Below are positions 1 through 64,000 of a stretch of 64,000 nucleotides of DNA, one piece after another. The position numbers and the translations under genes are program-made. The DNA is taken from positions 4,672,001 through 4,736,000 of the forward strand of contig CAVWVQ010000003.1 in NCBI GenBank assembly GCA_963758525.1. Reading direction: 5' to 3'. The notes under the pieces were generated by a model. It was given only the letters and a program-made list of their open reading frames with translations, ran no database searches and had not been told where the DNA came from. This DNA comes from an uncultured Phycisphaerales bacterium. Lineage in GTDB: Bacteria; Planctomycetota; Phycisphaerae; Tepidisphaerales; Tepidisphaeraceae. Within the stretch, counting starts at the first letter, position 1; each line of letters opens with the position of its first letter.

Positions 1-73
1 GCGCCATCTCGAGTCCGAATACTCGCTCCGCTGCGCGTCGCGGCTAACCCGATACGATCAGTCGCAGCGTGCT

Positions 74-2205
74 CTATCCAAGCTCTTCGAGAATCGCGTT
101 CTTCACATTGGTCGGAACCTGCGAATACTTTAGCGGCTCCATCACGGAACTGGCCCGGCCGGTGCTCATCGAGCGCAGTTCGGTGGTGTATCCGAACATC
201 TCGCTGAGCGGAACTTCCGCCTCGACAAAGCGCGTGTTGCCGCGCTGTTCGCTGTTGACGATCAAGCCGCGCCGGCGATTGAGGTCGCCGGTGACATTGC
301 CGACGAATTCCTCGGGCGTGGTCACAACGACCTTCATGATCGGCTCGAGCAGCGTCATTCCCGCCTTGGTGCACGCGTCCTTGAACGCGATCTGCCCGGC
401 AAGCTCGAAGGCAATCTGCGAGCTGTCCACCTGGTGATAGCTGCCGTCCACGAGCGTGACCTTGAGATTGATCATCGGGTAGTTGGCGAGCACGCCGGTC
501 TTGGCCGACATTCGCACGCCGTACTCGATCGACGGAATGAATTCCTTGGGGATCGAGCCGCCGAAGATCTTGTTTTCGAAAGCAACGCCATCGGCCCAGC
601 CCATCTTCTTGAGCGCTTCAGGCTCGACACCTTCGCCGGTGAACGGCTCGAGGTTGATCGAGCAGTCGCCGAACTGACCGCGGCCGCCGGACTGCTTCAC
701 GTGTTTGCCGCGAACGTTGAGCACGGTCTTGGTGATCGTCTCCTTGTAGGCGACCTTCGGCTTGCCGACCACCACGTCGACGTGGTGATCGCGCGTCAGG
801 CGCATGCGGAGAATTTCCAGGTGGAGTTCGCCCATCCCGGCGATGATCGTCTGGCCGGTTTCGTCGTCGTACTTCGCCTGGAACGTCGGATCTTCGCGCT
901 TGAGCGTGGTGAGCGCTTCGCCGAGTTTCTGCTTGTCGGCGGCCGTCTTCGGCTCGATCGACATGCTGATGACCGGTTCGGGGAACGTCGGACGCTCGAG
1001 GATGATCGGGTGATCCTGATCGCAGAGCGTATCGCCGGTCAGCGCATCCTTGACGCCGATGCACGCCACGATGTCGCCGGCTTCGGCTACGTCGATCGGA
1101 TTGCGGTCGGCGGCGTGCATCTGAAACATCCGGCTGACGTTCTCGCGCTTGTTGCGATTGGCGTTGAGCACGCGGCTCCCTTTTTCCAGCCGGCCGCTGT
1201 AGACGCGCACGTACGTCAGATCGCCATGCTGGTCGCTGACGATCTTGAACGCGAGTCCGCTGAACGGCTCGGTCGGATCGGAATGACGCAAGAGGACCTT
1301 GTCAGGGTCCTTCAGGTCATGTCCCTGGATCGGCGGGATGTCCATCGGGCTTGGCAGATAGTCGATGACCCCGTCGATCAGACGCTGCACGCCGACGTAC
1401 TTCAGCGCCGACCCGGTGAAGACCGGGTGCAGTTTGAAAGAAATCGTGGCGGCGCGGCAGCGGCGCGGAGTTCGGCTTCGGTGATCTCGACGCCGTTGAG
1501 GAATTTCTCCGTGAGCGTGTCGTCCGTTTCGGCAACGCGCTCGATCAGCGTGGTCTTCCACTTCTCGTAGCGCGCCTTTTCCTCTTCAGGGATCGGCTTC
1601 TCGACGATTGTTTTCCCTTTGTCCTTGTCGTCGTCGAGCTTGTAATAAATCGCGACGCCGCGCAGCAGATCGATGATCCCCTTAAAGGTGTCGCTCTGCC
1701 CGATGGGAATCTGCACCGCGACGGCCGGAGCGCCCAGACGCTCGATGATGCTGTTGAAGCTGAAGTCGAAGTCCGCGCCAAGCTTGTCCATCTTGTTGAC
1801 GAAGCAGATGCGCGGCACGTTGTATTTGGTCGCCTGGCGCCAGACGGTTTCGGATTGCGCCTCGACGCCTTCCTTGCCATCGAATACCGCGACGGCCCCG
1901 TCGAGCACGCGCAGGGATCGCTCCACCTCGGCGGTGAAATCCACGTGGCCGGGCGTGTCGATCAGGTTGATCGTGTAGCGTTCGCCGTTGCGGTCCCACA
2001 AACAGGTGGTGGCGGCCGAGTTGATGGTGATGCCGCGCTTCTGCTCTTCTTCGTCAAAGTCCATGACGGCGGTTCCTTCGTGGACTTCGCCCATCTTATG
2101 AATCTTGCCGGTGTAATAGAGGATGCGCTCGGAGACGGTGGTCTTTCCGGCGTCAATGTGAGCGGCAATTCCGATATTCCGAGTCTTCGTAAGGTCGCGT
2201 GACAT
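74..2205 (-). CDS. fusA: Elongation factor G, split by an apparent 1-nt deletion near 1457
   Basis: ORF 1402..2256 has [26 protein letters not shown] 74..1561 has [26 protein letters not shown]. Start [12 protein letters not shown] at 2205. Confidence 0.95.
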
Positions 2206-2741
2206 AGGTCGTTTCCTTCTCCAACACAAAACCCGCGGAAGCCTTTTCCGCGGCAATCAACGAAATCATTCGCGACTGCCGGCTCCCGATAAACACCGGG
2301 ATCGGCCCTGCGGGTCAAAGATCGCGCCAGGCAATACCGCCTGCCGGCGATCCGAGCTTCGATTGTCGCTTTCCGAAGCCCCCAGACGATCAATTCATCC
2401 GGTTTCCGCATGGTCGGCTCAGTCTGACCATGCAGGGGTTCGGTCAGCATGAGCCATCAATGTGGCTCGATCTTCACGTTATCTCCTGTCAATAACTGCA
2501 TATCGACTATACGCGCGCACGCAGGCGAAGTTTACTGGCAACCCAGCCTCGTCAACGACAGATAGTGGGGAGAGAATGTACAGCCGGGCCGTTTCAGGTC
2601 AAGTTTTCCGCTTCGCAGTTTTCCGCTTCGCAGATTGCCGGGTGAATCAGCTCCCGATTTTTTGAGCACCCCTTCGCTGCCCTCCCCGTCACCATCAGGT
2701 TGTTCTAATGGCCGACCGCCGCAGATCACGTTGTGCATGTG

Positions 2742-3746
<1,005 letters not shown>

Positions 3747-3811
3747 GGGCGGAGATTAGCCTTGAACCGCAAAAACGTAAAGGTGAGTCTTTGGGAATGT
3801 GACACCGGTTG

Positions 3812-3826
3812 GCGATGGCAGTGCCA
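3812..3826 (-). promoter_or_regulatory. Possible sigma54 promoter for the methyltransferase
   Basis: TGGCAC-TGCCA-TCGC, one mismatch from TGGCAC-N5-TTGC, about 65 bp upstream of the ATG. Confidence 0.35.
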
Positions 3827-4122
3827 TTCAGCGTTTCTGCACGACATCGGAAAAGCAACCGATCCGCGGCCATGTGCGCCATGAGATCGGCAGCGCATCG
3901 CGCTATCGGGCGGATTGCGACAACGATGCTGAGGACCGCGGCGCTGGCGATTCCCTCTTCAAAGCCGGCCGTTTTGCGGCCAAAGTCCTGTTTGGAAAAG
4001 GTCCGAATTATGTTTGTTGAGCATCAAGGAAGGCTCTGTTTGGCACGATAAAAGAGTTAGCTGTACGCGCCATCTCGGTGCAGGGGTCACTCCTGCCTCC
4101 GGCTCATCGGATCGGTTATCAA

Positions 4123-5829
4123 ATGTTCGCAATAGCACGATTTGGGGGAATTGAAGCTCATCGCAAAGTTGCGCTGCTGAGCGCCGGGCTTTTAGCAACG
4201 ATGGGTCTGGTGGTGGCGGTGGGAGTCGTCGGGCTGCATCGGATCCAGGCTGGGGATGGCGCCGAACTCGACACGGAGGTGGGTGGCCTGCAGCTCATCC
4301 TGATGACGGACCGGGACCTTTACCAGGCTCAGCTCGCGCTGGAACAGGGGACAGGTTCGTCGGATCGCGCACGCCTCGAGACGCTCCTCAACGACTATCG
4401 CCAGAATGTGCGTGAGAGCGATTCCCGTTACGCACGGTTCGCTCAATTGGCCGCGCACAGCGATAATGAGAAGGCCCTGCGCAGCGCATATTTTTCAGCG
4501 CAAGCCCAATGGATCGAAGCAACCTCAAGATTCATCGACAGCAACCGTGCGCCTGCGGAGGGCGCCGGACGGCCCGCGCTGCTGGAGGAAGCCAGGACGT
4601 CCTTCAGGCGGGCGCATGAAGGCCTGGATCAGCTTGAAACTCTCTATGACGATTTGATCGCCGGTTCGTTTGCCGGCACTGCGGCCAACGCGCATCACAC
4701 GGAGAACACGCTGCTGGCATCACTCGGAGCGGCGCTGGCCGGCGGGTTGTTCGTGACGCGTTCGTGCGTGCGGGCCATTCGGGCGCAGCAGGACGCGATT
4801 AAAATGCGAAACGCTCAGCGCGAGACGGAGACGGCGCGCCGGGAGTTTGAAAGCCGGCTCGGCCACGGAATGGAGATGGCCCAGACCGAAGAGTCTGCGC
4901 GCGGCCTTGTGGAGGAGGTGCTGGCAGAAGTGGCTCCGGGAGCGCCGGCGGAAACGCTGTTGGCCGATTCGAGCAAGGCTCATCTGCATCGGGTGGCCAC
5001 AACGCAGCCGAAGGAGTCCGATCGACTTTGCGATGTCGTCAAGCCGTACGATTGCCCGGCTGTCCGTCGCGGGCAGAGCGTCCGCTTCAACACGAGCGAG
5101 TCCTTTGACACTTGCCCCCGTCTCAAAGGGCGCCCGAGCGGGCCCTGCTCAGCCCTGTGCGTCCCGCTGAGCATCATGGGAAAGACGGTCGGCGTTCTGC
5201 ACACGACTGGGCCGGACCGCTTGCCCCCTGGGGACGAACTGGCGGCTACGCTGGTTCAGATCGCGTCCAAGGCCGGGGACCGCATCGGCGTGCTGCGCGC
5301 CTTCCGAAAATCAGAGTCGCAGGCGTCGATCGATCCGCTCACGGGCCTGCTCAATCGACGAAGCTTTGAAGAACAGGTTCGCGATCTGGTCAAATCGGGA
5401 TCGCGTTTTGCCGTGGCGTACGGCGATCTGGATCACTTCAAGCGATTGAATGACACGCATGGACACGACACCGGCGACCGCTCATTGCGGCTGTTCAGCC
5501 GGACTCTTCGAGAGACGATCCGGCCGGGAGACGTGGCGGCCCGCTGGGGCGGTGAAGAGTTTGTGCTCCTGCTTCCCGATGCTTCCGCATCCGATGGAGC
5601 GGAGGTGTTGGAACGCATCCGCAAGAATCTGGCCATGGCTCAGCAAGCCGGAAAGATCCCGCCATTTACAGTCAGCTTCGGCATCGGCGATAACTACGAT
5701 GCTGCCGAGTTCACAGATCTCCTTGCCATGGCCGACGGCGCGCTGCTGACCGCCAAGCGAGCCGGCCGCGACCGCGTTGTGCTCGTGGGTCACGAACCCT
5801 CAAGCGGGCAGGCGACCAGGGCAGCATAA
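4123..5829 (+). CDS. Membrane diguanylate cyclase (helical periplasmic sensor, GAF-like region, GGDEF)
   Basis: Two hydrophobic segments; DPLTGLLNRR, DLDHFKRLND, RPGD I-site, RWGGEEF. Start uncertain. Confidence 0.9.
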   Translation: MFAIARFGGIEAHRKVALLSAGLLATMGLVVAVGVVGLHRIQAGDGAELDTEVGGLQLILMTDRDLYQAQLALEQGTGSSDRARLETLLNDYRQNVRESDSRYARFAQLAAHSDNEKALRSAYFSAQAQWIEATSRFIDSNRAPAEGAGRPALLEEARTSFRRAHEGLDQLETLYDDLIAGSFAGTAANAHHTENTLLASLGAALAGGLFVTRSCVRAIRAQQDAIKMRNAQRETETARREFESRLGHGMEMAQTEESARGLVEEVLAEVAPGAPAETLLADSSKAHLHRVATTQPKESDRLCDVVKPYDCPAVRRGQSVRFNTSESFDTCPRLKGRPSGPCSALCVPLSIMGKTVGVLHTTGPDRLPPGDELAATLVQIASKAGDRIGVLRAFRKSESQASIDPLTGLLNRRSFEEQVRDLVKSGSRFAVAYGDLDHFKRLNDTHGHDTGDRSLRLFSRTLRETIRPGDVAARWGGEEFVLLLPDASASDGAEVLERIRKNLAMAQQAGKIPPFTVSFGIGDNYDAAEFTDLLAMADGALLTAKRAGRDRVVLVGHEPSSGQATRAA

Positions 5830-5866
5830 AGATCCTGACGTTTATCACCATCCAACGCTCCGGTCC

Positions 5867-6054
5867 TCAGGCATCATCGAAAAGCGTCGGAACGCCTTTC
5901 GCGCTGATGTACACGCATGTTCCGGCGCGAATAATCAGGGCGTAGGGATGATCGACGTTGATCCTCTCGCCGTTGACGAAACGAACGGAAAAAGAGCGGG
6001 ACGGCCGTCGCCACTGATAGGCTTGCAGCGTTTGTCAGAATGCTGAGCGGTCAT
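5867..6054 (-). pseudogene. Small frameshifted hypothetical protein
   Basis: MTAQH.. then in another frame QTLQAYQWRRPSRSFSVRFVNGERINVDHPYALIIRAGTCVYISAKGVPTLFDDA*; resembles a small planctomycete protein family from memory. Confidence 0.4.
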
Positions 6055-6177
6055 GCCGTAGACTATAGCGTAGCCGTCTCGGCTGTGGTCAGAAATCACA
6101 GCCGAGACGGCTGTGATACGGCGGAATCGCCGCTGGACTGAAAACGGAGCGGTGCTCGCACCCTCGATCCTTCTCAA

Positions 6178-8166
6178 TCATGCCCCGACCGCCTGCGCCG
6201 ATGTGTGCGAAGCCGATTCGTCGGGAAGCACATCCACGCGAATTTCGGGCGGCAGCAGCTCTTCAAGCTGGGTGTGAAAAGACCCCTTGATCAGATGATA
6301 CAGCGTGCCCTTCCGGCTGGTGCCGATGAGGATTCGTTCGCAGCCGGTGATGGCGGCGGCTTCGGCAATCAGCTCGGCGGGGTGGTCGCCGCTGTCGTAG
6401 ACGGGAAGAATCGGAACGCCCATCTCATGACCCATGTCGAGAAATCTGGCGAACGTGCGCAGGGCGGCCAGATCGGTTTCCATATTGAGCGAGGTTTCAA
6501 AGTTGCGCGCGATGCGGACCGAGCGAATGAAGCAGACGACCAGGGTTGCGCCGCTGCGCCGGGCCTCACTGAGGGCGGCGTGGGCAAGCGCGGTTGAGCC
6601 GTAGGTTCCCAGCAGAATCTTCGGCTTGGCCATCGCTTCGCTGGTGAGCTGCTGAACGATCGCCTGCGAGAGCAGGCTTGTCTTGGGACCCTTGCGCGTG
6701 CCCAGCCAGCGGTTGAGCTGCCGGGCGGCCAGGCCGACGACCATTACGATGGTGACGAACAGCAGCGCTTCGCGTTTGACATAGGCGAGCGTCACCCAGA
6801 TGACAAGCAATACCGCGGCGAGCATCATCATCGGAATCTTGCGGCGATAGCGGCGCAGCCGGGGGTGAAACGAGACCAGCGAGATATTGATGGCGACAGC
6901 GCCGATGACGCCGATGGCGTAGAGGGCCGCGAGCTGGTCGAGGTTGTGGATGATCAGCAGGACGAGAATCGGGACGCTGGTCGCCAGGACGGCGGGAAGC
7001 CACGGGACGCCAAAGCGGTTGAGCTGGACCATCGCCGACGGCAGTTCGCCGTCGCGCGCCATCAGATATTGGATCGACGTCATTCCCGAGATGGCGGTAT
7101 TGCCGGCAGAGAGCAGGAGCACTCCGCCGATGATTCTCACCGCGTACTCACCCCAAATCCCGACGTATTTTCCCGTGAGGAATGCGGCCATGTCTTCGAG
7201 ATGGGCGTCGCGGTTCAGCGGGTAGATGGCCAGCATGCAGATGGCGAGAATGATGTTGAAGAGGGCGACTTCGCCCGCCACGACCCAGATCGCCTTTGCG
7301 GCGGTCTTCGCCACCGGGCGCGACATGACGCCGGTGAGGTTGGCGATGGCTTCCACGCCGCTCAGCGCCAGCACAATCGAAACGAAGGCCACCCAGACCT
7401 CGCCCGGCTGCGAGAAGTCCGGCTTGCCGATGCGGTGGGGGAGATCATGCCAGGGGATCTGCGGAAGCGCGGCCGCTGAGATCAGCAGCGTGATGAAGAT
7501 CATCCCGATGGCTGCCCCGATGGCAAAGCCCCCGCTGTGCCTGGGGCCGAGCAGGTTCAGTGCGCCAATCGCGGCGATCGCGACGATCGCCCACAGGCCC
7601 GGAGAATCGAGGGTAAAGAGTCCCTCCGCTTCCGACTTGGGGCTTTCGCGTTTGGGGTCGAGCATCTTTCCGGCATCGACGTGGCGATTGGTGTCGTAAC
7701 TGTGATCTGCCAGGCGGACCGCTGCCGGAGGCGTGCCGCCAGTGTCGGCGGGCGTTTCCACCTGCTGCACGTGATGGTGCAGCGGCAGACCGAAATAATG
7801 GAACGCATCGAGACAACTGAGGCTCGCGGTTACCGTGTAATCGGCGAAGAGCAGCAGCGCGCCCACGACCGCAAGCGTCCGGCTCGTCTGCTTTGCGGCG
7901 GTGTAGACGCCGCCTCCATCAGGATAGATGCGGCAAATCTGAGAATAGGCCCATGCCACCGCAAGAATCAGCAAGCTCATCGCGGCGATGAGCCAGAAGC
8001 TGGTTCTGCCGGCAAAAAACAATGCCAGGCCGAGGACATAGAGCCGGCTGGTGCCCCAGTCGCCAAAGAGCAGACCTGCCGCCTGAACCCAGCCGATATT
8101 TCGAGGACGTTCACTGGAAAGCAGACTTAATGCCAATGGCTTATTCGAGTGCTCTACGGTGCTCAT
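6178..8166 (-). CDS. APC-superfamily permease with C-terminal USP-like domain
   Basis: About 12 hydrophobic segments, YPDGGGVY, LSGVEAIAN, GDWGTSRLY; soluble tail PAELIAEAAAITGCERILIG. Confidence 0.85.
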   Translation of the reverse strand: MSTVEHSNKPLALSLLSSERPRNIGWVQAAGLLFGDWGTSRLYVLGLALFFAGRTSFWLIAAMSLLILAVAWAYSQICRIYPDGGGVYTAAKQTSRTLAVVGALLLFADYTVTASLSCLDAFHYFGLPLHHHVQQVETPADTGGTPPAAVRLADHSYDTNRHVDAGKMLDPKRESPKSEAEGLFTLDSPGLWAIVAIAAIGALNLLGPRHSGGFAIGAAIGMIFITLLISAAALPQIPWHDLPHRIGKPDFSQPGEVWVAFVSIVLALSGVEAIANLTGVMSRPVAKTAAKAIWVVAGEVALFNIILAICMLAIYPLNRDAHLEDMAAFLTGKYVGIWGEYAVRIIGGVLLLSAGNTAISGMTSIQYLMARDGELPSAMVQLNRFGVPWLPAVLATSVPILVLLIIHNLDQLAALYAIGVIGAVAINISLVSFHPRLRRYRRKIPMMMLAAVLLVIWVTLAYVKREALLFVTIVMVVGLAARQLNRWLGTRKGPKTSLLSQAIVQQLTSEAMAKPKILLGTYGSTALAHAALSEARRSGATLVVCFIRSVRIARNFETSLNMETDLAALRTFARFLDMGHEMGVPILPVYDSGDHPAELIAEAAAITGCERILIGTSRKGTLYHLIKGSFHTQLEELLPPEIRVDVLPDESASHTSAQAVGA

Positions 8167-8192
8167 ACGGCATTCCTCGGCCTCCGCAACAG

Positions 8193-8229
8193 AAAAAACG
8201 CCCGGGAGCCGGTGAAGGCTTCCGAGCGT
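8193..8229 (-). terminator. Intrinsic terminator after the P-II gene
   Basis: ACGCTCGGAAGCC/GGCTCCCGGGCGT stem followed by a T run on the minus strand. Confidence 0.7.
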
Positions 8230-8276
8230 GTTGAATGTCTCAACGCTGCAGCGCGTTATTATACATCATGTCCGGC

Positions 8277-8630
8277 TCACGGGCCAATCGCAACAGTTCC
8301 GCTTTCGCCAGTCCGTATACGATAGGCTTCGTTCAGATCGAGAACGAAAATCTTCCCGTCGCCGATGCGCCCGCCGCCCTCGGAGCGGGCGGCTTTGAGA
8401 ATCGCGTCAACGGTCGGCTTCACATACGCCTCGTTGACGGCGATCTCGAGCTTCACCTTGGAAAGAAGGCGGATGACGCCTTTGTTGCCCCGGTACGATT
8501 CAGAGTAGCCGCGCTGGCTTCCGCATCCACGAACGTCGGATGCGGTCATCAGATAGACCTGCTTTTCGTCCAGTGCATCCTGCACCGACTCGAGTTTTTC
8601 AGGGCGGATAATTGCAACGATCAGTTTCAT
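8277..8630 (-). CDS. glnK: P-II nitrogen regulatory protein
   Basis: MKLIVAIIRPEKL, T-loop YRG, IGDGKIFV, RIRTGE; next to amt. Confidence 0.93.
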   Translation of the reverse strand: MKLIVAIIRPEKLESVQDALDEKQVYLMTASDVRGCGSQRGYSESYRGNKGVIRLLSKVKLEIAVNEAYVKPTVDAILKAARSEGGGRIGDGKIFVLDLNEAYRIRTGESGTVAIGP

Positions 8631-8657
8631 GTACGAATCTCCAATTTGCCTGAAGCA

Positions 8658-8694
8658 ATCGGCGGGTCGGATCGAAACAACCCGACCCGCCGAT
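8658..8694. other. 13-bp perfect hairpin between amt and P-II
   Basis: ATCGGCGGGTCGG / CCGACCCGCCGAT. Confidence 0.6.
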
Positions 8695-8734
8695 CACGTT
8701 CACTGTTCAACTCCAATTGACTACACGCGAAGTG

Positions 8735-10498
8735 TCATCTTGACGCCAGCACTTCTTCCCGCGCCATCTCGGGCGGGAGAACGCCGATTGTATCGCGCGG
8801 CATGCCGCGAGGTGAGGCCAGGGCCGAGATAACATACTCGGGATAGGCCGAGATGCCATGCTCGTGAATGTCCAGACCTTCCTTTTCGCCATGTTCGGAA
8901 ATGCGAAGCCGGCCGAACAGATTGAGGATGGCGAAGATGAGCATCGCGATACCGAAGGTTGCCGCGCAGATGATCGCGCTGCCGATGGCCTGGGCGATCA
9001 GCAGCGTGGTGCCGCCGTGATAGAACAACCCGGCGAGTCCCTGCCCGGCAGCGACGACCGGAACGCCGTTCGGCGAGCTGCCGGTGGCCTGGTAGTCGCC
9101 GCAAGCAAACAGCCCCAGGGACAGTGTCCCCCAGATGCCGCAGAGCCCGTGAACAGGCCACGCGCCGATGGGGTCATCGATGCGGAGGAATTCAAGGAGA
9201 TCCACGCCGAGGATGACGATCACGCCAGCGATTGCGCCGAGGATGCACGCGCCGGTCGGGCTGACCCAGTAGCAGGGGCACGTGATGGCGACCAGGCCGG
9301 CGAGGAAGCCGTTGGTGATGGCGGCGGCGTCCCATTTCCCGATGCGCAGGTAGATGAAGAACTCAGCCGCCAAACCGCCCGTGCATGCAGCGAGGGTGGT
9401 GTTGGCGGAGATTCGGCCGATACCGCCGAAATCCATCGCCGACAGTGAGGAGCCGGGGTTGAAGCCGTACCACCCGAACCACAGGAGGAAACCGCCGATG
9501 ACACCCATGACCAGGTCATGCGGCAGCATCGGGCCGCCGCCGTCGCGCTTGAACTTGCGACCGAGCCTTGGCCCGAGCATGATTCCGCCCGCCAAAGCGA
9601 TCCAGCCGCCGATGGAATGCACCACCGTCGAACCGGCGAAGTCGTGGAAGTACTGATTCACGCCCGGCAGGAAGTGAGTGTAATTCTCCCAAGCGGCCGG
9701 GGCGTTTTGAGCGCCCATCGTATAGAGGAACCCGTCGGGTCCCCACGCCCAGTGGCCGATGATCGGATAGATGAAGCCCGAGACGCAGATGGAATAGAGG
9801 ATATCGCCGATGAAGTCGGTTCGGCCGATCATCGTGCCCGAGCAAATCGTCGACGCGCAGTCAGCGAAGGCGAACTGGAAGACCCAGTGCGCCAGGACGG
9901 GAACGCCGGTGGTCCCGTAGACGGTCATTGCCGTTACGCCCTTGAGAAAGAACCAGTTGGTGGTCGGTTGGCCCGCGACATCGTTCGGATCGTGCCACCC
10001 GATGAAACCATTTCCCTGGCCGAACATGAAGGCATAGCCCCACGTGTAGTACAGGAACCCGCAAAGGCAGGTGTCGAAGACGCATTCGACCAGCACGTTG
10101 ACGGTTTCGCGCGAACGGCAGAAGCCCGCTTCGAGCATCGTGAACCCTGCCTGCATGGCGAAGACCAGAAAGGCAGCGACTAACGTCCAGATGGTGTTGA
10201 TCGGATTGATCAGCGGATTCTTGGTGATGTCTGTCAGATCGGGAATTGATGCGATCGAAGGACCGGCCGGCGCACTGGCCGCGGGCGCCGCCGCCTGCGC
10301 GTGGACCGTTCCGCTGATCATTCCGGGGATTACCGCCACCCCCACGATGACAACGGCCAGCAAAGCCAGGCCCAGCATCTTGCCGGCCAGAAGCGTTCGC
10401 CCATACCTCCGCCATTCGGGGTCTTTCAGGCGATCACCTAATCGGGCGAGCTTTCGCCCAAAGGTAAGTCTGTCTGCCTTTAACAACTTGGAACGCAT
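8735..10498 (-). CDS. amtB: Ammonium transporter (Amt family) 1
   Basis: MQAGFTMLEAG, DFAGSTVVH, WFGWYGFNPGS, DDPIGAWPVHG (both pore His); AAGGAG before the ATG at 10498. Confidence 0.95.
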   Translation of the reverse strand: MRSKLLKADRLTFGRKLARLGDRLKDPEWRRYGRTLLAGKMLGLALLAVVIVGVAVIPGMISGTVHAQAAAPAASAPAGPSIASIPDLTDITKNPLINPINTIWTLVAAFLVFAMQAGFTMLEAGFCRSRETVNVLVECVFDTCLCGFLYYTWGYAFMFGQGNGFIGWHDPNDVAGQPTTNWFFLKGVTAMTVYGTTGVPVLAHWVFQFAFADCASTICSGTMIGRTDFIGDILYSICVSGFIYPIIGHWAWGPDGFLYTMGAQNAPAAWENYTHFLPGVNQYFHDFAGSTVVHSIGGWIALAGGIMLGPRLGRKFKRDGGGPMLPHDLVMGVIGGFLLWFGWYGFNPGSSLSAMDFGGIGRISANTTLAACTGGLAAEFFIYLRIGKWDAAAITNGFLAGLVAITCPCYWVSPTGACILGAIAGVIVILGVDLLEFLRIDDPIGAWPVHGLCGIWGTLSLGLFACGDYQATGSSPNGVPVVAAGQGLAGLFYHGGTTLLIAQAIGSAIICAATFGIAMLIFAILNLFGRLRISEHGEKEGLDIHEHGISAYPEYVISALASPRGMPRDTIGVLPPEMAREEVLASR

Positions 10499-10607
10499 AC
10501 CACTGCTCCTTGAAGAGGGTTGATCCCGCCGAGACGGGCACACTTACATACACTGGATGCGCCGCGATCAACGCGGGCCGGGCGCAGCCTTCTGATACGG
10601 TCACATG

Positions 10608-10622
10608 GCAAAGGTAGTGCCA
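10608..10622 (-). promoter_or_regulatory. sigma54 (-24/-12) promoter of amt1
   Basis: TGGCAC-TACCT-TTGC, full consensus match. Confidence 0.8.
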
Positions 10623-10674
10623 TGCCATCGGGCGCCGATGCCGGTGCGTCGGCGAACCGCGGGGCGGCAACATC

Positions 10675-10689
10675 GCCTAGTAAATGGGC
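10675..10689. promoter_or_regulatory. Candidate NtrC-type enhancer site
   Basis: GCCT-AGTAAAT-GGGC; a similar site GCCT-ATCTTAT-GGGC is at 11014-11028. Confidence 0.5.
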
Positions 10690-11173
10690 GGCGGGAAAGT
10701 CCTGTGCGCCTGATCCCCCGGTGCCCCCGCGGTGCCGGACGGGACGGTGGCAGGCGGCGGAGGACATTTTTCCCGCGGAAAGGCTGGCGAAATGAACGGT
10801 ATCTGGGCGACGGAGGACTCGCGCAACATGAGGTGCTCAACACGCCGGCAGACAAGATACACCCGCCTCCTGCGCGAATTGGGCGAAACGGATCGGAGGT
10901 GCGCTGCTGACAAATCCGGCTCGGGTCGCAGCGTGTGTTGCAATTTGTAACCGATGGGTCGCGCCGCAAAAGGTCTCAACCTTATGCAGGCACTTGGACG
11001 TGCCGGGAGGGGTGCCTATCTTATGGGCGGTTGTTGCAGCACGCCGACCCCTCAGAATTTGCGCGCCCGAGCGCGTCGAAAACCGCCGGTCGGCCGCTGC
11101 TTATTGCAGCGTTCAGATCGCCGGGCGAGTGCGTTCGCACTTGCCGGCATCCTGGCGAACCTTCGTGCGGGCA

Positions 11174-11407
11174 TCAACGTATTTTCAGCCCGAGATCCGG
11201 AAGGTCCTTCGTACCCTTCTTCGATCGCTGGAACTTACTGCGGAGCCGAATCCCCCAGGCGGCTCCGACTACCGCGAACACCTGCATGATCAGCCAGTAA
11301 GAGGCCATTGTCTGTGCCGGCATGTGAACGCCGAAATATCCGATCAGGCAGATGGTCAGAATCATCAACTGGATGGGAACAAACGTCTTGCGATATTGCT
11401 TCCACAT
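11174..11407 (-). CDS. Small two-TM membrane protein
   Basis: 77 aa, two hydrophobic stretches, AGGAG upstream. Confidence 0.65.
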   Translation of the reverse strand: MWKQYRKTFVPIQLMILTICLIGYFGVHMPAQTMASYWLIMQVFAVVGAAWGIRLRSKFQRSKKGTKDLPDLGLKIR

Positions 11408-11425
11408 AATGATTGCTCCTTGCCT

Positions 11426-11665
11426 TCAAACCGAGGCTTCGATTCGAACATCCGCCTTGCGACGCGTGACATAGACCCGAAAGTCGTGATCCAAAAGGAT
11501 TTTGAACACGGGTGCCCAGGGAAACGCCCTGGTGTGGTAGACTTCGAGTCTGAATCCGCCCATGGATTCCTGGAGGCCGCCGGTGTCTCCCATGAGATAT
11601 CGCAGGGTCTGGGCGATATCCACGCGGGGGTCCGCGTTCGGCGAGTTTTGTCTGGCATCCATCAC
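11426..11665 (-). CDS. Small hypothetical protein
   Basis: 79 aa, closely packed between the P-II gene and the membrane protein. Confidence 0.6.
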   Translation of the reverse strand: MMDARQNSPNADPRVDIAQTLRYLMGDTGGLQESMGGFRLEVYHTRAFPWAPVFKILLDHDFRVYVTRRKADVRIEASV

Positions 11666-11686
11666 TGGTTCACCCTGCGGCCAAAG

Positions 11687-12025
11687 TCACAAAGCCGCTT
11701 CATCCCGCTCGCCGGTCCGAATGCGCAAGACTTCCGAGGCAGGCAACACGAAGACCTTCCCATCGCCCACGCCGCCGGTGTGAGCCGCCTCGGCGATCGC
11801 CTTCATCGCCGCCTCTTTTTCGGCGTCCTTCACGCATACGAACAGGCACACCTTGGGAACAAACCCGGCATCCAACTTGGGGCCGCGATAGCGCTCGTTG
11901 TGGCCCAGTTGCTTGGCGTACCCCTTGCTCTCGATGGCGGTCATTCCCAGGATGCCCAGGCGAACCAGCGCCGCCTTGACCTGCTCAACGCGGTTGGGCT
12001 TGACCACCGCAACAATCATTTGCAT
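11687..12025 (-). CDS. Second P-II family protein
   Basis: MQMIVAVVKP, ERYRG, VGDGKVFV, RIRTGE; GGAGG upstream. Confidence 0.92.
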   Translation of the reverse strand: MQMIVAVVKPNRVEQVKAALVRLGILGMTAIESKGYAKQLGHNERYRGPKLDAGFVPKVCLFVCVKDAEKEAAMKAIAEAAHTGGVGDGKVFVLPASEVLRIRTGERDEAAL

Positions 12026-12059
12026 ACGAACCTCCGTCTCATCGACAGTCATTCCGAAA

Positions 12060-13687
12060 TCACGATCCCGGTCGAGGCGGTTCCATCATTGGAAGCCAGT
12101 GCGACTGCAACCGCAAGAGCACGGTGGCAACCACCATCGAGGCGATGCTCACAATAAATCCGATTTTCATCCAATAGCCGAATTTGACGGTCCCGTGACC
12201 CCGTGCATCGAGCAAACCGCAGGCGACGATGTTGGCGGTCGAGCCGATGATGGTCATGTTCCCCATAAATGTACCACCGAACAGCATAAACCAATAAATG
12301 GCAGATGAATAAGGAACCGCGGCGTTGACGCGAATATCGTGGACGACGGGCATGAACGTGGCGACGGCCAGGACATTGTCGAGAAACGCGCTGAGCCAAC
12401 CGGTCGCCCATCCGATCACCTGGATGATGATCGTCTGCCCGCCGCTCACCCCGCTAAGCCTGGCGGCAATCACTTGCGTGACTCCCGTGTCCTGCAAGGT
12501 TCCCACCGAAGCGAACAGCATCATGAAAAAGGAGAGCGTCCACCAATCCACGCGGCGCTCGACAAGCTCGCGGGCCTTTTCGCGCTGAAGCAGCAGCACA
12601 ACGCACCCCATGACCAGGGCGGCGGCGACCATCATCGTCCCCTCGCGCAGGCTGTAGATCACCGCTCCACCGGGGCCATGGACGATTGTGCCATCGTGGT
12701 CCGTGAGCGGGCAATGAAATAACTCGCCCAGCCACAGCTCGGTTTGTCTGTGGGTGACCAGGAGCAGAATCAAGCCCGCAAGAATCACCCATGAGCGACG
12801 AAACGCCCGGCGGTCTTCTTCGGGCGATTCGTCGCTGGCGGGGGTGTAAAGCCGATCGAACGGTTCGCCGCCCGGTTCTGAGACTGATTCAGCTGTTTCT
12901 GCATCGCCCGAATCTCCCTCGCTGGCGGCGCCACCGCCAGGGCAGGCTTCATCGCCGAGCGGGCTTTGACGGCAAACTCCTGCTGAACCGCCGCGCCAAA
13001 CCCCTCGAAGGCATCAGCGAACCACCAGCGGCAAATGGCGAACGTCACGACGTCGACGACGATCGCAACCGGCGCGGCATATTTCACAAAATCAATAAAG
13101 CCCAGACCCGTCTTCAGCGCGATCAAAACCCCGATCGGATTTCCCACGGAACTCATGGCCGAGCCGTTGTTGCACGCAAAGACCAGCATAATCACAAACG
13201 GAATGGGATTGAGCTTGTATCTGGAGGTTAGATGCAGCATGGCTCCGGCCATGAACAGGATCGCGGTGACCTCGCCGACAAGCGCCGAAGCGAGCGATGC
13301 CAGGATCATCAGGGTAATCAGCAGCAATTGGGGGCGCGGACCCACCACGTCAACGATCCAACTGACGACGTGCTCGAAAAAGCGGCTCTCTTCCAGGTAG
13401 CCGATCACCAGAAACGTTCCAATGAGGAATACGAGCACGTCGAGGCTTGCGGCTTGCGTGAAGCGATCGACGGTGAGCAGGCTGCACATCATCAGCAGCG
13501 CAATGCCGCCAAACGCAAATGCCAGCCGGAACTCACCAAAGAGCAGCGTGCCGTAAATGAACATCGAGAAGATTCCGATGCTCAAGATCTGACGTCCGCT
13601 GAAGGTCAGCAGGCTAGTCCAGCGCAGCAGGAGCAGCAGCAGAATTGTTCCGCCCAGCAGTCCGAAGAATTTGGCAACTTTGCTCAT
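12060..13687 (-). CDS. Ion-transporter superfamily permease (ArsB/NhaD/SLC13-like), frameshifted near 12790-12900
   Basis: Halves 12785..13687 (NNGSAMSSVGNP) and 12060..12788 (SAFLDNV, GNMTIIGSTANIV). Confidence 0.8.
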
Positions 13688-13734
13688 GGAACGCCGGTCG
13701 ACTCGTGAAAATGAGAGCCGCCTGTCAACCAGAA

Positions 13735-13767
13735 AGCCCGCCGGCCCGGGTAAGGGGCCGGCGGGCT
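13735..13767 (-). terminator. 13-bp GC hairpin after amt2
   Basis: AGCCCGCCGGCCC / GGGCCGGCGGGCT with a short T tract. Confidence 0.55.
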
Positions 13768-13792
13768 GAAATCATGTCTGAACGCTGGGGCT

Positions 13793-15620
13793 TTAGACCG
13801 CGCCAGCTTTTGGAAATCTGAGCGCGTCGATCTCCAGATATTCCCCAGCCTTGATCGCCTCGACCTGCGCGTCGGTGATCTGCTCCGGCAGAACCATGGG
13901 GATGCCTTCCGGATATCCCATGAGACCCATTTCGGGCAGATCCAGGCCCGCAATCTCTGTCTTGGCCGACACGCGATTGCCGCCGACCAGCAATCCTGTC
14001 AGCAGGAAGAAGAGGCCGCCGGCACCGCAGTTCCAGCCGATGTTGACCACCACTTCGATGGCTTGGGAGGCAAGCTGTCCCATCTGATGGGTTCCATAGA
14101 ACAGGCCCCACACGCCGCTGGTGACGCCGTTGTAGCCCGCGTAATGCCCATCGGCGAAGAGTCCGACCGACAGAACGCCCCAGGCGCCGCAGGTCCCGTG
14201 GACGCTGATCGCGCCCACCGGATCGTCGATGCGAATCTTGTCGAAGAAGAAGACGCTCAGAGCGACGAGCACGCCGGCGATTGCGCCGATCCAGAACGCG
14301 CCGCAGCAGGTCACAAAACCGGACGGCGCGGTAATCGCCACCAAACCGGCCAGCAGGCCGTTGCACATCATCGCGGGATCGGGTTTTTTGGTCGGACCGA
14401 ACCACCACATGAACAAGACATTGGTCATTGTCGCACTCATGCCCGCGAGCATGGTGTTGACCGCGACGATACCGATGCGGTTATCGCTTGAAGCCAGCGA
14501 GCTGCCGGGATTGAACCCGAACCAGCCGAACGCGAGGATGAATGTTCCCAGCTGCACCATCGGAATATTGTGCGGCGCGATTGGATTGACGAGCTTTCCA
14601 TTCTTGTCCCACTTGCCGAGGCGGGGCCCAAGCAGTATCGACGTGATCAGCGCCAAGGCTCCGCCCTGAAGATGGACGACACCGGAGCCGGCGTAGTCAC
14701 AGGCCCCGTTGCCAAGACCCCAGTTTTGTCCCATCTGCGCCAGCCATCCGCCACCCCAGACCCAGCAGCCAAACAGAGGGTAGGTGACGGCGCCGATGAA
14801 CAAGCTGAAGACGAAGAAGCTCTTGAAGCTCCATCGTTCGGCGCATGCGCCGGTAACGATGGTGGCAGTGGTGTCCATGAACACCATTTCGAAGAGGAAC
14901 CAAACTGCGGCGGCGGCGTCATAGCCTTGTCCCGTCAGGAAGAAGCCGGTATGTCCGCAAAGTCCCCAGAAATGACCACCGACAGTGATGCCCCACATCT
15001 GGTTCAATGACGGAATTCCGCCCAACTGGCCCGGCCCGCCCAGCGCCGGTCCCGTTGGCGCCGCCGCACATAAAGGCAAAGCCGCACACGAAGAAGCCGA
15101 ACATTCCGATCGCATAGATCATGAAGTTCATGCTGAACGTATGCGCGACGTTCTTGCCGCGAATCAGGCCGGTCTCCACAAGCGCGAAGCCTGCCTGCAT
15201 GAACATGACCAGGTACCCGCAGACCAGCGTCCAGACGATGTTGACCGAGTAGAGTGATTTGGCGACGTTTGGCGCCAGGCTGGTGGCATTGGGCGTGTCG
15301 GTTGGATTGCCCTTTTCGTCGGTGTACGGGTGCCAGGTGCCCTTGGCATCGGTCCCGCCTCCCTGCCAGCCGGGCAGGCCGACGTTGGGTGTGATCAGCG
15401 AATTGTCGCCGCCGGTGTTTCCCGAAGAGTCCGCGTGCGGCGCATCGACGGGAGCCAGCGGAGCGGGAGCAGCCGGAGCCGCTGCAGCAGCCGGCGCTGT
15501 AGCCGATTCAGTGGTCTGGGCACTGCAAGTCAATGCACCAGCCGAGAGAAGCAGGAAGAAAAACATCGCTCCCGCCACGAGCCGGGAAGATCCGCGTCCT
15601 ACCCAATGCAGATGCTTCAT
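13793..15620 (-). CDS. amtB: Ammonium transporter 2 with signal peptide, frameshifted near 15047
   Basis: MFMQAGFALVETG in 14919..15620; DYAGSGVVH, FGWFGFNPGS, DDPVGAISVHG in 13793..15115; removing one base joins the frames. Confidence 0.92.
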
Positions 15621-15723
15621 AAATTTACCTTTACCCTTAAGGAAAAATTGCGGAAGCCGAATTGATCGTCATCCCGCTGACAGGACCCGTCACAACTCGC
15701 ATTCGGTCAACGGACCGCCCTCG

Positions 15724-15738
15724 GCAAAGGCAGTGCCA
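15724..15738 (-). promoter_or_regulatory. sigma54 promoter of amt2
   Basis: TGGCAC-TGCCT-TTGC, 14/15 identical to the amt1 promoter. Confidence 0.8.
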
Positions 15739-15790
15739 AGTCGCGGTTGCCCTCACCCGATGCATGCCATCAACCCAATGTGGAAACCTC

Positions 15791-15805
15791 GCCCAATAAA
15801 TGTGC
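15791..15805. promoter_or_regulatory. Candidate NtrC-type enhancer site
   Basis: GCCC-AATAAAT-GTGC, at the same offset from the promoter as the amt1 site. Confidence 0.55.
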
Positions 15806-16089
15806 ATCGAATGATCGAGCTTCCACCGATTAAAGGTCTGCCCATGCAGTTGCTCGTGAACCCCCGCAGACAATGCTGCCCGAAAATGTGGCTCCGCTTG
15901 TCACTATGATTGCAATTTGTAAGGTGCCGCCGACCCTCGGTAATTTTTGCTGAATATTAGACAGGAGTGGAAATGTTGGGCATGCGCTTCCATCCCCCCG
16001 CAAGATTGCCTATCTAACGCGCGTTTGTCGAGCACTTGACGTTTTCCTCGGTCGCACACGCTCGGCGTAGCTGGACCGACGATCCCGTG

Positions 16090-16104
16090 TGGCACGATAT
16101 ATGC
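16090..16104 (+). promoter_or_regulatory. Probable sigma54 promoter of the response regulator
   Basis: TGGCAC-GATAT-ATGC about 65 bp upstream of the ATG. Confidence 0.6.
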
Positions 16105-16168
16105 GTCACGCCCCGGAAGTGTCACGGCTTGCGCAACTTCTGAGCAGTTTAACAGGACCAGAATAATC

Positions 16169-17548
16169 ATGGTTGACCGAAGATTGACGTGCTCGCGCCT
16201 CCGCGTGCTTCTGGTGGACGACGAGCAGACCATTCGAACCACGCTGGGGATTTGCCTGCAGGCCGAGGGGCACGAGGTTATTTCACAGGCAAATGGCTCC
16301 GATGCACTGGCCGCCGTGGCGCGGGCTTCGTTTGACCTGATCTTTCTGGATCTGCGCATTGGCACTGAAAGCGGACTCGACCTCATACCATTGCTTTTGG
16401 CGCAGAATCCGTGGGCAAAGATCGTCGTTATCACAGCCTACGCCTCGGTTGACACTGCGGTGGAAGCGATGAAGCGGGGAGCGACTGATTATCTGCCCAA
16501 GCCCTTCACACCCGCACAGGTCGTGCTGGTGACAACCAAGGTCGCCAGGCAAAGGCAACTCGAATTAAAGCTCGAAGCCCTCCAGCAGACCATTGGCCGT
16601 AACGACCCCGAGTGCGATTTTCCCACCACCGATCCGGACTTTCGTGCGGCAGTGGAATTGGCGCGCCGCGTCGCGCCGACGAACGCGGCAGTACTGCTCC
16701 GGGGCGAGATGGGAAGCGGCAGGGAGCGGTTGGCGCGAGCGATGCATGTGTGGAGCGGCCGTTCGGATGCGCCGTTCGCCTCGACGGCGTGCCATTCGAA
16801 CACTGAGGAGCTCGAAGCAGAACTTTTTGGAGCGGCGCCGTATCGGCAAATCGCAGCGCCGGCGGCCGAGGCCGATTCAGCGGGCCGCGGCACTGCCACC
16901 GGCTGGGTCGGCTTTTGCGAGGGTGGAACGCTGGTTCTCAAGGAGGTGGCGGAGATGCCGCTGGCGCTGCAGCCGAAGCTCGTCCGACTGCTGCGGGACC
17001 GGGAGTTTGAGCGGCAGGGGGAGTTTGTCCCGCGCCGTGCGGATGTGCGCATGATCGCAACCAGCGCGGTCGATCTGCACGGTGCCGTGCAGGATGGCAC
17101 CCTTCGACCAGACCTTGCCCAGGCGCTGGACATTGTTGCCATCGATATTCCGCCGCTGCGCGATCGTCCCGGTGATATCGCCCTGCTCGCAGAGCGATAT
17201 CTGGCCTACTTTGCGCGCGAGCACGGCCGATCCGTGGCACAATTCTCCAACGACGCGCTCGATGCCCTGGAACGTCATTCGTATCCCGGCAACAGCCGCG
17301 AATTGCGAAATCTCATCGAGCGGGCGGTGCTGATCAGTCGAGGCCACCAGATTGAGCTGGAGAATCTGCCCGCCAATCTGCTCAACACAGATGCATACCA
17401 CGTGGGCGACCTGGTGCCTCTCGAAAAAATCACCGATCTGCACATCCGCCAGGTGCTCGCGTCCACAAGATCTTTCGAGTCCGCTGCCGCCGTGCTGGGA
17501 ATTAATTCCATCACTCTCTGGCGCCGGCGAAAACGCTACGGAATTTAG
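16169..17548 (+). CDS. NtrC/AlgB-type response regulator (REC-AAA+-HTH) with degenerate AAA+ motifs
   Basis: VDDE, FLDLR, LPKPF; YPGNSRELRN; HTH LGINSITLWRR; no GAFTGA. Confidence 0.9.
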   Translation: MVDRRLTCSRLRVLLVDDEQTIRTTLGICLQAEGHEVISQANGSDALAAVARASFDLIFLDLRIGTESGLDLIPLLLAQNPWAKIVVITAYASVDTAVEAMKRGATDYLPKPFTPAQVVLVTTKVARQRQLELKLEALQQTIGRNDPECDFPTTDPDFRAAVELARRVAPTNAAVLLRGEMGSGRERLARAMHVWSGRSDAPFASTACHSNTEELEAELFGAAPYRQIAAPAAEADSAGRGTATGWVGFCEGGTLVLKEVAEMPLALQPKLVRLLRDREFERQGEFVPRRADVRMIATSAVDLHGAVQDGTLRPDLAQALDIVAIDIPPLRDRPGDIALLAERYLAYFAREHGRSVAQFSNDALDALERHSYPGNSRELRNLIERAVLISRGHQIELENLPANLLNTDAYHVGDLVPLEKITDLHIRQVLASTRSFESAAAVLGINSITLWRRRKRYGI

Positions 17549-17696
17549 AAGCCCGAGCGCGTTTGAACGCCCCACGGAGCTTGCTCCGCAGGGCCGTTTG
17601 CTCAATACCACCGCTAACCCGGATTATTCACCGCGGATTACACTGATTTCCCAGCGCTGCCTCGCTGCGCTTCGCCGGCAACCAAAAAAGAAGCAC

Positions 17697-17827
17697 TCAA
17701 CACAGAGAGACGGAGGCGGGCCATCAGAACTGCGGGGCGGCGCGAAAAACCATTTCTGACATTGTTTGAAGGGCACTAATCGCAAGCAGAGATCCAAGTC
17801 GAATGCGCCTCCGTGTCTCCGTGTTGA
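17697..17827. repeat. 22-bp intergenic inverted repeat
   Basis: TCAACACAGAGAGACGGAGGCG (17697-17718) versus 17806-17827, two mismatches, between convergent genes. Confidence 0.7.
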
Positions 17828-17862
17828 ATCTCTTCTCCCATAATCGCAGCGACGGGGTGTAC

Positions 17863-18960
17863 TTAACCGTGCGGCGCGGCCGAAATGTATTTTTTTTCGC
17901 GGAAATACTCGAGCGCCTGCGGAACATCCTTGAAAACCCGCGTGGCCGTCTCGGTAATAAACGGGGACGGGTTCGCCCGGCACAGCCACAGCACGTAGAC
18001 TTCCTTGCCGCCTTCAAATGCGTGATGCAACTCGCGTTCGACTCCGCTGGACAGCCCCGGCGTCCCCCCGGGCATCTCGGGAACGATTGCCACGATCAAA
18101 TCCGCCTGATCGACCATCTTGAAGTCTCGCGCATAGATCTGGCCGAGAATGTCGCCGCTGATCTGGGCGACTTCGGCCGTTTTGAGCGACATCATCCCGC
18201 CCGCCGCCGGAACTTCGATCGTCGTCTGCCCCTCCTGCATCGCCCGGACCGCGCTCATGTGCAGCATGTATTCGTCCACGTCGGCCGGATCGAAACACGT
18301 GAAATGTTCCTGCATGGTCCGCTTGAAGTCGTCAATCTTGCGAAGAATATCCGGCTGATCCGCGACGTGCGTCATCGGGAATGACACATACACTTTCTTG
18401 CGGTCAGGCTCGAACAGCAGCCGATACGCTGTTTCGGCGGTCGTCACCGTCCGTCCCCGGCTCAACATGAAGAAGTGCCCGAAGCCGCGGGTGATATTGG
18501 CGATGATTTCCGTCGCCAGCAGTTCTTCCTCCCGCCAGACCATGATGTCCTTCAGGGAGTGGTCAATCTCGTGATCCTGGATCAGTCGCTGATGCACGCT
18601 TTCGACATTGTCCAGCAGCGTGATATAGCGATCGGGGTTGAAAACCTTGATCTGATCGAAATCGAAGGCCGCAAACAGCCCGTGCTTCCATCGGAACGTG
18701 GCATGCGTGTTCACCAGCACATGCTGATGATTATCGGCGATCCGAAGAATTTCGCGGAAGACTGATCGGCGAAGCGCATTGAGCCGGGTGATCGGAAGAT
18801 TGAGAATTCTTCCCGCAGGGACGTCCGGCGCCTCTGCATACATCATCCGCCCCACGTGGCACACCTGCAGATCATGCCCGCGCTGCAATGCCAGCGCCCG
18901 CACCTCTTCGAGAAATGGGCCTTTGTCGACGCCAACTTGTCCAGTGATTATTGCACGCAT
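17863..18960 (-). CDS. Archaeal adenylate-kinase-like P-loop protein with an extra C-terminal domain
   Basis: IITGQVGVDK, VNTHATF, WREEE; tail ARDFKMVDQAD..SSGVERELHHA. Confidence 0.7.
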   Translation of the reverse strand: MRAIITGQVGVDKGPFLEEVRALALQRGHDLQVCHVGRMMYAEAPDVPAGRILNLPITRLNALRRSVFREILRIADNHQHVLVNTHATFRWKHGLFAAFDFDQIKVFNPDRYITLLDNVESVHQRLIQDHEIDHSLKDIMVWREEELLATEIIANITRGFGHFFMLSRGRTVTTAETAYRLLFEPDRKKVYVSFPMTHVADQPDILRKIDDFKRTMQEHFTCFDPADVDEYMLHMSAVRAMQEGQTTIEVPAAGGMMSLKTAEVAQISGDILGQIYARDFKMVDQADLIVAIVPEMPGGTPGLSSGVERELHHAFEGGKEVYVLWLCRANPSPFITETATRVFKDVPQALEYFREKKYISAAPHG

Positions 18961-19035
18961 ACGTGGGTTCGGTTTTCAGTTCTCGGTTTATTCTTTAGTG
19001 CGAGGAAACGAGACATTTCCCTTCCTCCTACTCCG

Positions 19036-19716
19036 TTATTTCGTCTGCACCTGCGAGATAAATTTGTCGGCTTCGTTAATGCTGTCCTGCATCTCTTTGA
19101 TGAGATTGTCGATGTCTCCTCCGAGCTCGACGTCTGTTCCCTGCAGTGATGCAATAGCCTCGGCGTTCAGATTGGCCTTGATGAAGAGCACGCGATCCTT
19201 GAACTTGCGCAAAACCGGATCCATCGTTGCGGCCGCTGCGTCCATGTGCGCGACCAGCTCATCGTAGTGAACGTGGGTCTTGTCGTACAGCGCTTTGCTC
19301 TGGCTCTGCAGCGACGAATCATCGCTCATCTGCGCGATCTCACCCTGCCATTCGGTAAAGAGCGCCTCGCCGACGTTTTTCACCGATTGAATCTTGCTCT
19401 TGACCGCCGACGCACGCGAGTCACTTCGCTTGTATGAACTGTTGAGCTTGTCATAGAGCGCTTCGAGATCGCCTCCCTTGAAATTCACCACGCTTTTGAA
19501 CTGATCCAGCGCGCTGGCAAACTGCTGCTTGGCATCCTGCTGCGCGTCGCGCGCGGATTTCACATTCTCAACGAGCCGATCGCGCTTCGCATATCCAAGC
19601 TTTTCCCAGGCGTCGTAATACACTGCCCGCGTCTCGGCACATCCCGCCGCAACCGTCGCGAGCATGCAGCACCACAGCACCATCAGATGGGTCTTCAAGA
19701 TCAACGGGCGGTTCAT
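19036..19716 (-). CDS. DUF2959-like lipoprotein
   Basis: Lipobox AAGC; EKLGYAKRDRLV, LFIKANLNAEAIASL. Start approximate. Confidence 0.75.
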   Translation of the reverse strand: MNRPLILKTHLMVLWCCMLATVAAGCAETRAVYYDAWEKLGYAKRDRLVENVKSARDAQQDAKQQFASALDQFKSVVNFKGGDLEALYDKLNSSYKRSDSRASAVKSKIQSVKNVGEALFTEWQGEIAQMSDDSSLQSQSKALYDKTHVHYDELVAHMDAAAATMDPVLRKFKDRVLFIKANLNAEAIASLQGTDVELGGDIDNLIKEMQDSINEADKFISQVQTK

Positions 19717-19834
19717 GGATTCCCTCGTAAACGCAACGTTCTCAATCAGTTCGGCACGAAGCGCGACTCTATCCCGCATCGCCGGCGGTTGTCAAAACTC
19801 CGGCAGCTCACGGCGCAGGCGAATTTCCGGGATT

Positions 19835-20008
19835 CACGTTGTGGTGCGGGCTCCCATTCTGCAACGCGGCCCATCGAGCGTCCGAGATAGCCGAACGGGC
19901 CAAAGCACATTGTGGTGCTGGCTCCCATTCTGCAACGCGGCCCATCGAGCGTCCGAGATAGCCGAACGGGCCAAAGCACGTTGTGGTGCTGGCTTCCAGC
20001 CTGCAACG
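19835..20008. repeat. 71-bp tandem repeat (~2.4 copies) containing a REP-like unit
   Basis: Units start at 19835, 19906, 19977; each begins with a variant of TTGTGGTGCTGGCT..CTGCAACG. Confidence 0.85.
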
Positions 20009-20064
20009 GAGCCGGCAAACGCAGTTTGCTCCTTCTCGCCTCGCAATTCGCGCCCGCCCGCCAC

Positions 20065-20649
20065 TCACCTGCGCCTCCGCGCGGCTTGCATCTCCGCGGG
20101 CAATGGCTTGGAGACGGCCGCGCTGTGTGCATCTGCAAACCTCAGCGGCGCGTCAACCCAGTCGCCGGCATAGTCGACTCCGACGCGCGGCCCTGTCGCG
20201 ATCAGCGGCGCAGGGCCCGCCTCCTGCTCGAGAAACAGCTCATCGCCGGTCAGATCGATGCCATTCAGCGCCCGCGTGATTCTCATGCCTCGCGCCAGTC
20301 TGCCCGGCCCCGACAGATCCGCCCCGCGCCCGTCCATCGGCTCGCCCGCCCGCACCAGCACGGCCTGCGCATCGTCCTTCACACTCGTGACGATATTAAA
20401 CATGTCGTACATGCCGTAAATGAAGTAAACATACGCATGCCCGCCGCGGCCAAACATTACTTCCGTCCGCCCGGTGCGTCCCTTGGCCGCATGGCACGCC
20501 AGATCATGCGTGCCGACATAGGCCTCGGTTTCGACGATCCGTGCGCGATACGTTTCGCCGCCGACCCGATGCACCAGCGTTTTGCCGATCAGATCGCGCG
20601 CCACCGCGATCGCGGGGCGCTGATAAAATGATCGGCGAAGCTTCTTCAT
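20065..20649 (-). CDS. mpg: DNA-3-methyladenine glycosylase
   Basis: VARDLIGK, IVETEAY, YVYFIYGMY, AVLVRA, GPRVGV. Confidence 0.92.
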   Translation of the reverse strand: MKKLRRSFYQRPAIAVARDLIGKTLVHRVGGETYRARIVETEAYVGTHDLACHAAKGRTGRTEVMFGRGGHAYVYFIYGMYDMFNIVTSVKDDAQAVLVRAGEPMDGRGADLSGPGRLARGMRITRALNGIDLTGDELFLEQEAGPAPLIATGPRVGVDYAGDWVDAPLRFADAHSAAVSKPLPAEMQAARRRR

Positions 20650-20670
20650 GCCTGCGGACCTCGCAATGGC

Positions 20671-20920
20671 AGGGCGGGATTCATCCCGCCGCTTTCTCGG
20701 CGAGCCAACAATTGGCGGGATGAATCCCGCCCTACGCCGAGTCGATCGCCACTTTCGAGCGCCACACCCTTCGCCCAGGGTGTAACTTTTATTTGTGGCG
20801 ATTGCAGATTTTGCGATCGTAGGGCGGGATTCATCCCGCCGTTTTCTCAGCCGGCCAACAAATCCGCGGGATGAATCCCGCCCTACTCGGAGCCGATCGC
20901 CACTTTCGAGCGCCACACCC
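20671..20920. repeat. REP/BIME-like cluster: two ~150-bp-period units of inverted palindromic repeats
   Basis: (GT)AGGGCGGGATTCATCCCGCC at 20671 and 20819, inverted copies at 20714-20735 and 20866-20886. Confidence 0.85.
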
Positions 20921-20944
20921 CGCCCAGTCAGGACGAGCAGGCGC

Positions 20945-20973
20945 TAGCCAATCGATGCGTGCTTCAGTATAAT
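20945..20973 (+). promoter_or_regulatory. sigma70-type promoter of the tRNA
   Basis: TAGCCA-N17-TATAAT. Confidence 0.6.
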
Positions 20974-21012
20974 TCCCGAGCGTCGATGGCACCCGTCGCC
21001 GTCGAGAACATT

Positions 21013-21083
21013 TGGGGTATGGTGTAACGGTAGCACAAGCGCCTCTGGAGCGCTTTGTCTAGGTTCGAATCCTAGTACCCCAG
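21013..21083 (+). tRNA. tRNA-Gln(CTG), CCA not encoded
   Basis: TGGGGTA..TACCCCAG acceptor, AGCGC-CTCTGGA-GCGCT anticodon arm, GGTTCGAATCC T loop. Confidence 0.97.
21061..21083 (+). repeat. attL core (23 bp)
   Basis: AGGTTCGAATCCTAGTACCCCAG, identical to 61131-61153. Confidence 0.95.
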
Positions 21084-21283
21084 TTTTTAGCCCTAACATC
21101 CAAAAGCTGGATCTGCGCCATTGGGAAGGCGTTTTTGTGGCTCCGCGGCGGGTTTTTCTCGCGCCGGGCCAATTTCAGGTCAGCACCTAACATCACGGTC
21201 GATAACGCACGAGCAATCGAGCGAGTCCCACCGTTTTCCCCACCACCTCTCTTCCGCCGGTTCGTCACGGCATGGGAGTGGCG

Positions 21284-21691
21284 ATGACACTCCAAACTCC
21301 ACGAGTCGAAACACAGCTTACTTGCCCCGAATGTGGGGCGGCAATGGTCCTTCGTCGCACGCTGCGCTATTTTTATCCCAACGGGAAACCACGCCTCTTC
21401 TGGTCGTGCACGCAATACCCGCGATGTAAAGCCACGCACGGTGCCCATTCCAATGGCGAGCCCCTGGGCGTTCCGGGCAACCAGGCCACGAAGGATGCAC
21501 GCGGCCGAGCCCACGATGCATTTGACCGCCTGTGGAAACGGGAGCGGAATGAAGCCTATGCCCTTATGCAGCGGCTGATGGGGATGACTGCGGACCAGGC
21601 GCACATCGGGCGATTCTCGATCGACCAGTGTGAGCTGCTCATCAAACGCCTGGCGAAGGTCACGTGCCGGCCGGCGGGAGGTGACGCGTGA
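21284..21691 (+). CDS. Zinc-ribbon protein (topoisomerase C4 finger / DUF3268-like)
   Basis: CPECG..WSCTQYPRC, PLGVP, AHDAFDRLW, AHIGRF. Confidence 0.8.
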   Translation: MTLQTPRVETQLTCPECGAAMVLRRTLRYFYPNGKPRLFWSCTQYPRCKATHGAHSNGEPLGVPGNQATKDARGRAHDAFDRLWKRERNEAYALMQRLMGMTADQAHIGRFSIDQCELLIKRLAKVTCRPAGGDA

Positions 21692-21903
21692 GCCGCCCGC
21701 ACAATCCCGGCAAACCTCTGCAGTGCGTTTACTCCGCTTGCCCCACGGCCAAGCAGCCGATTGCCACCGACCAGCTCCGCCACGTGGTGCGGACCTGCGC
21801 CGGTCCGATGCACGGCGACTGTTACCGAGAACACATGAGCCGCGTGGATGAATGGTTTGCACGGGCACGCGCTGCCGGCGCTTTCTCCGGGAGGGCGTCA
21901 TGA
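21688..21903 (+). CDS. Phage hypothetical protein
   Basis: Overlapping start/stop codons at both ends, GGAGG upstream. Confidence 0.6.
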   Translation: MSRPHNPGKPLQCVYSACPTAKQPIATDQLRHVVRTCAGPMHGDCYREHMSRVDEWFARARAAGAFSGRAS

Positions 21904-22094
21904 AACGTCGACCTACCAGGCTCAATCCACAAAGACGCTGGAGCTGGAACGATCCATTTGGCGACTCCGAGCGAGCACGTCGAAGGATCCGCAAACAGCT
22001 TGGCCGCAAGACAGCCCGCGCCAGCTTCCGCCGGCTCCTGCACTGCGCTGAACGGAAACTTGCGTCCCTCATGGCGCGGGAGGCGAGCGTATGA
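21900..22094 (+). CDS. Phage hypothetical basic protein
   Basis: ATGA overlaps at both ends. Confidence 0.55.
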   Translation: MKRRPTRLNPQRRWSWNDPFGDSERARRRIRKQLGRKTARASFRRLLHCAERKLASLMAREASV

Positions 22095-23183
22095 GCACTT
22101 CTACCACTTCGTGGGTCATTCAAGGCGATGCCACCCATCTCCCCCTAGCCGATCAATCTGTGGATTTGTTATTCACCAGTCCGCCGTACGTCGACGCTCG
22201 CACCTACGGAATTGGCGCGCAGCGGCATTGCATTGAGTGGGTGGATTGGATGCTAAAGGTGGTTCGCGAAGGATGCCGTGTCAGCCGCGGTCTCGTACTC
22301 ATCAATTGCGCCGGCGTAACCCGCAAACATCGCTATCAGCCCGCGCCTGAAATGCTCCTGTCCGAATGGTGGAAGCAAGGGGGCGAGTGCTGGCGGCCGG
22401 CGTATTGGCATCGCGTGGGCATCCCGGGGTCTGGTGGCAAGCAGTGGCTGCGTGCGGACGTTGAATACGTTCTGGCGTTCAAGTTGGCGAATGGGGCAAT
22501 CCCCTGGTCTGACAACACTGCCTGCGGACATGTGCCCAAGTGGGGTCTCGGCGGCGAGATGAGTTACCGGCATGCGGATGGCAAGAGACGGAACGCTCGC
22601 ACGGGAGCCGCACTTTTGGCGGTTCGTCGCCAACGATGGGGCGGAGGAGGCACGAGTTTTGGACGTCGCGCGAACGGCGAGAAAATCGCGCCTGCGGGCG
22701 AGCGTAATGAATTCGGTTTCTCTGCAATCAGCGGGAACGGCAGATACGCCAGTGGAAAGCCCAAGCCGCTTCCAATTCGCGCCCCACGCGGGAAATCATC
22801 AGGTGATCTAAATGAGAACGGATCGACGGCTCCGCCGGTATTGGCCAATCCTGGGAACCTCCTGAAGATTATCGTTGGCGGCGGTGTCATGGGGTCAAAG
22901 TTGGCACATGAAAATGAGGCCCCATTCCCTGAGAAGCTACCTGAATTTTTTATCAAGTCGTATTGCCCCCCCCATGGATCTGTTCTCGATCCATTCTCCG
23001 GAAGCGGCACCACGATAGCGGTTGCGCGTCGATTGGGTCGCTATGGAATCGGATATTCGAACGGGTCAATGTCTGGGAAATCGCAGGCTGTCGGAGCCAG
23101 TAGTCGCCAGGGCTGCCAAACGTATCCGCAAGGTCCAGCTCGCAGATTCCCAGGACTCACTATTTCCAGTGGAGGTTGCATGA
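22091..23183 (+). CDS. Phage beta-class DNA methyltransferase, frameshifted near 23050
   Basis: FTSPPY, HENEAPFP, DPFSGSGTT; alternate frame DIRTGQC..LFPVEVA* ends at an ATGA overlap. Confidence 0.85.
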
Positions 23184-23313
23184 GCGACCAACTGCAACAA
23201 ACCACCGAGTTCGACAACGCCCTGGCACCGCGTTGCCCAGGACCAGCGCGTCGCCGCCGGCATGCCCCTGTGCAACCGCGAAAATGGCCCCGACGTGACG
23301 CTGGATTAACGCC

Positions 23314-23508
23314 ATGGACGAACAGATCCAAAAATCCGGTGAGTACGACAAGGCGATGGCTGCCGCGCTTCGCGAAGAAGAGCAACGCAATCTCTTCGCC
23401 AAGGCTGCCGGCCGCGCCGTCCTGCTCGCCGTCGCGCATGCGGACCCTGGCACGTTGCCGCCGGCCGTGCGCGAGGCCCGGGAAAGGATGCTGGAACTCA
23501 AGCCATGA
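23314..23508 (+). CDS. Phage hypothetical protein
   Basis: 64 aa, ATGA overlap with the primase. Confidence 0.55.
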   Translation: MDEQIQKSGEYDKAMAAALREEEQRNLFAKAAGRAVLLAVAHADPGTLPPAVREARERMLELKP

Positions 23509-24410
23509 TCCCCCGCGAGCTGAGAACCTCGAAACAGCGGCCGTGCCCGATCTGCGGTCATGGGACCTGGTGCCACTTTCACTCGGACGGCGGGGCCGTC
23601 TGGTGCGGACGCGTTCCAGGCGGACGCCCCTGGCGCGATGGGTGGATCCATCGCCTGGACGGAACGGCGCGACTGACGCCATCGCCGGCACTGGCCACGA
23701 TGGAACAACGACCCCGCGTGCTGCGGGATTTCGCACGCATGGCCTGCCGCTTCGCTCGTCAGCTCACGGCCGATCGCGCCCGCCGCCTGGCCGACAGCCT
23801 GCAGCTCAACGTCGGCAGTCTTCGACGTCTCGGCGCCGGATGGGCCGACGCGGAGCAGATCCGAACACAGGACACCAAGTGCCGTGGCGCCGGGTGTTGG
23901 ACGTTCCCCACCTGCGACGGCGCCGGCCGGATCGTCGGGATCCGCCTCCGCACGCTTGAAGGTTTCAAGTACACGATCGACGGCAGCGACGGCAGTGGAC
24001 TCTGTCTGCCTCGGGATCTGGCGACGGGAGGACTGTTGATCGCGCCTGAGGGGCCGACGAGCTGCGCGGCGTTGCTGGTGCTCGGACTGCGGGCGGCCGG
24101 TCGTCCCAACAACCGGGCCGGTGTGGACCATCTGCGGGCGCTGGTGACGCGACTCAAGACACAACGCCTGATCGTCCTTGGCGACAACGATTATCGCGTC
24201 GGGCCGCGCGGGCCCGAATGGCCGGGACGGGATGGCGCGATTGCAACGGCGTCACGATTGCGCGGGACCTGCTCTGGCGGCGTGCTGTGGGCGATGCCGC
24301 CACCGGGAATCAAGGACTCTCGGGAGTGGCTCGCCGCGGGCGCGACGGCCGCGGAGGTGATGGAGCGGATTCAGGCGACGACTCAGGGAATGGACCGGCA
24401 TGCAGGCTGA
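23505..24410 (+). CDS. Zn-finger/Toprim primase-like protein
   Basis: CPICGHGTWC, IVGIRLR, PEGPTS, VLGDND, GIKDSREW. Confidence 0.8.
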   Translation: MIPRELRTSKQRPCPICGHGTWCHFHSDGGAVWCGRVPGGRPWRDGWIHRLDGTARLTPSPALATMEQRPRVLRDFARMACRFARQLTADRARRLADSLQLNVGSLRRLGAGWADAEQIRTQDTKCRGAGCWTFPTCDGAGRIVGIRLRTLEGFKYTIDGSDGSGLCLPRDLATGGLLIAPEGPTSCAALLVLGLRAAGRPNNRAGVDHLRALVTRLKTQRLIVLGDNDYRVGPRGPEWPGRDGAIATASRLRGTCSGGVLWAMPPPGIKDSREWLAAGATAAEVMERIQATTQGMDRHAG

Positions 24411-26145
24411 CGAGGGAACAAATGACGCCTCGGGTGCCAACGGCGCCCATCGAACCAACGGGAACGGTAATGGCCACGGCAACGGTAGCAATGGCCATGA
24501 CAAAAACTCTGTGAATCGGCTTGTCGGAGGTGGGAAGGGATCACCACCGGCAGTCAGCGACGTGGATGCGAAGTCAGACGGAAAAGTGGAAATCATGGTG
24601 CCCGGAGCCCACGTACACCCTCGCGGTCCAGTCGAAGTCACCGAAAATGACTTCGCTGATGCCGTATTGTGCGCTCTCCCCGAATATCTGCTCTACAGGA
24701 CTGGACGCACAATCGGCGTCCTCACAGGCCAGAGCGGGAGCCGGGAATTTTATCCCAGCGACACCAGACACCTCCGCCTCTTCGCATCGACCCACACACG
24801 CCTGGTCAAATGGAACCGCACAGAGAAGGGCAATCCGTTCAAAACCAAGGTCCTGCACGGCAACGATCTCGCCTCACTGATCCTCGGCCAGGCCGAGCTC
24901 TCTGATCGAGTGAGGCGGCTCGACCGCATCGTGCACTATCCGGCATACGGCCGTTCGTTCGAGCTGCTGCGCCCGGGCTGGACGGAGGGAACTTTGTACG
25001 ACCCTCCCGACGAGCTGAAGGATCTTCAGCCGGAGACAAATCGCGAGGTGATCACCCAGACGCTCGACGATTTGACTATCGACTTCCCCTTCCTGGAAGA
25101 GGACGGTGACGGCGGAGCTGCCAACCGTGAGAACTTTTACGGGCTGCTGCTCACACCGATCGTCCGCACCGCACTGGAAGGCAACATCCCGCTGCACCTG
25201 GTCAACGCGCCGCTCGAGCGGACTGGCAAGAGTAAGTTGGTCGAAGAGGTTCTCGGCGGGATCATCCTCGGCACACAGATGGCAGCGCTGCAGCAGGTCG
25301 GCGAGGGGGAAGAGTTCGATAAGCGTGTCCTGGGCCTGCTCAAGCAGGCTGAGACGCTTGTGCATCTGGACAATGTCAATGATGGCCTAGCGCTCGGCCA
25401 GCTCGCCAGCGCTCTGACGGCTACATATTACCAGGGCCGCACGCTCGGCAAGAATGAGATGCTCAAGCTGCTCAACACCCTAATCTGGGTGGTCAGCGGC
25501 AACAACGTCGAAGCATCCGGTGAGATCATCAAACGCGTCATCCCAATACACTTACAGCCAAAAACCGACAAGCCTGAGATGAGACCGCTGGATGATTTCC
25601 AGCACCCTGACCTGCGCCGCTATATACGCGAAGTCCGCTGTCAGGTGCTCGGCGTGCTGATCGGCATGGTTGAGAATTGGAAGCAGGACAAACGGCCGCT
25701 CCATAGTCAACCGATGGGCGGGTTCGAACAGTGGTCGGCCATCATCGGGGGGATTCTGCAGGCCAACGGATACGTCAAATGGATGAGCAACGCCTCATCC
25801 TGGCGTATCTCCGTCGATCGACGTGGGGGTGACCTCGAAGGGCTCGTTGATGCCTGGGCGCAACGCTATGGCGATCATCCAATTAAGGCCAAGCACGTCG
25901 TCGCTCTCGCCATTGAATCTGGAGCCTTGGAAGACCAGCGCCAGGGGGCGAAGGATGGGGGGGCCAGAGCAATTGGCAAGATCCTGAGTCGCTCCATTAA
26001 CCGGCCTGTGGGGAACTACCGGATCGCGCTGAAGATCTCTCACAACAATCGGTTTTATAAGCTGCTCGGTGCACCCCACAAGGAGGGTGTGGTGTTGGAA
26101 GATGAACACCACTCGATGAGCACGCCGGACATCTTCGACGGGTGA
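24400..26145 (+). CDS. Primase-associated P-loop helicase/ATPase
   Basis: ERTGKSKL, VHLDNV, GRTLGKN, VSGNN. Confidence 0.75.
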   Translation: MQADEGTNDASGANGAHRTNGNGNGHGNGSNGHDKNSVNRLVGGGKGSPPAVSDVDAKSDGKVEIMVPGAHVHPRGPVEVTENDFADAVLCALPEYLLYRTGRTIGVLTGQSGSREFYPSDTRHLRLFASTHTRLVKWNRTEKGNPFKTKVLHGNDLASLILGQAELSDRVRRLDRIVHYPAYGRSFELLRPGWTEGTLYDPPDELKDLQPETNREVITQTLDDLTIDFPFLEEDGDGGAANRENFYGLLLTPIVRTALEGNIPLHLVNAPLERTGKSKLVEEVLGGIILGTQMAALQQVGEGEEFDKRVLGLLKQAETLVHLDNVNDGLALGQLASALTATYYQGRTLGKNEMLKLLNTLIWVVSGNNVEASGEIIKRVIPIHLQPKTDKPEMRPLDDFQHPDLRRYIREVRCQVLGVLIGMVENWKQDKRPLHSQPMGGFEQWSAIIGGILQANGYVKWMSNASSWRISVDRRGGDLEGLVDAWAQRYGDHPIKAKHVVALAIESGALEDQRQGAKDGGARAIGKILSRSINRPVGNYRIALKISHNNRFYKLLGAPHKEGVVLEDEHHSMSTPDIFDG

Positions 26146-26257
26146 GGGTGTGTTTGGGTGTATGTGGGTGTGTTATTCCCCGTCGTCTGTCATGAGCTGA
26201 CTTGGGTCCCTGAGAAGCGACGGCAGGTAACACACCCAAACACACCCACATACACCC
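26146..26257. repeat. Inverted arrays of three 10-bp iterons; candidate replication origin
   Basis: GGGTGTRTKW x3 at 26146-26175 and inverted x3 at 26228-26257. Confidence 0.75.
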
Positions 26258-26295
26258 TGACCTTGTTTTTAGCTCATTAGAGAAGGTTTATTCAG

Positions 26296-26484
26296 ATGGA
26301 AGAAAAGGAGTTCATCCTCAGACTGAAATCGGGACCGCAACGGACTGGAGACGATCCCTACATCCGGCTCAGGAAGGCACTCAAGGCACTTGTGCGGGCA
26401 TATGGATTTCGCTGTGTGGATTGCAACGAGGTCAACCAAGCAACCACCGCCACGACTGAGAAAGGAAAGGCACATGCATCATGA
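26296..26484 (+). CDS. Phage hypothetical protein
   Basis: RLRKALKALVRAYGFRCV; 62 aa. Confidence 0.65.
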   Translation: MEEKEFILRLKSGPQRTGDDPYIRLRKALKALVRAYGFRCVDCNEVNQATTATTEKGKAHAS

Positions 26485-26798
26485 GGAAATCCCCCCCCCC
26501 AGTTGTGACGCTCCACGTGGGACAGTCGGTTCCATGGCCGACGGCGCCGGATGGCGTGGCCCAGGTCGAGGAGCTGCTGCGGAGCAACGTCGGCCTGCTC
26601 TATCTGCGTCGCGGCCGGCTGTGCCGGGCACGCGTGGCGGCGGGACGCATCGCGAGATTGATCCAGTTGGCACCGCTGCTGATTCAGCAGGACAACCTGC
26701 TGCAGCGGGCCATCGTTCGTAAACGCCAAAAGTCGTTCGAACTGAACGACAGAACAGGAAGTTTCCGTGGGAATAACTTACGAAAAGTGCGAGCGTGA
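26481..26798 (+). CDS. Phage hypothetical protein (end uncertain)
   Basis: ATGA overlap with the previous ORF. Confidence 0.45.
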   Translation: MRKSPPPVVTLHVGQSVPWPTAPDGVAQVEELLRSNVGLLYLRRGRLCRARVAAGRIARLIQLAPLLIQQDNLLQRAIVRKRQKSFELNDRTGSFRGNNLRKVRA

Positions 26799-27309
26799 GA
26801 TCCGCGAGATGATCCGGGAGCTAATCGAGGCCAATCACCCGGATCTGCGGGATGCGGAAGTCACCGTCGGCTGCCTGATGGCCTGCAAGCGCGAAAGCGA
26901 CGGCACGCTGTTGCCAGAGTCGGCGGTCAAACTGCACGGCTATGAGTGTGCCGCGGTGGTCCGCGTCACCCCGCTCAAGCAGCGGGCGCATGGTGTTGCC
27001 GACTCTGAAATCGTGATCGATGGTAATAGTTGGGGGGACCGGCCTCTCCTGGAACAGCATGCGATCCTCGATCACGAGCTGGAGCACATCCAGGTCCTGA
27101 AGTTCAGCCAGCGTAAAGGCGGCGAGATCAAGACGGACGATCTTGGCCGTCCGCGGCTGAAACTGCGCCTGCACGACTGGGAAATGGGCGGCTTCGCCAG
27201 CATCGCCAAGCGGCATGGCAGCCACGCCCTGGAAGTCCAGGCGGCGCGGTCATTCCAGGACAAACACGGGCAATACGTATTCGAATTTGCCGCCTCACAC
27301 GCAGCGTGA
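26767..27309 (+). CDS. Putative phage metallopeptidase
   Basis: ILDHELEH (HExxH), LRLHDWE, IAKRHG. Confidence 0.75.
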   Translation: MGITYEKCEREIREMIRELIEANHPDLRDAEVTVGCLMACKRESDGTLLPESAVKLHGYECAAVVRVTPLKQRAHGVADSEIVIDGNSWGDRPLLEQHAILDHELEHIQVLKFSQRKGGEIKTDDLGRPRLKLRLHDWEMGGFASIAKRHGSHALEVQAARSFQDKHGQYVFEFAASHAA

Positions 27310-27352
27310 TGCGTACGGCGGCAACCATCAACAAGCAAACCAAGGAGATCCA

Positions 27353-29635
27353 ATGACAACAGCAACGATCGATCGACCGCACACAAAACGCGGAAGCAAA
27401 TCCACCAACCCGGATGGCAACGGCGCAGCTCACACGCCAGCGCCCGGCGATGACCTCAACGAGCTGCGCGCCCAGCTCGCCAAACAGGAGACAGCCACCC
27501 AGAGCATGTACGGCGACAAACTCGACAAGGCAACCGCCAGGCTCACCGAGCTGCGCAACCGGGTAGCCGCCGGCGAGGTTCGGGCCCTGCCGCTCCCGGC
27601 GCCGGCGTCGCTGACGTTCGAGGAGCGGGATGTCGCGATCGCGACGATTGTCGTCACCGGCAACCACCGCGAGATCCACGACGAAGCGGAGACGCTTCGC
27701 CTGGCCAGGACGCTGCAGACGGTCGGCCTGCAGCAGCGAATCGGACTGCGGTCCCAGGGCGATGGCAGTTTTGAGTTGATCTTCGGTTCGCGTCGCCTGG
27801 CGGCGGCCAAGCTCAACGCGTGGGAGGAGATCCCGGCCAAGGTCTACCCGCACACCATCACCGCGGCCGAGGTGGAGATCATCCGCACGATCGAGAATTT
27901 TGGGCGGAAGGACCTGACGCACATTGAACGGGCCATCGCTGTGGCGCGAACGATCGATGCTATCCAGGCAACACTCGACAAGGGACGCAGGCACGGCGGG
28001 CACGGCGGAATGGACGTAGTGGATCTGCGTACTGAAGAGCAGAAGGCGGAACTACGCAGGCAGGTGAACCTGGCTGCCGTGGCCAAGGAGAACCCCGAGC
28101 TGGCGGATGCGATCAAACTCCAGATCGCAATCGACGACGCCGGCGGCGTCAACGCCTACGTCGGCCTGCAGCTCGGCTTCCCCGCCAAGTGGGTCCAAGA
28201 CCACGCGTACGTGTCCAAGCTGGGCGCCAAGGCCCGCGAGTTGCTCGCCGCGCACCGCATCGACATCGGCCACGCGCGCGAGCTGGTGAAGCTTGGCGAT
28301 CGGGACCGAGCGGACCAGATCGCCGACATGGTCGCCCGCGATGAGAAGGGTTTGGGCGGGAAGTCGATCGAGCAATGCCGCAACTGGGTGATCGAGCATC
28401 TGCGGTCACTCAAGATTGTCCCGTGGCGGCTAGACGTCGCTTTCGGCCGCGGCGTTGCGGGATGCACGGGCCACGCCTGCAGCACGTGCCCGTTCAACAG
28501 CAAGAGCGACCCGGATCTCTTCGGCGGCGCCATCGCCGATGAGCCGGCGGCGGGTACATGCACGAACGAGGCGTGCTGGCAGGCCAAGACGGACATCGTC
28601 GCCAAGGATGTGGGCAAGTTTGTCGCCAAGGCCAGGACAGCAGTGGAGAAGCACGACACTCCCATCACCGAGAAGGAACTGGGCAAGCTGATCCCGCTCC
28701 ATGTCAAACCTCCGACAGCGATCCGGAAGGCTAAGAAGGAACTGGAGCCGGCGGCGTCTGCCAGCGGCGAGGGAACTCCCGACTCCCGCGAAACCGGAGG
28801 GACTCCCGAGGATAAAGCCAATGGGAAGCTCAACGTCGCCCTGGGCAAATGGGAATCAGAGCTGACAAAGCTGGTGATCGCCCAGACCACGGAGCACCCG
28901 GTGCGGTTCGCGCTGCTGGCGCTGCTTGGATGTGTTCCTCCATTCGATCGGGGCTATTTCCCGGGAGATCAGCCGGCGGAGTTTGTCAGCGAACATCAAC
29001 ACGCGCTTGCCCTGGCGGGCGGTGGAATCGGTGAGATCCAGGAGCTGGCCAGCCTGGCGATCGAGGCCAAGGCGGAACCGCCGGTCTTGGACGGCATCAC
29101 CGGGGAAATCTGTGCCTTCCTCTTGCAGAAATGGGGAATCAAACACAACGCAATGCCGAAGCTGGAAGACTTCCTCACGCGCCCGAAGGCGGAAGGAAAG
29201 AAGGGCGCCGGCAAACTGAAGGGGGAGCCGGCCGCTGAATTGGGCGTTGCGTTCGCCGCTGCCCAGAAGGCCTGCGTGCTGGAGACACTGAGCAACCACA
29301 GGGGCAACAAGCCGGTCGCTGCCACGCCGCTGGAGCTGAATGATCGCCTGTGGGTCCACGTAGGCGCTTCATACAAAGATGCGCTGTGTACCGTCGATCT
29401 TCTCCCGCTCTATCACGTCGAGGATTTCCGGAACAAGTTCGGCGCGAAGTTCGAGACCAGATACACCGTGGGCCTCGGGCCCGACGCCACGGATTCAGAG
29501 CGCCGCGAGTTCTATACAGGCGTCATCGTCCGCGTGAAGAAAACCGAGATGGCCATCGCTCCGAGCGGCGAGGGGCGGACGCTGCTTTTTACCGACACCA
29601 CGTCGGAGGCCGGGGAGGTGGACGATGTCGAGTGA
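27353..29635 (+). CDS. ParB/RepB/Spo0J-family protein with Cys-rich C-terminal extension
   Basis: LIFGSRRLAAA, IENFGRKDL, CSTCPFNS..DLFG..CTNEACW; AAGGAG upstream. Confidence 0.85.
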   Translation: MTTATIDRPHTKRGSKSTNPDGNGAAHTPAPGDDLNELRAQLAKQETATQSMYGDKLDKATARLTELRNRVAAGEVRALPLPAPASLTFEERDVAIATIVVTGNHREIHDEAETLRLARTLQTVGLQQRIGLRSQGDGSFELIFGSRRLAAAKLNAWEEIPAKVYPHTITAAEVEIIRTIENFGRKDLTHIERAIAVARTIDAIQATLDKGRRHGGHGGMDVVDLRTEEQKAELRRQVNLAAVAKENPELADAIKLQIAIDDAGGVNAYVGLQLGFPAKWVQDHAYVSKLGAKARELLAAHRIDIGHARELVKLGDRDRADQIADMVARDEKGLGGKSIEQCRNWVIEHLRSLKIVPWRLDVAFGRGVAGCTGHACSTCPFNSKSDPDLFGGAIADEPAAGTCTNEACWQAKTDIVAKDVGKFVAKARTAVEKHDTPITEKELGKLIPLHVKPPTAIRKAKKELEPAASASGEGTPDSRETGGTPEDKANGKLNVALGKWESELTKLVIAQTTEHPVRFALLALLGCVPPFDRGYFPGDQPAEFVSEHQHALALAGGGIGEIQELASLAIEAKAEPPVLDGITGEICAFLLQKWGIKHNAMPKLEDFLTRPKAEGKKGAGKLKGEPAAELGVAFAAAQKACVLETLSNHRGNKPVAATPLELNDRLWVHVGASYKDALCTVDLLPLYHVEDFRNKFGAKFETRYTVGLGPDATDSERREFYTGVIVRVKKTEMAIAPSGEGRTLLFTDTTSEAGEVDDVE

Positions 29636-30362
29636 CATTCAATCCACCAGCGACATCACCGTCCGCTTGGTGCAGCAGATGGGCGGTGATCACATGGTTG
29701 TCGCCGCGGCCAAAGTCAGCACCTGTGGGGACGATGCGCTGAAGTTTGCCTCTCCGGAGAGCGCGGAGGCTAACACTGGTCTGATCAATTATCTGATGGC
29801 TCATCGCCATGGTACGCCCTTTGAGCACGCGTCGATGACGTTCTTCGTGCGCACGCCGATCTTCGTCTGGCGCGAGTGGCACCGCCATCGCATCGGCTTC
29901 TCCTACAACGAGGAATCCGGGCGGTACAAGAAGCTCGATCCGCTCTTCTGGATCCCGGACAGGGAAAGAAAGCTGGTACCGGCGCCGGATCACACCTCGG
30001 CGCGGCCGAAATTCCAACGTCTCGCGGATGACGATCCCAAGTATCGGGATATTTGCGACGTGCTGCGGCATTCTTACTTTGCCTCCTACCGCGCGTATGA
30101 GCATCTCCTGGATCGGGGAGTTGCCAAAGAAGTGGCACGGGCATGCCTTCCGGTGGGCATCTATTCATCCTGCTGGGTGACGTGCAATCCACGGTCGCTC
30201 ATGGCGTTCCTGTCGCTGCGAACGCATGACGAGGCGGCGACGTTCATTTCGTACCCGCAAGCGGAGATCGAGTGTGCGGCCCGGGCCGCAGAGCAGATCT
30301 TCGCCGAGGGCTGGCCGCTGACGTACGCGGCGTTTGTGAAACACGGCCGCGTGGCGCCATAA
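29625..30362 (+). CDS. thyX: Flavin-dependent thymidylate synthase
   Basis: HGTPFEH, RHRIGFSYNEESGRY, KEVARACLP, FLSLR. Confidence 0.95.
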   Translation: MSSDIQSTSDITVRLVQQMGGDHMVVAAAKVSTCGDDALKFASPESAEANTGLINYLMAHRHGTPFEHASMTFFVRTPIFVWREWHRHRIGFSYNEESGRYKKLDPLFWIPDRERKLVPAPDHTSARPKFQRLADDDPKYRDICDVLRHSYFASYRAYEHLLDRGVAKEVARACLPVGIYSSCWVTCNPRSLMAFLSLRTHDEAATFISYPQAEIECAARAAEQIFAEGWPLTYAAFVKHGRVAP

Positions 30363-30375
30363 CAGAGGAATCGAC

Positions 30376-31362
30376 GTGGGAACTGAAACCGGCATCGAGT
30401 GGTGTCACCATACATTTAACGCGTGGCGCGGCTGCACCAAGGTCAGTGACGGCTGCAAATTCTGCTACGCGGATCGTGATTCAAAGCGCAATCCCAAGGT
30501 GCTGGGCGTGTGGGGGCCCAACGGAACGCGGGTGATCGCCGCCGAGGCGTATTGGCAGCAGCCGATCAAATGGAACCAGGCGGCGCGCGAAGCAGGCGAG
30601 CGACGGCATGTGTTCTGCGCCAGCCTGGCAGATGTGTACGAAGGGCGCGACACGATGCCAGAGCCATCGTGGGGGCCAGTGGAGGCAGCGGGCAAGCGAC
30701 TGCTGAAGGTCATCCACCGCACACCCTGGCTGGATTGGCTGCTGCTCACCAAGCGGCCGCAGAACATCATGTCGCTGACACAGGCGGCGCTCGATCCTGA
30801 GGATCTGACCGTCGCCGGGGATCCGGTTGGCGATGGCCTGCTCTCCGCCAGCTTCAAGGAGCTCTTCCCGACCGTCTGGCTTGGAACCAGTGTCGAGAAC
30901 CAGGAAGCGGTCCTTCGGGTGCATGAGCTGATGAAGGTGCGCGCGGCGGTCTGGTTCATCAGCGCCGAGCCGTTGCTCGGGCACGTGCAACTGCCTGAGG
31001 AGTTCCTCGCCCCGACATTCGCTGATGATGATCCGCGCACGCAGCGGTGGGTGATTGTCGGGGGTGAGTCAGGATCCCAGGCGAGGCCTATGCATCCTGT
31101 ATGGGCTGAATCGATCCGCGATCAGTGCGTTGCTGCCGGTGTCCCCTTCTTCTTCAAGCAAAACGGCGAATTCCGAACTACCACACTGGAGGAAGCTGAG
31201 GCGGACGATCCGCGCATCGTCACCATCAAGGAGACCGAGGATCACGACGATTGCGATAGATGGCCCGTGACGCGCGTCGGCAAGCGCGTCGCCGGCAGGA
31301 TGCTCGACGGGCGGGAGTGGTCCGAGTTTCCGCGGCCGCGGGCGGAGGCTGCGCATGTCTGA
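30376..31362 (+). CDS. DUF5131 / phage gp37-gp68 family protein
   Basis: IEWCHHTFN, CTKVSDGCKFCYA, LTKRP, SAEPLLG, WVIVGGESG, PFFFKQ. Confidence 0.92.
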   Translation: MGTETGIEWCHHTFNAWRGCTKVSDGCKFCYADRDSKRNPKVLGVWGPNGTRVIAAEAYWQQPIKWNQAAREAGERRHVFCASLADVYEGRDTMPEPSWGPVEAAGKRLLKVIHRTPWLDWLLLTKRPQNIMSLTQAALDPEDLTVAGDPVGDGLLSASFKELFPTVWLGTSVENQEAVLRVHELMKVRAAVWFISAEPLLGHVQLPEEFLAPTFADDDPRTQRWVIVGGESGSQARPMHPVWAESIRDQCVAAGVPFFFKQNGEFRTTTLEEAEADDPRIVTIKETEDHDDCDRWPVTRVGKRVAGRMLDGREWSEFPRPRAEAAHV

Positions 31363-31870
31363 ACTCTTCCCCCTGGGCACTGCGCCCACTTCCGCGGTGA
31401 TCAGCGACTGCGGGCAATACCGCTATCAGCTCGGACGGCAGTGGCACGACCGCAAGCCGCTGATCGGCTTCGTGATGCTCAACCCGTCGACCGCAGACGC
31501 CGAGGCGGATGATCCCACAATCCGCAAATGCCTCGCCTTCGCCCGTGCGATGGACGGCGGCGGCATCCTGGTCGGCAATCTATTTGCCCTGCGGTCGACG
31601 GATCCCGATGAGCTGCTTACGCATCCAGGGCCGATCGGCCCTGAGAACAACGAGCACCTGCAGATCATTCGCCAGCGGTGCCCGCGCATCATCGTCGCAT
31701 GGGGCAATCACCGCGCCGTCAGTCGGAACCCGCTGCGTGTCCGCATTGCGCTGGATCTGCTGGGCGATGTTGAGTGCCTCGGCACCACCAAGGACGGCAG
31801 CCCGCGACATCCGCTTTACCGCAGCGGCAGCATGAAGCCAATCCCCTACCGAGAAGTAATCGCCGCATGA
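31355..31870 (+). CDS. DUF1643 family protein
   Basis: CGQYRY, MLNPSTAD, DDPTI, NLFALRSTDP, PRHPLY. Confidence 0.9.
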   Translation: MSELFPLGTAPTSAVISDCGQYRYQLGRQWHDRKPLIGFVMLNPSTADAEADDPTIRKCLAFARAMDGGGILVGNLFALRSTDPDELLTHPGPIGPENNEHLQIIRQRCPRIIVAWGNHRAVSRNPLRVRIALDLLGDVECLGTTKDGSPRHPLYRSGSMKPIPYREVIAA

Positions 31871-33426
31871 CGAAACCAGCAAACACCATCCGCCTCGGCT
31901 ACGCGATCGACAGCGGCGAGCCGGTCGATCTGCCGCTGGGGCACCTGTGCGTCACCGGCCAGACGCAGCTTTCCGGCAAGACCACGACACTGGAAGGCCT
32001 CATCGCGCGCAGCGGCCGGCGGGCGGTGTCGTTTGTGACCAAGCGCGGGGAGGGCGCCTTCTCCGGTGGTCGATCCATCCCGCCCTATTTCCGGGAACGG
32101 GCGGACTGGGTGTTCGTCGCCTCCCTGATCGACGCCACGCTGGGCGAGAAGAACAAGATGCTCCGGTCGTTCCTGATGAAGGTCTGCCGCAACACCAAGA
32201 CGCTGGCTCAGGTTCATGCCAATGTGAAGGAAGCGCTGGACGGCGCCCGCGGGTTCGCCGAATCGATCTACACGGAGATCGACGGATACCTGGATCTGGT
32301 GATGCCACAACTCAAACGCCTGCCGCCGGCGCGGGAGATCACGATCGGGCCCGGCCTGAACGTCATCGATCTGACGGAATACTCGACCGAGATGCAGGGG
32401 CTCGTGATGCGGTCGGTGATGGAGCACATCTACGAGAAAGAGGATGGCGTCATCTGCATCGTGCCCGAGGCCTGGGAGTTCCTGCCGCAGGCCCGCGGCT
32501 CGCCGGTGACGCTGGCGGCAGAGGAGCTGATTCGCAAGGGGGCGGTCCTGGGTAACTACCTGTGGATCGACAGCCAGGACCTCAGCGGCATCAACGCCCG
32601 AATCCGCAAGAGCGTCTCCGTCTGGATCCTCGGCGTGCAGCGCGAGAGCAATGAGGTCAAGCGGACGATCGCCCACGCCGGCCAGGCGGCGCGGAGTCTG
32701 GCCGTGGCGGATATCACGCTCCTGGAACGCGGCCAGTTCTGGGCGTGCTTCGGCCGCCACGCGATCAAGACGTACGTTCAGCCCGAGTGGATGGACGAAA
32801 AGCAGGCGCGGGCCATCGCGATGGGCCAGTCGGAAACGCCCGCGCCGCCCGTCCGCCAGAAACGGCTGGACCAGTCGCCGATGCCGCCGCGGGAGGTGTT
32901 TCTCACGCCGCCTGCAGTTGCCACGATTGCCCCCATCCAAACCAAGAAAGGCTCCCCGATGAGCAAGGAACTCGAAGCGAAAATCGACCACCTGACGAAG
33001 CTGCTGGGGGTCGCCACTCCCGCCCCCTCGCACGCGGCGGCCCCCTCTCCTCCATCGATGGATGGTGACGAAGAGGCGCTTTATCAGCGGTTCAAGTCGC
33101 GGCTGATGCGGGAGTCTCCCGACCTGTTGCGCGTGCTGGCGATCGAGCCGTTGCTCGAAGTGGAGATCACCCGCGAGACGATCCAGATCGACGGGACAAG
33201 CCTCAAGGGTCGACTCGCCCAGATGCTCCAGCGCGGATGGTTTGCCGAGCCAAAGACTGCCAGTGCAGCCCGCAAGGAACTCGCCCGCACTGGCCCCGAC
33301 GTGAACAGCGGGAACCTGTCGCGCGATCTCAACAGCCTGGTGAAGATGGGTTTTCTCACCGACGAAGCGGATGGCTATAAGGAAGTGGCCAGGATGAAGA
33401 GCAATATCCACCGGAAAGGCGGTTGA
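31867..33426 (+). CDS. HerA/FtsK-like ATPase with probable C-terminal winged helix
   Basis: TGQTQLSGKTTT, IVPEAWEFLPQ, IRKG, DSQ. Confidence 0.75.
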   Translation: MTKPANTIRLGYAIDSGEPVDLPLGHLCVTGQTQLSGKTTTLEGLIARSGRRAVSFVTKRGEGAFSGGRSIPPYFRERADWVFVASLIDATLGEKNKMLRSFLMKVCRNTKTLAQVHANVKEALDGARGFAESIYTEIDGYLDLVMPQLKRLPPAREITIGPGLNVIDLTEYSTEMQGLVMRSVMEHIYEKEDGVICIVPEAWEFLPQARGSPVTLAAEELIRKGAVLGNYLWIDSQDLSGINARIRKSVSVWILGVQRESNEVKRTIAHAGQAARSLAVADITLLERGQFWACFGRHAIKTYVQPEWMDEKQARAIAMGQSETPAPPVRQKRLDQSPMPPREVFLTPPAVATIAPIQTKKGSPMSKELEAKIDHLTKLLGVATPAPSHAAAPSPPSMDGDEEALYQRFKSRLMRESPDLLRVLAIEPLLEVEITRETIQIDGTSLKGRLAQMLQRGWFAEPKTASAARKELARTGPDVNSGNLSRDLNSLVKMGFLTDEADGYKEVARMKSNIHRKGG

Positions 33427-33429
33427 GCC

Positions 33430-33879
33430 GTGACACAATTGCAGCCCCAATCCGGCAATGTGCTCGATCGCATCGAGTCGTCGATCCCCGACGCCGAGGA
33501 CGCAACGGCGGACCAGCTCCTGGAGCTGCTCGACAAGCTCGACTTCGTCGCCGAGCGGATGGCCCAGATCGAAGCCAGGCTCATGCCGGCGGTGATCAAG
33601 TTCCTCGAAGCCGGCGGCAAGCTCGAGCGGGGAACGGTGTTCTACACGATCAACAAGCAGAAAGAGACCAAGTGCCGCAACGCGGCGGAGAGCCTGCAGC
33701 AGATCCTCGAGCTGCTCGGCACAGAGGAGGCGGCCAACTGCCTGGCTAGCCAGCCGTGGAAACACGGCGCGGTGAAGAAGCTGATCGCGAAGGACGACTT
33801 CGAGCGGCTGTTTGAGACGAAGGAAAAGAAGAGCGTCGAGCTGAAGGTGCACAAGGTGGATCGGGCATTTCTCAAGTGA
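33430..33879 (+). CDS. Phage hypothetical protein
   Basis: 149 aa in operon context. Confidence 0.7.
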   Translation: MTQLQPQSGNVLDRIESSIPDAEDATADQLLELLDKLDFVAERMAQIEARLMPAVIKFLEAGGKLERGTVFYTINKQKETKCRNAAESLQQILELLGTEEAANCLASQPWKHGAVKKLIAKDDFERLFETKEKKSVELKVHKVDRAFLK

Positions 33880-34205
33880 GGTGCGTGAACGACAGAACCA
33901 ATCAACAGAACGCCTGGTATTGGGCGTGCATCGTCACGCCGTTCGCCGATTACCTGACGGCGATGGATGATCCGCACACGCCCGACGAGGTGCATGAGCA
34001 TTTCAAGTCGCGGTTCCTGCTGATTCCGACCATCGACTATGACACCGGGGAGCTGCTCGGCGAACGTGTCGGCTCGACACGCGATCTGTCCACCGTCGAG
34101 ATGGCCGATTACTGCGAACGCATCCGCAAGTCATTGGCCAAAGAGCACGGCTTCGTTGTGGATGATCCGGACCCGATGTGGAGAAATCCGCGGAGAGTGG
34201 CATGA
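33876..34205 (+). CDS. NinB-like protein
   Basis: RTNQQNAWYW, EVHEHFK, STRDLSTVEMADY. Confidence 0.65.
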   Translation: MRCVNDRTNQQNAWYWACIVTPFADYLTAMDDPHTPDEVHEHFKSRFLLIPTIDYDTGELLGERVGSTRDLSTVEMADYCERIRKSLAKEHGFVVDDPDPMWRNPRRVA

Positions 34206-35498
34206 CTACGGCGCCGTCTCCGTCTGCAGCACGCTCTGTGACACCGTGACCGAGCCAGTCCCGAGGCGTTCCTTCCGCCCCGACGTCCAGCGGGTCACTT
34301 CCCACGTATACGCCTGATTCGCCGGCGAGCTGACCAGGTTCATCGCGGCCGCAGAAAGCGTCCAGGTCACCGTCGTCGAGCCGCTGGCCAGTGCCACCGC
34401 CAGGGATCCCAGCGATGCACTGGACGCGGCCGCGCCATTCTGTGTGAGCAGCCCATCGCTGCCGGATCCGCCATTGGTCACACGCAACAGGATCAACGCA
34501 TCCGCGTCGGTGCCCGCTCCGGAGTTGGCCGCCTGGTCGCTCTCCGGATTAGCCTTGATCGCGAACGTCATTTGTGTCCATCCGGCCGAGCTGACGTTGG
34601 CGGTGATGGACTGCTGCCAGTAGAGATCCGCGCCCACGACAAAGCTGGCGTTGACCGCCGCCGGATTGCCGCTAGTCGAGGATCCGCTGAGCGTCACCGG
34701 AACGAAGCTCCCGCCGACGGCCGTGCCGGCCCAATCGACGACGTCGACCTCCAGCAGACCATTGCCGTCGAGAGCGACCGCCGTGCCGCCGATCTCGGCG
34801 ACGTTGACGCTGTTGGTCAGGCTTGTCACCACTGGCAACGTGGCGCCGGCGGCAAACGATGCGGTGGAGATCGCGCCGGCGGCAAACCCGCTGACACTGG
34901 TGACGACTGGAATAGTCGCGCCGGCGGCAAAGGCGGCCGTGGTGATGGCGCCGGCCGAGAAGCTGCCCACCTGCACGACGACCTGGGGATTGCTCTTGAC
35001 GTAATTGCTGCCGTCGAACTGGAGCTTGCCGGCGGCGGTGTTGATGGCGGGAAGATCGTCGAGGTAGCCGGCGCGCGTGCTGGTGATCCGCGTGGCCAGG
35101 TTGCCGGTATCGGTTTTCACCGCCGCGATGTCGGCGCTGACGGACGCCGCGGGTGTGCCCAATACCGTAGCCAGCAGGCTCGCGGGATCCTCGCCGGGGG
35201 CGTATTCGCTGACCGACACGCCACCACCGCCGCCGACGCACGTGCCCGATGGCGTGCTGTTGCTGGTGTAGACGCTGACGGTGTAATCAGCCGAGGCGAC
35301 ACCCGAGGGTGTGGTCAGCGTATAGAGCCCGCTGGTCCCCTGCTGCGTGGCCGCGATCGTATAGCTTGCGAAGTTGGTGTCGTTCCAGGCTTCGAAGGCA
35401 GGCGTCGCGGTGTTCCAGGCGTGCAGATCCGAGGCGCGGCGGTATACGAAGTAGACCGCGCTGAGGATCGTCGTGGACTGGAAGCTGTCGATCGCCAT
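34206..35498 (-). CDS. Putative tail fibre/virion protein
   Basis: Ala/Ser/Thr-rich with a duplicated GAI(T/S)TA(A/S)FAAGAT motif; last gene of the minus-strand structural block. Confidence 0.6.
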   Translation of the reverse strand: MAIDSFQSTTILSAVYFVYRRASDLHAWNTATPAFEAWNDTNFASYTIAATQQGTSGLYTLTTPSGVASADYTVSVYTSNSTPSGTCVGGGGGVSVSEYAPGEDPASLLATVLGTPAASVSADIAAVKTDTGNLATRITSTRAGYLDDLPAINTAAGKLQFDGSNYVKSNPQVVVQVGSFSAGAITTAAFAAGATIPVVTSVSGFAAGAISTASFAAGATLPVVTSLTNSVNVAEIGGTAVALDGNGLLEVDVVDWAGTAVGGSFVPVTLSGSSTSGNPAAVNASFVVGADLYWQQSITANVSSAGWTQMTFAIKANPESDQAANSGAGTDADALILLRVTNGGSGSDGLLTQNGAAASSASLGSLAVALASGSTTVTWTLSAAAMNLVSSPANQAYTWEVTRWTSGRKERLGTGSVTVSQSVLQTETAP

Positions 35499-35517
35499 TG
35501 TGGATCTCTATCGGCCA

Positions 35518-36579
35518 TCAGACCCGGACGCTCACGACGGCACTGACGCTGCCGGGGAAATTATTGGTGAAGGTGGTTTCGGTGGTCAGGCTGCCTCCGC
35601 TGCCGTCGCCCCATTCAGCCGTAAAGCAGTCTGTCGCGGCGCTGTTGAGGCTTGCGTGCCGAACGTCAACGGGACCGGCGACCGTGCTTCCAGCGGCGTA
35701 CATCTGCCAGCAGCCGACCTGCACCACAGTGCTCGAAACGGACGTCAGAACCGACAGGCGGTAATAGCGGTAGGATGTGGAGTTGCCGGTGCTGAACGTC
35801 CGTGTTTGCGAGCCGGTCCATGTGTAGCTGCTGGCCGACTGATCGTCGAGCGTGGTCCAGGTCGAGCCGTCATTGCTGCCTTCCCATTTCCAGGATTTGG
35901 GGTTCTGTGTCAGCGTCGCGGTCGTTGCCTGCACCGAGTACCCGGAAATCACAGTCCCGGTCCCGAAGTCATATTCGAGCACGGCGGTTCCCGAATCTCC
36001 CACTCCCGAGGCCCACCCGTTGGCGCTGGTGGACCCTGTCATCGCGCGCCACGGCTCATAGCCTGCGGAATAGAACGTGCTCGACGACGCGGTTCCACTG
36101 GGCGTCGTAGCGCTGGTCATCATCGGGATCTGATTCGCGCCGAGATTGGTGATGCTGGCCATCGCGAAACATTCGCGCACGCTGGCGGAATCTGCGGCAT
36201 GTGTCACCGTCAGCGTGCCGCCGGATGCCATCGTCCCCGACGCGCTGGTCACCGTACTTCCGGCGATCGCAATCTGCGCCACGCCGCTGCTCGGATTGGT
36301 TACCGTCGCGCCGGTAAAGCTCATCGTGCTGGCGGTGACTGTCGTCGTGCCGTCAGTGGTGATCACATTGCTGCCGGAGCCGGTCGCCCCGGTCGCCCCG
36401 ACCGCGGCCCACAAGTCCAGGTTGGTCGCGTCGAAGGATCCGCCGCTGGTGAAGCCGGTCACGCAAACGTAGGTCTGCCCGCCGTGCGTGAGCACGTCAT
36501 AGGGCGCGTAGGCCGTCGATGCCGCCCACGCGCCGCGGAAGGTGAAGCCCTGGCCAGGTTGGGAGCCGCTGAGGTTCAT
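35518..36579 (-). CDS. Tail fibre-like protein with carbohydrate-binding repeat and discoidin (F5/8C)-like domain
   Basis: WAASTAYAPYDVLTHGGQTYVC; LEYDFG, PKSWKWEGSNDGSTWTTLD, YRYYRL. Confidence 0.75.
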   Translation of the reverse strand: MNLSGSQPGQGFTFRGAWAASTAYAPYDVLTHGGQTYVCVTGFTSGGSFDATNLDLWAAVGATGATGSGSNVITTDGTTTVTASTMSFTGATVTNPSSGVAQIAIAGSTVTSASGTMASGGTLTVTHAADSASVRECFAMASITNLGANQIPMMTSATTPSGTASSSTFYSAGYEPWRAMTGSTSANGWASGVGDSGTAVLEYDFGTGTVISGYSVQATTATLTQNPKSWKWEGSNDGSTWTTLDDQSASSYTWTGSQTRTFSTGNSTSYRYYRLSVLTSVSSTVVQVGCWQMYAAGSTVAGPVDVRHASLNSAATDCFTAEWGDGSGGSLTTETTFTNNFPGSVSAVVSVRV

Positions 36580-36585
36580 GGGTGC

Positions 36586-36888
36586 TTACTTGCGAAAGAC
36601 GATGCCGTACGTGACGCCCGTTGCCGTGCCGGCATCGCCCTTGATCGTCACCTGGTGGATGGCGTTGGAGCCTTCGGCGAAATACTGTTTCTCGCCGGGA
36701 GCGATGCTGATGAAATCGCCGGGCGCGTGCAGGCCCAGGCAGTTCACCAGCACACCGAACGAGGATGAGGATTTCACGGCAACCATGAACGTGTTGCAGG
36801 TATAAGCGGCATCGGACCCGGTCGAGGTCGAGTCATAGACGACACTGCCGCCGGTGGTGATGCTCTGGTTGTTGTTCGCGGTTGCCAT
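36586..36888 (-). CDS. Small virion-associated hypothetical protein
   Basis: 100 aa, AAGGA upstream. Confidence 0.65.
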   Translation of the reverse strand: MATANNNQSITTGGSVVYDSTSTGSDAAYTCNTFMVAVKSSSSFGVLVNCLGLHAPGDFISIAPGEKQYFAEGSNAIHQVTIKGDAGTATGVTYGIVFRK

Positions 36889-36897
36889 AGTTGTTCC

Positions 36898-37044
36898 TTA
36901 ATCGAATCCAAAGCCAAAACACAGGCCCGGCATGAGTTCTTCCCCTCCCCCAGTAGTAGAGGGGGAGGGGGAGGCGCTATACCCCAGGACGATATTGCCC
37001 AGGTAGGAATTTGCAGTGCCGAGTTGCGCGGTGAAGCCGATCAC
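36898..37044 (-). CDS. 48-aa ORF absent from the ORF track
   Basis: GTG overlaps the upstream TGA; MIGFTAQLGTANSYLGNIVLGYS..LCFGFGFD* fills the gap. Confidence 0.55.
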   Translation of the reverse strand: MIGFTAQLGTANSYLGNIVLGYSASPSPSTTGGGEELMPGLCFGFGFD

Positions 37045-39398
37045 TCAATCCTCACGAAGGTTCCTGCCGTGTCGACCGCCTGATACTGCGCGTTGCCTCC
37101 AGCCGTCAGCGCCGTCAGCGCGGCGCCGGAAGCCACGGTGCCCGTGAGTGTCAGACTCGTGACGATCGACTTACTGGCGAGGAAGCACTTTTGGCCGATT
37201 ACCGTGACTGTCGGCAGCGCGATTGTGATGGACGCGATTGTGCTGCTACTGGATAGGTAGATCGTCTGATCGCGGGATGCCGCGAAGGTGACGGTGCCGC
37301 TGGTTGCGGCGCTCACCTGCACGGGGCTGACAAGGGCGTTTCCGGCTTGAATATTCGCCAGCAAGCCCGAGCCGCTCCACAGGGTGCTGACATTTAAGTG
37401 GCCGCCACCGCTGATGACGTTTTCCGTCGGCGTGTTGCCCTCGCTGGTCATGGTCGTGACGAAATTGCTGACGCTTGCGGGGCCAACGGATGCATCAGCG
37501 CTGCCCTGCCAGAGCACGATCGGCAGATAATTCAAAGCGCTGGCACGGAGATTTGGGTCGGAGTAGGCGACTTGACCGAAGCTCGTTGCAACCGTGGATA
37601 CCACGTCGTTCAGTGCGTAGGTTGTGCCGCCGCTGTAGGTGCCGCGATTGGTGTAGGCCGCATAGAGCTTGGCAAGGATGCCGCCCGGTGACGTGACTTG
37701 CTGCCAGTACGTTCCGTTCGTCACCGCGTTTCCGGTGTTCCCCGCACTCAGGCTGACGTAGTAAGTGAGGAAAGCACCATTGATCGTACTGGAGTAGTTC
37801 GTGCAGCCGTTGGTGCCGTTGTACATGTCCTTTTGGGACACGACGGCGGAAATGCCGCTGAAACTCCGGATCGGCAGCGACGGGTAGAGCATCGCGAAGT
37901 TGAGCATGGAAACGCCGCCCATGCTCTGGCCGATCAGGTGCAGATTTTTTACGCATGGCGCGCCGTTGGGGCCCGGCAATAGCGACAGCATCGTATCGTA
38001 AAATTGCTTCCACAAATTCACGCCGTTTGCCGCGCCCCACGGAGAAGCGTAGTTGTTCGCAAAGCTCGACGGATCGCCACGAAGGTATGCCATCGCCACG
38101 CCATTGGCCCGCAGCGTTGCGAACGCGGTCCCGGTGTCAGGATCGGCAGTGCGGAATCCCTGCTGCTCATTGCTGTTGTTCCCGTGCCCGACCAGGGCGA
38201 GATCGAACTGCGAAGCGCCCGTGTAACTCTCGGGTATCGCGAGTGTGCCGGTGTTGTCCACCGTCCCGTCCGGTCGCGTAATCGTGATCGGACACCAGCA
38301 CGGGGGCTGGAACCTGCTGTCGGTCCCGCCGCCGAGTGAGCCTTGATTGACCAGAATCCCTTTGATGGTGTTCGTGGAGCTGCTGGTCGAGACCTTGATC
38401 TGTGAGACGTTGACAAAAGCGCCAACTTTTCCGGTAGCGCCAAATGTGTTCGCAACAGTGTTGAAGTTTTCGGCGGTGGCAATCCCGGTGTTGTACCCTG
38501 TTTGGTTGTTTGTCCCGCCGCGCCCCACTGGAATGATCCCGAAATTTACGTTTTGGCCGTCGCTGGCAACAAAAAGATCATATGTAGTGCTGGTTACAAG
38601 ACCGCCGTTGAGGTTAAGCTCCGTTGATCCAGTTCCCGCCGCCACCGAAAGGTAGAATCCTCCGCCCGTGACCCTGAGTGCAAAACCACCATACGTCGTG
38701 TCGTTTGGATTCTGAAAGTACACTGACACGTCGTTCGTGGCATCTGACGCGTACGCGATTCGCACGTTGACCCGCCACGGCTTTGTGTTGTCGATCGGCT
38801 TGGGAAGCTGAATCGTTCCGACAGCGGCGGTCCCGTTTGTGCCGCTAACAATCCCGCCGCCGCCCGCGACGGTCAGCGTTGCGCCGGAGGTCGATCCGAA
38901 AGCACCGGTTGATTGAAACAGCGGTTCATAGAATGCCAACGTCGGCGGGGATGCCGGCTGGCCGATCAGGTTCGCCAGCGAGGTTTGCGCGCTCGACAGG
39001 TCGGAGAGGTTGTTCGCCACCTGCGCCACGGCGGACGATGTCAGCAGTGCGGCCGTCCCCAACCCGAGATTCGTCCGGGCCGTGGCCGGGGTCGGCAGAT
39101 CGCTCAGATTGTTGGCTTGGGCCAATCCCCATGCCGCCAGGCTCGCGGCGGTAACGATAGCCGTGACGGCCGCGCCACTGGAATGAGTTGCCGCCGTCGT
39201 GCTTTCCGCGCCGCGTGTCACCGTTACGGTAGTTCCGCTGATCGCCGTCGCCAGGAGGATTTCCGTGCCGATGAGCAGCCGAAAATTACCGGAGCCAGGC
39301 AAGCCGGTAGCGCTGGTGAGGCTGATCGACGTTGCCACCGGGTCGGTGATTGCTGAGGCAAGCGTCGTCTGAAAATTGTTGATTAACTGTTCAGCCAT
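37041..39398 (-). CDS. Tail spike/fibre with alpha/beta-hydrolase domain
   Basis: VTRGAESTTAATH anchor region, NNLSDL repeats, VGHG, GQSMGG, WQGSADASV, GGGHL. Confidence 0.75.
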   Translation of the reverse strand: MAEQLINNFQTTLASAITDPVATSISLTSATGLPGSGNFRLLIGTEILLATAISGTTVTVTRGAESTTAATHSSGAAVTAIVTAASLAAWGLAQANNLSDLPTPATARTNLGLGTAALLTSSAVAQVANNLSDLSSAQTSLANLIGQPASPPTLAFYEPLFQSTGAFGSTSGATLTVAGGGGIVSGTNGTAAVGTIQLPKPIDNTKPWRVNVRIAYASDATNDVSVYFQNPNDTTYGGFALRVTGGGFYLSVAAGTGSTELNLNGGLVTSTTYDLFVASDGQNVNFGIIPVGRGGTNNQTGYNTGIATAENFNTVANTFGATGKVGAFVNVSQIKVSTSSSTNTIKGILVNQGSLGGGTDSRFQPPCWCPITITRPDGTVDNTGTLAIPESYTGASQFDLALVGHGNNSNEQQGFRTADPDTGTAFATLRANGVAMAYLRGDPSSFANNYASPWGAANGVNLWKQFYDTMLSLLPGPNGAPCVKNLHLIGQSMGGVSMLNFAMLYPSLPIRSFSGISAVVSQKDMYNGTNGCTNYSSTINGAFLTYYVSLSAGNTGNAVTNGTYWQQVTSPGGILAKLYAAYTNRGTYSGGTTYALNDVVSTVATSFGQVAYSDPNLRASALNYLPIVLWQGSADASVGPASVSNFVTTMTSEGNTPTENVISGGGHLNVSTLWSGSGLLANIQAGNALVSPVQVSAATSGTVTFAASRDQTIYLSSSSTIASITIALPTVTVIGQKCFLASKSIVTSLTLTGTVASGAALTALTAGGNAQYQAVDTAGTFVRIE

Positions 39399-39451
39399 TT
39401 TTGTTTCGCGCCATCCCGACGCCGATCAGCCTGCGCCGGCGGTGTAGAGGG

Positions 39452-39874
39452 TCATTTCGTAGCCTGAGACAGCACAAAGCCGCGAGTGATTGCCAGAGGC
39501 AGAGACTTTTCGGTGACGATCGGAAAATTTTCGGCGTCCCTGATCTGGTAGCACAAACCACCATCACTATGTTCCGCAGTTAATCGCCACCGCCGCGGCC
39601 ACAGTACTCCCTCGAAAATCTCCAAGGCGACATCATTGCTGGCGTAGTTGTCGATGTTGAGACGTTCGATCACTTCTTCCGTCACCACCTCGGAATCGAA
39701 AAATGTCCGGCTCCATTCGCTTCCGTCCGCGAAGACGTGCCGCCAATTGCAGAGCGTCTCGGGACCGCCTTCCCATTCGTTGAACTCGCCATGCTCGATG
39801 CGCCGCCCCAGAAGACGATGCGCCTCCACAGTTAGTTCGGTGGGCGTGGCTTTTTGTGCTTGATCGCGTGTCAT
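39452..39874 (-). CDS. Hypothetical protein, phage ABA-sandwich-like
   Basis: NYASNDVALEIF..SLPLAITRGFV pattern. Confidence 0.5.
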   Translation of the reverse strand: MTRDQAQKATPTELTVEAHRLLGRRIEHGEFNEWEGGPETLCNWRHVFADGSEWSRTFFDSEVVTEEVIERLNIDNYASNDVALEIFEGVLWPRRWRLTAEHSDGGLCYQIRDAENFPIVTEKSLPLAITRGFVLSQATK

Positions 39875-40010
39875 TCCATCGGGTCCCAAAACGCCAAAAG
39901 CGCCACCAGCGGAATCGCCCACAGCATATGCAGGCGGCTCACTAGCGGCGAAAACTCGTGACGAGCCTTCGACACTTCGGCAACGGCGGATTTGCAGCGG
40001 CGCGCGATGG

Positions 40011-41567
40011 TCATTTTGCCGTGAACGTCCCGTCCGAAAATTCGGTGATCGTGATCGTGCGGATAACCGTTGCCGCGGTTGCCGGTTGCGTCACGGGAGC
40101 CGTTGTCGGCTGACTAGCGGCGGCGGCCGAGATAATCGTCGGCGCGAACGCATTCGCCTGCGCCGCCGCGCCTGGTCCGCCTTGGACCTGCTTGACATCC
40201 TTTTCGTAAGTGACGCCGTTGATCAGCAGTACAAAGCTGACATCCCATCCATTAAAAACCGGACCGACTGTCGCGCCAGCACTGGGCCCATGAACGACGC
40301 CCACGGGCTTCATGGCGACGGAGGTTAGACTGGTCGCAAACGCCTCAATAGTCACGTCGCCGGTTTGTGCGGGCCACGTGAGCACAACATCGCCCTTGCC
40401 GTCCTGAGTCGCGCCGATGGCGAGCGTCGGACGGGTTGCGGGCGCGGTTGCGGGCTGGCTACTTGGAGCTGTCGCGGGATTACTTTGAGCTTGCGTCGGC
40501 TTCTGCGGGATCGCCGGGGCGTTCGGATCCGCCTGCGAATAGAGCTTGTCGCCCGTGCCATGCACCGCGACTATTGGCCACGGCCCTGCATCCTGTCCAT
40601 ACGCAGCTCCGCAGATCCAAACGTTATTGCTGCTGTTGCAACCCGCACCATTCGCACCGTTGAGGATGCCGTTGCCCCAGCCCCAGGCGAAGTTGTTCGT
40701 GATGTTCACGTCCAGATCGCCCATGATCTCAATCGCCGACTTGGCCCACTGATCAAGGTTGGCGTCCGGGCCGTTCTGAATAATCGCGTTGCCGCTGATC
40801 GTGATGTGCTCGCCGAAGCCAACCCACTGGCCGGCGCTCTGATACCCGCCCGTCGCGCAGGAAATCCCCATGTGCGAGTCGGTGTTGTTGCTGATGTTCG
40901 GCAGCCAGTCGCTCATCCAGTTGTTGTTCACCGTCAGATGAGTGATCCCCTTCTGGAGCTCAATGCCGATGCGGGTGGCATGGGTGATGATGTTTCCGCT
41001 CACGTCGAGCGTGTCGCATTGCGACGAGAAATGCACCGGCTCGACGACATTGTCGTATGTGCTGGCGTCGGCGGTGTTGTTGTTGGCGGGGTATCCGAAC
41101 ACGCCCTCGGCGTTGAGCTGGCTGAACGCGTTTCTGTCGAAGTGCGAGTCATGCACGCCGGCGACGAAGATCCCGCGATGGCCGTTGCGGAACGTATTGT
41201 CGTGGATGTTGTACACGCCGTTCTCGCAGTGGATCTGGGCGCAGGTGCAGACGAAGCCCGTGAACTCTGTCATTGCTGCTGAACCTGATAGTGCCAGCAG
41301 CTCCTGATTGTCATTGGGAGCAATCCCGCCGGAGAGCGCGAGGACCGCCCCGTTGCCGATGTAGTGACGGCCCGTCGGCCACGTCGCCGCGGCGCCGCTG
41401 GGATTCGTGGCCAGCGTGTATGTGCCGGCGGCGAAATTGATCGTGTCGCCCAGCGCGCTGCTCAGGATCGGCGTGGTGTTGGCCGGTGTGACGTAGACCG
41501 TCGCCGCGCCGCAGATCCCGCTGGCGAGGCAGACGACGCAGAGGATGTCGAGCAGGCGGGAAATCAT
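40011..41567 (-). CDS. Secreted right-handed beta-helix protein
   Basis: Signal peptide then ATVYV, GDTINFAAGTY; Asn-ladder repeats (IHDNTF, VSGNII, ISGNAI, ITNN). Confidence 0.8.
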   Translation of the reverse strand: MISRLLDILCVVCLASGICGAATVYVTPANTTPILSSALGDTINFAAGTYTLATNPSGAAATWPTGRHYIGNGAVLALSGGIAPNDNQELLALSGSAAMTEFTGFVCTCAQIHCENGVYNIHDNTFRNGHRGIFVAGVHDSHFDRNAFSQLNAEGVFGYPANNNTADASTYDNVVEPVHFSSQCDTLDVSGNIITHATRIGIELQKGITHLTVNNNWMSDWLPNISNNTDSHMGISCATGGYQSAGQWVGFGEHITISGNAIIQNGPDANLDQWAKSAIEIMGDLDVNITNNFAWGWGNGILNGANGAGCNSSNNVWICGAAYGQDAGPWPIVAVHGTGDKLYSQADPNAPAIPQKPTQAQSNPATAPSSQPATAPATRPTLAIGATQDGKGDVVLTWPAQTGDVTIEAFATSLTSVAMKPVGVVHGPSAGATVGPVFNGWDVSFVLLINGVTYEKDVKQVQGGPGAAAQANAFAPTIISAAAASQPTTAPVTQPATAATVIRTITITEFSDGTFTAK

Positions 41568-41570
41568 GGG

Positions 41571-41903
41571 TCACCTGTGCACATGGAAAGTGATATCGAC
41601 CGCCGCGCCCAGCAGGGTCAGGAACGCGCCGATTACGACGGTCCAAAACAACCCTTTTCGTTCCTTCCGCTGGCCCTCGATCTTCGCCTCGTTGTCGACC
41701 GCCTTCTTCTTGAACTCCGCCACGTCAGTCTCGATGGCGATGAGCCTGTAGATCAGCCCATCCTTGATCCTGTCGCCTTCCCCGCCGTTGATCGTCTGGT
41801 TGATCTTCCCGACGGTCGTGAGGATTCCATCGAGCTTCAGATTCACGTCGGTCAGCTCAGCGTTGACCAACTTCCGTCGTCGCACTTCTGGTTTCTCAGC
41901 CAT
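41571..41903 (-). CDS. Coiled-coil protein with C-terminal TM (holin/XhlA-like layout)
   Basis: GLIYRLIAIE..LFWTVVIGAFLTLLGAAV. Confidence 0.6.
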   Translation of the reverse strand: MAEKPEVRRRKLVNAELTDVNLKLDGILTTVGKINQTINGGEGDRIKDGLIYRLIAIETDVAEFKKKAVDNEAKIEGQRKERKGLFWTVVIGAFLTLLGAAVDITFHVHR

Positions 41904-42393
41904 GGGACACCTGCCAGGCTCGACGCCGCAGCAGCAACCCGATGGCTACCGCCTCCCCGATCGCCTCCCGGAACTTCTCGTCCAGAGGCTTGCCGACATA
42001 GCGATGGATCTGCGCGTACTTGATCGCGTCCCTGACGGCACGCATATCGTCGTGAGCCGAAAACAACACCCTGGCCGACAGCGGATTGGTTTCGCTCATC
42101 AGTTTGAGAAACTGCACGCCCCTCATTCCAGGCATCATCTGGTCGCTGACGATGGCGTGTGGCTCGATTCCTGTGCTCAGCAGGCGGACGGCCGCCTCGG
42201 CCGAATCCGCCAGATGCACTACGTAATCATCGCGAAACATCACTTCCAGCATGTGGAGCGTGTCGGAACAATCATCGACGAACAGCACGACGTGGCCCGC
42301 GCGCTCGACGTCCTCGGCCCAGAGCTTCACCAGGGCGTCGCTGAACCCCACGGGTGTCAGTTCCGGGGTAATCGTTTCATCGTCGGGAGTCAT
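41896..42393 (-). CDS. Stand-alone receiver-domain response regulator
   Basis: LFVDD, VSDQMMPGMRG, LFSAH, YVGKP. Confidence 0.92.
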   Translation of the reverse strand: MTPDDETITPELTPVGFSDALVKLWAEDVERAGHVVLFVDDCSDTLHMLEVMFRDDYVVHLADSAEAAVRLLSTGIEPHAIVSDQMMPGMRGVQFLKLMSETNPLSARVLFSAHDDMRAVRDAIKYAQIHRYVGKPLDEKFREAIGEAVAIGLLLRRRAWQVSHG

Positions 42394-42408
42394 GGCCGCG
42401 CACTCTTC

Positions 42409-42987
42409 TCACGCTGCGATGGCGACGCCGAGGGCAAAGCGCCCCGCGGCCATCAGCGTCGCGAGCATCGTGTTCTCGCTGATCGATTCGGCGGAAATCC
42501 CGTACTTCGATGCCGCGCCGATCGCGGCGATCTGGAGCTGGCGGAGGTTGTTGGCCTGGGCGATGTACTGCGGGTGATCCCCGCTCTGCTTGTACTGGGC
42601 CTCGAGCTGGGCCCATTTGAGCGCGTCGGGACCGTACACCGTCGCGAAGGGGACCAGGTCCGCCGCGCTCTTGCCCGTCAGGCTCGCCAGCGACGACGCC
42701 AGCGACTGCACCGCCGCCTGCTCCTGCGCGCTGAGTTCTTTGGCTGTTTCAGTGGGCGCGGGCGCGGCATCGGATTTTAGATGGGCGGTGCCGCCGCTTG
42801 GCATGGGCACCTCGATCGGCGTCTTGGCAATGCCGTCAGCGGGCGCGACGTGCGGCAGTTCCGCGGTGGCGACAGAAACCGCCGGCGGCTCCGCGGGGAT
42901 CTCCAGTGATGGCGCGGTGGAATGCTCGACGGCCGCGTGTTGAGCGGTTTCAGTTTCGTTGGTCTGTGTGTGGGTGATGGGGTTCAT
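42409..42987 (-). CDS. Hypothetical protein
   Basis: 192 aa, Pro/Ala-rich N terminus, hydrophobic C terminus. Confidence 0.6.
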   Translation of the reverse strand: MNPITHTQTNETETAQHAAVEHSTAPSLEIPAEPPAVSVATAELPHVAPADGIAKTPIEVPMPSGGTAHLKSDAAPAPTETAKELSAQEQAAVQSLASSLASLTGKSAADLVPFATVYGPDALKWAQLEAQYKQSGDHPQYIAQANNLRQLQIAAIGAASKYGISAESISENTMLATLMAAGRFALGVAIAA

Positions 42988-43888
42988 TGGCTTGGTGCGC
43001 CGCGCCGCCGAACAGCGGGGAGCGCGCCTCCTCTTGGTTGATCAGGGCGTCCATGGTCGCGGCGTTCGCCTCACGCAAGGCTTTCGCGTCCGGATCCAGC
43101 AGCGGATCGGCCGAGACATAGTTCAGGTACTCCGGCTCGGCGCGCACCCACGCGGCTTTCACGGTCGGCTCGGTGATCGTCTTCACATCGGCCGTCGCGC
43201 TCTGCAGGGCGCCCGCATCGCTCAGGATCTGCGCCCGTGACGATCCCCCCAGCGTGGAGTCGGCCGTCGCGTACGTGGTCAGCTCTGTGGCGACTTGCGG
43301 GCCCATCGCCGCGGCGTACGTCCGAAATGGCGCGGAGGCGCTACAGCCGGTCAGGCATGTGAGCATCAGGAGCGCGATCACCAAGGCCCCCGCGAGTTTC
43401 TTGGCGCCAGCTTGGTTGGATGCTGCCGAGCTGTTCGAAGCTTGTGCGTTCATCATTTCGAATGCCTCCGTGAGTGCGTCTCCGTCGGTCGTCGAGGCGG
43501 TCTGGGCGGCGCTAGCCAGCTTGTCGGCGACGGTTTTCAGTTGTCCCGAGAGTTGCGGCTCGATCCCCTGGATCACGCCGGCCGCCTGGTGCAGCAGCTC
43601 GGATGGCGGAATATCGGTACCGGCGCCCACCTGCACGACCAGCTTCTGCCCGGTCGATTGCATGCCCGCCGGGACGGTTCCCTCGACGGTCTTGCCGTCC
43701 ACATAGTGCTGACCGGCCGACCAGATCGTTGCCAAGGTAAAGAGGCCGCCGACGAAGGTGATCGCAGCCGTCTGGCGATCCGCAGGCACGTTGAGCAGCG
43801 TCAGGCCCGCGGCCAGGATCGTCAGGGCATAGACCCGAAAATGTGGATCCCGCAACAGACTGCGCAACTCCTGTAGCCAAGTGGGCAT
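42950..43888 (-). CDS. Two-TM (holin-like) protein fused to an internal lipoprotein-signal domain
   Basis: Two N-terminal TM helices; KKLAGALVIALLMLTCLTGC lipobox mid-protein. Confidence 0.6.
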   Translation of the reverse strand: MPTWLQELRSLLRDPHFRVYALTILAAGLTLLNVPADRQTAAITFVGGLFTLATIWSAGQHYVDGKTVEGTVPAGMQSTGQKLVVQVGAGTDIPPSELLHQAAGVIQGIEPQLSGQLKTVADKLASAAQTASTTDGDALTEAFEMMNAQASNSSAASNQAGAKKLAGALVIALLMLTCLTGCSASAPFRTYAAAMGPQVATELTTYATADSTLGGSSRAQILSDAGALQSATADVKTITEPTVKAAWVRAEPEYLNYVSADPLLDPDAKALREANAATMDALINQEEARSPLFGGAAHQANEPHHPHTDQRN

Positions 43889-43993
43889 GTGTTCAGCCTC
43901 AAAATCCGGGATCGATCGACGGGGAGTTCTATCGGCCGGGGCGGGTGCGGGCGTGAGGGATCATGAGCCCCAACATGGGCCCCATCATGAGCC

Positions 43994-45339
43994 TCACACA
44001 TCCGTGGCGGTGCAGTACTGGAATCCCCCGTTGCCCGCGCCGACGTTCCATTTGCTCAGGACGTAAACGATGGGCGTCTGCCACCCCTTGGATCCGTTGA
44101 CGCTGTAGGGAGCAAAGTCGGCGCTGACCGGGAAATCCGGGCAACCTCCCGCGGGGTTGCCGAGCGTGAAATCGGTGTGGGCCGCAGTGGAGTTCATCGC
44201 TTCAGTGTTGACCAGCGCGAAGGCGTTATTGCCGACGCCGTCGCCATTGGCATCAAAGATCGCCCGGAATCCCGGAGCGGATCCAGACGCGTACCAATAG
44301 GAGTTGCGGGCGATCGCGGCAGGATAGAGCGAGCGGAACGTCTGCTGTCCCCGGTTGTAGTAGGCGCTCCATGGATTGCTGCCGCCGCTGCTGTTGTCTA
44401 TCGATGCGATCGCCAACGCCGCGCCGCCTGCGCCGCGGCGCGAGTAGCATAGTCCGCCTGCGCCGCCGCGACCGCCGCTGCCACTGTCGGATAGCCGTTT
44501 ACCTGTTGACTGACGCTCTGTGGCCCGGCCTGGCCGGTGCCCACCGGAACGGCGAAGGTCCATCGGAGCTGATCGAGGACCAGGCGCAGCTCTTCGAGCT
44601 GGATGCAGGTGATGTAGTCGCCGATGTTGTGGAAACCAAAGTAGCCATCCCCGCCCATATCGATTCGCCCGGTAGGCGAATTGTTGAACCAGGAGAGGTT
44701 GTTCGGCGGCGCGAAGGTGTTGTCCAGCAGATCCGGCGTTGCGGTGTTGTCCAGCACCCAGGAAGTGCCATCAAACCGATACCAGCGAAATGGCTGGCCT
44801 GAACCGTACAGGTGCTCAGCGCACTGGCCGGCGATCGCCGGGTTGCCGTCGACGTCATAGAGGGAGCTGGTTGAATAGATCTGCCGCGGCGCCTGCCGTC
44901 GCCATGATCCGGTTGGTCCCGTCATGGCCGTCGCCCCCGCACCGCCGAGGACCTGGTACCGCAAGACCGGCGGCAAGCCCGCCAAAGACCGCGCCCGATC
45001 GATCGTCATCGCGGGGATCGACCCCGGAACGGCACCGGCCAGCGCGCCCGCATTCGAATAGTCCACAAAATACTGGAACTGGATCGACTGCAGTCCCCGC
45101 AGCAGACCATAGTCAGGGGTGTTGCTCGCATACTGCTGTACGAACTGCACGTCCGTGCCCGCGGAGATGGCGCCGCCGGCCAGCGTCGGCAGCAGCGCGA
45201 GCGCGCCTGCATTGGTGATCCCCGAAATCGTCGCCGCCACAAGCTGCCGCTCGTTGAACGCGGCGATCAGCATGTTCCAGACCGCCGCCGCGTCGTTCAG
45301 ATCGGTCCCCGCGGTGATTGGCGCAGTCCAACTAGGCAT
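43994..45339 (-). CDS. Putative tail protein, frameshifted near 44425
   Basis: MPSWTAPITAG frame (ORF 44398..45495) continues in ORF 43994..44563. Confidence 0.55.
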
Positions 45340-45988
45340 GCGCGCGGTTCCAGTCTGCCACGAGGTTCGGAGCGCCCGAGCTCGTGCCGGAGTTGGCAAG
45401 CACTTGGTATTCGGCTGTGAACCGCGGCATCGTCGGCGGCTGGAAAAGCATATACGTGCCAGGGGCGAGTGGCAGGTACGGGAGGATGTCCCCAACGTTT
45501 GCCGAAAGACACTGGGCAGCGCTGCTCAGAGGGAACTGGATGTAGATCCCCGGCACGTCCGCGCCGCTGGGACCGCTGATCGCATCTCCGGTGAACGCGC
45601 AGGGCGTGAGCGTCACCTGGTTCGTGCCGGGCACCCACAGGCTCTTGAGCTTGCCCCAGCGCAGGTTCAACCCGCCGCCCGCGATTTCCATCCATGGAAC
45701 CTGCGAACCCATGTAAGTCCCCGACGTGCCGCCGCTGGGCCGTGTGGCCTGGATCACGTCCCCCACAGCATGGCTGCTGGCGATGGCCTGTTTGATGATG
45801 TAATTGCGCGTCCCGACCTGGCTGCCGTCATCGCGGCAGAGGTTGCAGAGCAGCAGGTTGCCGTTGTCGCCGAGATCCACCTGCGCGATTTTAAAAAAGC
45901 GGATCTCGCGGATCGAGCCGCCGCCCTCGGCCGGCTCGGGACGATGGGTATCAAATTGCGGTGTCTCACGGCAGGCGCTGTTACTCAT
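45332..45988 (-). CDS. Putative tail protein
   Basis: Overlaps both neighbours; ends ADWNRAHA. Confidence 0.55.
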   Translation of the reverse strand: MSNSACRETPQFDTHRPEPAEGGGSIREIRFFKIAQVDLGDNGNLLLCNLCRDDGSQVGTRNYIIKQAIASSHAVGDVIQATRPSGGTSGTYMGSQVPWMEIAGGGLNLRWGKLKSLWVPGTNQVTLTPCAFTGDAISGPSGADVPGIYIQFPLSSAAQCLSANVGDILPYLPLAPGTYMLFQPPTMPRFTAEYQVLANSGTSSGAPNLVADWNRAHA

Positions 45989-48386
45989 GCCAGATGCTCC
46001 GTCCCGGGGATTTCCGGCGCGGGGGATCCCGGCGCGCCGGGTTCGCGTCACCGGCCTGCGTCACTCCCGCCGGCCGCTTGCGGTTGTCGTGCTCGAACTT
46101 GAGCTTATGCAGTTTGCGGACCTTCAGCGCGGTGGTCTCGGTGAGCAGCTCGATCTTGCACGACGCCGGATCCAGGTGCATAGCCACGATCTGGCCGCCG
46201 CTTCCGCCGCCCCCGGCGCCGCCGCCGAGGCTGAGATTGCGGCCGTTGATCGTCGAGCACATCGAGCCGATCGCCTGCAACTGCCAGTCGGCCGAGCACA
46301 GGATCGACGCGTGCGTGTTCATGTTCTGCCATGCCGCACGTCCTTCCTTTGCGTAGGTCAGCGCTTTGTCGCTGGTGTCGATCGGATCGGCATCAATGCC
46401 CAGTGGGCTGGTGATGCCATCGTCTACGACCTCCGTCTTGATGAAATCCCGCTCGGCGAGAATGGCGCACTTTCTAACGAAGGGAGAGCCGCTGGACGCC
46501 TGGCGATCGGCGGTTTGCTTCAGCATGCAATCCGCGGCGATCGAGCCCTCGAGCATGAGATAACAAACGCCCTGGTCGAGCAATGTCGCGAAGGTGCGAG
46601 CGTCGTCGAGATTGGACAGATCCTCCTCCTCATCTTCGGGCACCACGCTGTGATCCTCCAACGGCGTCCATTCCGCCAGATCGCGCGCGGTGATCCAGAC
46701 TGCCGCGCGCTCGTGATCCAGCCGCCAGTTGCTGCTGTGGACGCGGACCCAGTTCTGCTGATCGCTGGAAATAAACAGCGTCGGCGGCACGCGCCGCCAG
46801 CCATCGGGCGAGCTGGGATCCGGATAGACAGTGTCGAGGATGCGCCGGCGCCGCCGGCAGTAATTGCCCGCATCCCCTCCCTCCCCATCGGCGATGTCGG
46901 TCAGGTCTGGCGTCCACCAATCCAGCTCGGTGGCCGTGCTGTTGTTCGAATACCAGGGCGCGTTGGCGCCGGTCGCTGTCGCGGGATACTCGCCGCTCTC
47001 GTTCCAGACGAACAGCCGCATGACGTGGCGGTATTTGTCGAAGTTGACGCCGGTCGTCGTGAATTGATCGCGCCACAGATCGCTCTTGCCGGCAACGTCG
47101 ATCGAGTTGATGTCGATGGCGGCGCCGGTGCCGGGCATAGACAGGTGATACTGACCAAAGTCGATGTCGTTCTTGGTCCATCCCTGCTGGAGCATGCAGT
47201 TCTTCGCCTTCGCGTTGCCCCCGCCGGCGTGGGCGGACGCGGTGTCTCCCGAGTAATACATCAGCTTCACATGACGAAGCAGCCGGGCGTAGCAATCGAC
47301 GCTGTTGACGACCTTGTCGATCGACTTGACGGCCTGCAGCCGCTGCACGCTGGCGATCGCGGCCGAGGCGGTGGTGCCGCGCTTGTTGAGGTAGAGATTC
47401 GCCGCTGGTCCCGTCCCGCGCACGATGAACGCGAAATTAAACGGTCCCCAATCACTGCCCCCGGGCGGCGCGGGATCGCCGACGTTGCCTACCTGAACTG
47501 TCGGCCGCGGATCCACGTAGAACGCGTATTTCGGCCCGGCGGCGCGTTTGAACGCTTCCCACAAGCCAAGGCCGTCGATGTTCACTTCGCCCATCGTGTC
47601 CGTGTCGGGGATCACCTCCTGGTTGTCCCAATCGACGTTGGTGATGCCGGTCAGCGGCAGATCGTTGTAGGAATAATCCAGGTACCGGCAGGCCTCGCGC
47701 GGCGTCCAGAAATCCGCCAGCGGCGTCGTTCCGTTCATCCGGTCGGGGATCTCGAAGCACTGGCCGTTGTTGTCGCCGTACAGGTAAACATCATCCGGCG
47801 ACGTCATGTTCTTGCGTCCGCCGGGATTGAAGATGGCGCGTTCGTCGGTGAACGTATTGAGGGACGGGTACAAGTGAGTGATCTGACCGGGATTCAGTAT
47901 CCATACATCGTCATCCGATGCAGAACGGCGCCGCTGCCCCACGATCGGGATCGCCGCCCCGTTCTGCGGTTCGGCGCCCCAGATCCACTCCGGCCCCGCG
48001 ATGTGGAACGACAAACGCTCGGCCTTCTCGTCGATGAGGATCGAACCGCCCGTCGCATACCCCTGGAAGATGCAGTTGGTGGAGTTGCCGACCACAACCA
48101 CAATAGCCACGCGATCGCCGACGTTAATCGTGGCGTCGTTCTCGACGTTCACCTGCGTCTTCACCACCGGCGGCGCGTTGATGACCGACACTTTCGCGTA
48201 GCTCATACCCACGACGCTGCTCCCATAGAAGCAGCCGTCGAAACGCACGGCCGGCTGCCGCTTCCAGTCGTTCCACTTGGGATCTGCCGTCGGATCATTG
48301 TTGGGCACGCACGTGGCGACGTAGACGTCGTAGCTGCCGGCGTCGACGCTGAGATTGTTGGGTTGCTGATTGTCGCTGAAGATCAT
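45981..48386 (-). CDS. Putative tail tip/hub protein
   Basis: 801 aa, beta-rich, second large gene after the tape measure (positional inference). Confidence 0.6.
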   Translation of the reverse strand: MIFSDNQQPNNLSVDAGSYDVYVATCVPNNDPTADPKWNDWKRQPAVRFDGCFYGSSVVGMSYAKVSVINAPPVVKTQVNVENDATINVGDRVAIVVVVGNSTNCIFQGYATGGSILIDEKAERLSFHIAGPEWIWGAEPQNGAAIPIVGQRRRSASDDDVWILNPGQITHLYPSLNTFTDERAIFNPGGRKNMTSPDDVYLYGDNNGQCFEIPDRMNGTTPLADFWTPREACRYLDYSYNDLPLTGITNVDWDNQEVIPDTDTMGEVNIDGLGLWEAFKRAAGPKYAFYVDPRPTVQVGNVGDPAPPGGSDWGPFNFAFIVRGTGPAANLYLNKRGTTASAAIASVQRLQAVKSIDKVVNSVDCYARLLRHVKLMYYSGDTASAHAGGGNAKAKNCMLQQGWTKNDIDFGQYHLSMPGTGAAIDINSIDVAGKSDLWRDQFTTTGVNFDKYRHVMRLFVWNESGEYPATATGANAPWYSNNSTATELDWWTPDLTDIADGEGGDAGNYCRRRRRILDTVYPDPSSPDGWRRVPPTLFISSDQQNWVRVHSSNWRLDHERAAVWITARDLAEWTPLEDHSVVPEDEEEDLSNLDDARTFATLLDQGVCYLMLEGSIAADCMLKQTADRQASSGSPFVRKCAILAERDFIKTEVVDDGITSPLGIDADPIDTSDKALTYAKEGRAAWQNMNTHASILCSADWQLQAIGSMCSTINGRNLSLGGGAGGGGSGGQIVAMHLDPASCKIELLTETTALKVRKLHKLKFEHDNRKRPAGVTQAGDANPARRDPPRRKSPGRSIWHE

Positions 48387-48391
48387 TGGAA

Positions 48392-48856
48392 TTACCCGCC
48401 CAGCCCCGCGAAGTCACCGCCGCCGCTCAGCCCCGCGCCCGATGATGAGCCGGTCCAGTATCCGCTGGGCGACATCCACTCGATCACGCCCTGCACGATC
48501 ACCGTCACCGCCGATTGCGCCGATGGCATGGTGCAGCCCTCGAACTCGCCGATCGGGCCGAAGCTGCTCAGCAGGCAGTTGTTGTAGCTGTTTCCAGCCG
48601 AGTCGACGAAGGTATAGAGCTGGCCGTTCTCCAGGCTCACGCCTGCCTCGATCGCGTCAATGAGCGACGCCATGCTCAAGCCCGTCACCCGCCCGCGGAC
48701 GGTCCACATGATCGGATCGCGGCCCAGGCGGTAGATGCGGGCGCCATCGACGCCGGGCAAAAACTCGCGCATGGCGCGGTATTTCCCGGTCGGGCCCTTG
48801 ATGGTGCTCGTGGGCGCTCCCCAGATCGGCTGGCCGGCGAAGGTGTGGACGCTCAT
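48392..48856 (-). CDS. Putative distal tail protein
   Basis: 154 aa downstream of the tape measure (positional inference). Confidence 0.55.
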   Translation of the reverse strand: MSVHTFAGQPIWGAPTSTIKGPTGKYRAMREFLPGVDGARIYRLGRDPIMWTVRGRVTGLSMASLIDAIEAGVSLENGQLYTFVDSAGNSYNNCLLSSFGPIGEFEGCTMPSAQSAVTVIVQGVIEWMSPSGYWTGSSSGAGLSGGGDFAGLGG

Positions 48857-48890
48857 CGGATAGCGATATCGGCCGGGATTGGGGCGGACG

Positions 48891-49043
48891 CTATTGGCCC
48901 AAACGCCTGGGGCTTCTGCGCCAGCGGTTCCAACAGCGCCTGGCCGTGGAAACAGAGATGCCGAACCGGCCGGCTACCACCGCCATCGGAGTGCCAATGG
49001 TGACCAGATAAGCGACATCATACGAGGTGCTGACGCTGATCAT
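48891..49043 (-). CDS. 50-aa HTH-like ORF absent from the ORF track
   Basis: ATGA overlap with the tape-measure stop; ..VVAGRFGISVSTARRCWNRWRR.. Confidence 0.5.
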   Translation of the reverse strand: MISVSTSYDVAYLVTIGTPMAVVAGRFGISVSTARRCWNRWRRSPRRLGQ

Positions 49044-51750
49044 GTCTCCGCCGGTCCTCTTAGATCGGGAAACTCATCCTCGCCGTTACTAAAGAACGCG
49101 TTGCCGTAGTGGGTGTGATACTCCGTGTGCTCGTAATGGTGGTGGACCGCCGAGGCGTCGGCGTGAGGGCCGGGCGGCGGCGCGCTGGGCTGGGGGGAGG
49201 GATCAGGCGCGGCGGAAGTCGGCGGCGTCGCGATTAGCCTGTATAGGGGTGAAGTGTTCGGGACCAACGTACGATCCAATAGCTCATTACTCCCGGGCTG
49301 CAAGTCGGAGACGACATGCCAAGTCTTGCCGTCATCATCTGACCGCTCCACCCGCGTGCCGGCCTTGCCCTCGTTCGTGTCGATCCATGTGACGTCCGCA
49401 GTGTTGGCTCCTCGACGCGTTATATTCCCCCAAGCGGGCGCATTCAGATTCACCACGGGCGACGGCACCGCAGGCGCCGGCGGAGCAACTGCTCCTGGCG
49501 ATTGGCTTCCAGCGGGCCGCGGATTGAAGTTCTGCGCCTCAGTATCCGACAACAACAGTCCGAATGATCGTGCGAACGAAGCAATGTTTGCGCTGTAAAG
49601 TCCGGGGCTGACCGTATTCAGCATCGCGTCTTTGTCACCGACCTTGGCCTTAAACTCTTGATAAAGCGCCGAAACCCGCTCGCGGACATCCCCTGGAAGG
49701 TCCCGACGTGCGAGGAACGTGCGGAAATCAGAGTCCAGCTCGTCATACGCCGCGTCCGCCAGGTGCTTGTCCTTGTTGTCCGCAAAGCTCTGAATCTTGT
49801 CCATCAGGCTGCTGTCGAGTTGGACCTCGTATCCCTGGCTCTTGGCGTTCAGAACGTAATCGGTTTTGGCCCGCGTCAGGAGCCGCGCCGCATACATATC
49901 CCCGGAATCAGTCCCTTGGCGTTTATCGATTTCCGACAGGGCGTCTGTTCGATGTTGCTTGGTGCTGTCGAATTGTTCGAATGCACTGTTCGCACTGTCG
50001 GTCGATTTCCCGTCCGCCGAGCCCATGACGCCGGCGACCTGATTGATCTTCGCGTTCGGATCACTTGTGCGCAGGGATTCGATGTTGTCCAGCCGCCGGA
50101 ACTGGCCGCCGACTGCGGTGTTGAACTCATTCATCTTCTGGTCAGTGTCGAGCCCGACAATCGTCGGCAGCACAACATCGGTGACCCGTTTATCGATCCC
50201 GATTTTCGCGTAAGCTGCCTGCTCCCGCTCGGATTGAATCGTCGCCTTCACCTTGTTCATCGCGCTGTCGATTGCATCGCGCAGCCGCTGGCCTTCATCC
50301 TCCCTGTCCCGGATCGATCGCGCGGCGTCGGCATTGCGCGGGGCCAGCTCGGCCGCGGCCTTCTCCGGATCAAAATCCTTGAGGGCATTGGCCCGTTCGG
50401 TTACCTGTGTTTCGGTCAGCGGCTTGCACCGTGCCACATTCCCCGCACATAGGCTTCCTTCTCCTTGTCCTCGATGTCGGCCAGCTTCTTCTGATCCGAC
50501 CGGAAGGCCCGGCCGGCCGAGGACTTGTCGGCTCCAAGCACTGCCTCCGCGTCGGCATCCTGCGCGTCCGTTACTTTCGTGACACCCATCTGCGCAGCGC
50601 GGTGAGCAAAATACTCACGGGATTCCTTGGTAGTGCCTTGTGCGAAAGCGTACGTTTGTTTGGTCGCATCCGCCGCCGCATCCTCGCCGGCCCGGGTTTG
50701 AAGGAACGCCGAGTAAACGCCGGCAGCGCGGTTCAGATCGACGCCTTTTCCAACTTCAGGAAGAACCGCAGAGACCAGGCCTCGCACATAATCGCCCATG
50801 GTTGCTGAGCCGCTCACCCTGAATCCGGCTTCGGCTTTCGCGATGACATCAGCGAAGCCCTGGGCTGTGTTGTTGCCCGTGGAATTTGCCAGGCGAGCGA
50901 TGTTGGTAATGGTGTCCTTGTCCATTCCCAGACGCGCTTCGGCATAGCCCACCTGCGCCGCATATTTCATTCCCTCGGCGGTGCGAGGATCGTGTCCGAA
51001 GGATTGGGCGATGTCCAAAGCCGCGAGCCCTTGATCCTGATTCACCGGAGCTGCAAGCGATAGATCCCTGAGCAGCTTGATGACTGTCGCCTGCGCCGTC
51101 GAACTGCCCCCGAGTCCGAGCGTTGCAATCGTGTTGTTGAGTTTGTCATCAAAGCTGAGTCGCCCCGCGGTCAGCTCATCCTGCGCCTCTTTCACTTCCC
51201 GAAGCTTGTCCAGGAACTTCTGGAAGATCTCAATGACTCCGTAGATTCCAATATAGGTGCTGAGCCACGCCTGCACTTGCCCTGCCAGGCCGCTTGTTGC
51301 CGCTCCGACGTTCCTGGTTGCCCCGGCGACATTGTTGATGTTGGTGACCGTGGTGTTTGCAACGTTGTTCACGTTGTTAATCTGGACGTTCATCTGATTG
51401 AGGTGGGCCGCATACGCCCCTGCCGCGGCCGCACCCTGCGAGGAGGCCTGCGTCAGTCCGCTGATCGGCACGATCGCATTCTCTGCGGCGTCCGCCTGCA
51501 CGGTGCTCGATTGTGCCGCGGCGCGCGAAGCCTCGCTGACTTGATCAAAGGCTTCTGCGGCTTCCCCCGCCTGAGATGCGGCGGCGCCCAATTGTTGGCC
51601 CAGGTCTCGGACGGATTTCTCGGCCTGGGTGACCGAGGCGTCCGACTGCTGCACCTTTTCGTTGAGTGTTCCCAGCTCGGTAACGAACACCTGGGTTGCC
51701 GTCACAGCCTCGGAGGTTGTGAAATCCACTTGGATCTTCAGTGATTCCAT
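49040..51750 (-). CDS. Tape measure protein, frameshifted near 50430, with FN3-like C terminus
   Basis: MESLKIQVDF start, Ala/Gln-rich helical sequence; VTWIDT..RVERSDDDGKTW..LYRLIA near the end. Confidence 0.7.
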
Positions 51751-51756
51751 GGCTGA

Positions 51757-52338
51757 CTATCTCTTGATCAAAAAGCGGCGTAATCGTTGGAGCGGAGAGG
51801 TGCGAGCACTGACCGCCTTGGCGGTTACGGGCCGGCAGTGCGCAACAGGAGGATCCTTTACGACGTCTGTAGTGTGAGGCGGCGATGCAACCAGTGCTGC
51901 CAATCGCTGAACGATGTCATTGCCGCCGAGGGCGTGGCGAATGATGGGCTCGTACCACTTCTGGCCGCTCAAAATGAAAGTCAGATCTTCGTCGGCAAGG
52001 GCGGTCGCCCCCTCTGATTGATAGGACAGCCGCACAAGGGCAGCGGCATACCGATACAGGGGAAGCGCGGCGTCGACAATGGAAATCAAACCATGTCCCT
52101 CGACGTTGAGCCCGCGAATCAGATCGTCGCGAAGCTGGCGTATCGTGGGGTCGTCCAGGCAGGACGGAACCTGGTGAATTTCGGGCTCCCCATTCACGAA
52201 GCGCCATCCGGAGCCGCACCGGGGCGACGCGAGTCGCAGCATGTAACTTCCATCAGGTCCGAACCCCCTGACAGGTTCGTGCAGGGAAGTGAGCGGCTTT
52301 TGTCGCGTGCGGATCCACGCGAGCTGTGGGCTTTCCAT
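51757..52338 (-). CDS. Hypothetical protein in tail-chaperone position
   Basis: 193 aa immediately upstream of the tape measure. Confidence 0.5.
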   Translation of the reverse strand: MESPQLAWIRTRQKPLTSLHEPVRGFGPDGSYMLRLASPRCGSGWRFVNGEPEIHQVPSCLDDPTIRQLRDDLIRGLNVEGHGLISIVDAALPLYRYAAALVRLSYQSEGATALADEDLTFILSGQKWYEPIIRHALGGNDIVQRLAALVASPPHTTDVVKDPPVAHCRPVTAKAVSARTSPLQRLRRFLIKR

Positions 52339-52380
52339 GCCCCCGTTATCGACCAGGACGGGCCACTGGGCCAGTTGCCC

Positions 52381-52659
52381 CTACACCTTGCCGATTGGGA
52401 CCCCGCACCTCGGACAGACGTGGTGCCAGCCACCCGAGTACCCCCGGCGTTGCGCACGACCGCGAAAATCGCAGTGGACGTTTGGACAGATAAAGTTTGG
52501 TCCCGGCAGCAGGTAACTCCCAATAGCCAGACAGGCAAAGCCTGCCAGCAACACTGCACAATTGAATACCACGTGGTCCATTGAGGGGTTGTTGCCAAGG
52601 GCCCAAATTGCGAACCCGCCCAGCAAGACGCCAATCGCGATCAGTATCATTGACTTCAT
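52381..52659 (-). CDS. Two-TM protein with C-terminal zinc ribbon (moron-like)
   Basis: Hydrophobic N half; CPNVHC..CPRCG. Confidence 0.65.
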   Translation of the reverse strand: MKSMILIAIGVLLGGFAIWALGNNPSMDHVVFNCAVLLAGFACLAIGSYLLPGPNFICPNVHCDFRGRAQRRGYSGGWHHVCPRCGVPIGKV

Positions 52660-52757
52660 CCCCTCAGCTTACCGCCGGCACTAACCCCCGCAATGACCGT
52701 GGCCGATAGAGAACCCGACCTTACCCGCCGTTCGCCCGGCGCTCCTGGAGCATTGCA

Positions 52758-53189
52758 ATGAGCATCACCTACGCGACGGCACAGCGGTACATCGATATCA
52801 CGAGCTGTGCTCTGGGCGCGACCCTCGGCATCAACACGGTCAAGGAGATCAAATACAAGATCAAGACCAAGATGATCAAAGGGTCTGGGGATGCGGACAA
52901 GACGCTCAGCTTCCAGGCCAAGGGGATGGCGGAGGTTGACGGCTCGGCAACCATCGACGACGTCGTGCAGGCTGAGGCGCTACTGGGCCAAGCGGCCGCA
53001 GATCTTGTCTTCACGGGATTGAACCCCGCCACCGGCAAAGTGCTGACTGTCACGGTCAAAAATTGCCAGTTCTTCGACATGGACGGCACGGCCAAACACG
53101 ACGATCTGCACGGCACGTCCGTCACCTTCAGCGGCTTCCTCGTCGGCGGATCGGGCGGCACCGCGATCGTCACCACCGCATCGGCGTAA
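52758..53189 (+). CDS. Putative tail tube protein
   Basis: 143 aa, beta-rich, GGAG upstream; function inferred from size and context. Confidence 0.5.
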   Translation: MSITYATAQRYIDITSCALGATLGINTVKEIKYKIKTKMIKGSGDADKTLSFQAKGMAEVDGSATIDDVVQAEALLGQAAADLVFTGLNPATGKVLTVTVKNCQFFDMDGTAKHDDLHGTSVTFSGFLVGGSGGTAIVTTASA

Positions 53190-53212
53190 TCTTTTTGATT
53201 CCGAGCCCAGCC

Positions 53213-53899
53213 ATGGGCATCAAATCAGACGACATCGAGCGCCTGCAGGCCAAGTTCGCCGGCTTCTTCGCCGGCATGGCCGAGGATCTGGAGCACGTGG
53301 GCACGATCGGCGCCGAGGCGATCGTTCAGACCACACTGGCAGGCATCGGCGAAGATGACCAGCCGTTTGCGCCCTACAGCCAGCAGTATGCCGCATTGCT
53401 CGCATCCGTCGGAGGCAAACAGCGCGGCGTTGTCGACCTGCGCGGCATCTTCCTCCACGACGATCAAACGCTGGAGCCCAAACGCAAGTTGAAGGGTGAG
53501 CAGCTTGCGAAGTGGAAGGAGAACCGCCGCCGCCAGGGGGCATTCCGTCAGGCCTACGTCCGCGTCACCGTCGGCGGCCGCACGTTCATTGCCCGCACCA
53601 AACAAACCCGCCCGCAGGTGGGCCCGACCGATCCGCTCTCCGAAATGTCCCTCGATCTGATCTCGGTGAAGGCGACGGATTCCAAGCTGACGATCATGTA
53701 CACCCCGCGCAGCAAGGAGTACATGATCTATCACCAGCACGGCGAAGGGAAGAACCCCCAGCGACTCTGGTTCACGGCCCGCAAGGCCGCGGTGGAACGG
53801 GCGATGATCAACGCCCTGAAGCTCTGCATCAAAGCCCGCGTCCAGTGGTTTAACGATCACAACAGCGGCGGCACACCGCCGACAGGAGCCAATGTCTGA
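53213..53899 (+). CDS. Putative neck/virion morphogenesis protein
   Basis: PFAPYSQQY, VDLRG, YHQHGEGKNPQRLWF. Confidence 0.6.
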   Translation: MGIKSDDIERLQAKFAGFFAGMAEDLEHVGTIGAEAIVQTTLAGIGEDDQPFAPYSQQYAALLASVGGKQRGVVDLRGIFLHDDQTLEPKRKLKGEQLAKWKENRRRQGAFRQAYVRVTVGGRTFIARTKQTRPQVGPTDPLSEMSLDLISVKATDSKLTIMYTPRSKEYMIYHQHGEGKNPQRLWFTARKAAVERAMINALKLCIKARVQWFNDHNSGGTPPTGANV

Positions 53900-54392
53900 C
53901 ACCATTCAATCCAACCTGGTGAGCGTCCTGGCGGCGATGACCGGCTCCGCTCCCGGCGGCAAAGCGTTCGCGAGCGTTCAGGTCGTGGAGGATCTGGCGG
54001 CACTGGAGCGGATCGCCGGCTTGTTCGCATTCCCGGTCTGCGGGGTGATCGCCAAGGTCGCCGAGTGGGGCAACGCGACGGACAACGCGGAGGATCACGT
54101 CGAGCGGCTGGAGTTCGTCGTGGCGATCAAGATGGCCGTGCGGCGGGCGGTGCAGGAGGATGACACCACGGTGATCAACGGCCTGACGGCGATGGCAGAG
54201 GCGTGCCGGGCGCGTGTGCTGAGCGACACCACCCGCGGCGGCCTGGCATCACCGATTCGCTTCAACGGCCGCTTCATGCGTGACACGGATTTGCGGGGAC
54301 CGACAAAGATCGACGCGCCCAAGAAGGGGCATCAGTTTTATACCGCGACGTTCCCGGTGGTCTGCGGTCTGCGCGTCGAGCGGGTCTTCTGA
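53892..54392 (+). CDS. Putative tail terminator protein
   Basis: 166 aa, AGGAG upstream, overlaps the neck gene; DTTRGGLA. Confidence 0.5.
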   Translation: MSDTIQSNLVSVLAAMTGSAPGGKAFASVQVVEDLAALERIAGLFAFPVCGVIAKVAEWGNATDNAEDHVERLEFVVAIKMAVRRAVQEDDTTVINGLTAMAEACRARVLSDTTRGGLASPIRFNGRFMRDTDLRGPTKIDAPKKGHQFYTATFPVVCGLRVERVF

Positions 54393-54393
54393 T

Positions 54394-55184
54394 TCATCCG
54401 CGATTGAACGATCCGCTTCCCACCCCGAAAGTCGCGTCCTCGGTCTTCTGAGCCTCAGCCTCGAGGAGGTTGGCTTCCTTAATCGTCCCCATCAGCATCA
54501 CATACCGCTGCATCGCCTGCTCGGCGATCAGCCGCGGCTCCTCCAGGTGCTCGGATTGCTGGCACGCCTTGGCCTTAGTTAGCGCCGCGCACGCCTCACG
54601 CAGGACCCCCACGCCGGTGATGTCGCGAAGATCCGGCAGGTCCGGACCGCGCTGCCCCGGCACGAAGCCGGCGATGCCCGCCTTGCCGGTAAACAGATCC
54701 GGCACGGCCGCCGGCAGGTCGGCGCCCATGATCTGACGCATGCTCATCGCGTGGATCGACGCCAGGCCATAGATGCTGTCGTACCCTCCGAGCCGGGCTG
54801 CCTCGCTCTGGCTGATCAGCACATCCAAATCCACCGCGAACGCGGGGATAACTACGGCGTCGGTGTCGTCCTGCGTGTAGCTGTTGACGTACGCGATACC
54901 CGAGAGTGCCACGCCCGCCTCAGTCAACGCTGCGCCGCGCCGGTGAGATAGACCACGCCGCTGATGCCCGTCGCAGTTCCCTGCAGGACCGGCTGCGTGC
55001 GTGCGGCATCGGAGTAAAGCGTCAGTTGGACGTTGCCCCCGACGTTCTGGATCGACAGATAGAGCGTGCCGCTGTCACTGAGCGTATCGCCGTGGATGGT
55101 GGGCAGCCCGTCGATCGACGTCATGCGCACGTCGGCGAAGAGGCGGTTGTTCAAGACCGGGATGTAGCGGAATGAGGGGATCAT
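54394..55184 (-). CDS. Putative head-tail connector region protein, probably one gene frameshifted near 54930
   Basis: ORFs 54924..55184 and 54394..54927 abut. Confidence 0.45.
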
Positions 55185-55258
55185 GGCGCTGGTTTAATCC
55201 GAGTCTGGCGACCGACGGCACTCCGCAGCGTCGCCGGCGCCAGCTCGGTCGCCGTTCG

Positions 55259-55834
55259 TTACTTGGCTGCTTCTGCCGCCCGGATCTGCTTCACGGTCGC
55301 CGGGCCGATGCCCTCGATCTTGAGCAGTTCCGCGTCGGTCTTGCCGAGCAACTCGCTCAGTGGTCTGCCTGCGAATTTCGGTTCCTCGGGATTCAGGTCA
55401 AGCGTGAGATCGGTATCTTCCTCACGCCCCGCCTCACCCTCCGTGCCTTCCCCGGTTTTCTCCGCGCTTGCCCCAACGCTCTTCACCGGCGGCAGCGGCT
55501 TCACCTTCGCCGGCACGTGTTTCAGATGGGATGCGTTGATCCCTTCGTTCTCCAGCGCCGCCTTGATTGCCGCGATCTGCGTCGGCGCGAGCCCCTGACG
55601 CTGGAGCTGCTCGAGCGTCTGTCCGCTGTAGGTGCTCAACGGCTTGCCGGTTTCGGGCAGGATACGCGTCCACACTGGCTCGCGGGTCTGCTGGGAGAGG
55701 ATGACGTGATCCAGCATCGTTTTGCCATCGAATTGGTCTGGCATGGAAGCGAGCAGGACACTCATCGCGTCGGCCAGAAAGCGTTCGTGGGGCCGGGCAG
55801 TCTTGAAGAGCTGGTCCAGGCGTGGATCAAACAT
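55259..55834 (-). CDS. Hypothetical protein with C-terminal helix-hairpin-helix
   Basis: ELLKIEGIGPATVKQI; AGGAG upstream. Confidence 0.7.
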   Translation of the reverse strand: MFDPRLDQLFKTARPHERFLADAMSVLLASMPDQFDGKTMLDHVILSQQTREPVWTRILPETGKPLSTYSGQTLEQLQRQGLAPTQIAAIKAALENEGINASHLKHVPAKVKPLPPVKSVGASAEKTGEGTEGEAGREEDTDLTLDLNPEEPKFAGRPLSELLGKTDAELLKIEGIGPATVKQIRAAEAAK

Positions 55835-55847
55835 CGGCGATCTCCTC

Positions 55848-55896
55848 AAAAAAGACGCCGGCGGAGAGCAGTCAAGGAGAGTCTCTCCGCCGACGT
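55848..55896 (-). terminator. Intrinsic terminator after the capsid-like gene
   Basis: ACGTCGGCGGAGAG / CTCTCCGCCGGCGT stem then CTTTTTT. Confidence 0.65.
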
Positions 55897-55906
55897 TCTA
55901 TTGCGG

Positions 55907-56845
55907 TTACGTCAGCGACGGAGCGGTGTAGCTGCCGTTGGTCGTGATCTGCATCACGACGCCATTAGTGCGGTTGCGGGCGCCGATCCCGAAGATCCGG
56001 CGCCAGTGCTTGCCGAGCAGCGGGTTGGTTTGCACGTCCACCGGCTTGTTGTCCGGCGTGGCCAACTGCAGCCCGCGCTCATCCGCCATATCGCTTTCGC
56101 GCCAGCGGAGCGGCGGTTCTTTGGTGCGGTCGAAGGCGCCAATGTAGCCCTGCGGCCAATGCGGGAATTCCACCAGCTCGCCCAGGGCGCTGAGGATGCG
56201 ACCGCGCGTCCGAATGCCGGTGCCGAGCATCCCGTATTGGCTGGGGTTGGCGTACTTCCCGAAGAGGTCCTGGGAGAGCTGCGTATTGAGGATCTCCACG
56301 GGCGGGACAAAGTCCGTGCCGGCGGTGAAGTTGCTGGCGATGTAGTCGGCATCGGCGCGGTTCACGATGTAGATGATGTCGGCATCGTTGCCCACGTTGC
56401 GCAGCGTTGAACGAATGGTCGCGAAGTTCGCGGCGGTCGGCTGGCTGGTGCCGCTCACCAGATAGTGATTCAGCGACGCCAGGAGGATTTCCTGGCCGTA
56501 TGCCCAGACCGATCCAACGCTGCCGTCGGCATTGGCCAGGCGGGTGACGTTGACCGGTGCGAGGTTGGGCACGCCCGTCAGCGCTGTCGCGTTCATGCCG
56601 GGCCATTTGGTGTCGTCGAACGTGAAATTGACGTTGTTGAGCAGACCATTGAGCAGCTCGACGATCACCGTCTCGATGTCCGCAAGCGTCGCCTGCAGGA
56701 TGGTCGTCGCGAGATCGATGAACTTGGCCCGCTTGAGCCAGGCGTACTCGTAGATCTGCTTGTCGCCGAAGGCGTAGATCGGGAAACCCACATACCAGCG
56801 CTGCCCGGCCCGCGTCGCTTCGACGCTGCCGCGGGTAGCCAGCTT
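55907..56845 (-). pseudogene. Putative major capsid protein, 5'-truncated
   Basis: Frame is open back to [22 protein letters not shown] and meets a TAG at the junction; ends RNRTNGVVMQITTNGSYTAP; followed by a terminator. Confidence 0.6.
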
Positions 56846-56846
56846 C

Positions 56847-57320
56847 TACCTGAGCGACGCGAACCTGATCCGCGCGAACCTGAGCGACGCGAACCTGATC
56901 CGCGCGAACCTGAGCGACGCGAACCTGATCCGCGCGAACCTGAGCGACGCGAACCTGATCCGCGCGAACCTGAGCGACGCGGACCTGGAACCCATCCGAT
57001 TGGATTTCGTCGCCGTTCTTGACGCTGCTCCCGGAGAAGTCACCGGTCTGAGGCAGGCGTTGATTGAAGGGAAAATCGACGGCAGCGCCTACGAGGGCGA
57101 GTGTGCCTGCCTCGTCGGAACCATCGCCAATGTGAAGCATTGCAATTATCAGGAGCTCCCCGGTCTGGCACCAGATTCGTCGCGTCCGGCCGAGCGTTTT
57201 TTCCTGGCGATCAGCGTTGGCGACACACCGGAGAAGAGTCAGTTCGCGTCGCTGGCCGTGCAGTGGATCGATGAATGGACAACTCGGCAGCCGGTGAAAG
57301 TCGAAGGAGCCCCGCTGTGA
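56847..57320 (+). pseudogene. Pentapeptide-repeat protein, 5'-truncated
   Basis: Y([10 protein letters not shown])x4 LSDADL then [29 protein letters not shown]; no start codon in frame between 56754 and 57000. Confidence 0.8.
56850..56981 (+). repeat. 30-bp perfect tandem repeat, 4.4 copies
   Basis: CTGAGCGACGCGAACCTGATCCGCGCGAAC. Confidence 0.95.
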
Positions 57321-57532
57321 GCTCGACCGATTTCGACATCCACAAGGACCTTCGGCGCGAGTACGCCGGCTTGGCGATGCAGGCGCTGCTGTCGGCCTGG
57401 CAACGGACTCCGCGCGATTCGCCCGCATGCAGGACTCGGCGCGGATGCGCATCGACGTGGGGGTCGTGGCCGAAAACGCATTCGATACAGCCGACGCGTT
57501 CCGGGGAGACGGCAAACGGAGAATCGTTATGA
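57317..57532 (+). CDS. Small phage protein, probably frameshifted
   Basis: [14 protein letters not shown] in one frame, [12 protein letters not shown] in another. Confidence 0.5.
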
Positions 57533-58842
57533 CTGACGTGATCGAAACAGGACTCGCACGCCGCACCACTGAACTGGCGCCGATGCAAGAGTACATCGGC
57601 CCGGTGATGACCGTCGACCAGGCGATCGCCAGGTACAACGTCGTCGCCGATTTCACGAGGCGCGTGCTGCGTGAGGGGATGGACTACGGCACGATTCCTG
57701 GCACCGCGAAGCCGTCGAAAGACGGCGTTCCTTCGAGCAAGAACAACACGCTGCTGAAGGCCGGCGCAGAGAAACTGTGCACACTGTTCGGACTGGTCCC
57801 CGATTTCGAGGATTACCGGATCGTCGAGGACTGGAGCGCCGGTCTGTTTTACTACGCGTTCCGCTGCAAGCTCTCCCGGCACGGACAGCTCATCGCCTCG
57901 GCGATCGGAAGCGCCAACTCGCGCGAGAAGAAGTATCGGAGGGCAGCGCGGGTCTGTCCGGACTGCGGCGCATCGACCATTAAGAAGAGCAAATATCCAC
58001 CCAAGCACAAGCCACAGGCCGAGCCGGGTTGGTATTGCGAGGATAAATCTGGTGGCTGCGGGCGCAACTTCGAGGCTGCGGATCCCAAGATCGTCGATCA
58101 GAAGACAGTTGCGGATCCAAGCGATGCCTGCGACCAGATCAACACCTTGCAAAAGATGGCCCAGAAGCGGGCGCTCGTGGCGGCGGCCCTGATCGCGACG
58201 AACGCCAGCGAGTTCTTCACCCAGGACGTCGAGGATATGGCGATCGTCGAGCAGCCAGATCCGCCGCGGGGCAACGCCCCACAGGACCGACAGAATCAGC
58301 AGCAGAACCAGGGACAAAAGAATCAGCAGCAGGAAGAGCAGCAACCCGACCTGAATGACGACGCGATCTTCATGCAGGAAGCTATCAAGCATCTGATGGC
58401 GCGTGGATTCACCCAAGAAGGCGCTGAGGAGGCGATCCTTGCGACCATCGATAAGGCCAAAAAGCCGCTCGCTGAACTGGCGATCAGTTGGCGCCGCGGC
58501 GTGATCAACGCTGCATGGTCGGGCAAGTTCGACAAGGGGTTGCACAAAGAGACGCCGGCTGCCGACGCTACTGCGCCGACTCCGGAAGATCCAACCACCG
58601 CGCTTGTCGAGCTGCCATGGGAGGAGTTCCTCGCCAAATGGTATTCGATGATCGAGGACAAATGCGGCCGCGCTGACTTCAACGGCGGGGTCGGTGCCGC
58701 CGCGCTGAAGCTCGGCAAGAAGGGCAAAGAGGCGTCCATCAGCAGGGAGATGCGCAAGCGGTGGGTGGAGGCGTCGCTGGACGATCGATTCGATTTTCTG
58801 ACGGGCACCGTGCATCAGGAAGCAGCGGCGCCGGTCTCGTGA
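57529..58842 (+). CDS. Putative phage single-strand annealing/recombination protein
   Basis: DYGTIPG, TLLKAGAEKL, GSANSRE, NTLQKMAQKRALV, FTQDVED; internal CPDC. Confidence 0.65.
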   Translation: MTDVIETGLARRTTELAPMQEYIGPVMTVDQAIARYNVVADFTRRVLREGMDYGTIPGTAKPSKDGVPSSKNNTLLKAGAEKLCTLFGLVPDFEDYRIVEDWSAGLFYYAFRCKLSRHGQLIASAIGSANSREKKYRRAARVCPDCGASTIKKSKYPPKHKPQAEPGWYCEDKSGGCGRNFEAADPKIVDQKTVADPSDACDQINTLQKMAQKRALVAAALIATNASEFFTQDVEDMAIVEQPDPPRGNAPQDRQNQQQNQGQKNQQQEEQQPDLNDDAIFMQEAIKHLMARGFTQEGAEEAILATIDKAKKPLAELAISWRRGVINAAWSGKFDKGLHKETPAADATAPTPEDPTTALVELPWEEFLAKWYSMIEDKCGRADFNGGVGAAALKLGKKGKEASISREMRKRWVEASLDDRFDFLTGTVHQEAAAPVS

Positions 58843-58915
58843 TTCACTTGTTTTCCTGATCGCCTGTGCGCTTCGACGGGAGCGCGCCGGGCTTCAAGAC
58901 AGGAAAGGAGTCAGC

Positions 58916-59335
58916 ATGTCTGATCAGCAACAGGAAAAACAGGAGTTCTGGGCGATCGTCGAGGTGATGGGCCACAAGCAGCTCGCTGGCTACGTCACCG
59001 AGCAGACCTTCGGCGGCGCATCATTCGTTCGCGTCGATTCACCCGAGGTGGAAGTGCCGATACCGCGCTACGCGCAGGTCGAGGGAGAGCCGACTACCAA
59101 AATCCTCCCAAAGTTCACCAAGCTGCTGGGCGCGGCGTCGATCTATGGAATCACACCATGCACAGAAGAAGTGGCTCGACGCGCCGTAGCGGCATTTCAG
59201 GCGCGGCCGGTGGACACGCTCGATCTCACGCGGCCAGCGTTGCCGGCGCCTAAGGCAGCCGATCCGAGTGATCTGACTGAAGATGAGTTGGATGCGGCGC
59301 TGAACGATGAAAGCGCAATCGAAGGGGGCTTCTAA
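58916..59335 (+). CDS. Conserved phage hypothetical protein
   Basis: WAIVEVMGHKQLAG, FVRVD, SIYGITPCTEE; AGGAG upstream. Confidence 0.75.
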   Translation: MSDQQQEKQEFWAIVEVMGHKQLAGYVTEQTFGGASFVRVDSPEVEVPIPRYAQVEGEPTTKILPKFTKLLGAASIYGITPCTEEVARRAVAAFQARPVDTLDLTRPALPAPKAADPSDLTEDELDAALNDESAIEGGF

Positions 59336-59354
59336 CACTCGAGGAGCTTTTCCA

Positions 59355-59531
59355 ATGAAAAGCCAGGGCGATCTGCGCAACATGATCGGCGAGCTGCTGG
59401 ATCTGGAAGAGGGGCTCAACGGCTGGGAGCTGCAGTTTATCGAGGACATGGATAAGCGCCGCCAGAATTACAGCCCTGGCCAGGCATCGAAGATCGAGCA
59501 GATTTGGGACGAGCGGATTGGGAACAAGTGA
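59355..59531 (+). CDS. Small phage hypothetical protein
   Basis: LNGWELQFIEDM..IEQIW; GAGGAG upstream. Confidence 0.65.
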   Translation: MKSQGDLRNMIGELLDLEEGLNGWELQFIEDMDKRRQNYSPGQASKIEQIWDERIGNK

Positions 59532-59749
59532 TGATGCAGGCCGTGGAACAAGCCGACCGACTCCTCACCGATCGACAGGTAGGTGAGCTTTATGGCGTCA
59601 CGCGCTTCACTGTGTGGCACTGGGCGCGGGCGGGCCGGATTCCGGGCCCGATCGTCAACCGCACGCGATTTGCGCGCTGGTCGCACCTGCAGATCCAGGA
59701 GTCGATCAGGGCGCTGCGTGAAGCCGAGCGTCAGGAGGCGTCTTCGTGA
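59531..59749 (+). CDS. Excisionase/AlpA-like HTH protein
   Basis: LLTDRQVGELYGVTRFTVWHWARAGRIPGP; GTGA overlap with the integrase. Confidence 0.85.
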   Translation: MMQAVEQADRLLTDRQVGELYGVTRFTVWHWARAGRIPGPIVNRTRFARWSHLQIQESIRALREAERQEASS

Positions 59750-60939
59750 GCATCTATCGCCGCAAATCCGCCAATGGGAAGCCGTCTCGGTTCTACACCG
59801 CCGAATTCTGGTACCGCGGCCACCTCCATCGGCAGGGGGGGTTCGTCGACCGTGATTCCGCGAAACATTGGATGATGAGCGAGTCGCTCAAGTTGCGGCG
59901 CGGCTCCAGTGGCTACATCAAGCCGCTGTTCAAGGCTCTGGTAATGCCTCTGATTGAGCAGTTTTCCGACCGGTTGCGGGAACGCGATCGCGACGAGATG
60001 TACGCCTACACGGCCGAGCGCCGGCTCAATCGCCTCGCCGCAGAGTGCGCATGGGTGACCTTGGGCGACGTGACGCAGAGCAGTCTCGATCGATGGGCGT
60101 CGGGAGAAAGCACTTGGCGCGGGAAGCCGATCGGGGGACGCACGAAAAATCAGTACATCGACATCGCGGTGCAGTGGGGGAAGTGGCTGGCATCGCCACG
60201 CGTCGCGAAGTTGTCATCCAATCCATTCTCCGGCACCGAACACGTCGCCGCCAAACACAACAATCTGTACCGCCGCTCCGGGACGCTGGAGGAGCTGAAC
60301 AAGTTGCTGTCCACATGCGCGGCATCACGCAGGCTCTATTACGTGTTCCGGATCTATTCGCCGCTTCGTGCCAAGACGATCGGCCGGCTGACCTGGGACA
60401 TGCTCCACCTCAACGCCGCGCCGCCTTTTGCCAAGACGCCGGCGGAGTGGAACAAGAGCAAACGCGAGGAGAAGCACACCCTGCGCTACGACGTGGCCCA
60501 GCAGCTCCGCACAGCCAGGCGCAAGGCGAAGGCAGAGGATCTGGTGTTCCCAGACGCGCCGACCCTCGAAGATTTCCGCGCCGATCTCAAGGCGGCCGGG
60601 GTGGCGATCGACGATGGCAAGGGCAATCGCCGCCTCGACTATCACGCCTTGCGCCGGACGCTGGTCAGGATCGCCAAGGGCGCCGGCCTATCGATCGACC
60701 AGGCGTCTCTGCTCCTCGGTCACCGAGATCCACGCACGACGCGGAAATATTACGACGAAGATCAGGTGTCACCGGATCTAGGCGCCGCCGTCGAGAAGCT
60801 CCCGACACTGGGCGCTGTCAGGAGGCGCAATGATCTTCATCCAGACCGCGGGCACGATCATCAATGTCTCGAAGCTGACGATGCTCGACATCGCCGCTGG
60901 GCGCCAAGTCGTCGCTCATTTTGTGGGGGGGCTCGGTAA
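59746..60939 (+). CDS. Tyrosine integrase (true stop probably at 60833 if one base is missing near 60825)
   Basis: SPLR, YHALRRT, LLGHRD, TTRKYY; adjacent to attR. Confidence 0.92.
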   Translation: MSIYRRKSANGKPSRFYTAEFWYRGHLHRQGGFVDRDSAKHWMMSESLKLRRGSSGYIKPLFKALVMPLIEQFSDRLRERDRDEMYAYTAERRLNRLAAECAWVTLGDVTQSSLDRWASGESTWRGKPIGGRTKNQYIDIAVQWGKWLASPRVAKLSSNPFSGTEHVAAKHNNLYRRSGTLEELNKLLSTCAASRRLYYVFRIYSPLRAKTIGRLTWDMLHLNAAPPFAKTPAEWNKSKREEKHTLRYDVAQQLRTARRKAKAEDLVFPDAPTLEDFRADLKAAGVAIDDGKGNRRLDYHALRRTLVRIAKGAGLSIDQASLLLGHRDPRTTRKYYDEDQVSPDLGAAVEKLPTLGAVRRRNDLHPDRGHDHQCLEADDARHRRWAPSRRSFCGGAR

Positions 60940-61067
60940 AGCTCTGCCGCAAGGATGCCATCCAACTCACAGAGGCGATGGGAGATTTGGCCAGGCGAAA
61001 GCTGATTGTCGCCCAACACGCTCCGGCGCTCCCCAAGTGGGCGAGCGAGAAGCGGAGGGCACAATGA
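60830..61067 (+). CDS. Small phage protein after int, probable extra G in a G run near 60930
   Basis: AGGAGG upstream; MIFIQTAG..HFVGG then SVKLCRKDAIQL..KRRAQ* in the shifted frame. Confidence 0.45.
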
Positions 61068-61130
61068 GAGGTCCCACCACTTCCGTACACAATCGCGCTC
61101 CACAGCAGGGGAAAACAGCGGTTTCTGATC

Positions 61131-61153
61131 AGGTTCGAATCCTAGTACCCCAG
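61131..61153 (+). repeat. attR core (23 bp)
   Basis: Exact copy of the tRNA-Gln 3' end. Confidence 0.95.
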
Positions 61154-61323
61154 CTTGTTGGCCCCTTTATTTTCCCTGCATCTTCTATGAGGCGCTCGGA
61201 CCATCCGACGATTTGGTAAGGAAACCCCGTCGCTTGAGGTTTGCATCTGCCGCAGGTTCAGATAGACGAGAAGATCTTCAAAGCCGCGGAGCCGCGGGCA
61301 GCAGAGGACGGTTATTCAACCCC

Positions 61324-61521
61324 ATGCTCGTGCATGATCTGACGGAAGATGGTATCGGCGAGACCCCCAATCTGGATCATCTGTTCACGCCGGAGCGGCT
61401 CGCGGAGATCGACGAGGCGGCGGCCGATGTCGAAGCAGGGAACTATTTCACTGCCGAGCAGGTCCGGGAACACTTCAAGCAGAAGCGAGAAGCATGGATC
61501 CAGAAAAACGGCGAACGTTGA
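61324..61521 (+). CDS. Putative type II antitoxin (possibly partial)
   Basis: RLAEIDEAAADVEAGNYFTAEQV; overlaps a toxin remnant. Confidence 0.5.
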   Translation: MLVHDLTEDGIGETPNLDHLFTPERLAEIDEAAADVEAGNYFTAEQVREHFKQKREAWIQKNGER

Positions 61522-61580
61522 CTGTCGTCTATGCGACCAAGGCCATCAAGTAACTCGACGACATCTGGACTGGACGATAG
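61494..61580 (+). pseudogene. RelE/ParE-like toxin remnant
   Basis: MDPEKRRTLTVVYATKAIK*LDDIW, internal TAA then truncation. Confidence 0.45.
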
Positions 61581-61598
61581 GTAAGAAATCCGGCGCAC

Positions 61599-63155
61599 TC
61601 ACTGCGCCGGCGTGAGATTCATCGATCTGGGCTTGCGGTGATGCGGCAATTCTGTCTCCGTGCTCGGCGGCGCAGCGAGAAAAATCGCGCCCAGGCCGGC
61701 GGCATTTTCGTTGGAATCGATTTTGCCGGTGATTCCGATGATCGGCGTGCCGCCGCCGTCGATGACGTACTCGCTGCCGCCGCTGCCCCCGATGTGGCTT
61801 GAGACGTAAGCCTGTGAGGGGTCGAGTCTGTTTCCGACGATCTTCATATAGGTGACTGTGACGGAGTCCATCCCGCCTCCGCCATGCACGTTGAGGGCGC
61901 CGACGGCGTATCCATTGGGCGCTCGTGTCTCAACGATGCCTCCGACCTGGGAGCCGCGCGATTGTCCCAACATCACGCCTTGTGGCGTCAGATAGATTGC
62001 CTGAATCTGAGTAATCGTGTCATTGTTGACGAACTTTCCGATGCCGAATCGAAAGCCGATCAGCAGCGCCCCGGCTGCGGGAAGCTCCTGATAGGTTGTT
62101 TTGCCGAACGCGCCACCGGCGACCTCTGTTGCCATTGCGGTGTGCTGCCGGAGTGCGGCCCGTGCCGCCACGAAGATTTCTCCCCAGTCGCAATATTGCG
62201 ATACCAACGGGTCGAGCGCCTTCAATTCGGTCAGAGTGTGCGCGGCTCGCAGGCCGGTCAGACGCGGAGCAGCCTTTTGCAGCCAGTCGTATGCTCTCAA
62301 CTGGATATGCAATTTTTCGAATCGCTCCGCCGAGGCGGAAAATCGGAACCAGGCGTCGCCGAGCGCCGCCTGCGCCTCCGGCTCGGTCGGCGCCTGCAAA
62401 TCCTGGCGGGCCAGGTCCGCCTTGCGGGCGTCGTTTCCGCCCGCCAGCAGCGGCAGCCCGCGATCCCAGTCTCCGTCCCAGAAGCAGAGGTAACTTCCCA
62501 CCGCGCTCTTTGCGCCGCTGTCGTCGGGAGTGGTCTGGAGCGCGGCGAGCTGCGCCTTGAGTGAGCTAAACATCTTTTCCTGGGCGTCGACCTCGTCATT
62601 TCGCATCAGGCTCATTCCCGCCAGCCGGCTGTTGCGCATCTTGGGAACCGCGGCATGCGCCAGCTTCAGCAGCGCCCGCGCCGATTCGAAATCATCCATC
62701 TTCAGCGCACCGTCCGCCGATTGCAGCGCTGCGGCAACAAAAACCGCGTAGTCGTCCTCCGTAAACATCGCCCCGGCAGCCTTGGAGAACATGATCGTCT
62801 GCATTGCCGGGAGCGTCACCGCAAAATTGGCCGCCAACTGTTGGCAGGCCCTGAGGCCAAGCTCCAGATCTCCCGCGCCGGCGGCAATGTCACGCGCCTT
62901 GCACAGCAATACGTATTGCGCATCCAGATCCGCGCCGCTGCGTGCTGCCTGGACGAACAGCTCCGACGCGAGCGCGATCCGGTCCGCCTGACCCGGCTTC
63001 GCCAGCTTGTCCTTGTACGTCTCCTCGATCATCTGCTCATCCGACGCGACCTGCGGGGGCGCCGGCACCGGCGACCGGTCCGCGCTTGCGGAAACAGCCA
63101 GCAGGCCGTGCAGGGCGAGCGCGACAGAAATCACTTTTCGATTGAAAATGGGCAC
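61599..63155 (-). CDS. Secreted helical-repeat protein with possible C-terminal jacalin-like domain
   Basis: Signal peptide; GSYLCFWDGDWDRGLPLL; GGAFG, GGSGG, PIIGITG. Confidence 0.7.
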   Translation of the reverse strand: MPIFNRKVISVALALHGLLAVSASADRSPVPAPPQVASDEQMIEETYKDKLAKPGQADRIALASELFVQAARSGADLDAQYVLLCKARDIAAGAGDLELGLRACQQLAANFAVTLPAMQTIMFSKAAGAMFTEDDYAVFVAAALQSADGALKMDDFESARALLKLAHAAVPKMRNSRLAGMSLMRNDEVDAQEKMFSSLKAQLAALQTTPDDSGAKSAVGSYLCFWDGDWDRGLPLLAGGNDARKADLARQDLQAPTEPEAQAALGDAWFRFSASAERFEKLHIQLRAYDWLQKAAPRLTGLRAAHTLTELKALDPLVSQYCDWGEIFVAARAALRQHTAMATEVAGGAFGKTTYQELPAAGALLIGFRFGIGKFVNNDTITQIQAIYLTPQGVMLGQSRGSQVGGIVETRAPNGYAVGALNVHGGGGMDSVTVTYMKIVGNRLDPSQAYVSSHIGGSGGSEYVIDGGGTPIIGITGKIDSNENAAGLGAIFLAAPPSTETELPHHRKPRSMNLTPAQ

Positions 63156-63294
63156 AATCTCTCCGCCAAAAGGAGCCGTTCCGGGTGGAGGTTTAATCTA
63201 CATTCCGCGTGATACAGAGACAAGCGTGATCTGTGACGACTGCGATCAGTGGCATCATCGTTGCATGCCACTGTCGCGATGGAGGAACTGTCGT

Positions 63295-64000
63295 ATGCCG
63301 AAAAAGAAGGCGGAGCGGAGCGATGACTCGGTATCACCGGTGGCGGTCGCGCCTGAGAATCTCGACAGCGCGAAGGCCGCCGGCCTCCGTTACGTCAGCC
63401 AACGAGGACCCGGCATCGCGCGCGCCGGCGCGGTACAGGTTTTGTCTACTTCGATGCATCAGGCAAGCCGCTGCGCAATCGCGAGGCGTTGGAGCGCATT
63501 TGCGCCCTGGTGCTGCCGCCGGCATGGACGGACGTGTGGATCTGCCCGGACGCGCGGGGACATCTTCAGGCCGTCGGACGCGACCAGCGCGGGCGGACGC
63601 AATATCGTTATCACGCCAGGTGGCGCGAGGTGCGCGACGAAAACAAATACGAGCGGATGATCGATTTCGGCAAAGCGCTTCCGAAGATTCGCCGTCGGGT
63701 TGCCCGCGATCTGCGTCGCAAGGGACTTCCGCGGGAGAAGGTGCTCGCGACGGTCATCAAACTGCTGGAGACCGCCCTGATCCGTGTGGGCAATGAACAA
63801 TACACGAAGGAGAATCACTCCTTCGGCCTGACGACGATGCGCAATCGCCACGTCGAAGTAAAAGGCGCGTCGATCCATTTCGAGTTTCGCGGCAAGAGCG
63901 GAGTCGATCGAGCGGTCGACCTGGAAGACCGCCGGCTGGCGAAGATCATCAGTGCTTGCCAGGATCTGCCGGGGCATGAGCTGTTTCAATATGTGGATGA
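63295..64000 (+). CDS. Bacterial DNA topoisomerase IB, frameshifted near 63430, runs off the window
   Basis: AGLRYVS; then LPPAWTDVWICP, GRDQRGRTQYRYH, IRVGNEQY, SFGLTT, FRGKSG. Confidence 0.9.

Follow-up and report, generated by a model that had tools for sequence, protein, structure and literature searches.

Two described systems come closest to the arrangement considered here. For the haloarchaeal pleolipovirus SNJ2, the published account reports that orf26 forms over attP downstream of int on excision, that ORF26 is translated and its operon co-transcribed, and that nonsense mutations in orf19–26 each block replication (PMC13107129). For Tn916, the source describes transfer genes expressed only from the circle, with a T1 insulator and the canT antiterminator (PMC11658703, citing Celli and Trieu-Cuot 1998). 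A mycobacteriophage repressor system had been offered as the precedent in the first-pass annotation of the present locus; in phage BPs, attP lies within the repressor gene and immunity is integration-dependent (PMC4557955), and SNJ2 orf26 and Tn916 proved to be the closer parallels (PMC13107129, PMC11658703). Literature searches, judged on titles and opening lines of abstracts and with most subscription papers outside their coverage, listed no precedent in a bacterial tailed phage, which does not imply absence.

We analysed a stretch of 64,000 nucleotides from an uncultured Phycisphaerales bacterium (the window), which contains an integrated element, and compared this element with the above accounts. 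As in SNJ2, the int genes and the replication genes lie at opposite ends and would form one compact same-strand operon on the circle. An ORF containing attP, downstream of int, is complete only on the circle, both in the window and in a related metagenome contig (L010), and neighbouring genes overlap compactly, as assembled in L010 and at most joints in the window, where two of the overlaps depend on accepting probable frameshifts. SNJ2 differs in having an archaeal host, a rolling-circle Rep-Arvir, a promoter inside int and an ORF26 that is treated as a functional protein, whereas this is an element of bacterial tailed-phage type with primase-type genes, known here from its sequence alone, and the peptide encoded across attP is unconserved between the two attP sites. 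The layout is SNJ2-like, yet the element is outside the SNJ2 virus family, with matches to tail, tape-measure, capsid and primase-type genes instead of pleolipovirus structural genes.

As in Tn916, integration would part a promoter and xis-int from the downstream genes, and a terminator close to the end of the element might stop transcription entering from the host; unlike in that conjugative element with its RNA antiterminator, an ORF lies over att here, and the hairpin is weak and not clearly conserved. No conjugation families were detected among the ORFs scanned, so the element does not class as a Tn916-type ICE. As in BPs, attP lies inside a reading frame and integration alters the C-terminus of the product. 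In BPs this frame encodes the repressor and the integrated form is active, whereas the frame in our element matches neither an HTH nor any other domain and it is the circular form that is predicted to matter; in a related phage (G778, an IMG/VR record) the repressor-like HTH gene is separate, upstream of cro.

The element and the reading frame across attP

The element is bounded by a 23-bp direct repeat (21061–21083 and 61131–61153) corresponding to the 3′ end of a tRNA-Gln(CTG) gene, and closing the circle in silico gave 40,070 bp. With this repeat at both ends and a tyrosine integrase and an excisionase beside att, it is a tRNA-targeting tyrosine-integrase prophage. The features around the att sites are as follows.

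20945–20973, + strand: sigma-70-like promoter upstream of the tRNA, directed into attL and the left arm (10/12 consensus matches, consensus only)
21012–21084, + strand: host tRNA-Gln(CTG), the integration target
21061–21083, + strand: attL core, 23 bp
21061–21287, + strand: 3′ portion of the frame across attP, with a stop that overlaps ATG 21284
21115–21137, + strand: weak terminator-like hairpin and T run inside that frame, no more stable than shuffles (z about 0)
21225–21244, + strand: probable integrase arm-type site (P′ arm), a motif shared with L010
21239–21296, + strand: pyrimidine tract and hairpins; in the predicted fold they cover the SD (21274–21278) and the first left-arm start
21284–21691, + strand: first left-arm gene, DUF3268 zinc-finger protein
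59528–59749, + strand: excisionase-like HTH gene, its stop overlapping the int start
59746–60939, + strand: tyrosine integrase, the last 36 aa probably a frameshift product
60830–61067, + strand: small gene with an AGGAGG SD, probably interrupted at a G7 run (60925–60931)
61054–61130, + strand: SD (61054–61058), ATG 61064 and 5′ portion of the frame across attP, which contains a P-arm motif (61071–61084)
61131–61153, + strand: attR core; the lysogen frame runs on into host DNA

The genes adjoining att are all on the + strand, bearing out the first-pass statement that both arms share one orientation, and attP is located mid-way in a run of same-direction early genes. The same annotation had described a 97-aa frame from ATG 61064 to TGA 21285–21287, and circularization in silico returned an identical product: 30 codons through the end of the core followed by 67 left-arm codons, with GGAGG upstream of the start and the stop overlapping the first left-arm ATG. 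We refer to this frame as the bridge. In the integrated form it ends in host DNA at 61219, as also described, giving a product of 51 aa. At attL, the host base preceding the core forms a TAG (21060–21062) in the bridge frame, so no frame from the host side reads into the bridge in the integrated state. Within the bridge, TTG 21135 is in frame, has an SD-like GGAAGG and could start translation in the lysogen; its counterpart in L010 has no such SD. The bridge had no Pfam or PHROG match, and atlas searches with the window and L010 peptides gave no usable match, with low recognition.

Upstream of the bridge, all 32 aligned integrase homologues (of 35 non-self matches, three long and distant ones being left out) end at about 60833, and the window integrase extends 36 aa beyond this point, which suggests a frameshift just before 60830 that had escaped the first pass. 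The C-terminal residue is A, Q or E in 30 of the 32, which fits an overlapped next start, as seen in the DNA for two of two. A homologue search with the small gene at 60830 was blank. Its likely stop overlaps ATG 61064 if the G7 run is one base too long, the condition that the first-pass annotation had itself set on an overlap with an upstream TGA; as assembled, the ORF from ATG 60830 shares the bridge frame and reads 175 aa on the circle. If the G7 run is real, this ORF is itself the bridge, so that a connection with the int operon exists whichever reading holds.

Frame changes relative to a sister genome were present in 16 of 95 orthologue-like ORFs (15 loci, 42,512 aa) drawn from 300 kb of a same-genus genome, an apparent frameshift rate in this assembly of about one per 7–8 kb of coding sequence. 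The bridge contains nine homopolymer runs of at least four bases, and its frame in the window could be wrong given this indel rate. Frameshift-based findings anywhere in this genome call for the same care.

The left arm carries, all on the + strand, genes for DUF3268, a methylase, primase-type proteins, ParB, ThyX and a NinB-like protein, the first of them linked in a chain of 4-nt overlaps (starts at 21284, 21688, 21900 and 22091).

22091–23959, + strand: DNA methyltransferase, domain at aa 9–322, the ORF probably extending past the true end
23505–26145, + strand: primase-like gene (23505–24410) and primase/polymerase-associated gene (24400–26145), with PHROG matches (phrog_239, E 9e-5; phrog_19930, E 5e-13; phrog_10537)

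The methylase ORF (22091–23508) covers two similar small genes beyond its domain, probably reflecting another frameshift. A perfect 19-nt inverted repeat (arms 26156–26174 and 26239–26257) in the 150-bp gap that follows the primase-type genes is a candidate replication origin. A left-arm promoter active in the lysogen had been named as a finding that would speak against an excision-dependent operon; a scan limited to sigma-70 types found none in the 13 kb from 21085 to 34300, against 2.1 expected. The hairpin at 21115–21137 was the only + strand terminator-like call in the left arm. We gave less weight to suppression of a terminator as the principal mechanism, since this hairpin is weak and none was called on the + strand of L010. 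Several repeats and small ORFs were also noted outside the element, namely REP-like palindromic repeats with a period of about 150 bp directly upstream of the tRNA promoter (20653–20920), three tandem 71-bp repeats upstream of a DUF2959 gene (19835–20013), and two short + strand ORFs outside attR (61213–61615) that give the impression of a small antitoxin/toxin-type pair, with no Pfam match.

Condition of this copy and its relatives

Head-packaging, repressor/immunity and early-promoter regions were not found in this copy. Terminase, portal and repressor had no match among the 54 ORFs scanned, and the capsid match covers only profile positions 165–381 of 390, the N-terminal part being missing; the element thus does not have the full gene set of an intact temperate tailed phage (terminase, portal, complete capsid gene, repressor/cro). 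The truncation lies at a junction:

56791–57000: 5′-truncated major capsid gene (− strand) meeting a 5′-truncated pentapeptide-repeat gene (+ strand)

The pentapeptide-repeat gene at this junction carries 15-bp tandem repeats. Searches of the host genome with the G778 terminase, portal, protease, repressor and cro found nothing, though distant forms could be missed, and contig C6 was rejected as a missing phage piece. This copy is probably defective, or mis-assembled or deleted near 56.8 kb, so its layout has likely been inherited and does not operate in this element. Elsewhere in the late region, three + strand ORFs with good codon scores (52758–54392) break the − strand structural block, a possible inversion; large − strand genes at 34206–41903 resemble tail fibres or spikes (F5/8 type C, beta-helix, hydrolase-like), two of which have similar copies elsewhere on the chromosome; and a stand-alone response-regulator receiver gene lies at 41896–42393.

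Close relatives were few. Integrase alignment scans returned two viral, six genome and one metagenome loci, of which only G778 (L002) and L010 were close. A single-protein viral scan gave one weak match, a scan with P0035 found none, and an xis alignment scan recovered L002 again and an unrelated prophage. A close integrase homologue carries a Phycisphaerae label. Close integrases were found in none of 140 genomes of the family, none in the order, and none in two largely overlapping class samples of about 400. A search of the phage collection was blank, and the arm motif was absent from 400 other genomes of the phylum. Integrases of about 30 % identity (L004–L040), many with a convergent tRNA downstream and a different geometry, were not used. 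Of the motif scans of viral contigs, one was blank and one yielded an unrelated attP, that of the complete phage L041, in which a 3′ fragment of a tRNA is flanked on either side by a doubled arm motif (L041:3001–3300) and genes converge on attP. That the motif also flanks this attP suggests that it is an integrase arm site.

The G778 integrase is 58 % identical to that of the window. There, repressor-like and cro-like HTH genes stand back to back and are followed by xis, by int and by a methylase gene that overlaps the stop of int, placing int within a cro-led run in this phage family; the opposite end of this linear contig carries, on the same strand, genes for a replication initiator and DnaC-like proteins. 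G778 showed no att site, and two attP sites, those of the window and L010, were compared in all.

The metagenome contig L010 encodes an integrase 60 % identical to the window's, and was not selected for an attP-crossing frame. Over 21 nt it is identical to the 3′ end of tRNA-Asn(GTT) of the host genome, without containing a tRNA gene, and both flanks carry the window's arm motif, at a core-to-arm distance of 161 bp in both; we infer from these features that it holds the attP of a relative. Its flanking genes and target tRNA differ from those of the window. A chain runs from int through an HTH gene, a GIY-YIG-like gene and an 83-codon frame over the core to a start behind GGGAGG, with a 4-nt overlap at every joint as assembled, the last start being predicted from its SD and overlap because the contig ends 19 nt later. 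The expectation that relatives would retain an open frame across attP, coupled at both ends, was thus borne out in L010, the sole relative with a readable attP. The arm-to-start (59 versus 71 bp) and start-to-core (70 versus 16 bp) distances of the two sites differ by multiples of three. The L010 frame had no family match and a blank homologue search. BLASTP gave no alignment between the two bridge peptides, which suggests that it is translation itself, rather than the product, that matters.

Access to the downstream start and competing readings

We consider that the attP-crossing frame likely acts as a translational bridge from xis-int to the replication arm, and would put the probability of this reading at roughly 60 %. 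By passing ribosomes to a poorly accessible start, the bridge would confine expression of the replication arm to the circle. Predicted folding is consistent with such a start. In the window, opening the downstream RBS would cost 17.4 kcal/mol, a value reached by 2 % of 300 host genes (host median about 8 kcal/mol); this occlusion was matched by 180 of 500 upstream shuffles, still amounted to 11.4 kcal/mol when the upstream part was masked, and is due in part to a hairpin spanning the start. In L010 the corresponding cost is 26.4 kcal/mol, reached by none of the 300 host genes and four of 500 shuffles, and it dropped to 3.7 kcal/mol with the upstream part masked, the SD being predicted to be sequestered by a specific anti-SD stem. 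A two-sequence consensus fold has 12 pairs, four of them changed on both sides, which is weak evidence.

It is textbook knowledge that a ribosome, on terminating, opens a sequestered start and that Rho targets RNA lacking translating ribosomes; rho is present in the host. On the circle, an early promoter, which the repressor/cro arrangement of G778 suggests to lie ahead of xis-int, may drive transcription, and translation would shield the 286-nt att stretch from Rho or from the weak hairpin. A ribosome ending at 21285–21287 would then melt the structure over the SD and restart at 21284, leaving the bridge peptide as a probable by-product. In the lysogen the left arm would be severed from the early promoter, and read-through from the tRNA promoter would arrive without a ribosome owing to the in-frame TAG just before the core. 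Counting against this reading are the number of attP sites (two), the possible start at TTG 21135, the weak hairpin with no + strand counterpart called in L010, the indel rate of the assembly, and G778, in which int overlaps a methylase and no att site is seen. The first-pass view that integration severs the early operon is partly supported, in that same-strand xis-int genes run into the methylase and replication genes; a working bridge protein gains no support, neither family, homologue nor peptide conservation having been found.

A less probable competitor is a topological cut of the operon, as in Tn916, in which the attP frame is incidental, read-through perhaps involves an antiterminator and translation of the first left-arm gene begins from an SD of its own. 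The bridge stayed open in 16 % of dinucleotide shuffles and in 23 % with the att motifs fixed, a probability per site of 0.15–0.26, and the window was itself selected for its open attP frame. An open frame of this length, taken alone, is within chance, just as the first-pass annotation had cautioned. The codon score of the bridge is also negative (−7.7 in total, its codon use resembling non-coding sequence), the two peptides fail to align, and the fixed core-to-arm spacing explains a common frame over the arm motif; the account of Tn916 moreover attributes read-through at att to a cis RNA antiterminator, the putative orf5 protein being dispensable (PMC11658703). Against an incidental frame stands the double coupling in L010, which, unlike the window, was unselected: among 818 host spacers of 150–350 bp between same-strand genes, 6 showed it under a strict rule and 36 under a loose one, a null built on our own simple gene caller. 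The predicted specific sequestration of the L010 SD, rarely matched by shuffles, points the same way.

It is improbable that the bridge is instead a functional small protein made from the circle only, for instance an excision-sensing regulator or a replication accessory. Such a role would suit its good SD and start, and ORF26 of SNJ2 is reported to be both translated and needed for replication as judged by a nonsense mutation (PMC13107129), a result that polarity could, we consider, also explain; the absence of Pfam and PHROG matches, the lack of any homologue of the L010 frame, the low atlas recognition and the unaligned peptides all argue against it. Least probable is a left arm with its own promoter (non-sigma-70 or phage-activated) beside a frame that is a chance or assembly product of a decayed prophage, which the frameshift rate, several broken-looking genes, the missing terminase, portal and repressor and the sigma-70-only promoter scan would allow, but against which the repetition of the layout in L010 and the position of int inside the cro-led run of G778 speak.

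Implications for excision-gated replication

The excision switch itself is already known; what looks new here is its placement in a tailed bacterial phage family and a bridge peptide that is not conserved. At somewhat short of even odds, we tentatively extend the translational-bridge reading to a family of Phycisphaerae-associated temperate phages, whose attP might act as a translational switch in which a bridge ORF, arising only on excision and free of sequence constraint, melts an anti-SD hairpin on the first replication-arm gene, gating replication by topology at the stage of translation initiation, independently of the repressor and despite a host tRNA promoter directed into that arm. If the reading is correct, excision-gated replication would reach beyond an archaeal virus and a conjugative transposon into the tailed phages of bacteria, and would gain an additional mechanism in the form of translational coupling across attP onto a sequestered RBS. 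It would also offer a compact, recombinase-controlled translation switch. Frames of this kind, spanning attP, are invisible in prophage annotations. For the phages themselves, it would explain how a prophage situated downstream of an active tRNA promoter avoids replication in place.

Follow-up and report, generated by a model that had tools for sequence, protein, structure and literature searches.

What is a stand-alone receiver domain doing in the late block of a prophage that carries no recognisable kinase? The question is raised by a 64,000-nucleotide stretch of DNA (the window), in which the first-pass annotation had described a receiver gene among holin-like genes and had suggested that the phage may read or drain the phosphoryl flow of host two-component systems to time lysis. 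The timing of lysis is usually explained by holin accumulation together with phage-made antiholins or superinfection signals. If the suggestion is true, a kinase-less receiver placed in a lysis block puts the moment of bursting under the control of host phospho-signalling, and the CheY-like genes of phages that are now filed as auxiliary gain a function.

The receiver gene itself was analyzed for its coding potential, domain content, and predicted structure. Its frame (positions 41896 to 42393, minus strand) was the only one of the six with a positive coding score (+23.7, compared to -0.6 to -68.7 for the other five). The 165-residue product has no transmembrane (TM) segment and matched a single Pfam family, Response_reg (PF00072; E 9.8e-15; 55.1 bits against a curated cut-off of 30.2 bits; residues 36 to 139). 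The motifs VDD, SDQMMP, FSAH, and YVGKP begin at residues 39, 83, 111, and 132, and the catalytic set is complete, consisting of the acidic pair D40/D41, the phospho-acceptor D84, the switch residue S112, and K135. The AlphaFold model (mean pLDDT 90.3) has the five strands with flanking helices of the receiver fold, and the C-terminal residues 139 to 164 form one long helix. These results demonstrate that the receiver is intact and has no output domain, as had been claimed from the sequence letters.

The receiver was assigned to the HupR type on the basis of its SDQxMP loop and of its closest structures and sequences, and it keeps 23 of the 32 columns conserved in that subfamily. The top Foldseek matches of the model were HupR receiver domains (E 8e-10, 29 to 30% identity), the best NCBIfam match was a NosR-family receiver model, and the named models closest to it describe receivers from phosphodiesterases of the NosR type and activators of the NtrC type. 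The HupR receiver (PDB 2vuh, 2vui, and 2jk1) and the NosR-type and HD-domain regulators share the SDQxMP phospho-loop with the window receiver, which differs from them in having no AAA+, HD-GYP, or DNA-binding output, in carrying an extra N-terminal helix, and in its position within the late block of a prophage. Response regulators that consist of a single receiver domain (CheY, Spo0F, DivK, and CpdR are examples) can serve as phosphate sinks or hubs. Like them, the window receiver must act by binding or by phosphotransfer; unlike them, it has no cognate kinase nearby, is phage-borne, and has a membrane protein as its proposed target.

The receiver gene sits in a 40-kb, att-bounded element of a 6.47-Mb genome, whose owner is probably a planctomycete, as a signal-peptide motif suggests. 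The left end of the element is a tRNA-Gln gene (21012 to 21084, plus strand), the 3' part of which (21061 to 21083) is repeated at 61131 to 61153 (plus strand) as the right att repeat. The element encodes a tyrosine integrase (59746 to 60939, plus strand), replication genes, tape-measure-like and tail-like genes, and a major head protein (55907 to 56845, minus strand). The head gene is apparently truncated at its 5' end, since its match covers profile positions 165 to 381 of 390 beginning at residue 78, with about 87 profile positions absent from the start. Between 56778 and 56845 it meets a plus-strand pentapeptide-repeat gene, and a proper start is absent from both genes. The junction near 56845 probably marks the loss of the packaging and control modules by deletion, or else it reflects a misassembly. 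In addition, the frame of a tail-like gene shifts near 44420 (within 44398 to 44563) through decay or a sequencing error. Taken together, the truncated head gene and the frame change suggest that the prophage is probably defective or misassembled; it is probably defective in this genome, so that any system built on the receiver may no longer run here.

Profile searches with Pfam, PHROGs, and NCBIfam yielded no terminase, portal, or endolysin among the prophage open reading frames (ORFs) scanned. The two Amidase_2 genes of the host genome both lie outside the prophage, and a divergent endolysin could escape searches of this kind. We also found no kinase family among the ORFs scanned (22 plus 52 against Pfam and 37 against PHROGs), in agreement with the first-pass annotation, and no cognate histidine kinase of a phage-encoded two-component system was matched in the element, although a segment lost by deletion could have carried one.

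We then compared the genes that surround the receiver to known lysis genes. In the order of transcription, the block consists of a 312-residue ORF (42950 to 43888), a 192-residue protein (42409 to 42987), the receiver, a 110-residue membrane protein (41571 to 41903), and a 518-residue right-handed beta-helix protein (40011 to 41567), all on the minus strand. The 110-residue protein is predicted to form a coiled-coil in the cytoplasm and has a basic patch and a single TM helix near its C terminus (residues 84 to 102); the basic residues directly before this helix place the soluble part in the cytoplasm by prediction, which is where the receiver is expected as well. XhlA-type holins are small proteins in which a soluble N-terminal part is followed by a single TM helix at the C terminus, and the 110-residue protein has this architecture. 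Its language-model features in the ESM Atlas placed it near phage clusters (0.93 to 0.94), and the nearest named cluster was that of XhlA (0.92), in which 43% of the members carry PF10779. The protein itself showed no PF10779 match at E 0.01 and no other match in Pfam or NCBIfam; in PHROGs, its match to the holin phrog_689 was below threshold (E 0.09). Its topology and these sub-threshold matches suggest that it is of the holin type.

The first 8 nt of the gene for the 110-residue protein lie within the receiver gene, exactly as first reported. We rejected this overlap as evidence of a partnership, because tight spacing is normal in the block: 3 of its 10 junctions overlap and 6 of 10 are at 9 nt or less. 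Promoter and terminator counts were at chance level, and scanning revealed no promoter of the sigma-70 type separating the receiver from the genes upstream of it, which is weak evidence. The receiver may be co-expressed with its neighbors in a late operon.

Upstream, the 192-residue protein has a low-complexity N-terminal half and a hydrophobic C terminus (residues 174 to 192), and its gene ends 15 nt before that of the receiver. It had no family match in Pfam, PHROGs, or NCBIfam and was absent from all 140 of the other genomes of the family. The 312-residue ORF begins with two moderately hydrophobic N-terminal segments, which look holin-like, followed by a lipoprotein with a helical domain. 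It contains an internal GGAGG and ATG at 43456 and then a lipobox (LTG-C182), so that a single open frame fuses the holin-like N-terminal part (43457 to 43888) with a lipoprotein (42950 to 43456) having its own strong ribosome-binding site and ATG start; the frame may yield two products. The lipoprotein part matched Rz-like spanins below threshold (spanin2_3, E 0.039; phrog_456, E 0.039), its structure model is of low confidence (pLDDT 54), and the Atlas leads for the 312-residue protein were all below 0.9. The beta-helix protein, which has an N-terminal hydrophobic segment resembling a signal peptide and eight further matches in the host genome, lies at the usual position of an endolysin and may be a matrix-degrading release enzyme. 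None of the neighbors of the receiver reached the cut-off of a lysis model in Pfam, NCBIfam, or PHROGs. The earlier premise that these neighbors are lysis proteins is plausible though weak; it is favored by the XhlA-like features (0.92 to 0.94) and by the holin and spanin matches, and is weakened by the fact that all of these are sub-threshold and that no endolysin was found.

Blocks of lipoprotein and small TM genes analogous to that of the window were located at seven loci (L001 and L139 to L144). The order lipoprotein, small TM-coil protein, secreted beta-helix-like protein, and tail-like protein occurs in another prophage-like element of the host genome (L001) and at a locus in a different genome of the family (L141, G063), and L140 has the first two genes of this order. 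The small TM proteins are analogues by layout alone, as BLASTP of the 110-residue protein against its L001 or L140 counterpart gave no alignment. None of the seven blocks contains a receiver, with some of the blocks reaching contig edges, and the 192-residue gene is missing from them as well. This indicates that the receiver is dispensable for the block, which looks like an envelope or lysis block of these phages to which the receiver is an accessory addition. A related prophage remnant (G096) has tail genes in common with the window and lacks the entire receiver block, which makes it uninformative on the receiver. In searches of 141 family genomes, the 110-residue protein had one match, interrupted by three stops, and the two matches of the 312-residue protein were discarded as spurious after inspection.

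Several further observations were made on these elements. The lipoprotein of L001 (13649 to 14227) and those of L139 to L144 have a second, C-terminal TM segment, an architecture like that of unimolecular spanins; 7 of the 141 family genomes have this form, in most cases within a phage-like context, and it had no Pfam match and no named PHROG match. In three prophage-like elements, the gene after the small TM gene, at the usual place of an endolysin, encodes a secreted beta-helix-like protein, at 40011 to 41567 in the window, 12028 to 13269 in L001, and 6574 to 7629 in L141. The tail-like protein with an alpha/beta-hydrolase-like region at 37041 to 39398 is 59% identical to that of L001 (9576 to 12173) in the same genome; the elements that share it are otherwise different, and none of the 140 other family genomes has it.

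We investigated whether the window receiver belongs to a family of its own. A search of 1.84 billion representatives returned 18,069 matches, and among the best 150 of these, seven short proteins and one PAS-fused protein share the N-terminal extension of the window receiver, a clade-specific helix at about residues 12 to 33 (19 to 28 in the AlphaFold model). The clade comprises ten distinct members, the window receiver included, which are only 33 to 46% identical. The phospho-site residues are kept in all ten, which at this level of identity fits selection for phospho-chemistry. A profile of the extension trained on eight sequences scored the held-out members P0237 and P0050 but gave no hit among the 250 other stored proteins, and when a database was searched with an alignment centered on the extension, the hits among 7,997 scored proteins were the 11 sequences already known plus a single weak outsider. 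On receiver-core columns alone, the clade was supported at 96/96 in a careful tree of 40 rows, picked after a quick tree had been seen from the 109 rows of that tree, themselves drawn from 328 scored domains; in the 109-row quick tree, the window receiver fell outside the clade. The window receiver is the most divergent member, differing in 9 of 32 conserved columns compared to 4 to 7 in the rest of the clade, and no other member has so long an end branch. The PAS-fused member (P0050, 284 residues, on a 73.8-kb Logan contig) joins a PAS domain to the clade receiver with no kinase and no output domain, which points to a signal-reading role. None of the named models searched corresponds to this clade, which is marked by the extension and includes a form fused to PAS.

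The distribution of the clade is sparse. Every other member is a singleton from a Logan, ENA, or JGI metagenome contig (4 to 108 kb), and no member was found on viral contigs with a single protein, an alignment, or two patterns as the query. The one match on metagenome contigs proved to be a cellular hybrid kinase, and scans of contigs across GTDB gave first no locus and then two, both outside the clade. A 400-genome sample of the phylum gave three weak matches confined to the generic FVDD part, and the extension was found in none of the 140 other family genomes. In the plasmid search, none of 94 records reached 80% query coverage, and the 12 matches listed were all without the extension; the INPHARED searches gave one and eight weak unannotated matches. 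The pattern recovered only 9 of the 11 known clade sequences, plus the window, so the blank scans are no proof that the clade is absent from what was scanned. The distribution is consistent with a mobile family, probably one of phages.

Receivers of any lineage were sought in phage genomes as well. When viral contigs were scanned with a broad pattern, 99 stretches matched, and 11 of the 80 listed as loci held a receiver. Among published phages, the gene order in Alteromonas phage V22 is an amidase (gp28), a coiled-coil protein with a hydrophobic N terminus (gp29), a receiver (gp30), an Rz-like protein (gp31), and a protein with two TM segments (gp32). Alteromonas phage A5 has the same type of gene set followed by an annotated endolysin, and two kin contigs repeat the layout, a third matching locus being V22 itself. 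The gene just downstream of the receiver matches Rz-like spanins with E 7e-6 in V22 (gp31) and 3e-8 in A5. In an IMG/VR phage (L069), the receiver gene is overlapped by the gene for a 91-residue coiled-coil protein with a hydrophobic N terminus, and an Amidase_2 gene adjoins. Receiver genes thus lie beside lysis-type genes in V22, A5, their two kin contigs, and L069, all with receivers unrelated to that of the window. Two other short viral receivers (L027 and L028) are not in such a context, which leaves one in three of the short viral receivers inspected. In two of the three annotated phage records inspected, the match was a full-length regulator accompanied by a partner gene and unconnected with lysis. 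Five loci on IMG/VR contigs of 40 to 190 kb (L026, L046, L062, L081, and L082) encode proteins of 600 to 950 residues with a receiver at the end, which are possibly phage hybrid kinases.

V22 gp30 and A5 gp11 resemble the window receiver in being single-domain phage receivers that follow tail genes and abut a gene for a small membrane-type protein with a coiled-coil; genes of spanin-like and holin-like character stand alongside, as proposed for the window. They differ in belonging to another receiver lineage, with 17% identity in a structural match, and the window, V22/A5, and L069 receivers fell on separate branches of the quick tree. V22 and A5 also differ in that their spanin is recognisable as such and in that an amidase (V22) or an endolysin (A5) is annotated. 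Both the receiver domain class and phage CheY-like genes at such a position in published genomes are already known. In the accessible parts of the two reports, V22 gp30 and A5 gp11 are CheY-like proteins proposed as class II auxiliary metabolic genes, the flanking genes are given as unknown, and no lysis link is drawn (PMC7289586, PMC10579305). Among the listed titles and abstract openings of an open-access library, no receiver was described as controlling lysis.

Our preferred explanation, which we hold tentatively and at somewhat less than even confidence, is that the receiver is a host-phosphorylated switch on the holin-like membrane protein whose gene overlaps its own, tuning the time of membrane permeabilisation. 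The receiver would be made together with the late block and would obtain its phosphate from a host kinase; phosphorylation of the intact site by host kinases is likely, and the host genome carries two other HupR-type receivers, one of them on a hybrid kinase (G000:C3:455120). In one phospho-state, the receiver would bind the cytoplasmic coiled-coil of the XhlA-like 110-residue neighbor, and this binding would delay or release permeabilisation. What the sequence shows is the anatomy of the locus; we infer the co-expression, the host phospho-donor, the holin-type role of the 110-residue protein, the direct binding, and the effect on lysis time. The phospho-site kept in all ten clade members, the dedicated clade with its N-terminal extension and PAS-fused member, the predicted cytoplasmic orientation and XhlA-like character of the neighbor, the recurring block order in L001 and L141, and the layouts of V22, A5, and L069 count in favor of the switch. 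The lack of an endolysin, terminase, or portal match, the truncated head gene, the failure of any neighbor to pass a lysis model, the absence of a receiver from all seven analogous blocks, the finding of only one in three short viral receivers in a lysis-type context, the two annotated phage records with full-length regulators outside lysis, the frequency of overlaps in the block, and the divergence of the window member, together with its place outside the clade in the quick tree and an AU test that did not reject its grouping with the host receivers, count against it.

The proposed switch was compared to known lysis systems. XhlA of PBSX (PF10779) is like the 110-residue protein in being small and in having one TM helix, and it names the nearest Atlas cluster; the window block differs from the PBSX cassette in having neither a PF10779 match nor an XlyA-like amidase, and the PBSX cassette as described has no receiver. 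Lysis by PBSX requires XhlA, according to the part of the source available (PMC6834076). In T4 (T and rI) and N4 (gp63 and gp62), a co-encoded regulator acts on the holin, as is proposed for the window, and the accessible text on N4 proposes that gp62 acts via the cytoplasmic part of the pinholin gp63; there is no homology, and the signal in N4 is superinfection (PMC12642591). N4 serves as a precedent for control of a pinholin from the cytoplasm by a co-encoded regulator; its "Receiver domain" is something else, a label introduced in that text for part of the pinholin, and denotes no phospho-acceptor domain (PMC12642591).

The strongest competitor, which we consider unlikely though well worth keeping in view, is that the receiver works as a sink for phosphate, or as a decoy, in host two-component or c-di-GMP-linked signalling, encoded by an auxiliary (moron) gene inserted after the tail module. 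Here, the receiver would drain or mimic HupR-type phosphoryl flow in late infection or lysogeny and would make no contact with the holin-like protein. A receiver with no output domain suits this role, as do the nearest models, which are NosR-type phosphodiesterase and NtrC-type receivers, and the nearest structure, which is HupR; the kinases of the two host HupR-type receivers could cross-talk with it, all seven analogous loci have the block without the receiver, and the reports cited above place V22 gp30 and A5 gp11, as a proposal, in class II of the auxiliary genes. However, receivers of at least three separate lineages (window, V22/A5, and L069) abut a small coiled-coil membrane-type gene, and a pure sink needs none. 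The promoter scan upstream of the receiver also speaks, weakly, against a sink.

Clearly less probable, and in our judgment improbable, is an envelope module apart from lysis timing, in which the receiver would gate the 192-residue protein or the lipoprotein in superinfection exclusion, membrane remodelling, or export of the beta-helix enzyme. This would account for the absence of an endolysin match, for the secreted beta-helix protein after the small TM gene in the window, L001, and L141, for neighbors that lack a firm family, and for the joint absence from the analogous blocks of the receiver and the 192-residue gene, which may travel together. Conversely, the named weak matches are all of lysis type (holin, Rz-like spanin, and XhlA), and the genes flanking the V22 and A5 receivers are recognisable as those of a spanin and an endolysin.

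Least probable of all is that a host-type receiver, captured once, is drifting without current function as a passenger in a decaying prophage, a reading that would fit the probable head-module deletion, the frameshift near 44420, the long branch and column deviations of the window receiver, a 99%-identical copy in another assembly (P0002) whose sequence departs in frame after residue 127, and an AU test that did not reject its grouping with the two HupR-type receivers of the host (p 0.224), but against which stand the open frame with all five catalytic positions present, the N-terminal extension, which nine distant proteins have in common with it and none of 140 family genomes contains, and a closest host paralogue of only 39% identity together with phage-like codon use (a score reached by 19 of 949 host pieces), both of which argue against recent capture. 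The possibility of a one-off insertion, which the first-pass annotation had named as fatal to its proposal, is in part countered by the dedicated, conserved clade and the phage-like codons; the absence of a receiver from the seven analogous blocks leaves that part of the objection standing.

Extended beyond the window, the switch on a holin-like protein becomes a broader proposal, to which we give a little less credence than to the switch itself: phages may repeatedly and independently have recruited bare receivers (of the HupR type in the window, of the OmpR/CheY type in the Alteromonas phages) as phosphorylation-gated antiholins that read the state of host two-component systems and bind a small holin-type coiled-coil protein, the window protein representing a new clade with an N-terminal helix and a PAS-fused form. 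The window locus adds an independent receiver lineage to this proposal and is in itself a weak example and a poor test bed, with a host that is probably uncultured, a prophage that is probably defective, and no endolysin found. The idea of a lysis receiver is directly testable in the cultured phages V22 and A5.

One further feature of the prophage was observed outside the receiver block. Three virion-like genes on the plus strand (52758 to 54392) lie within the otherwise minus-strand morphogenesis block. No flanking inverted repeat of 9 nt was found around them. In the related remnant G096, a homologue of one of the three genes is co-directional with the tape-measure-like gene, and the segment in the window may be an inversion.
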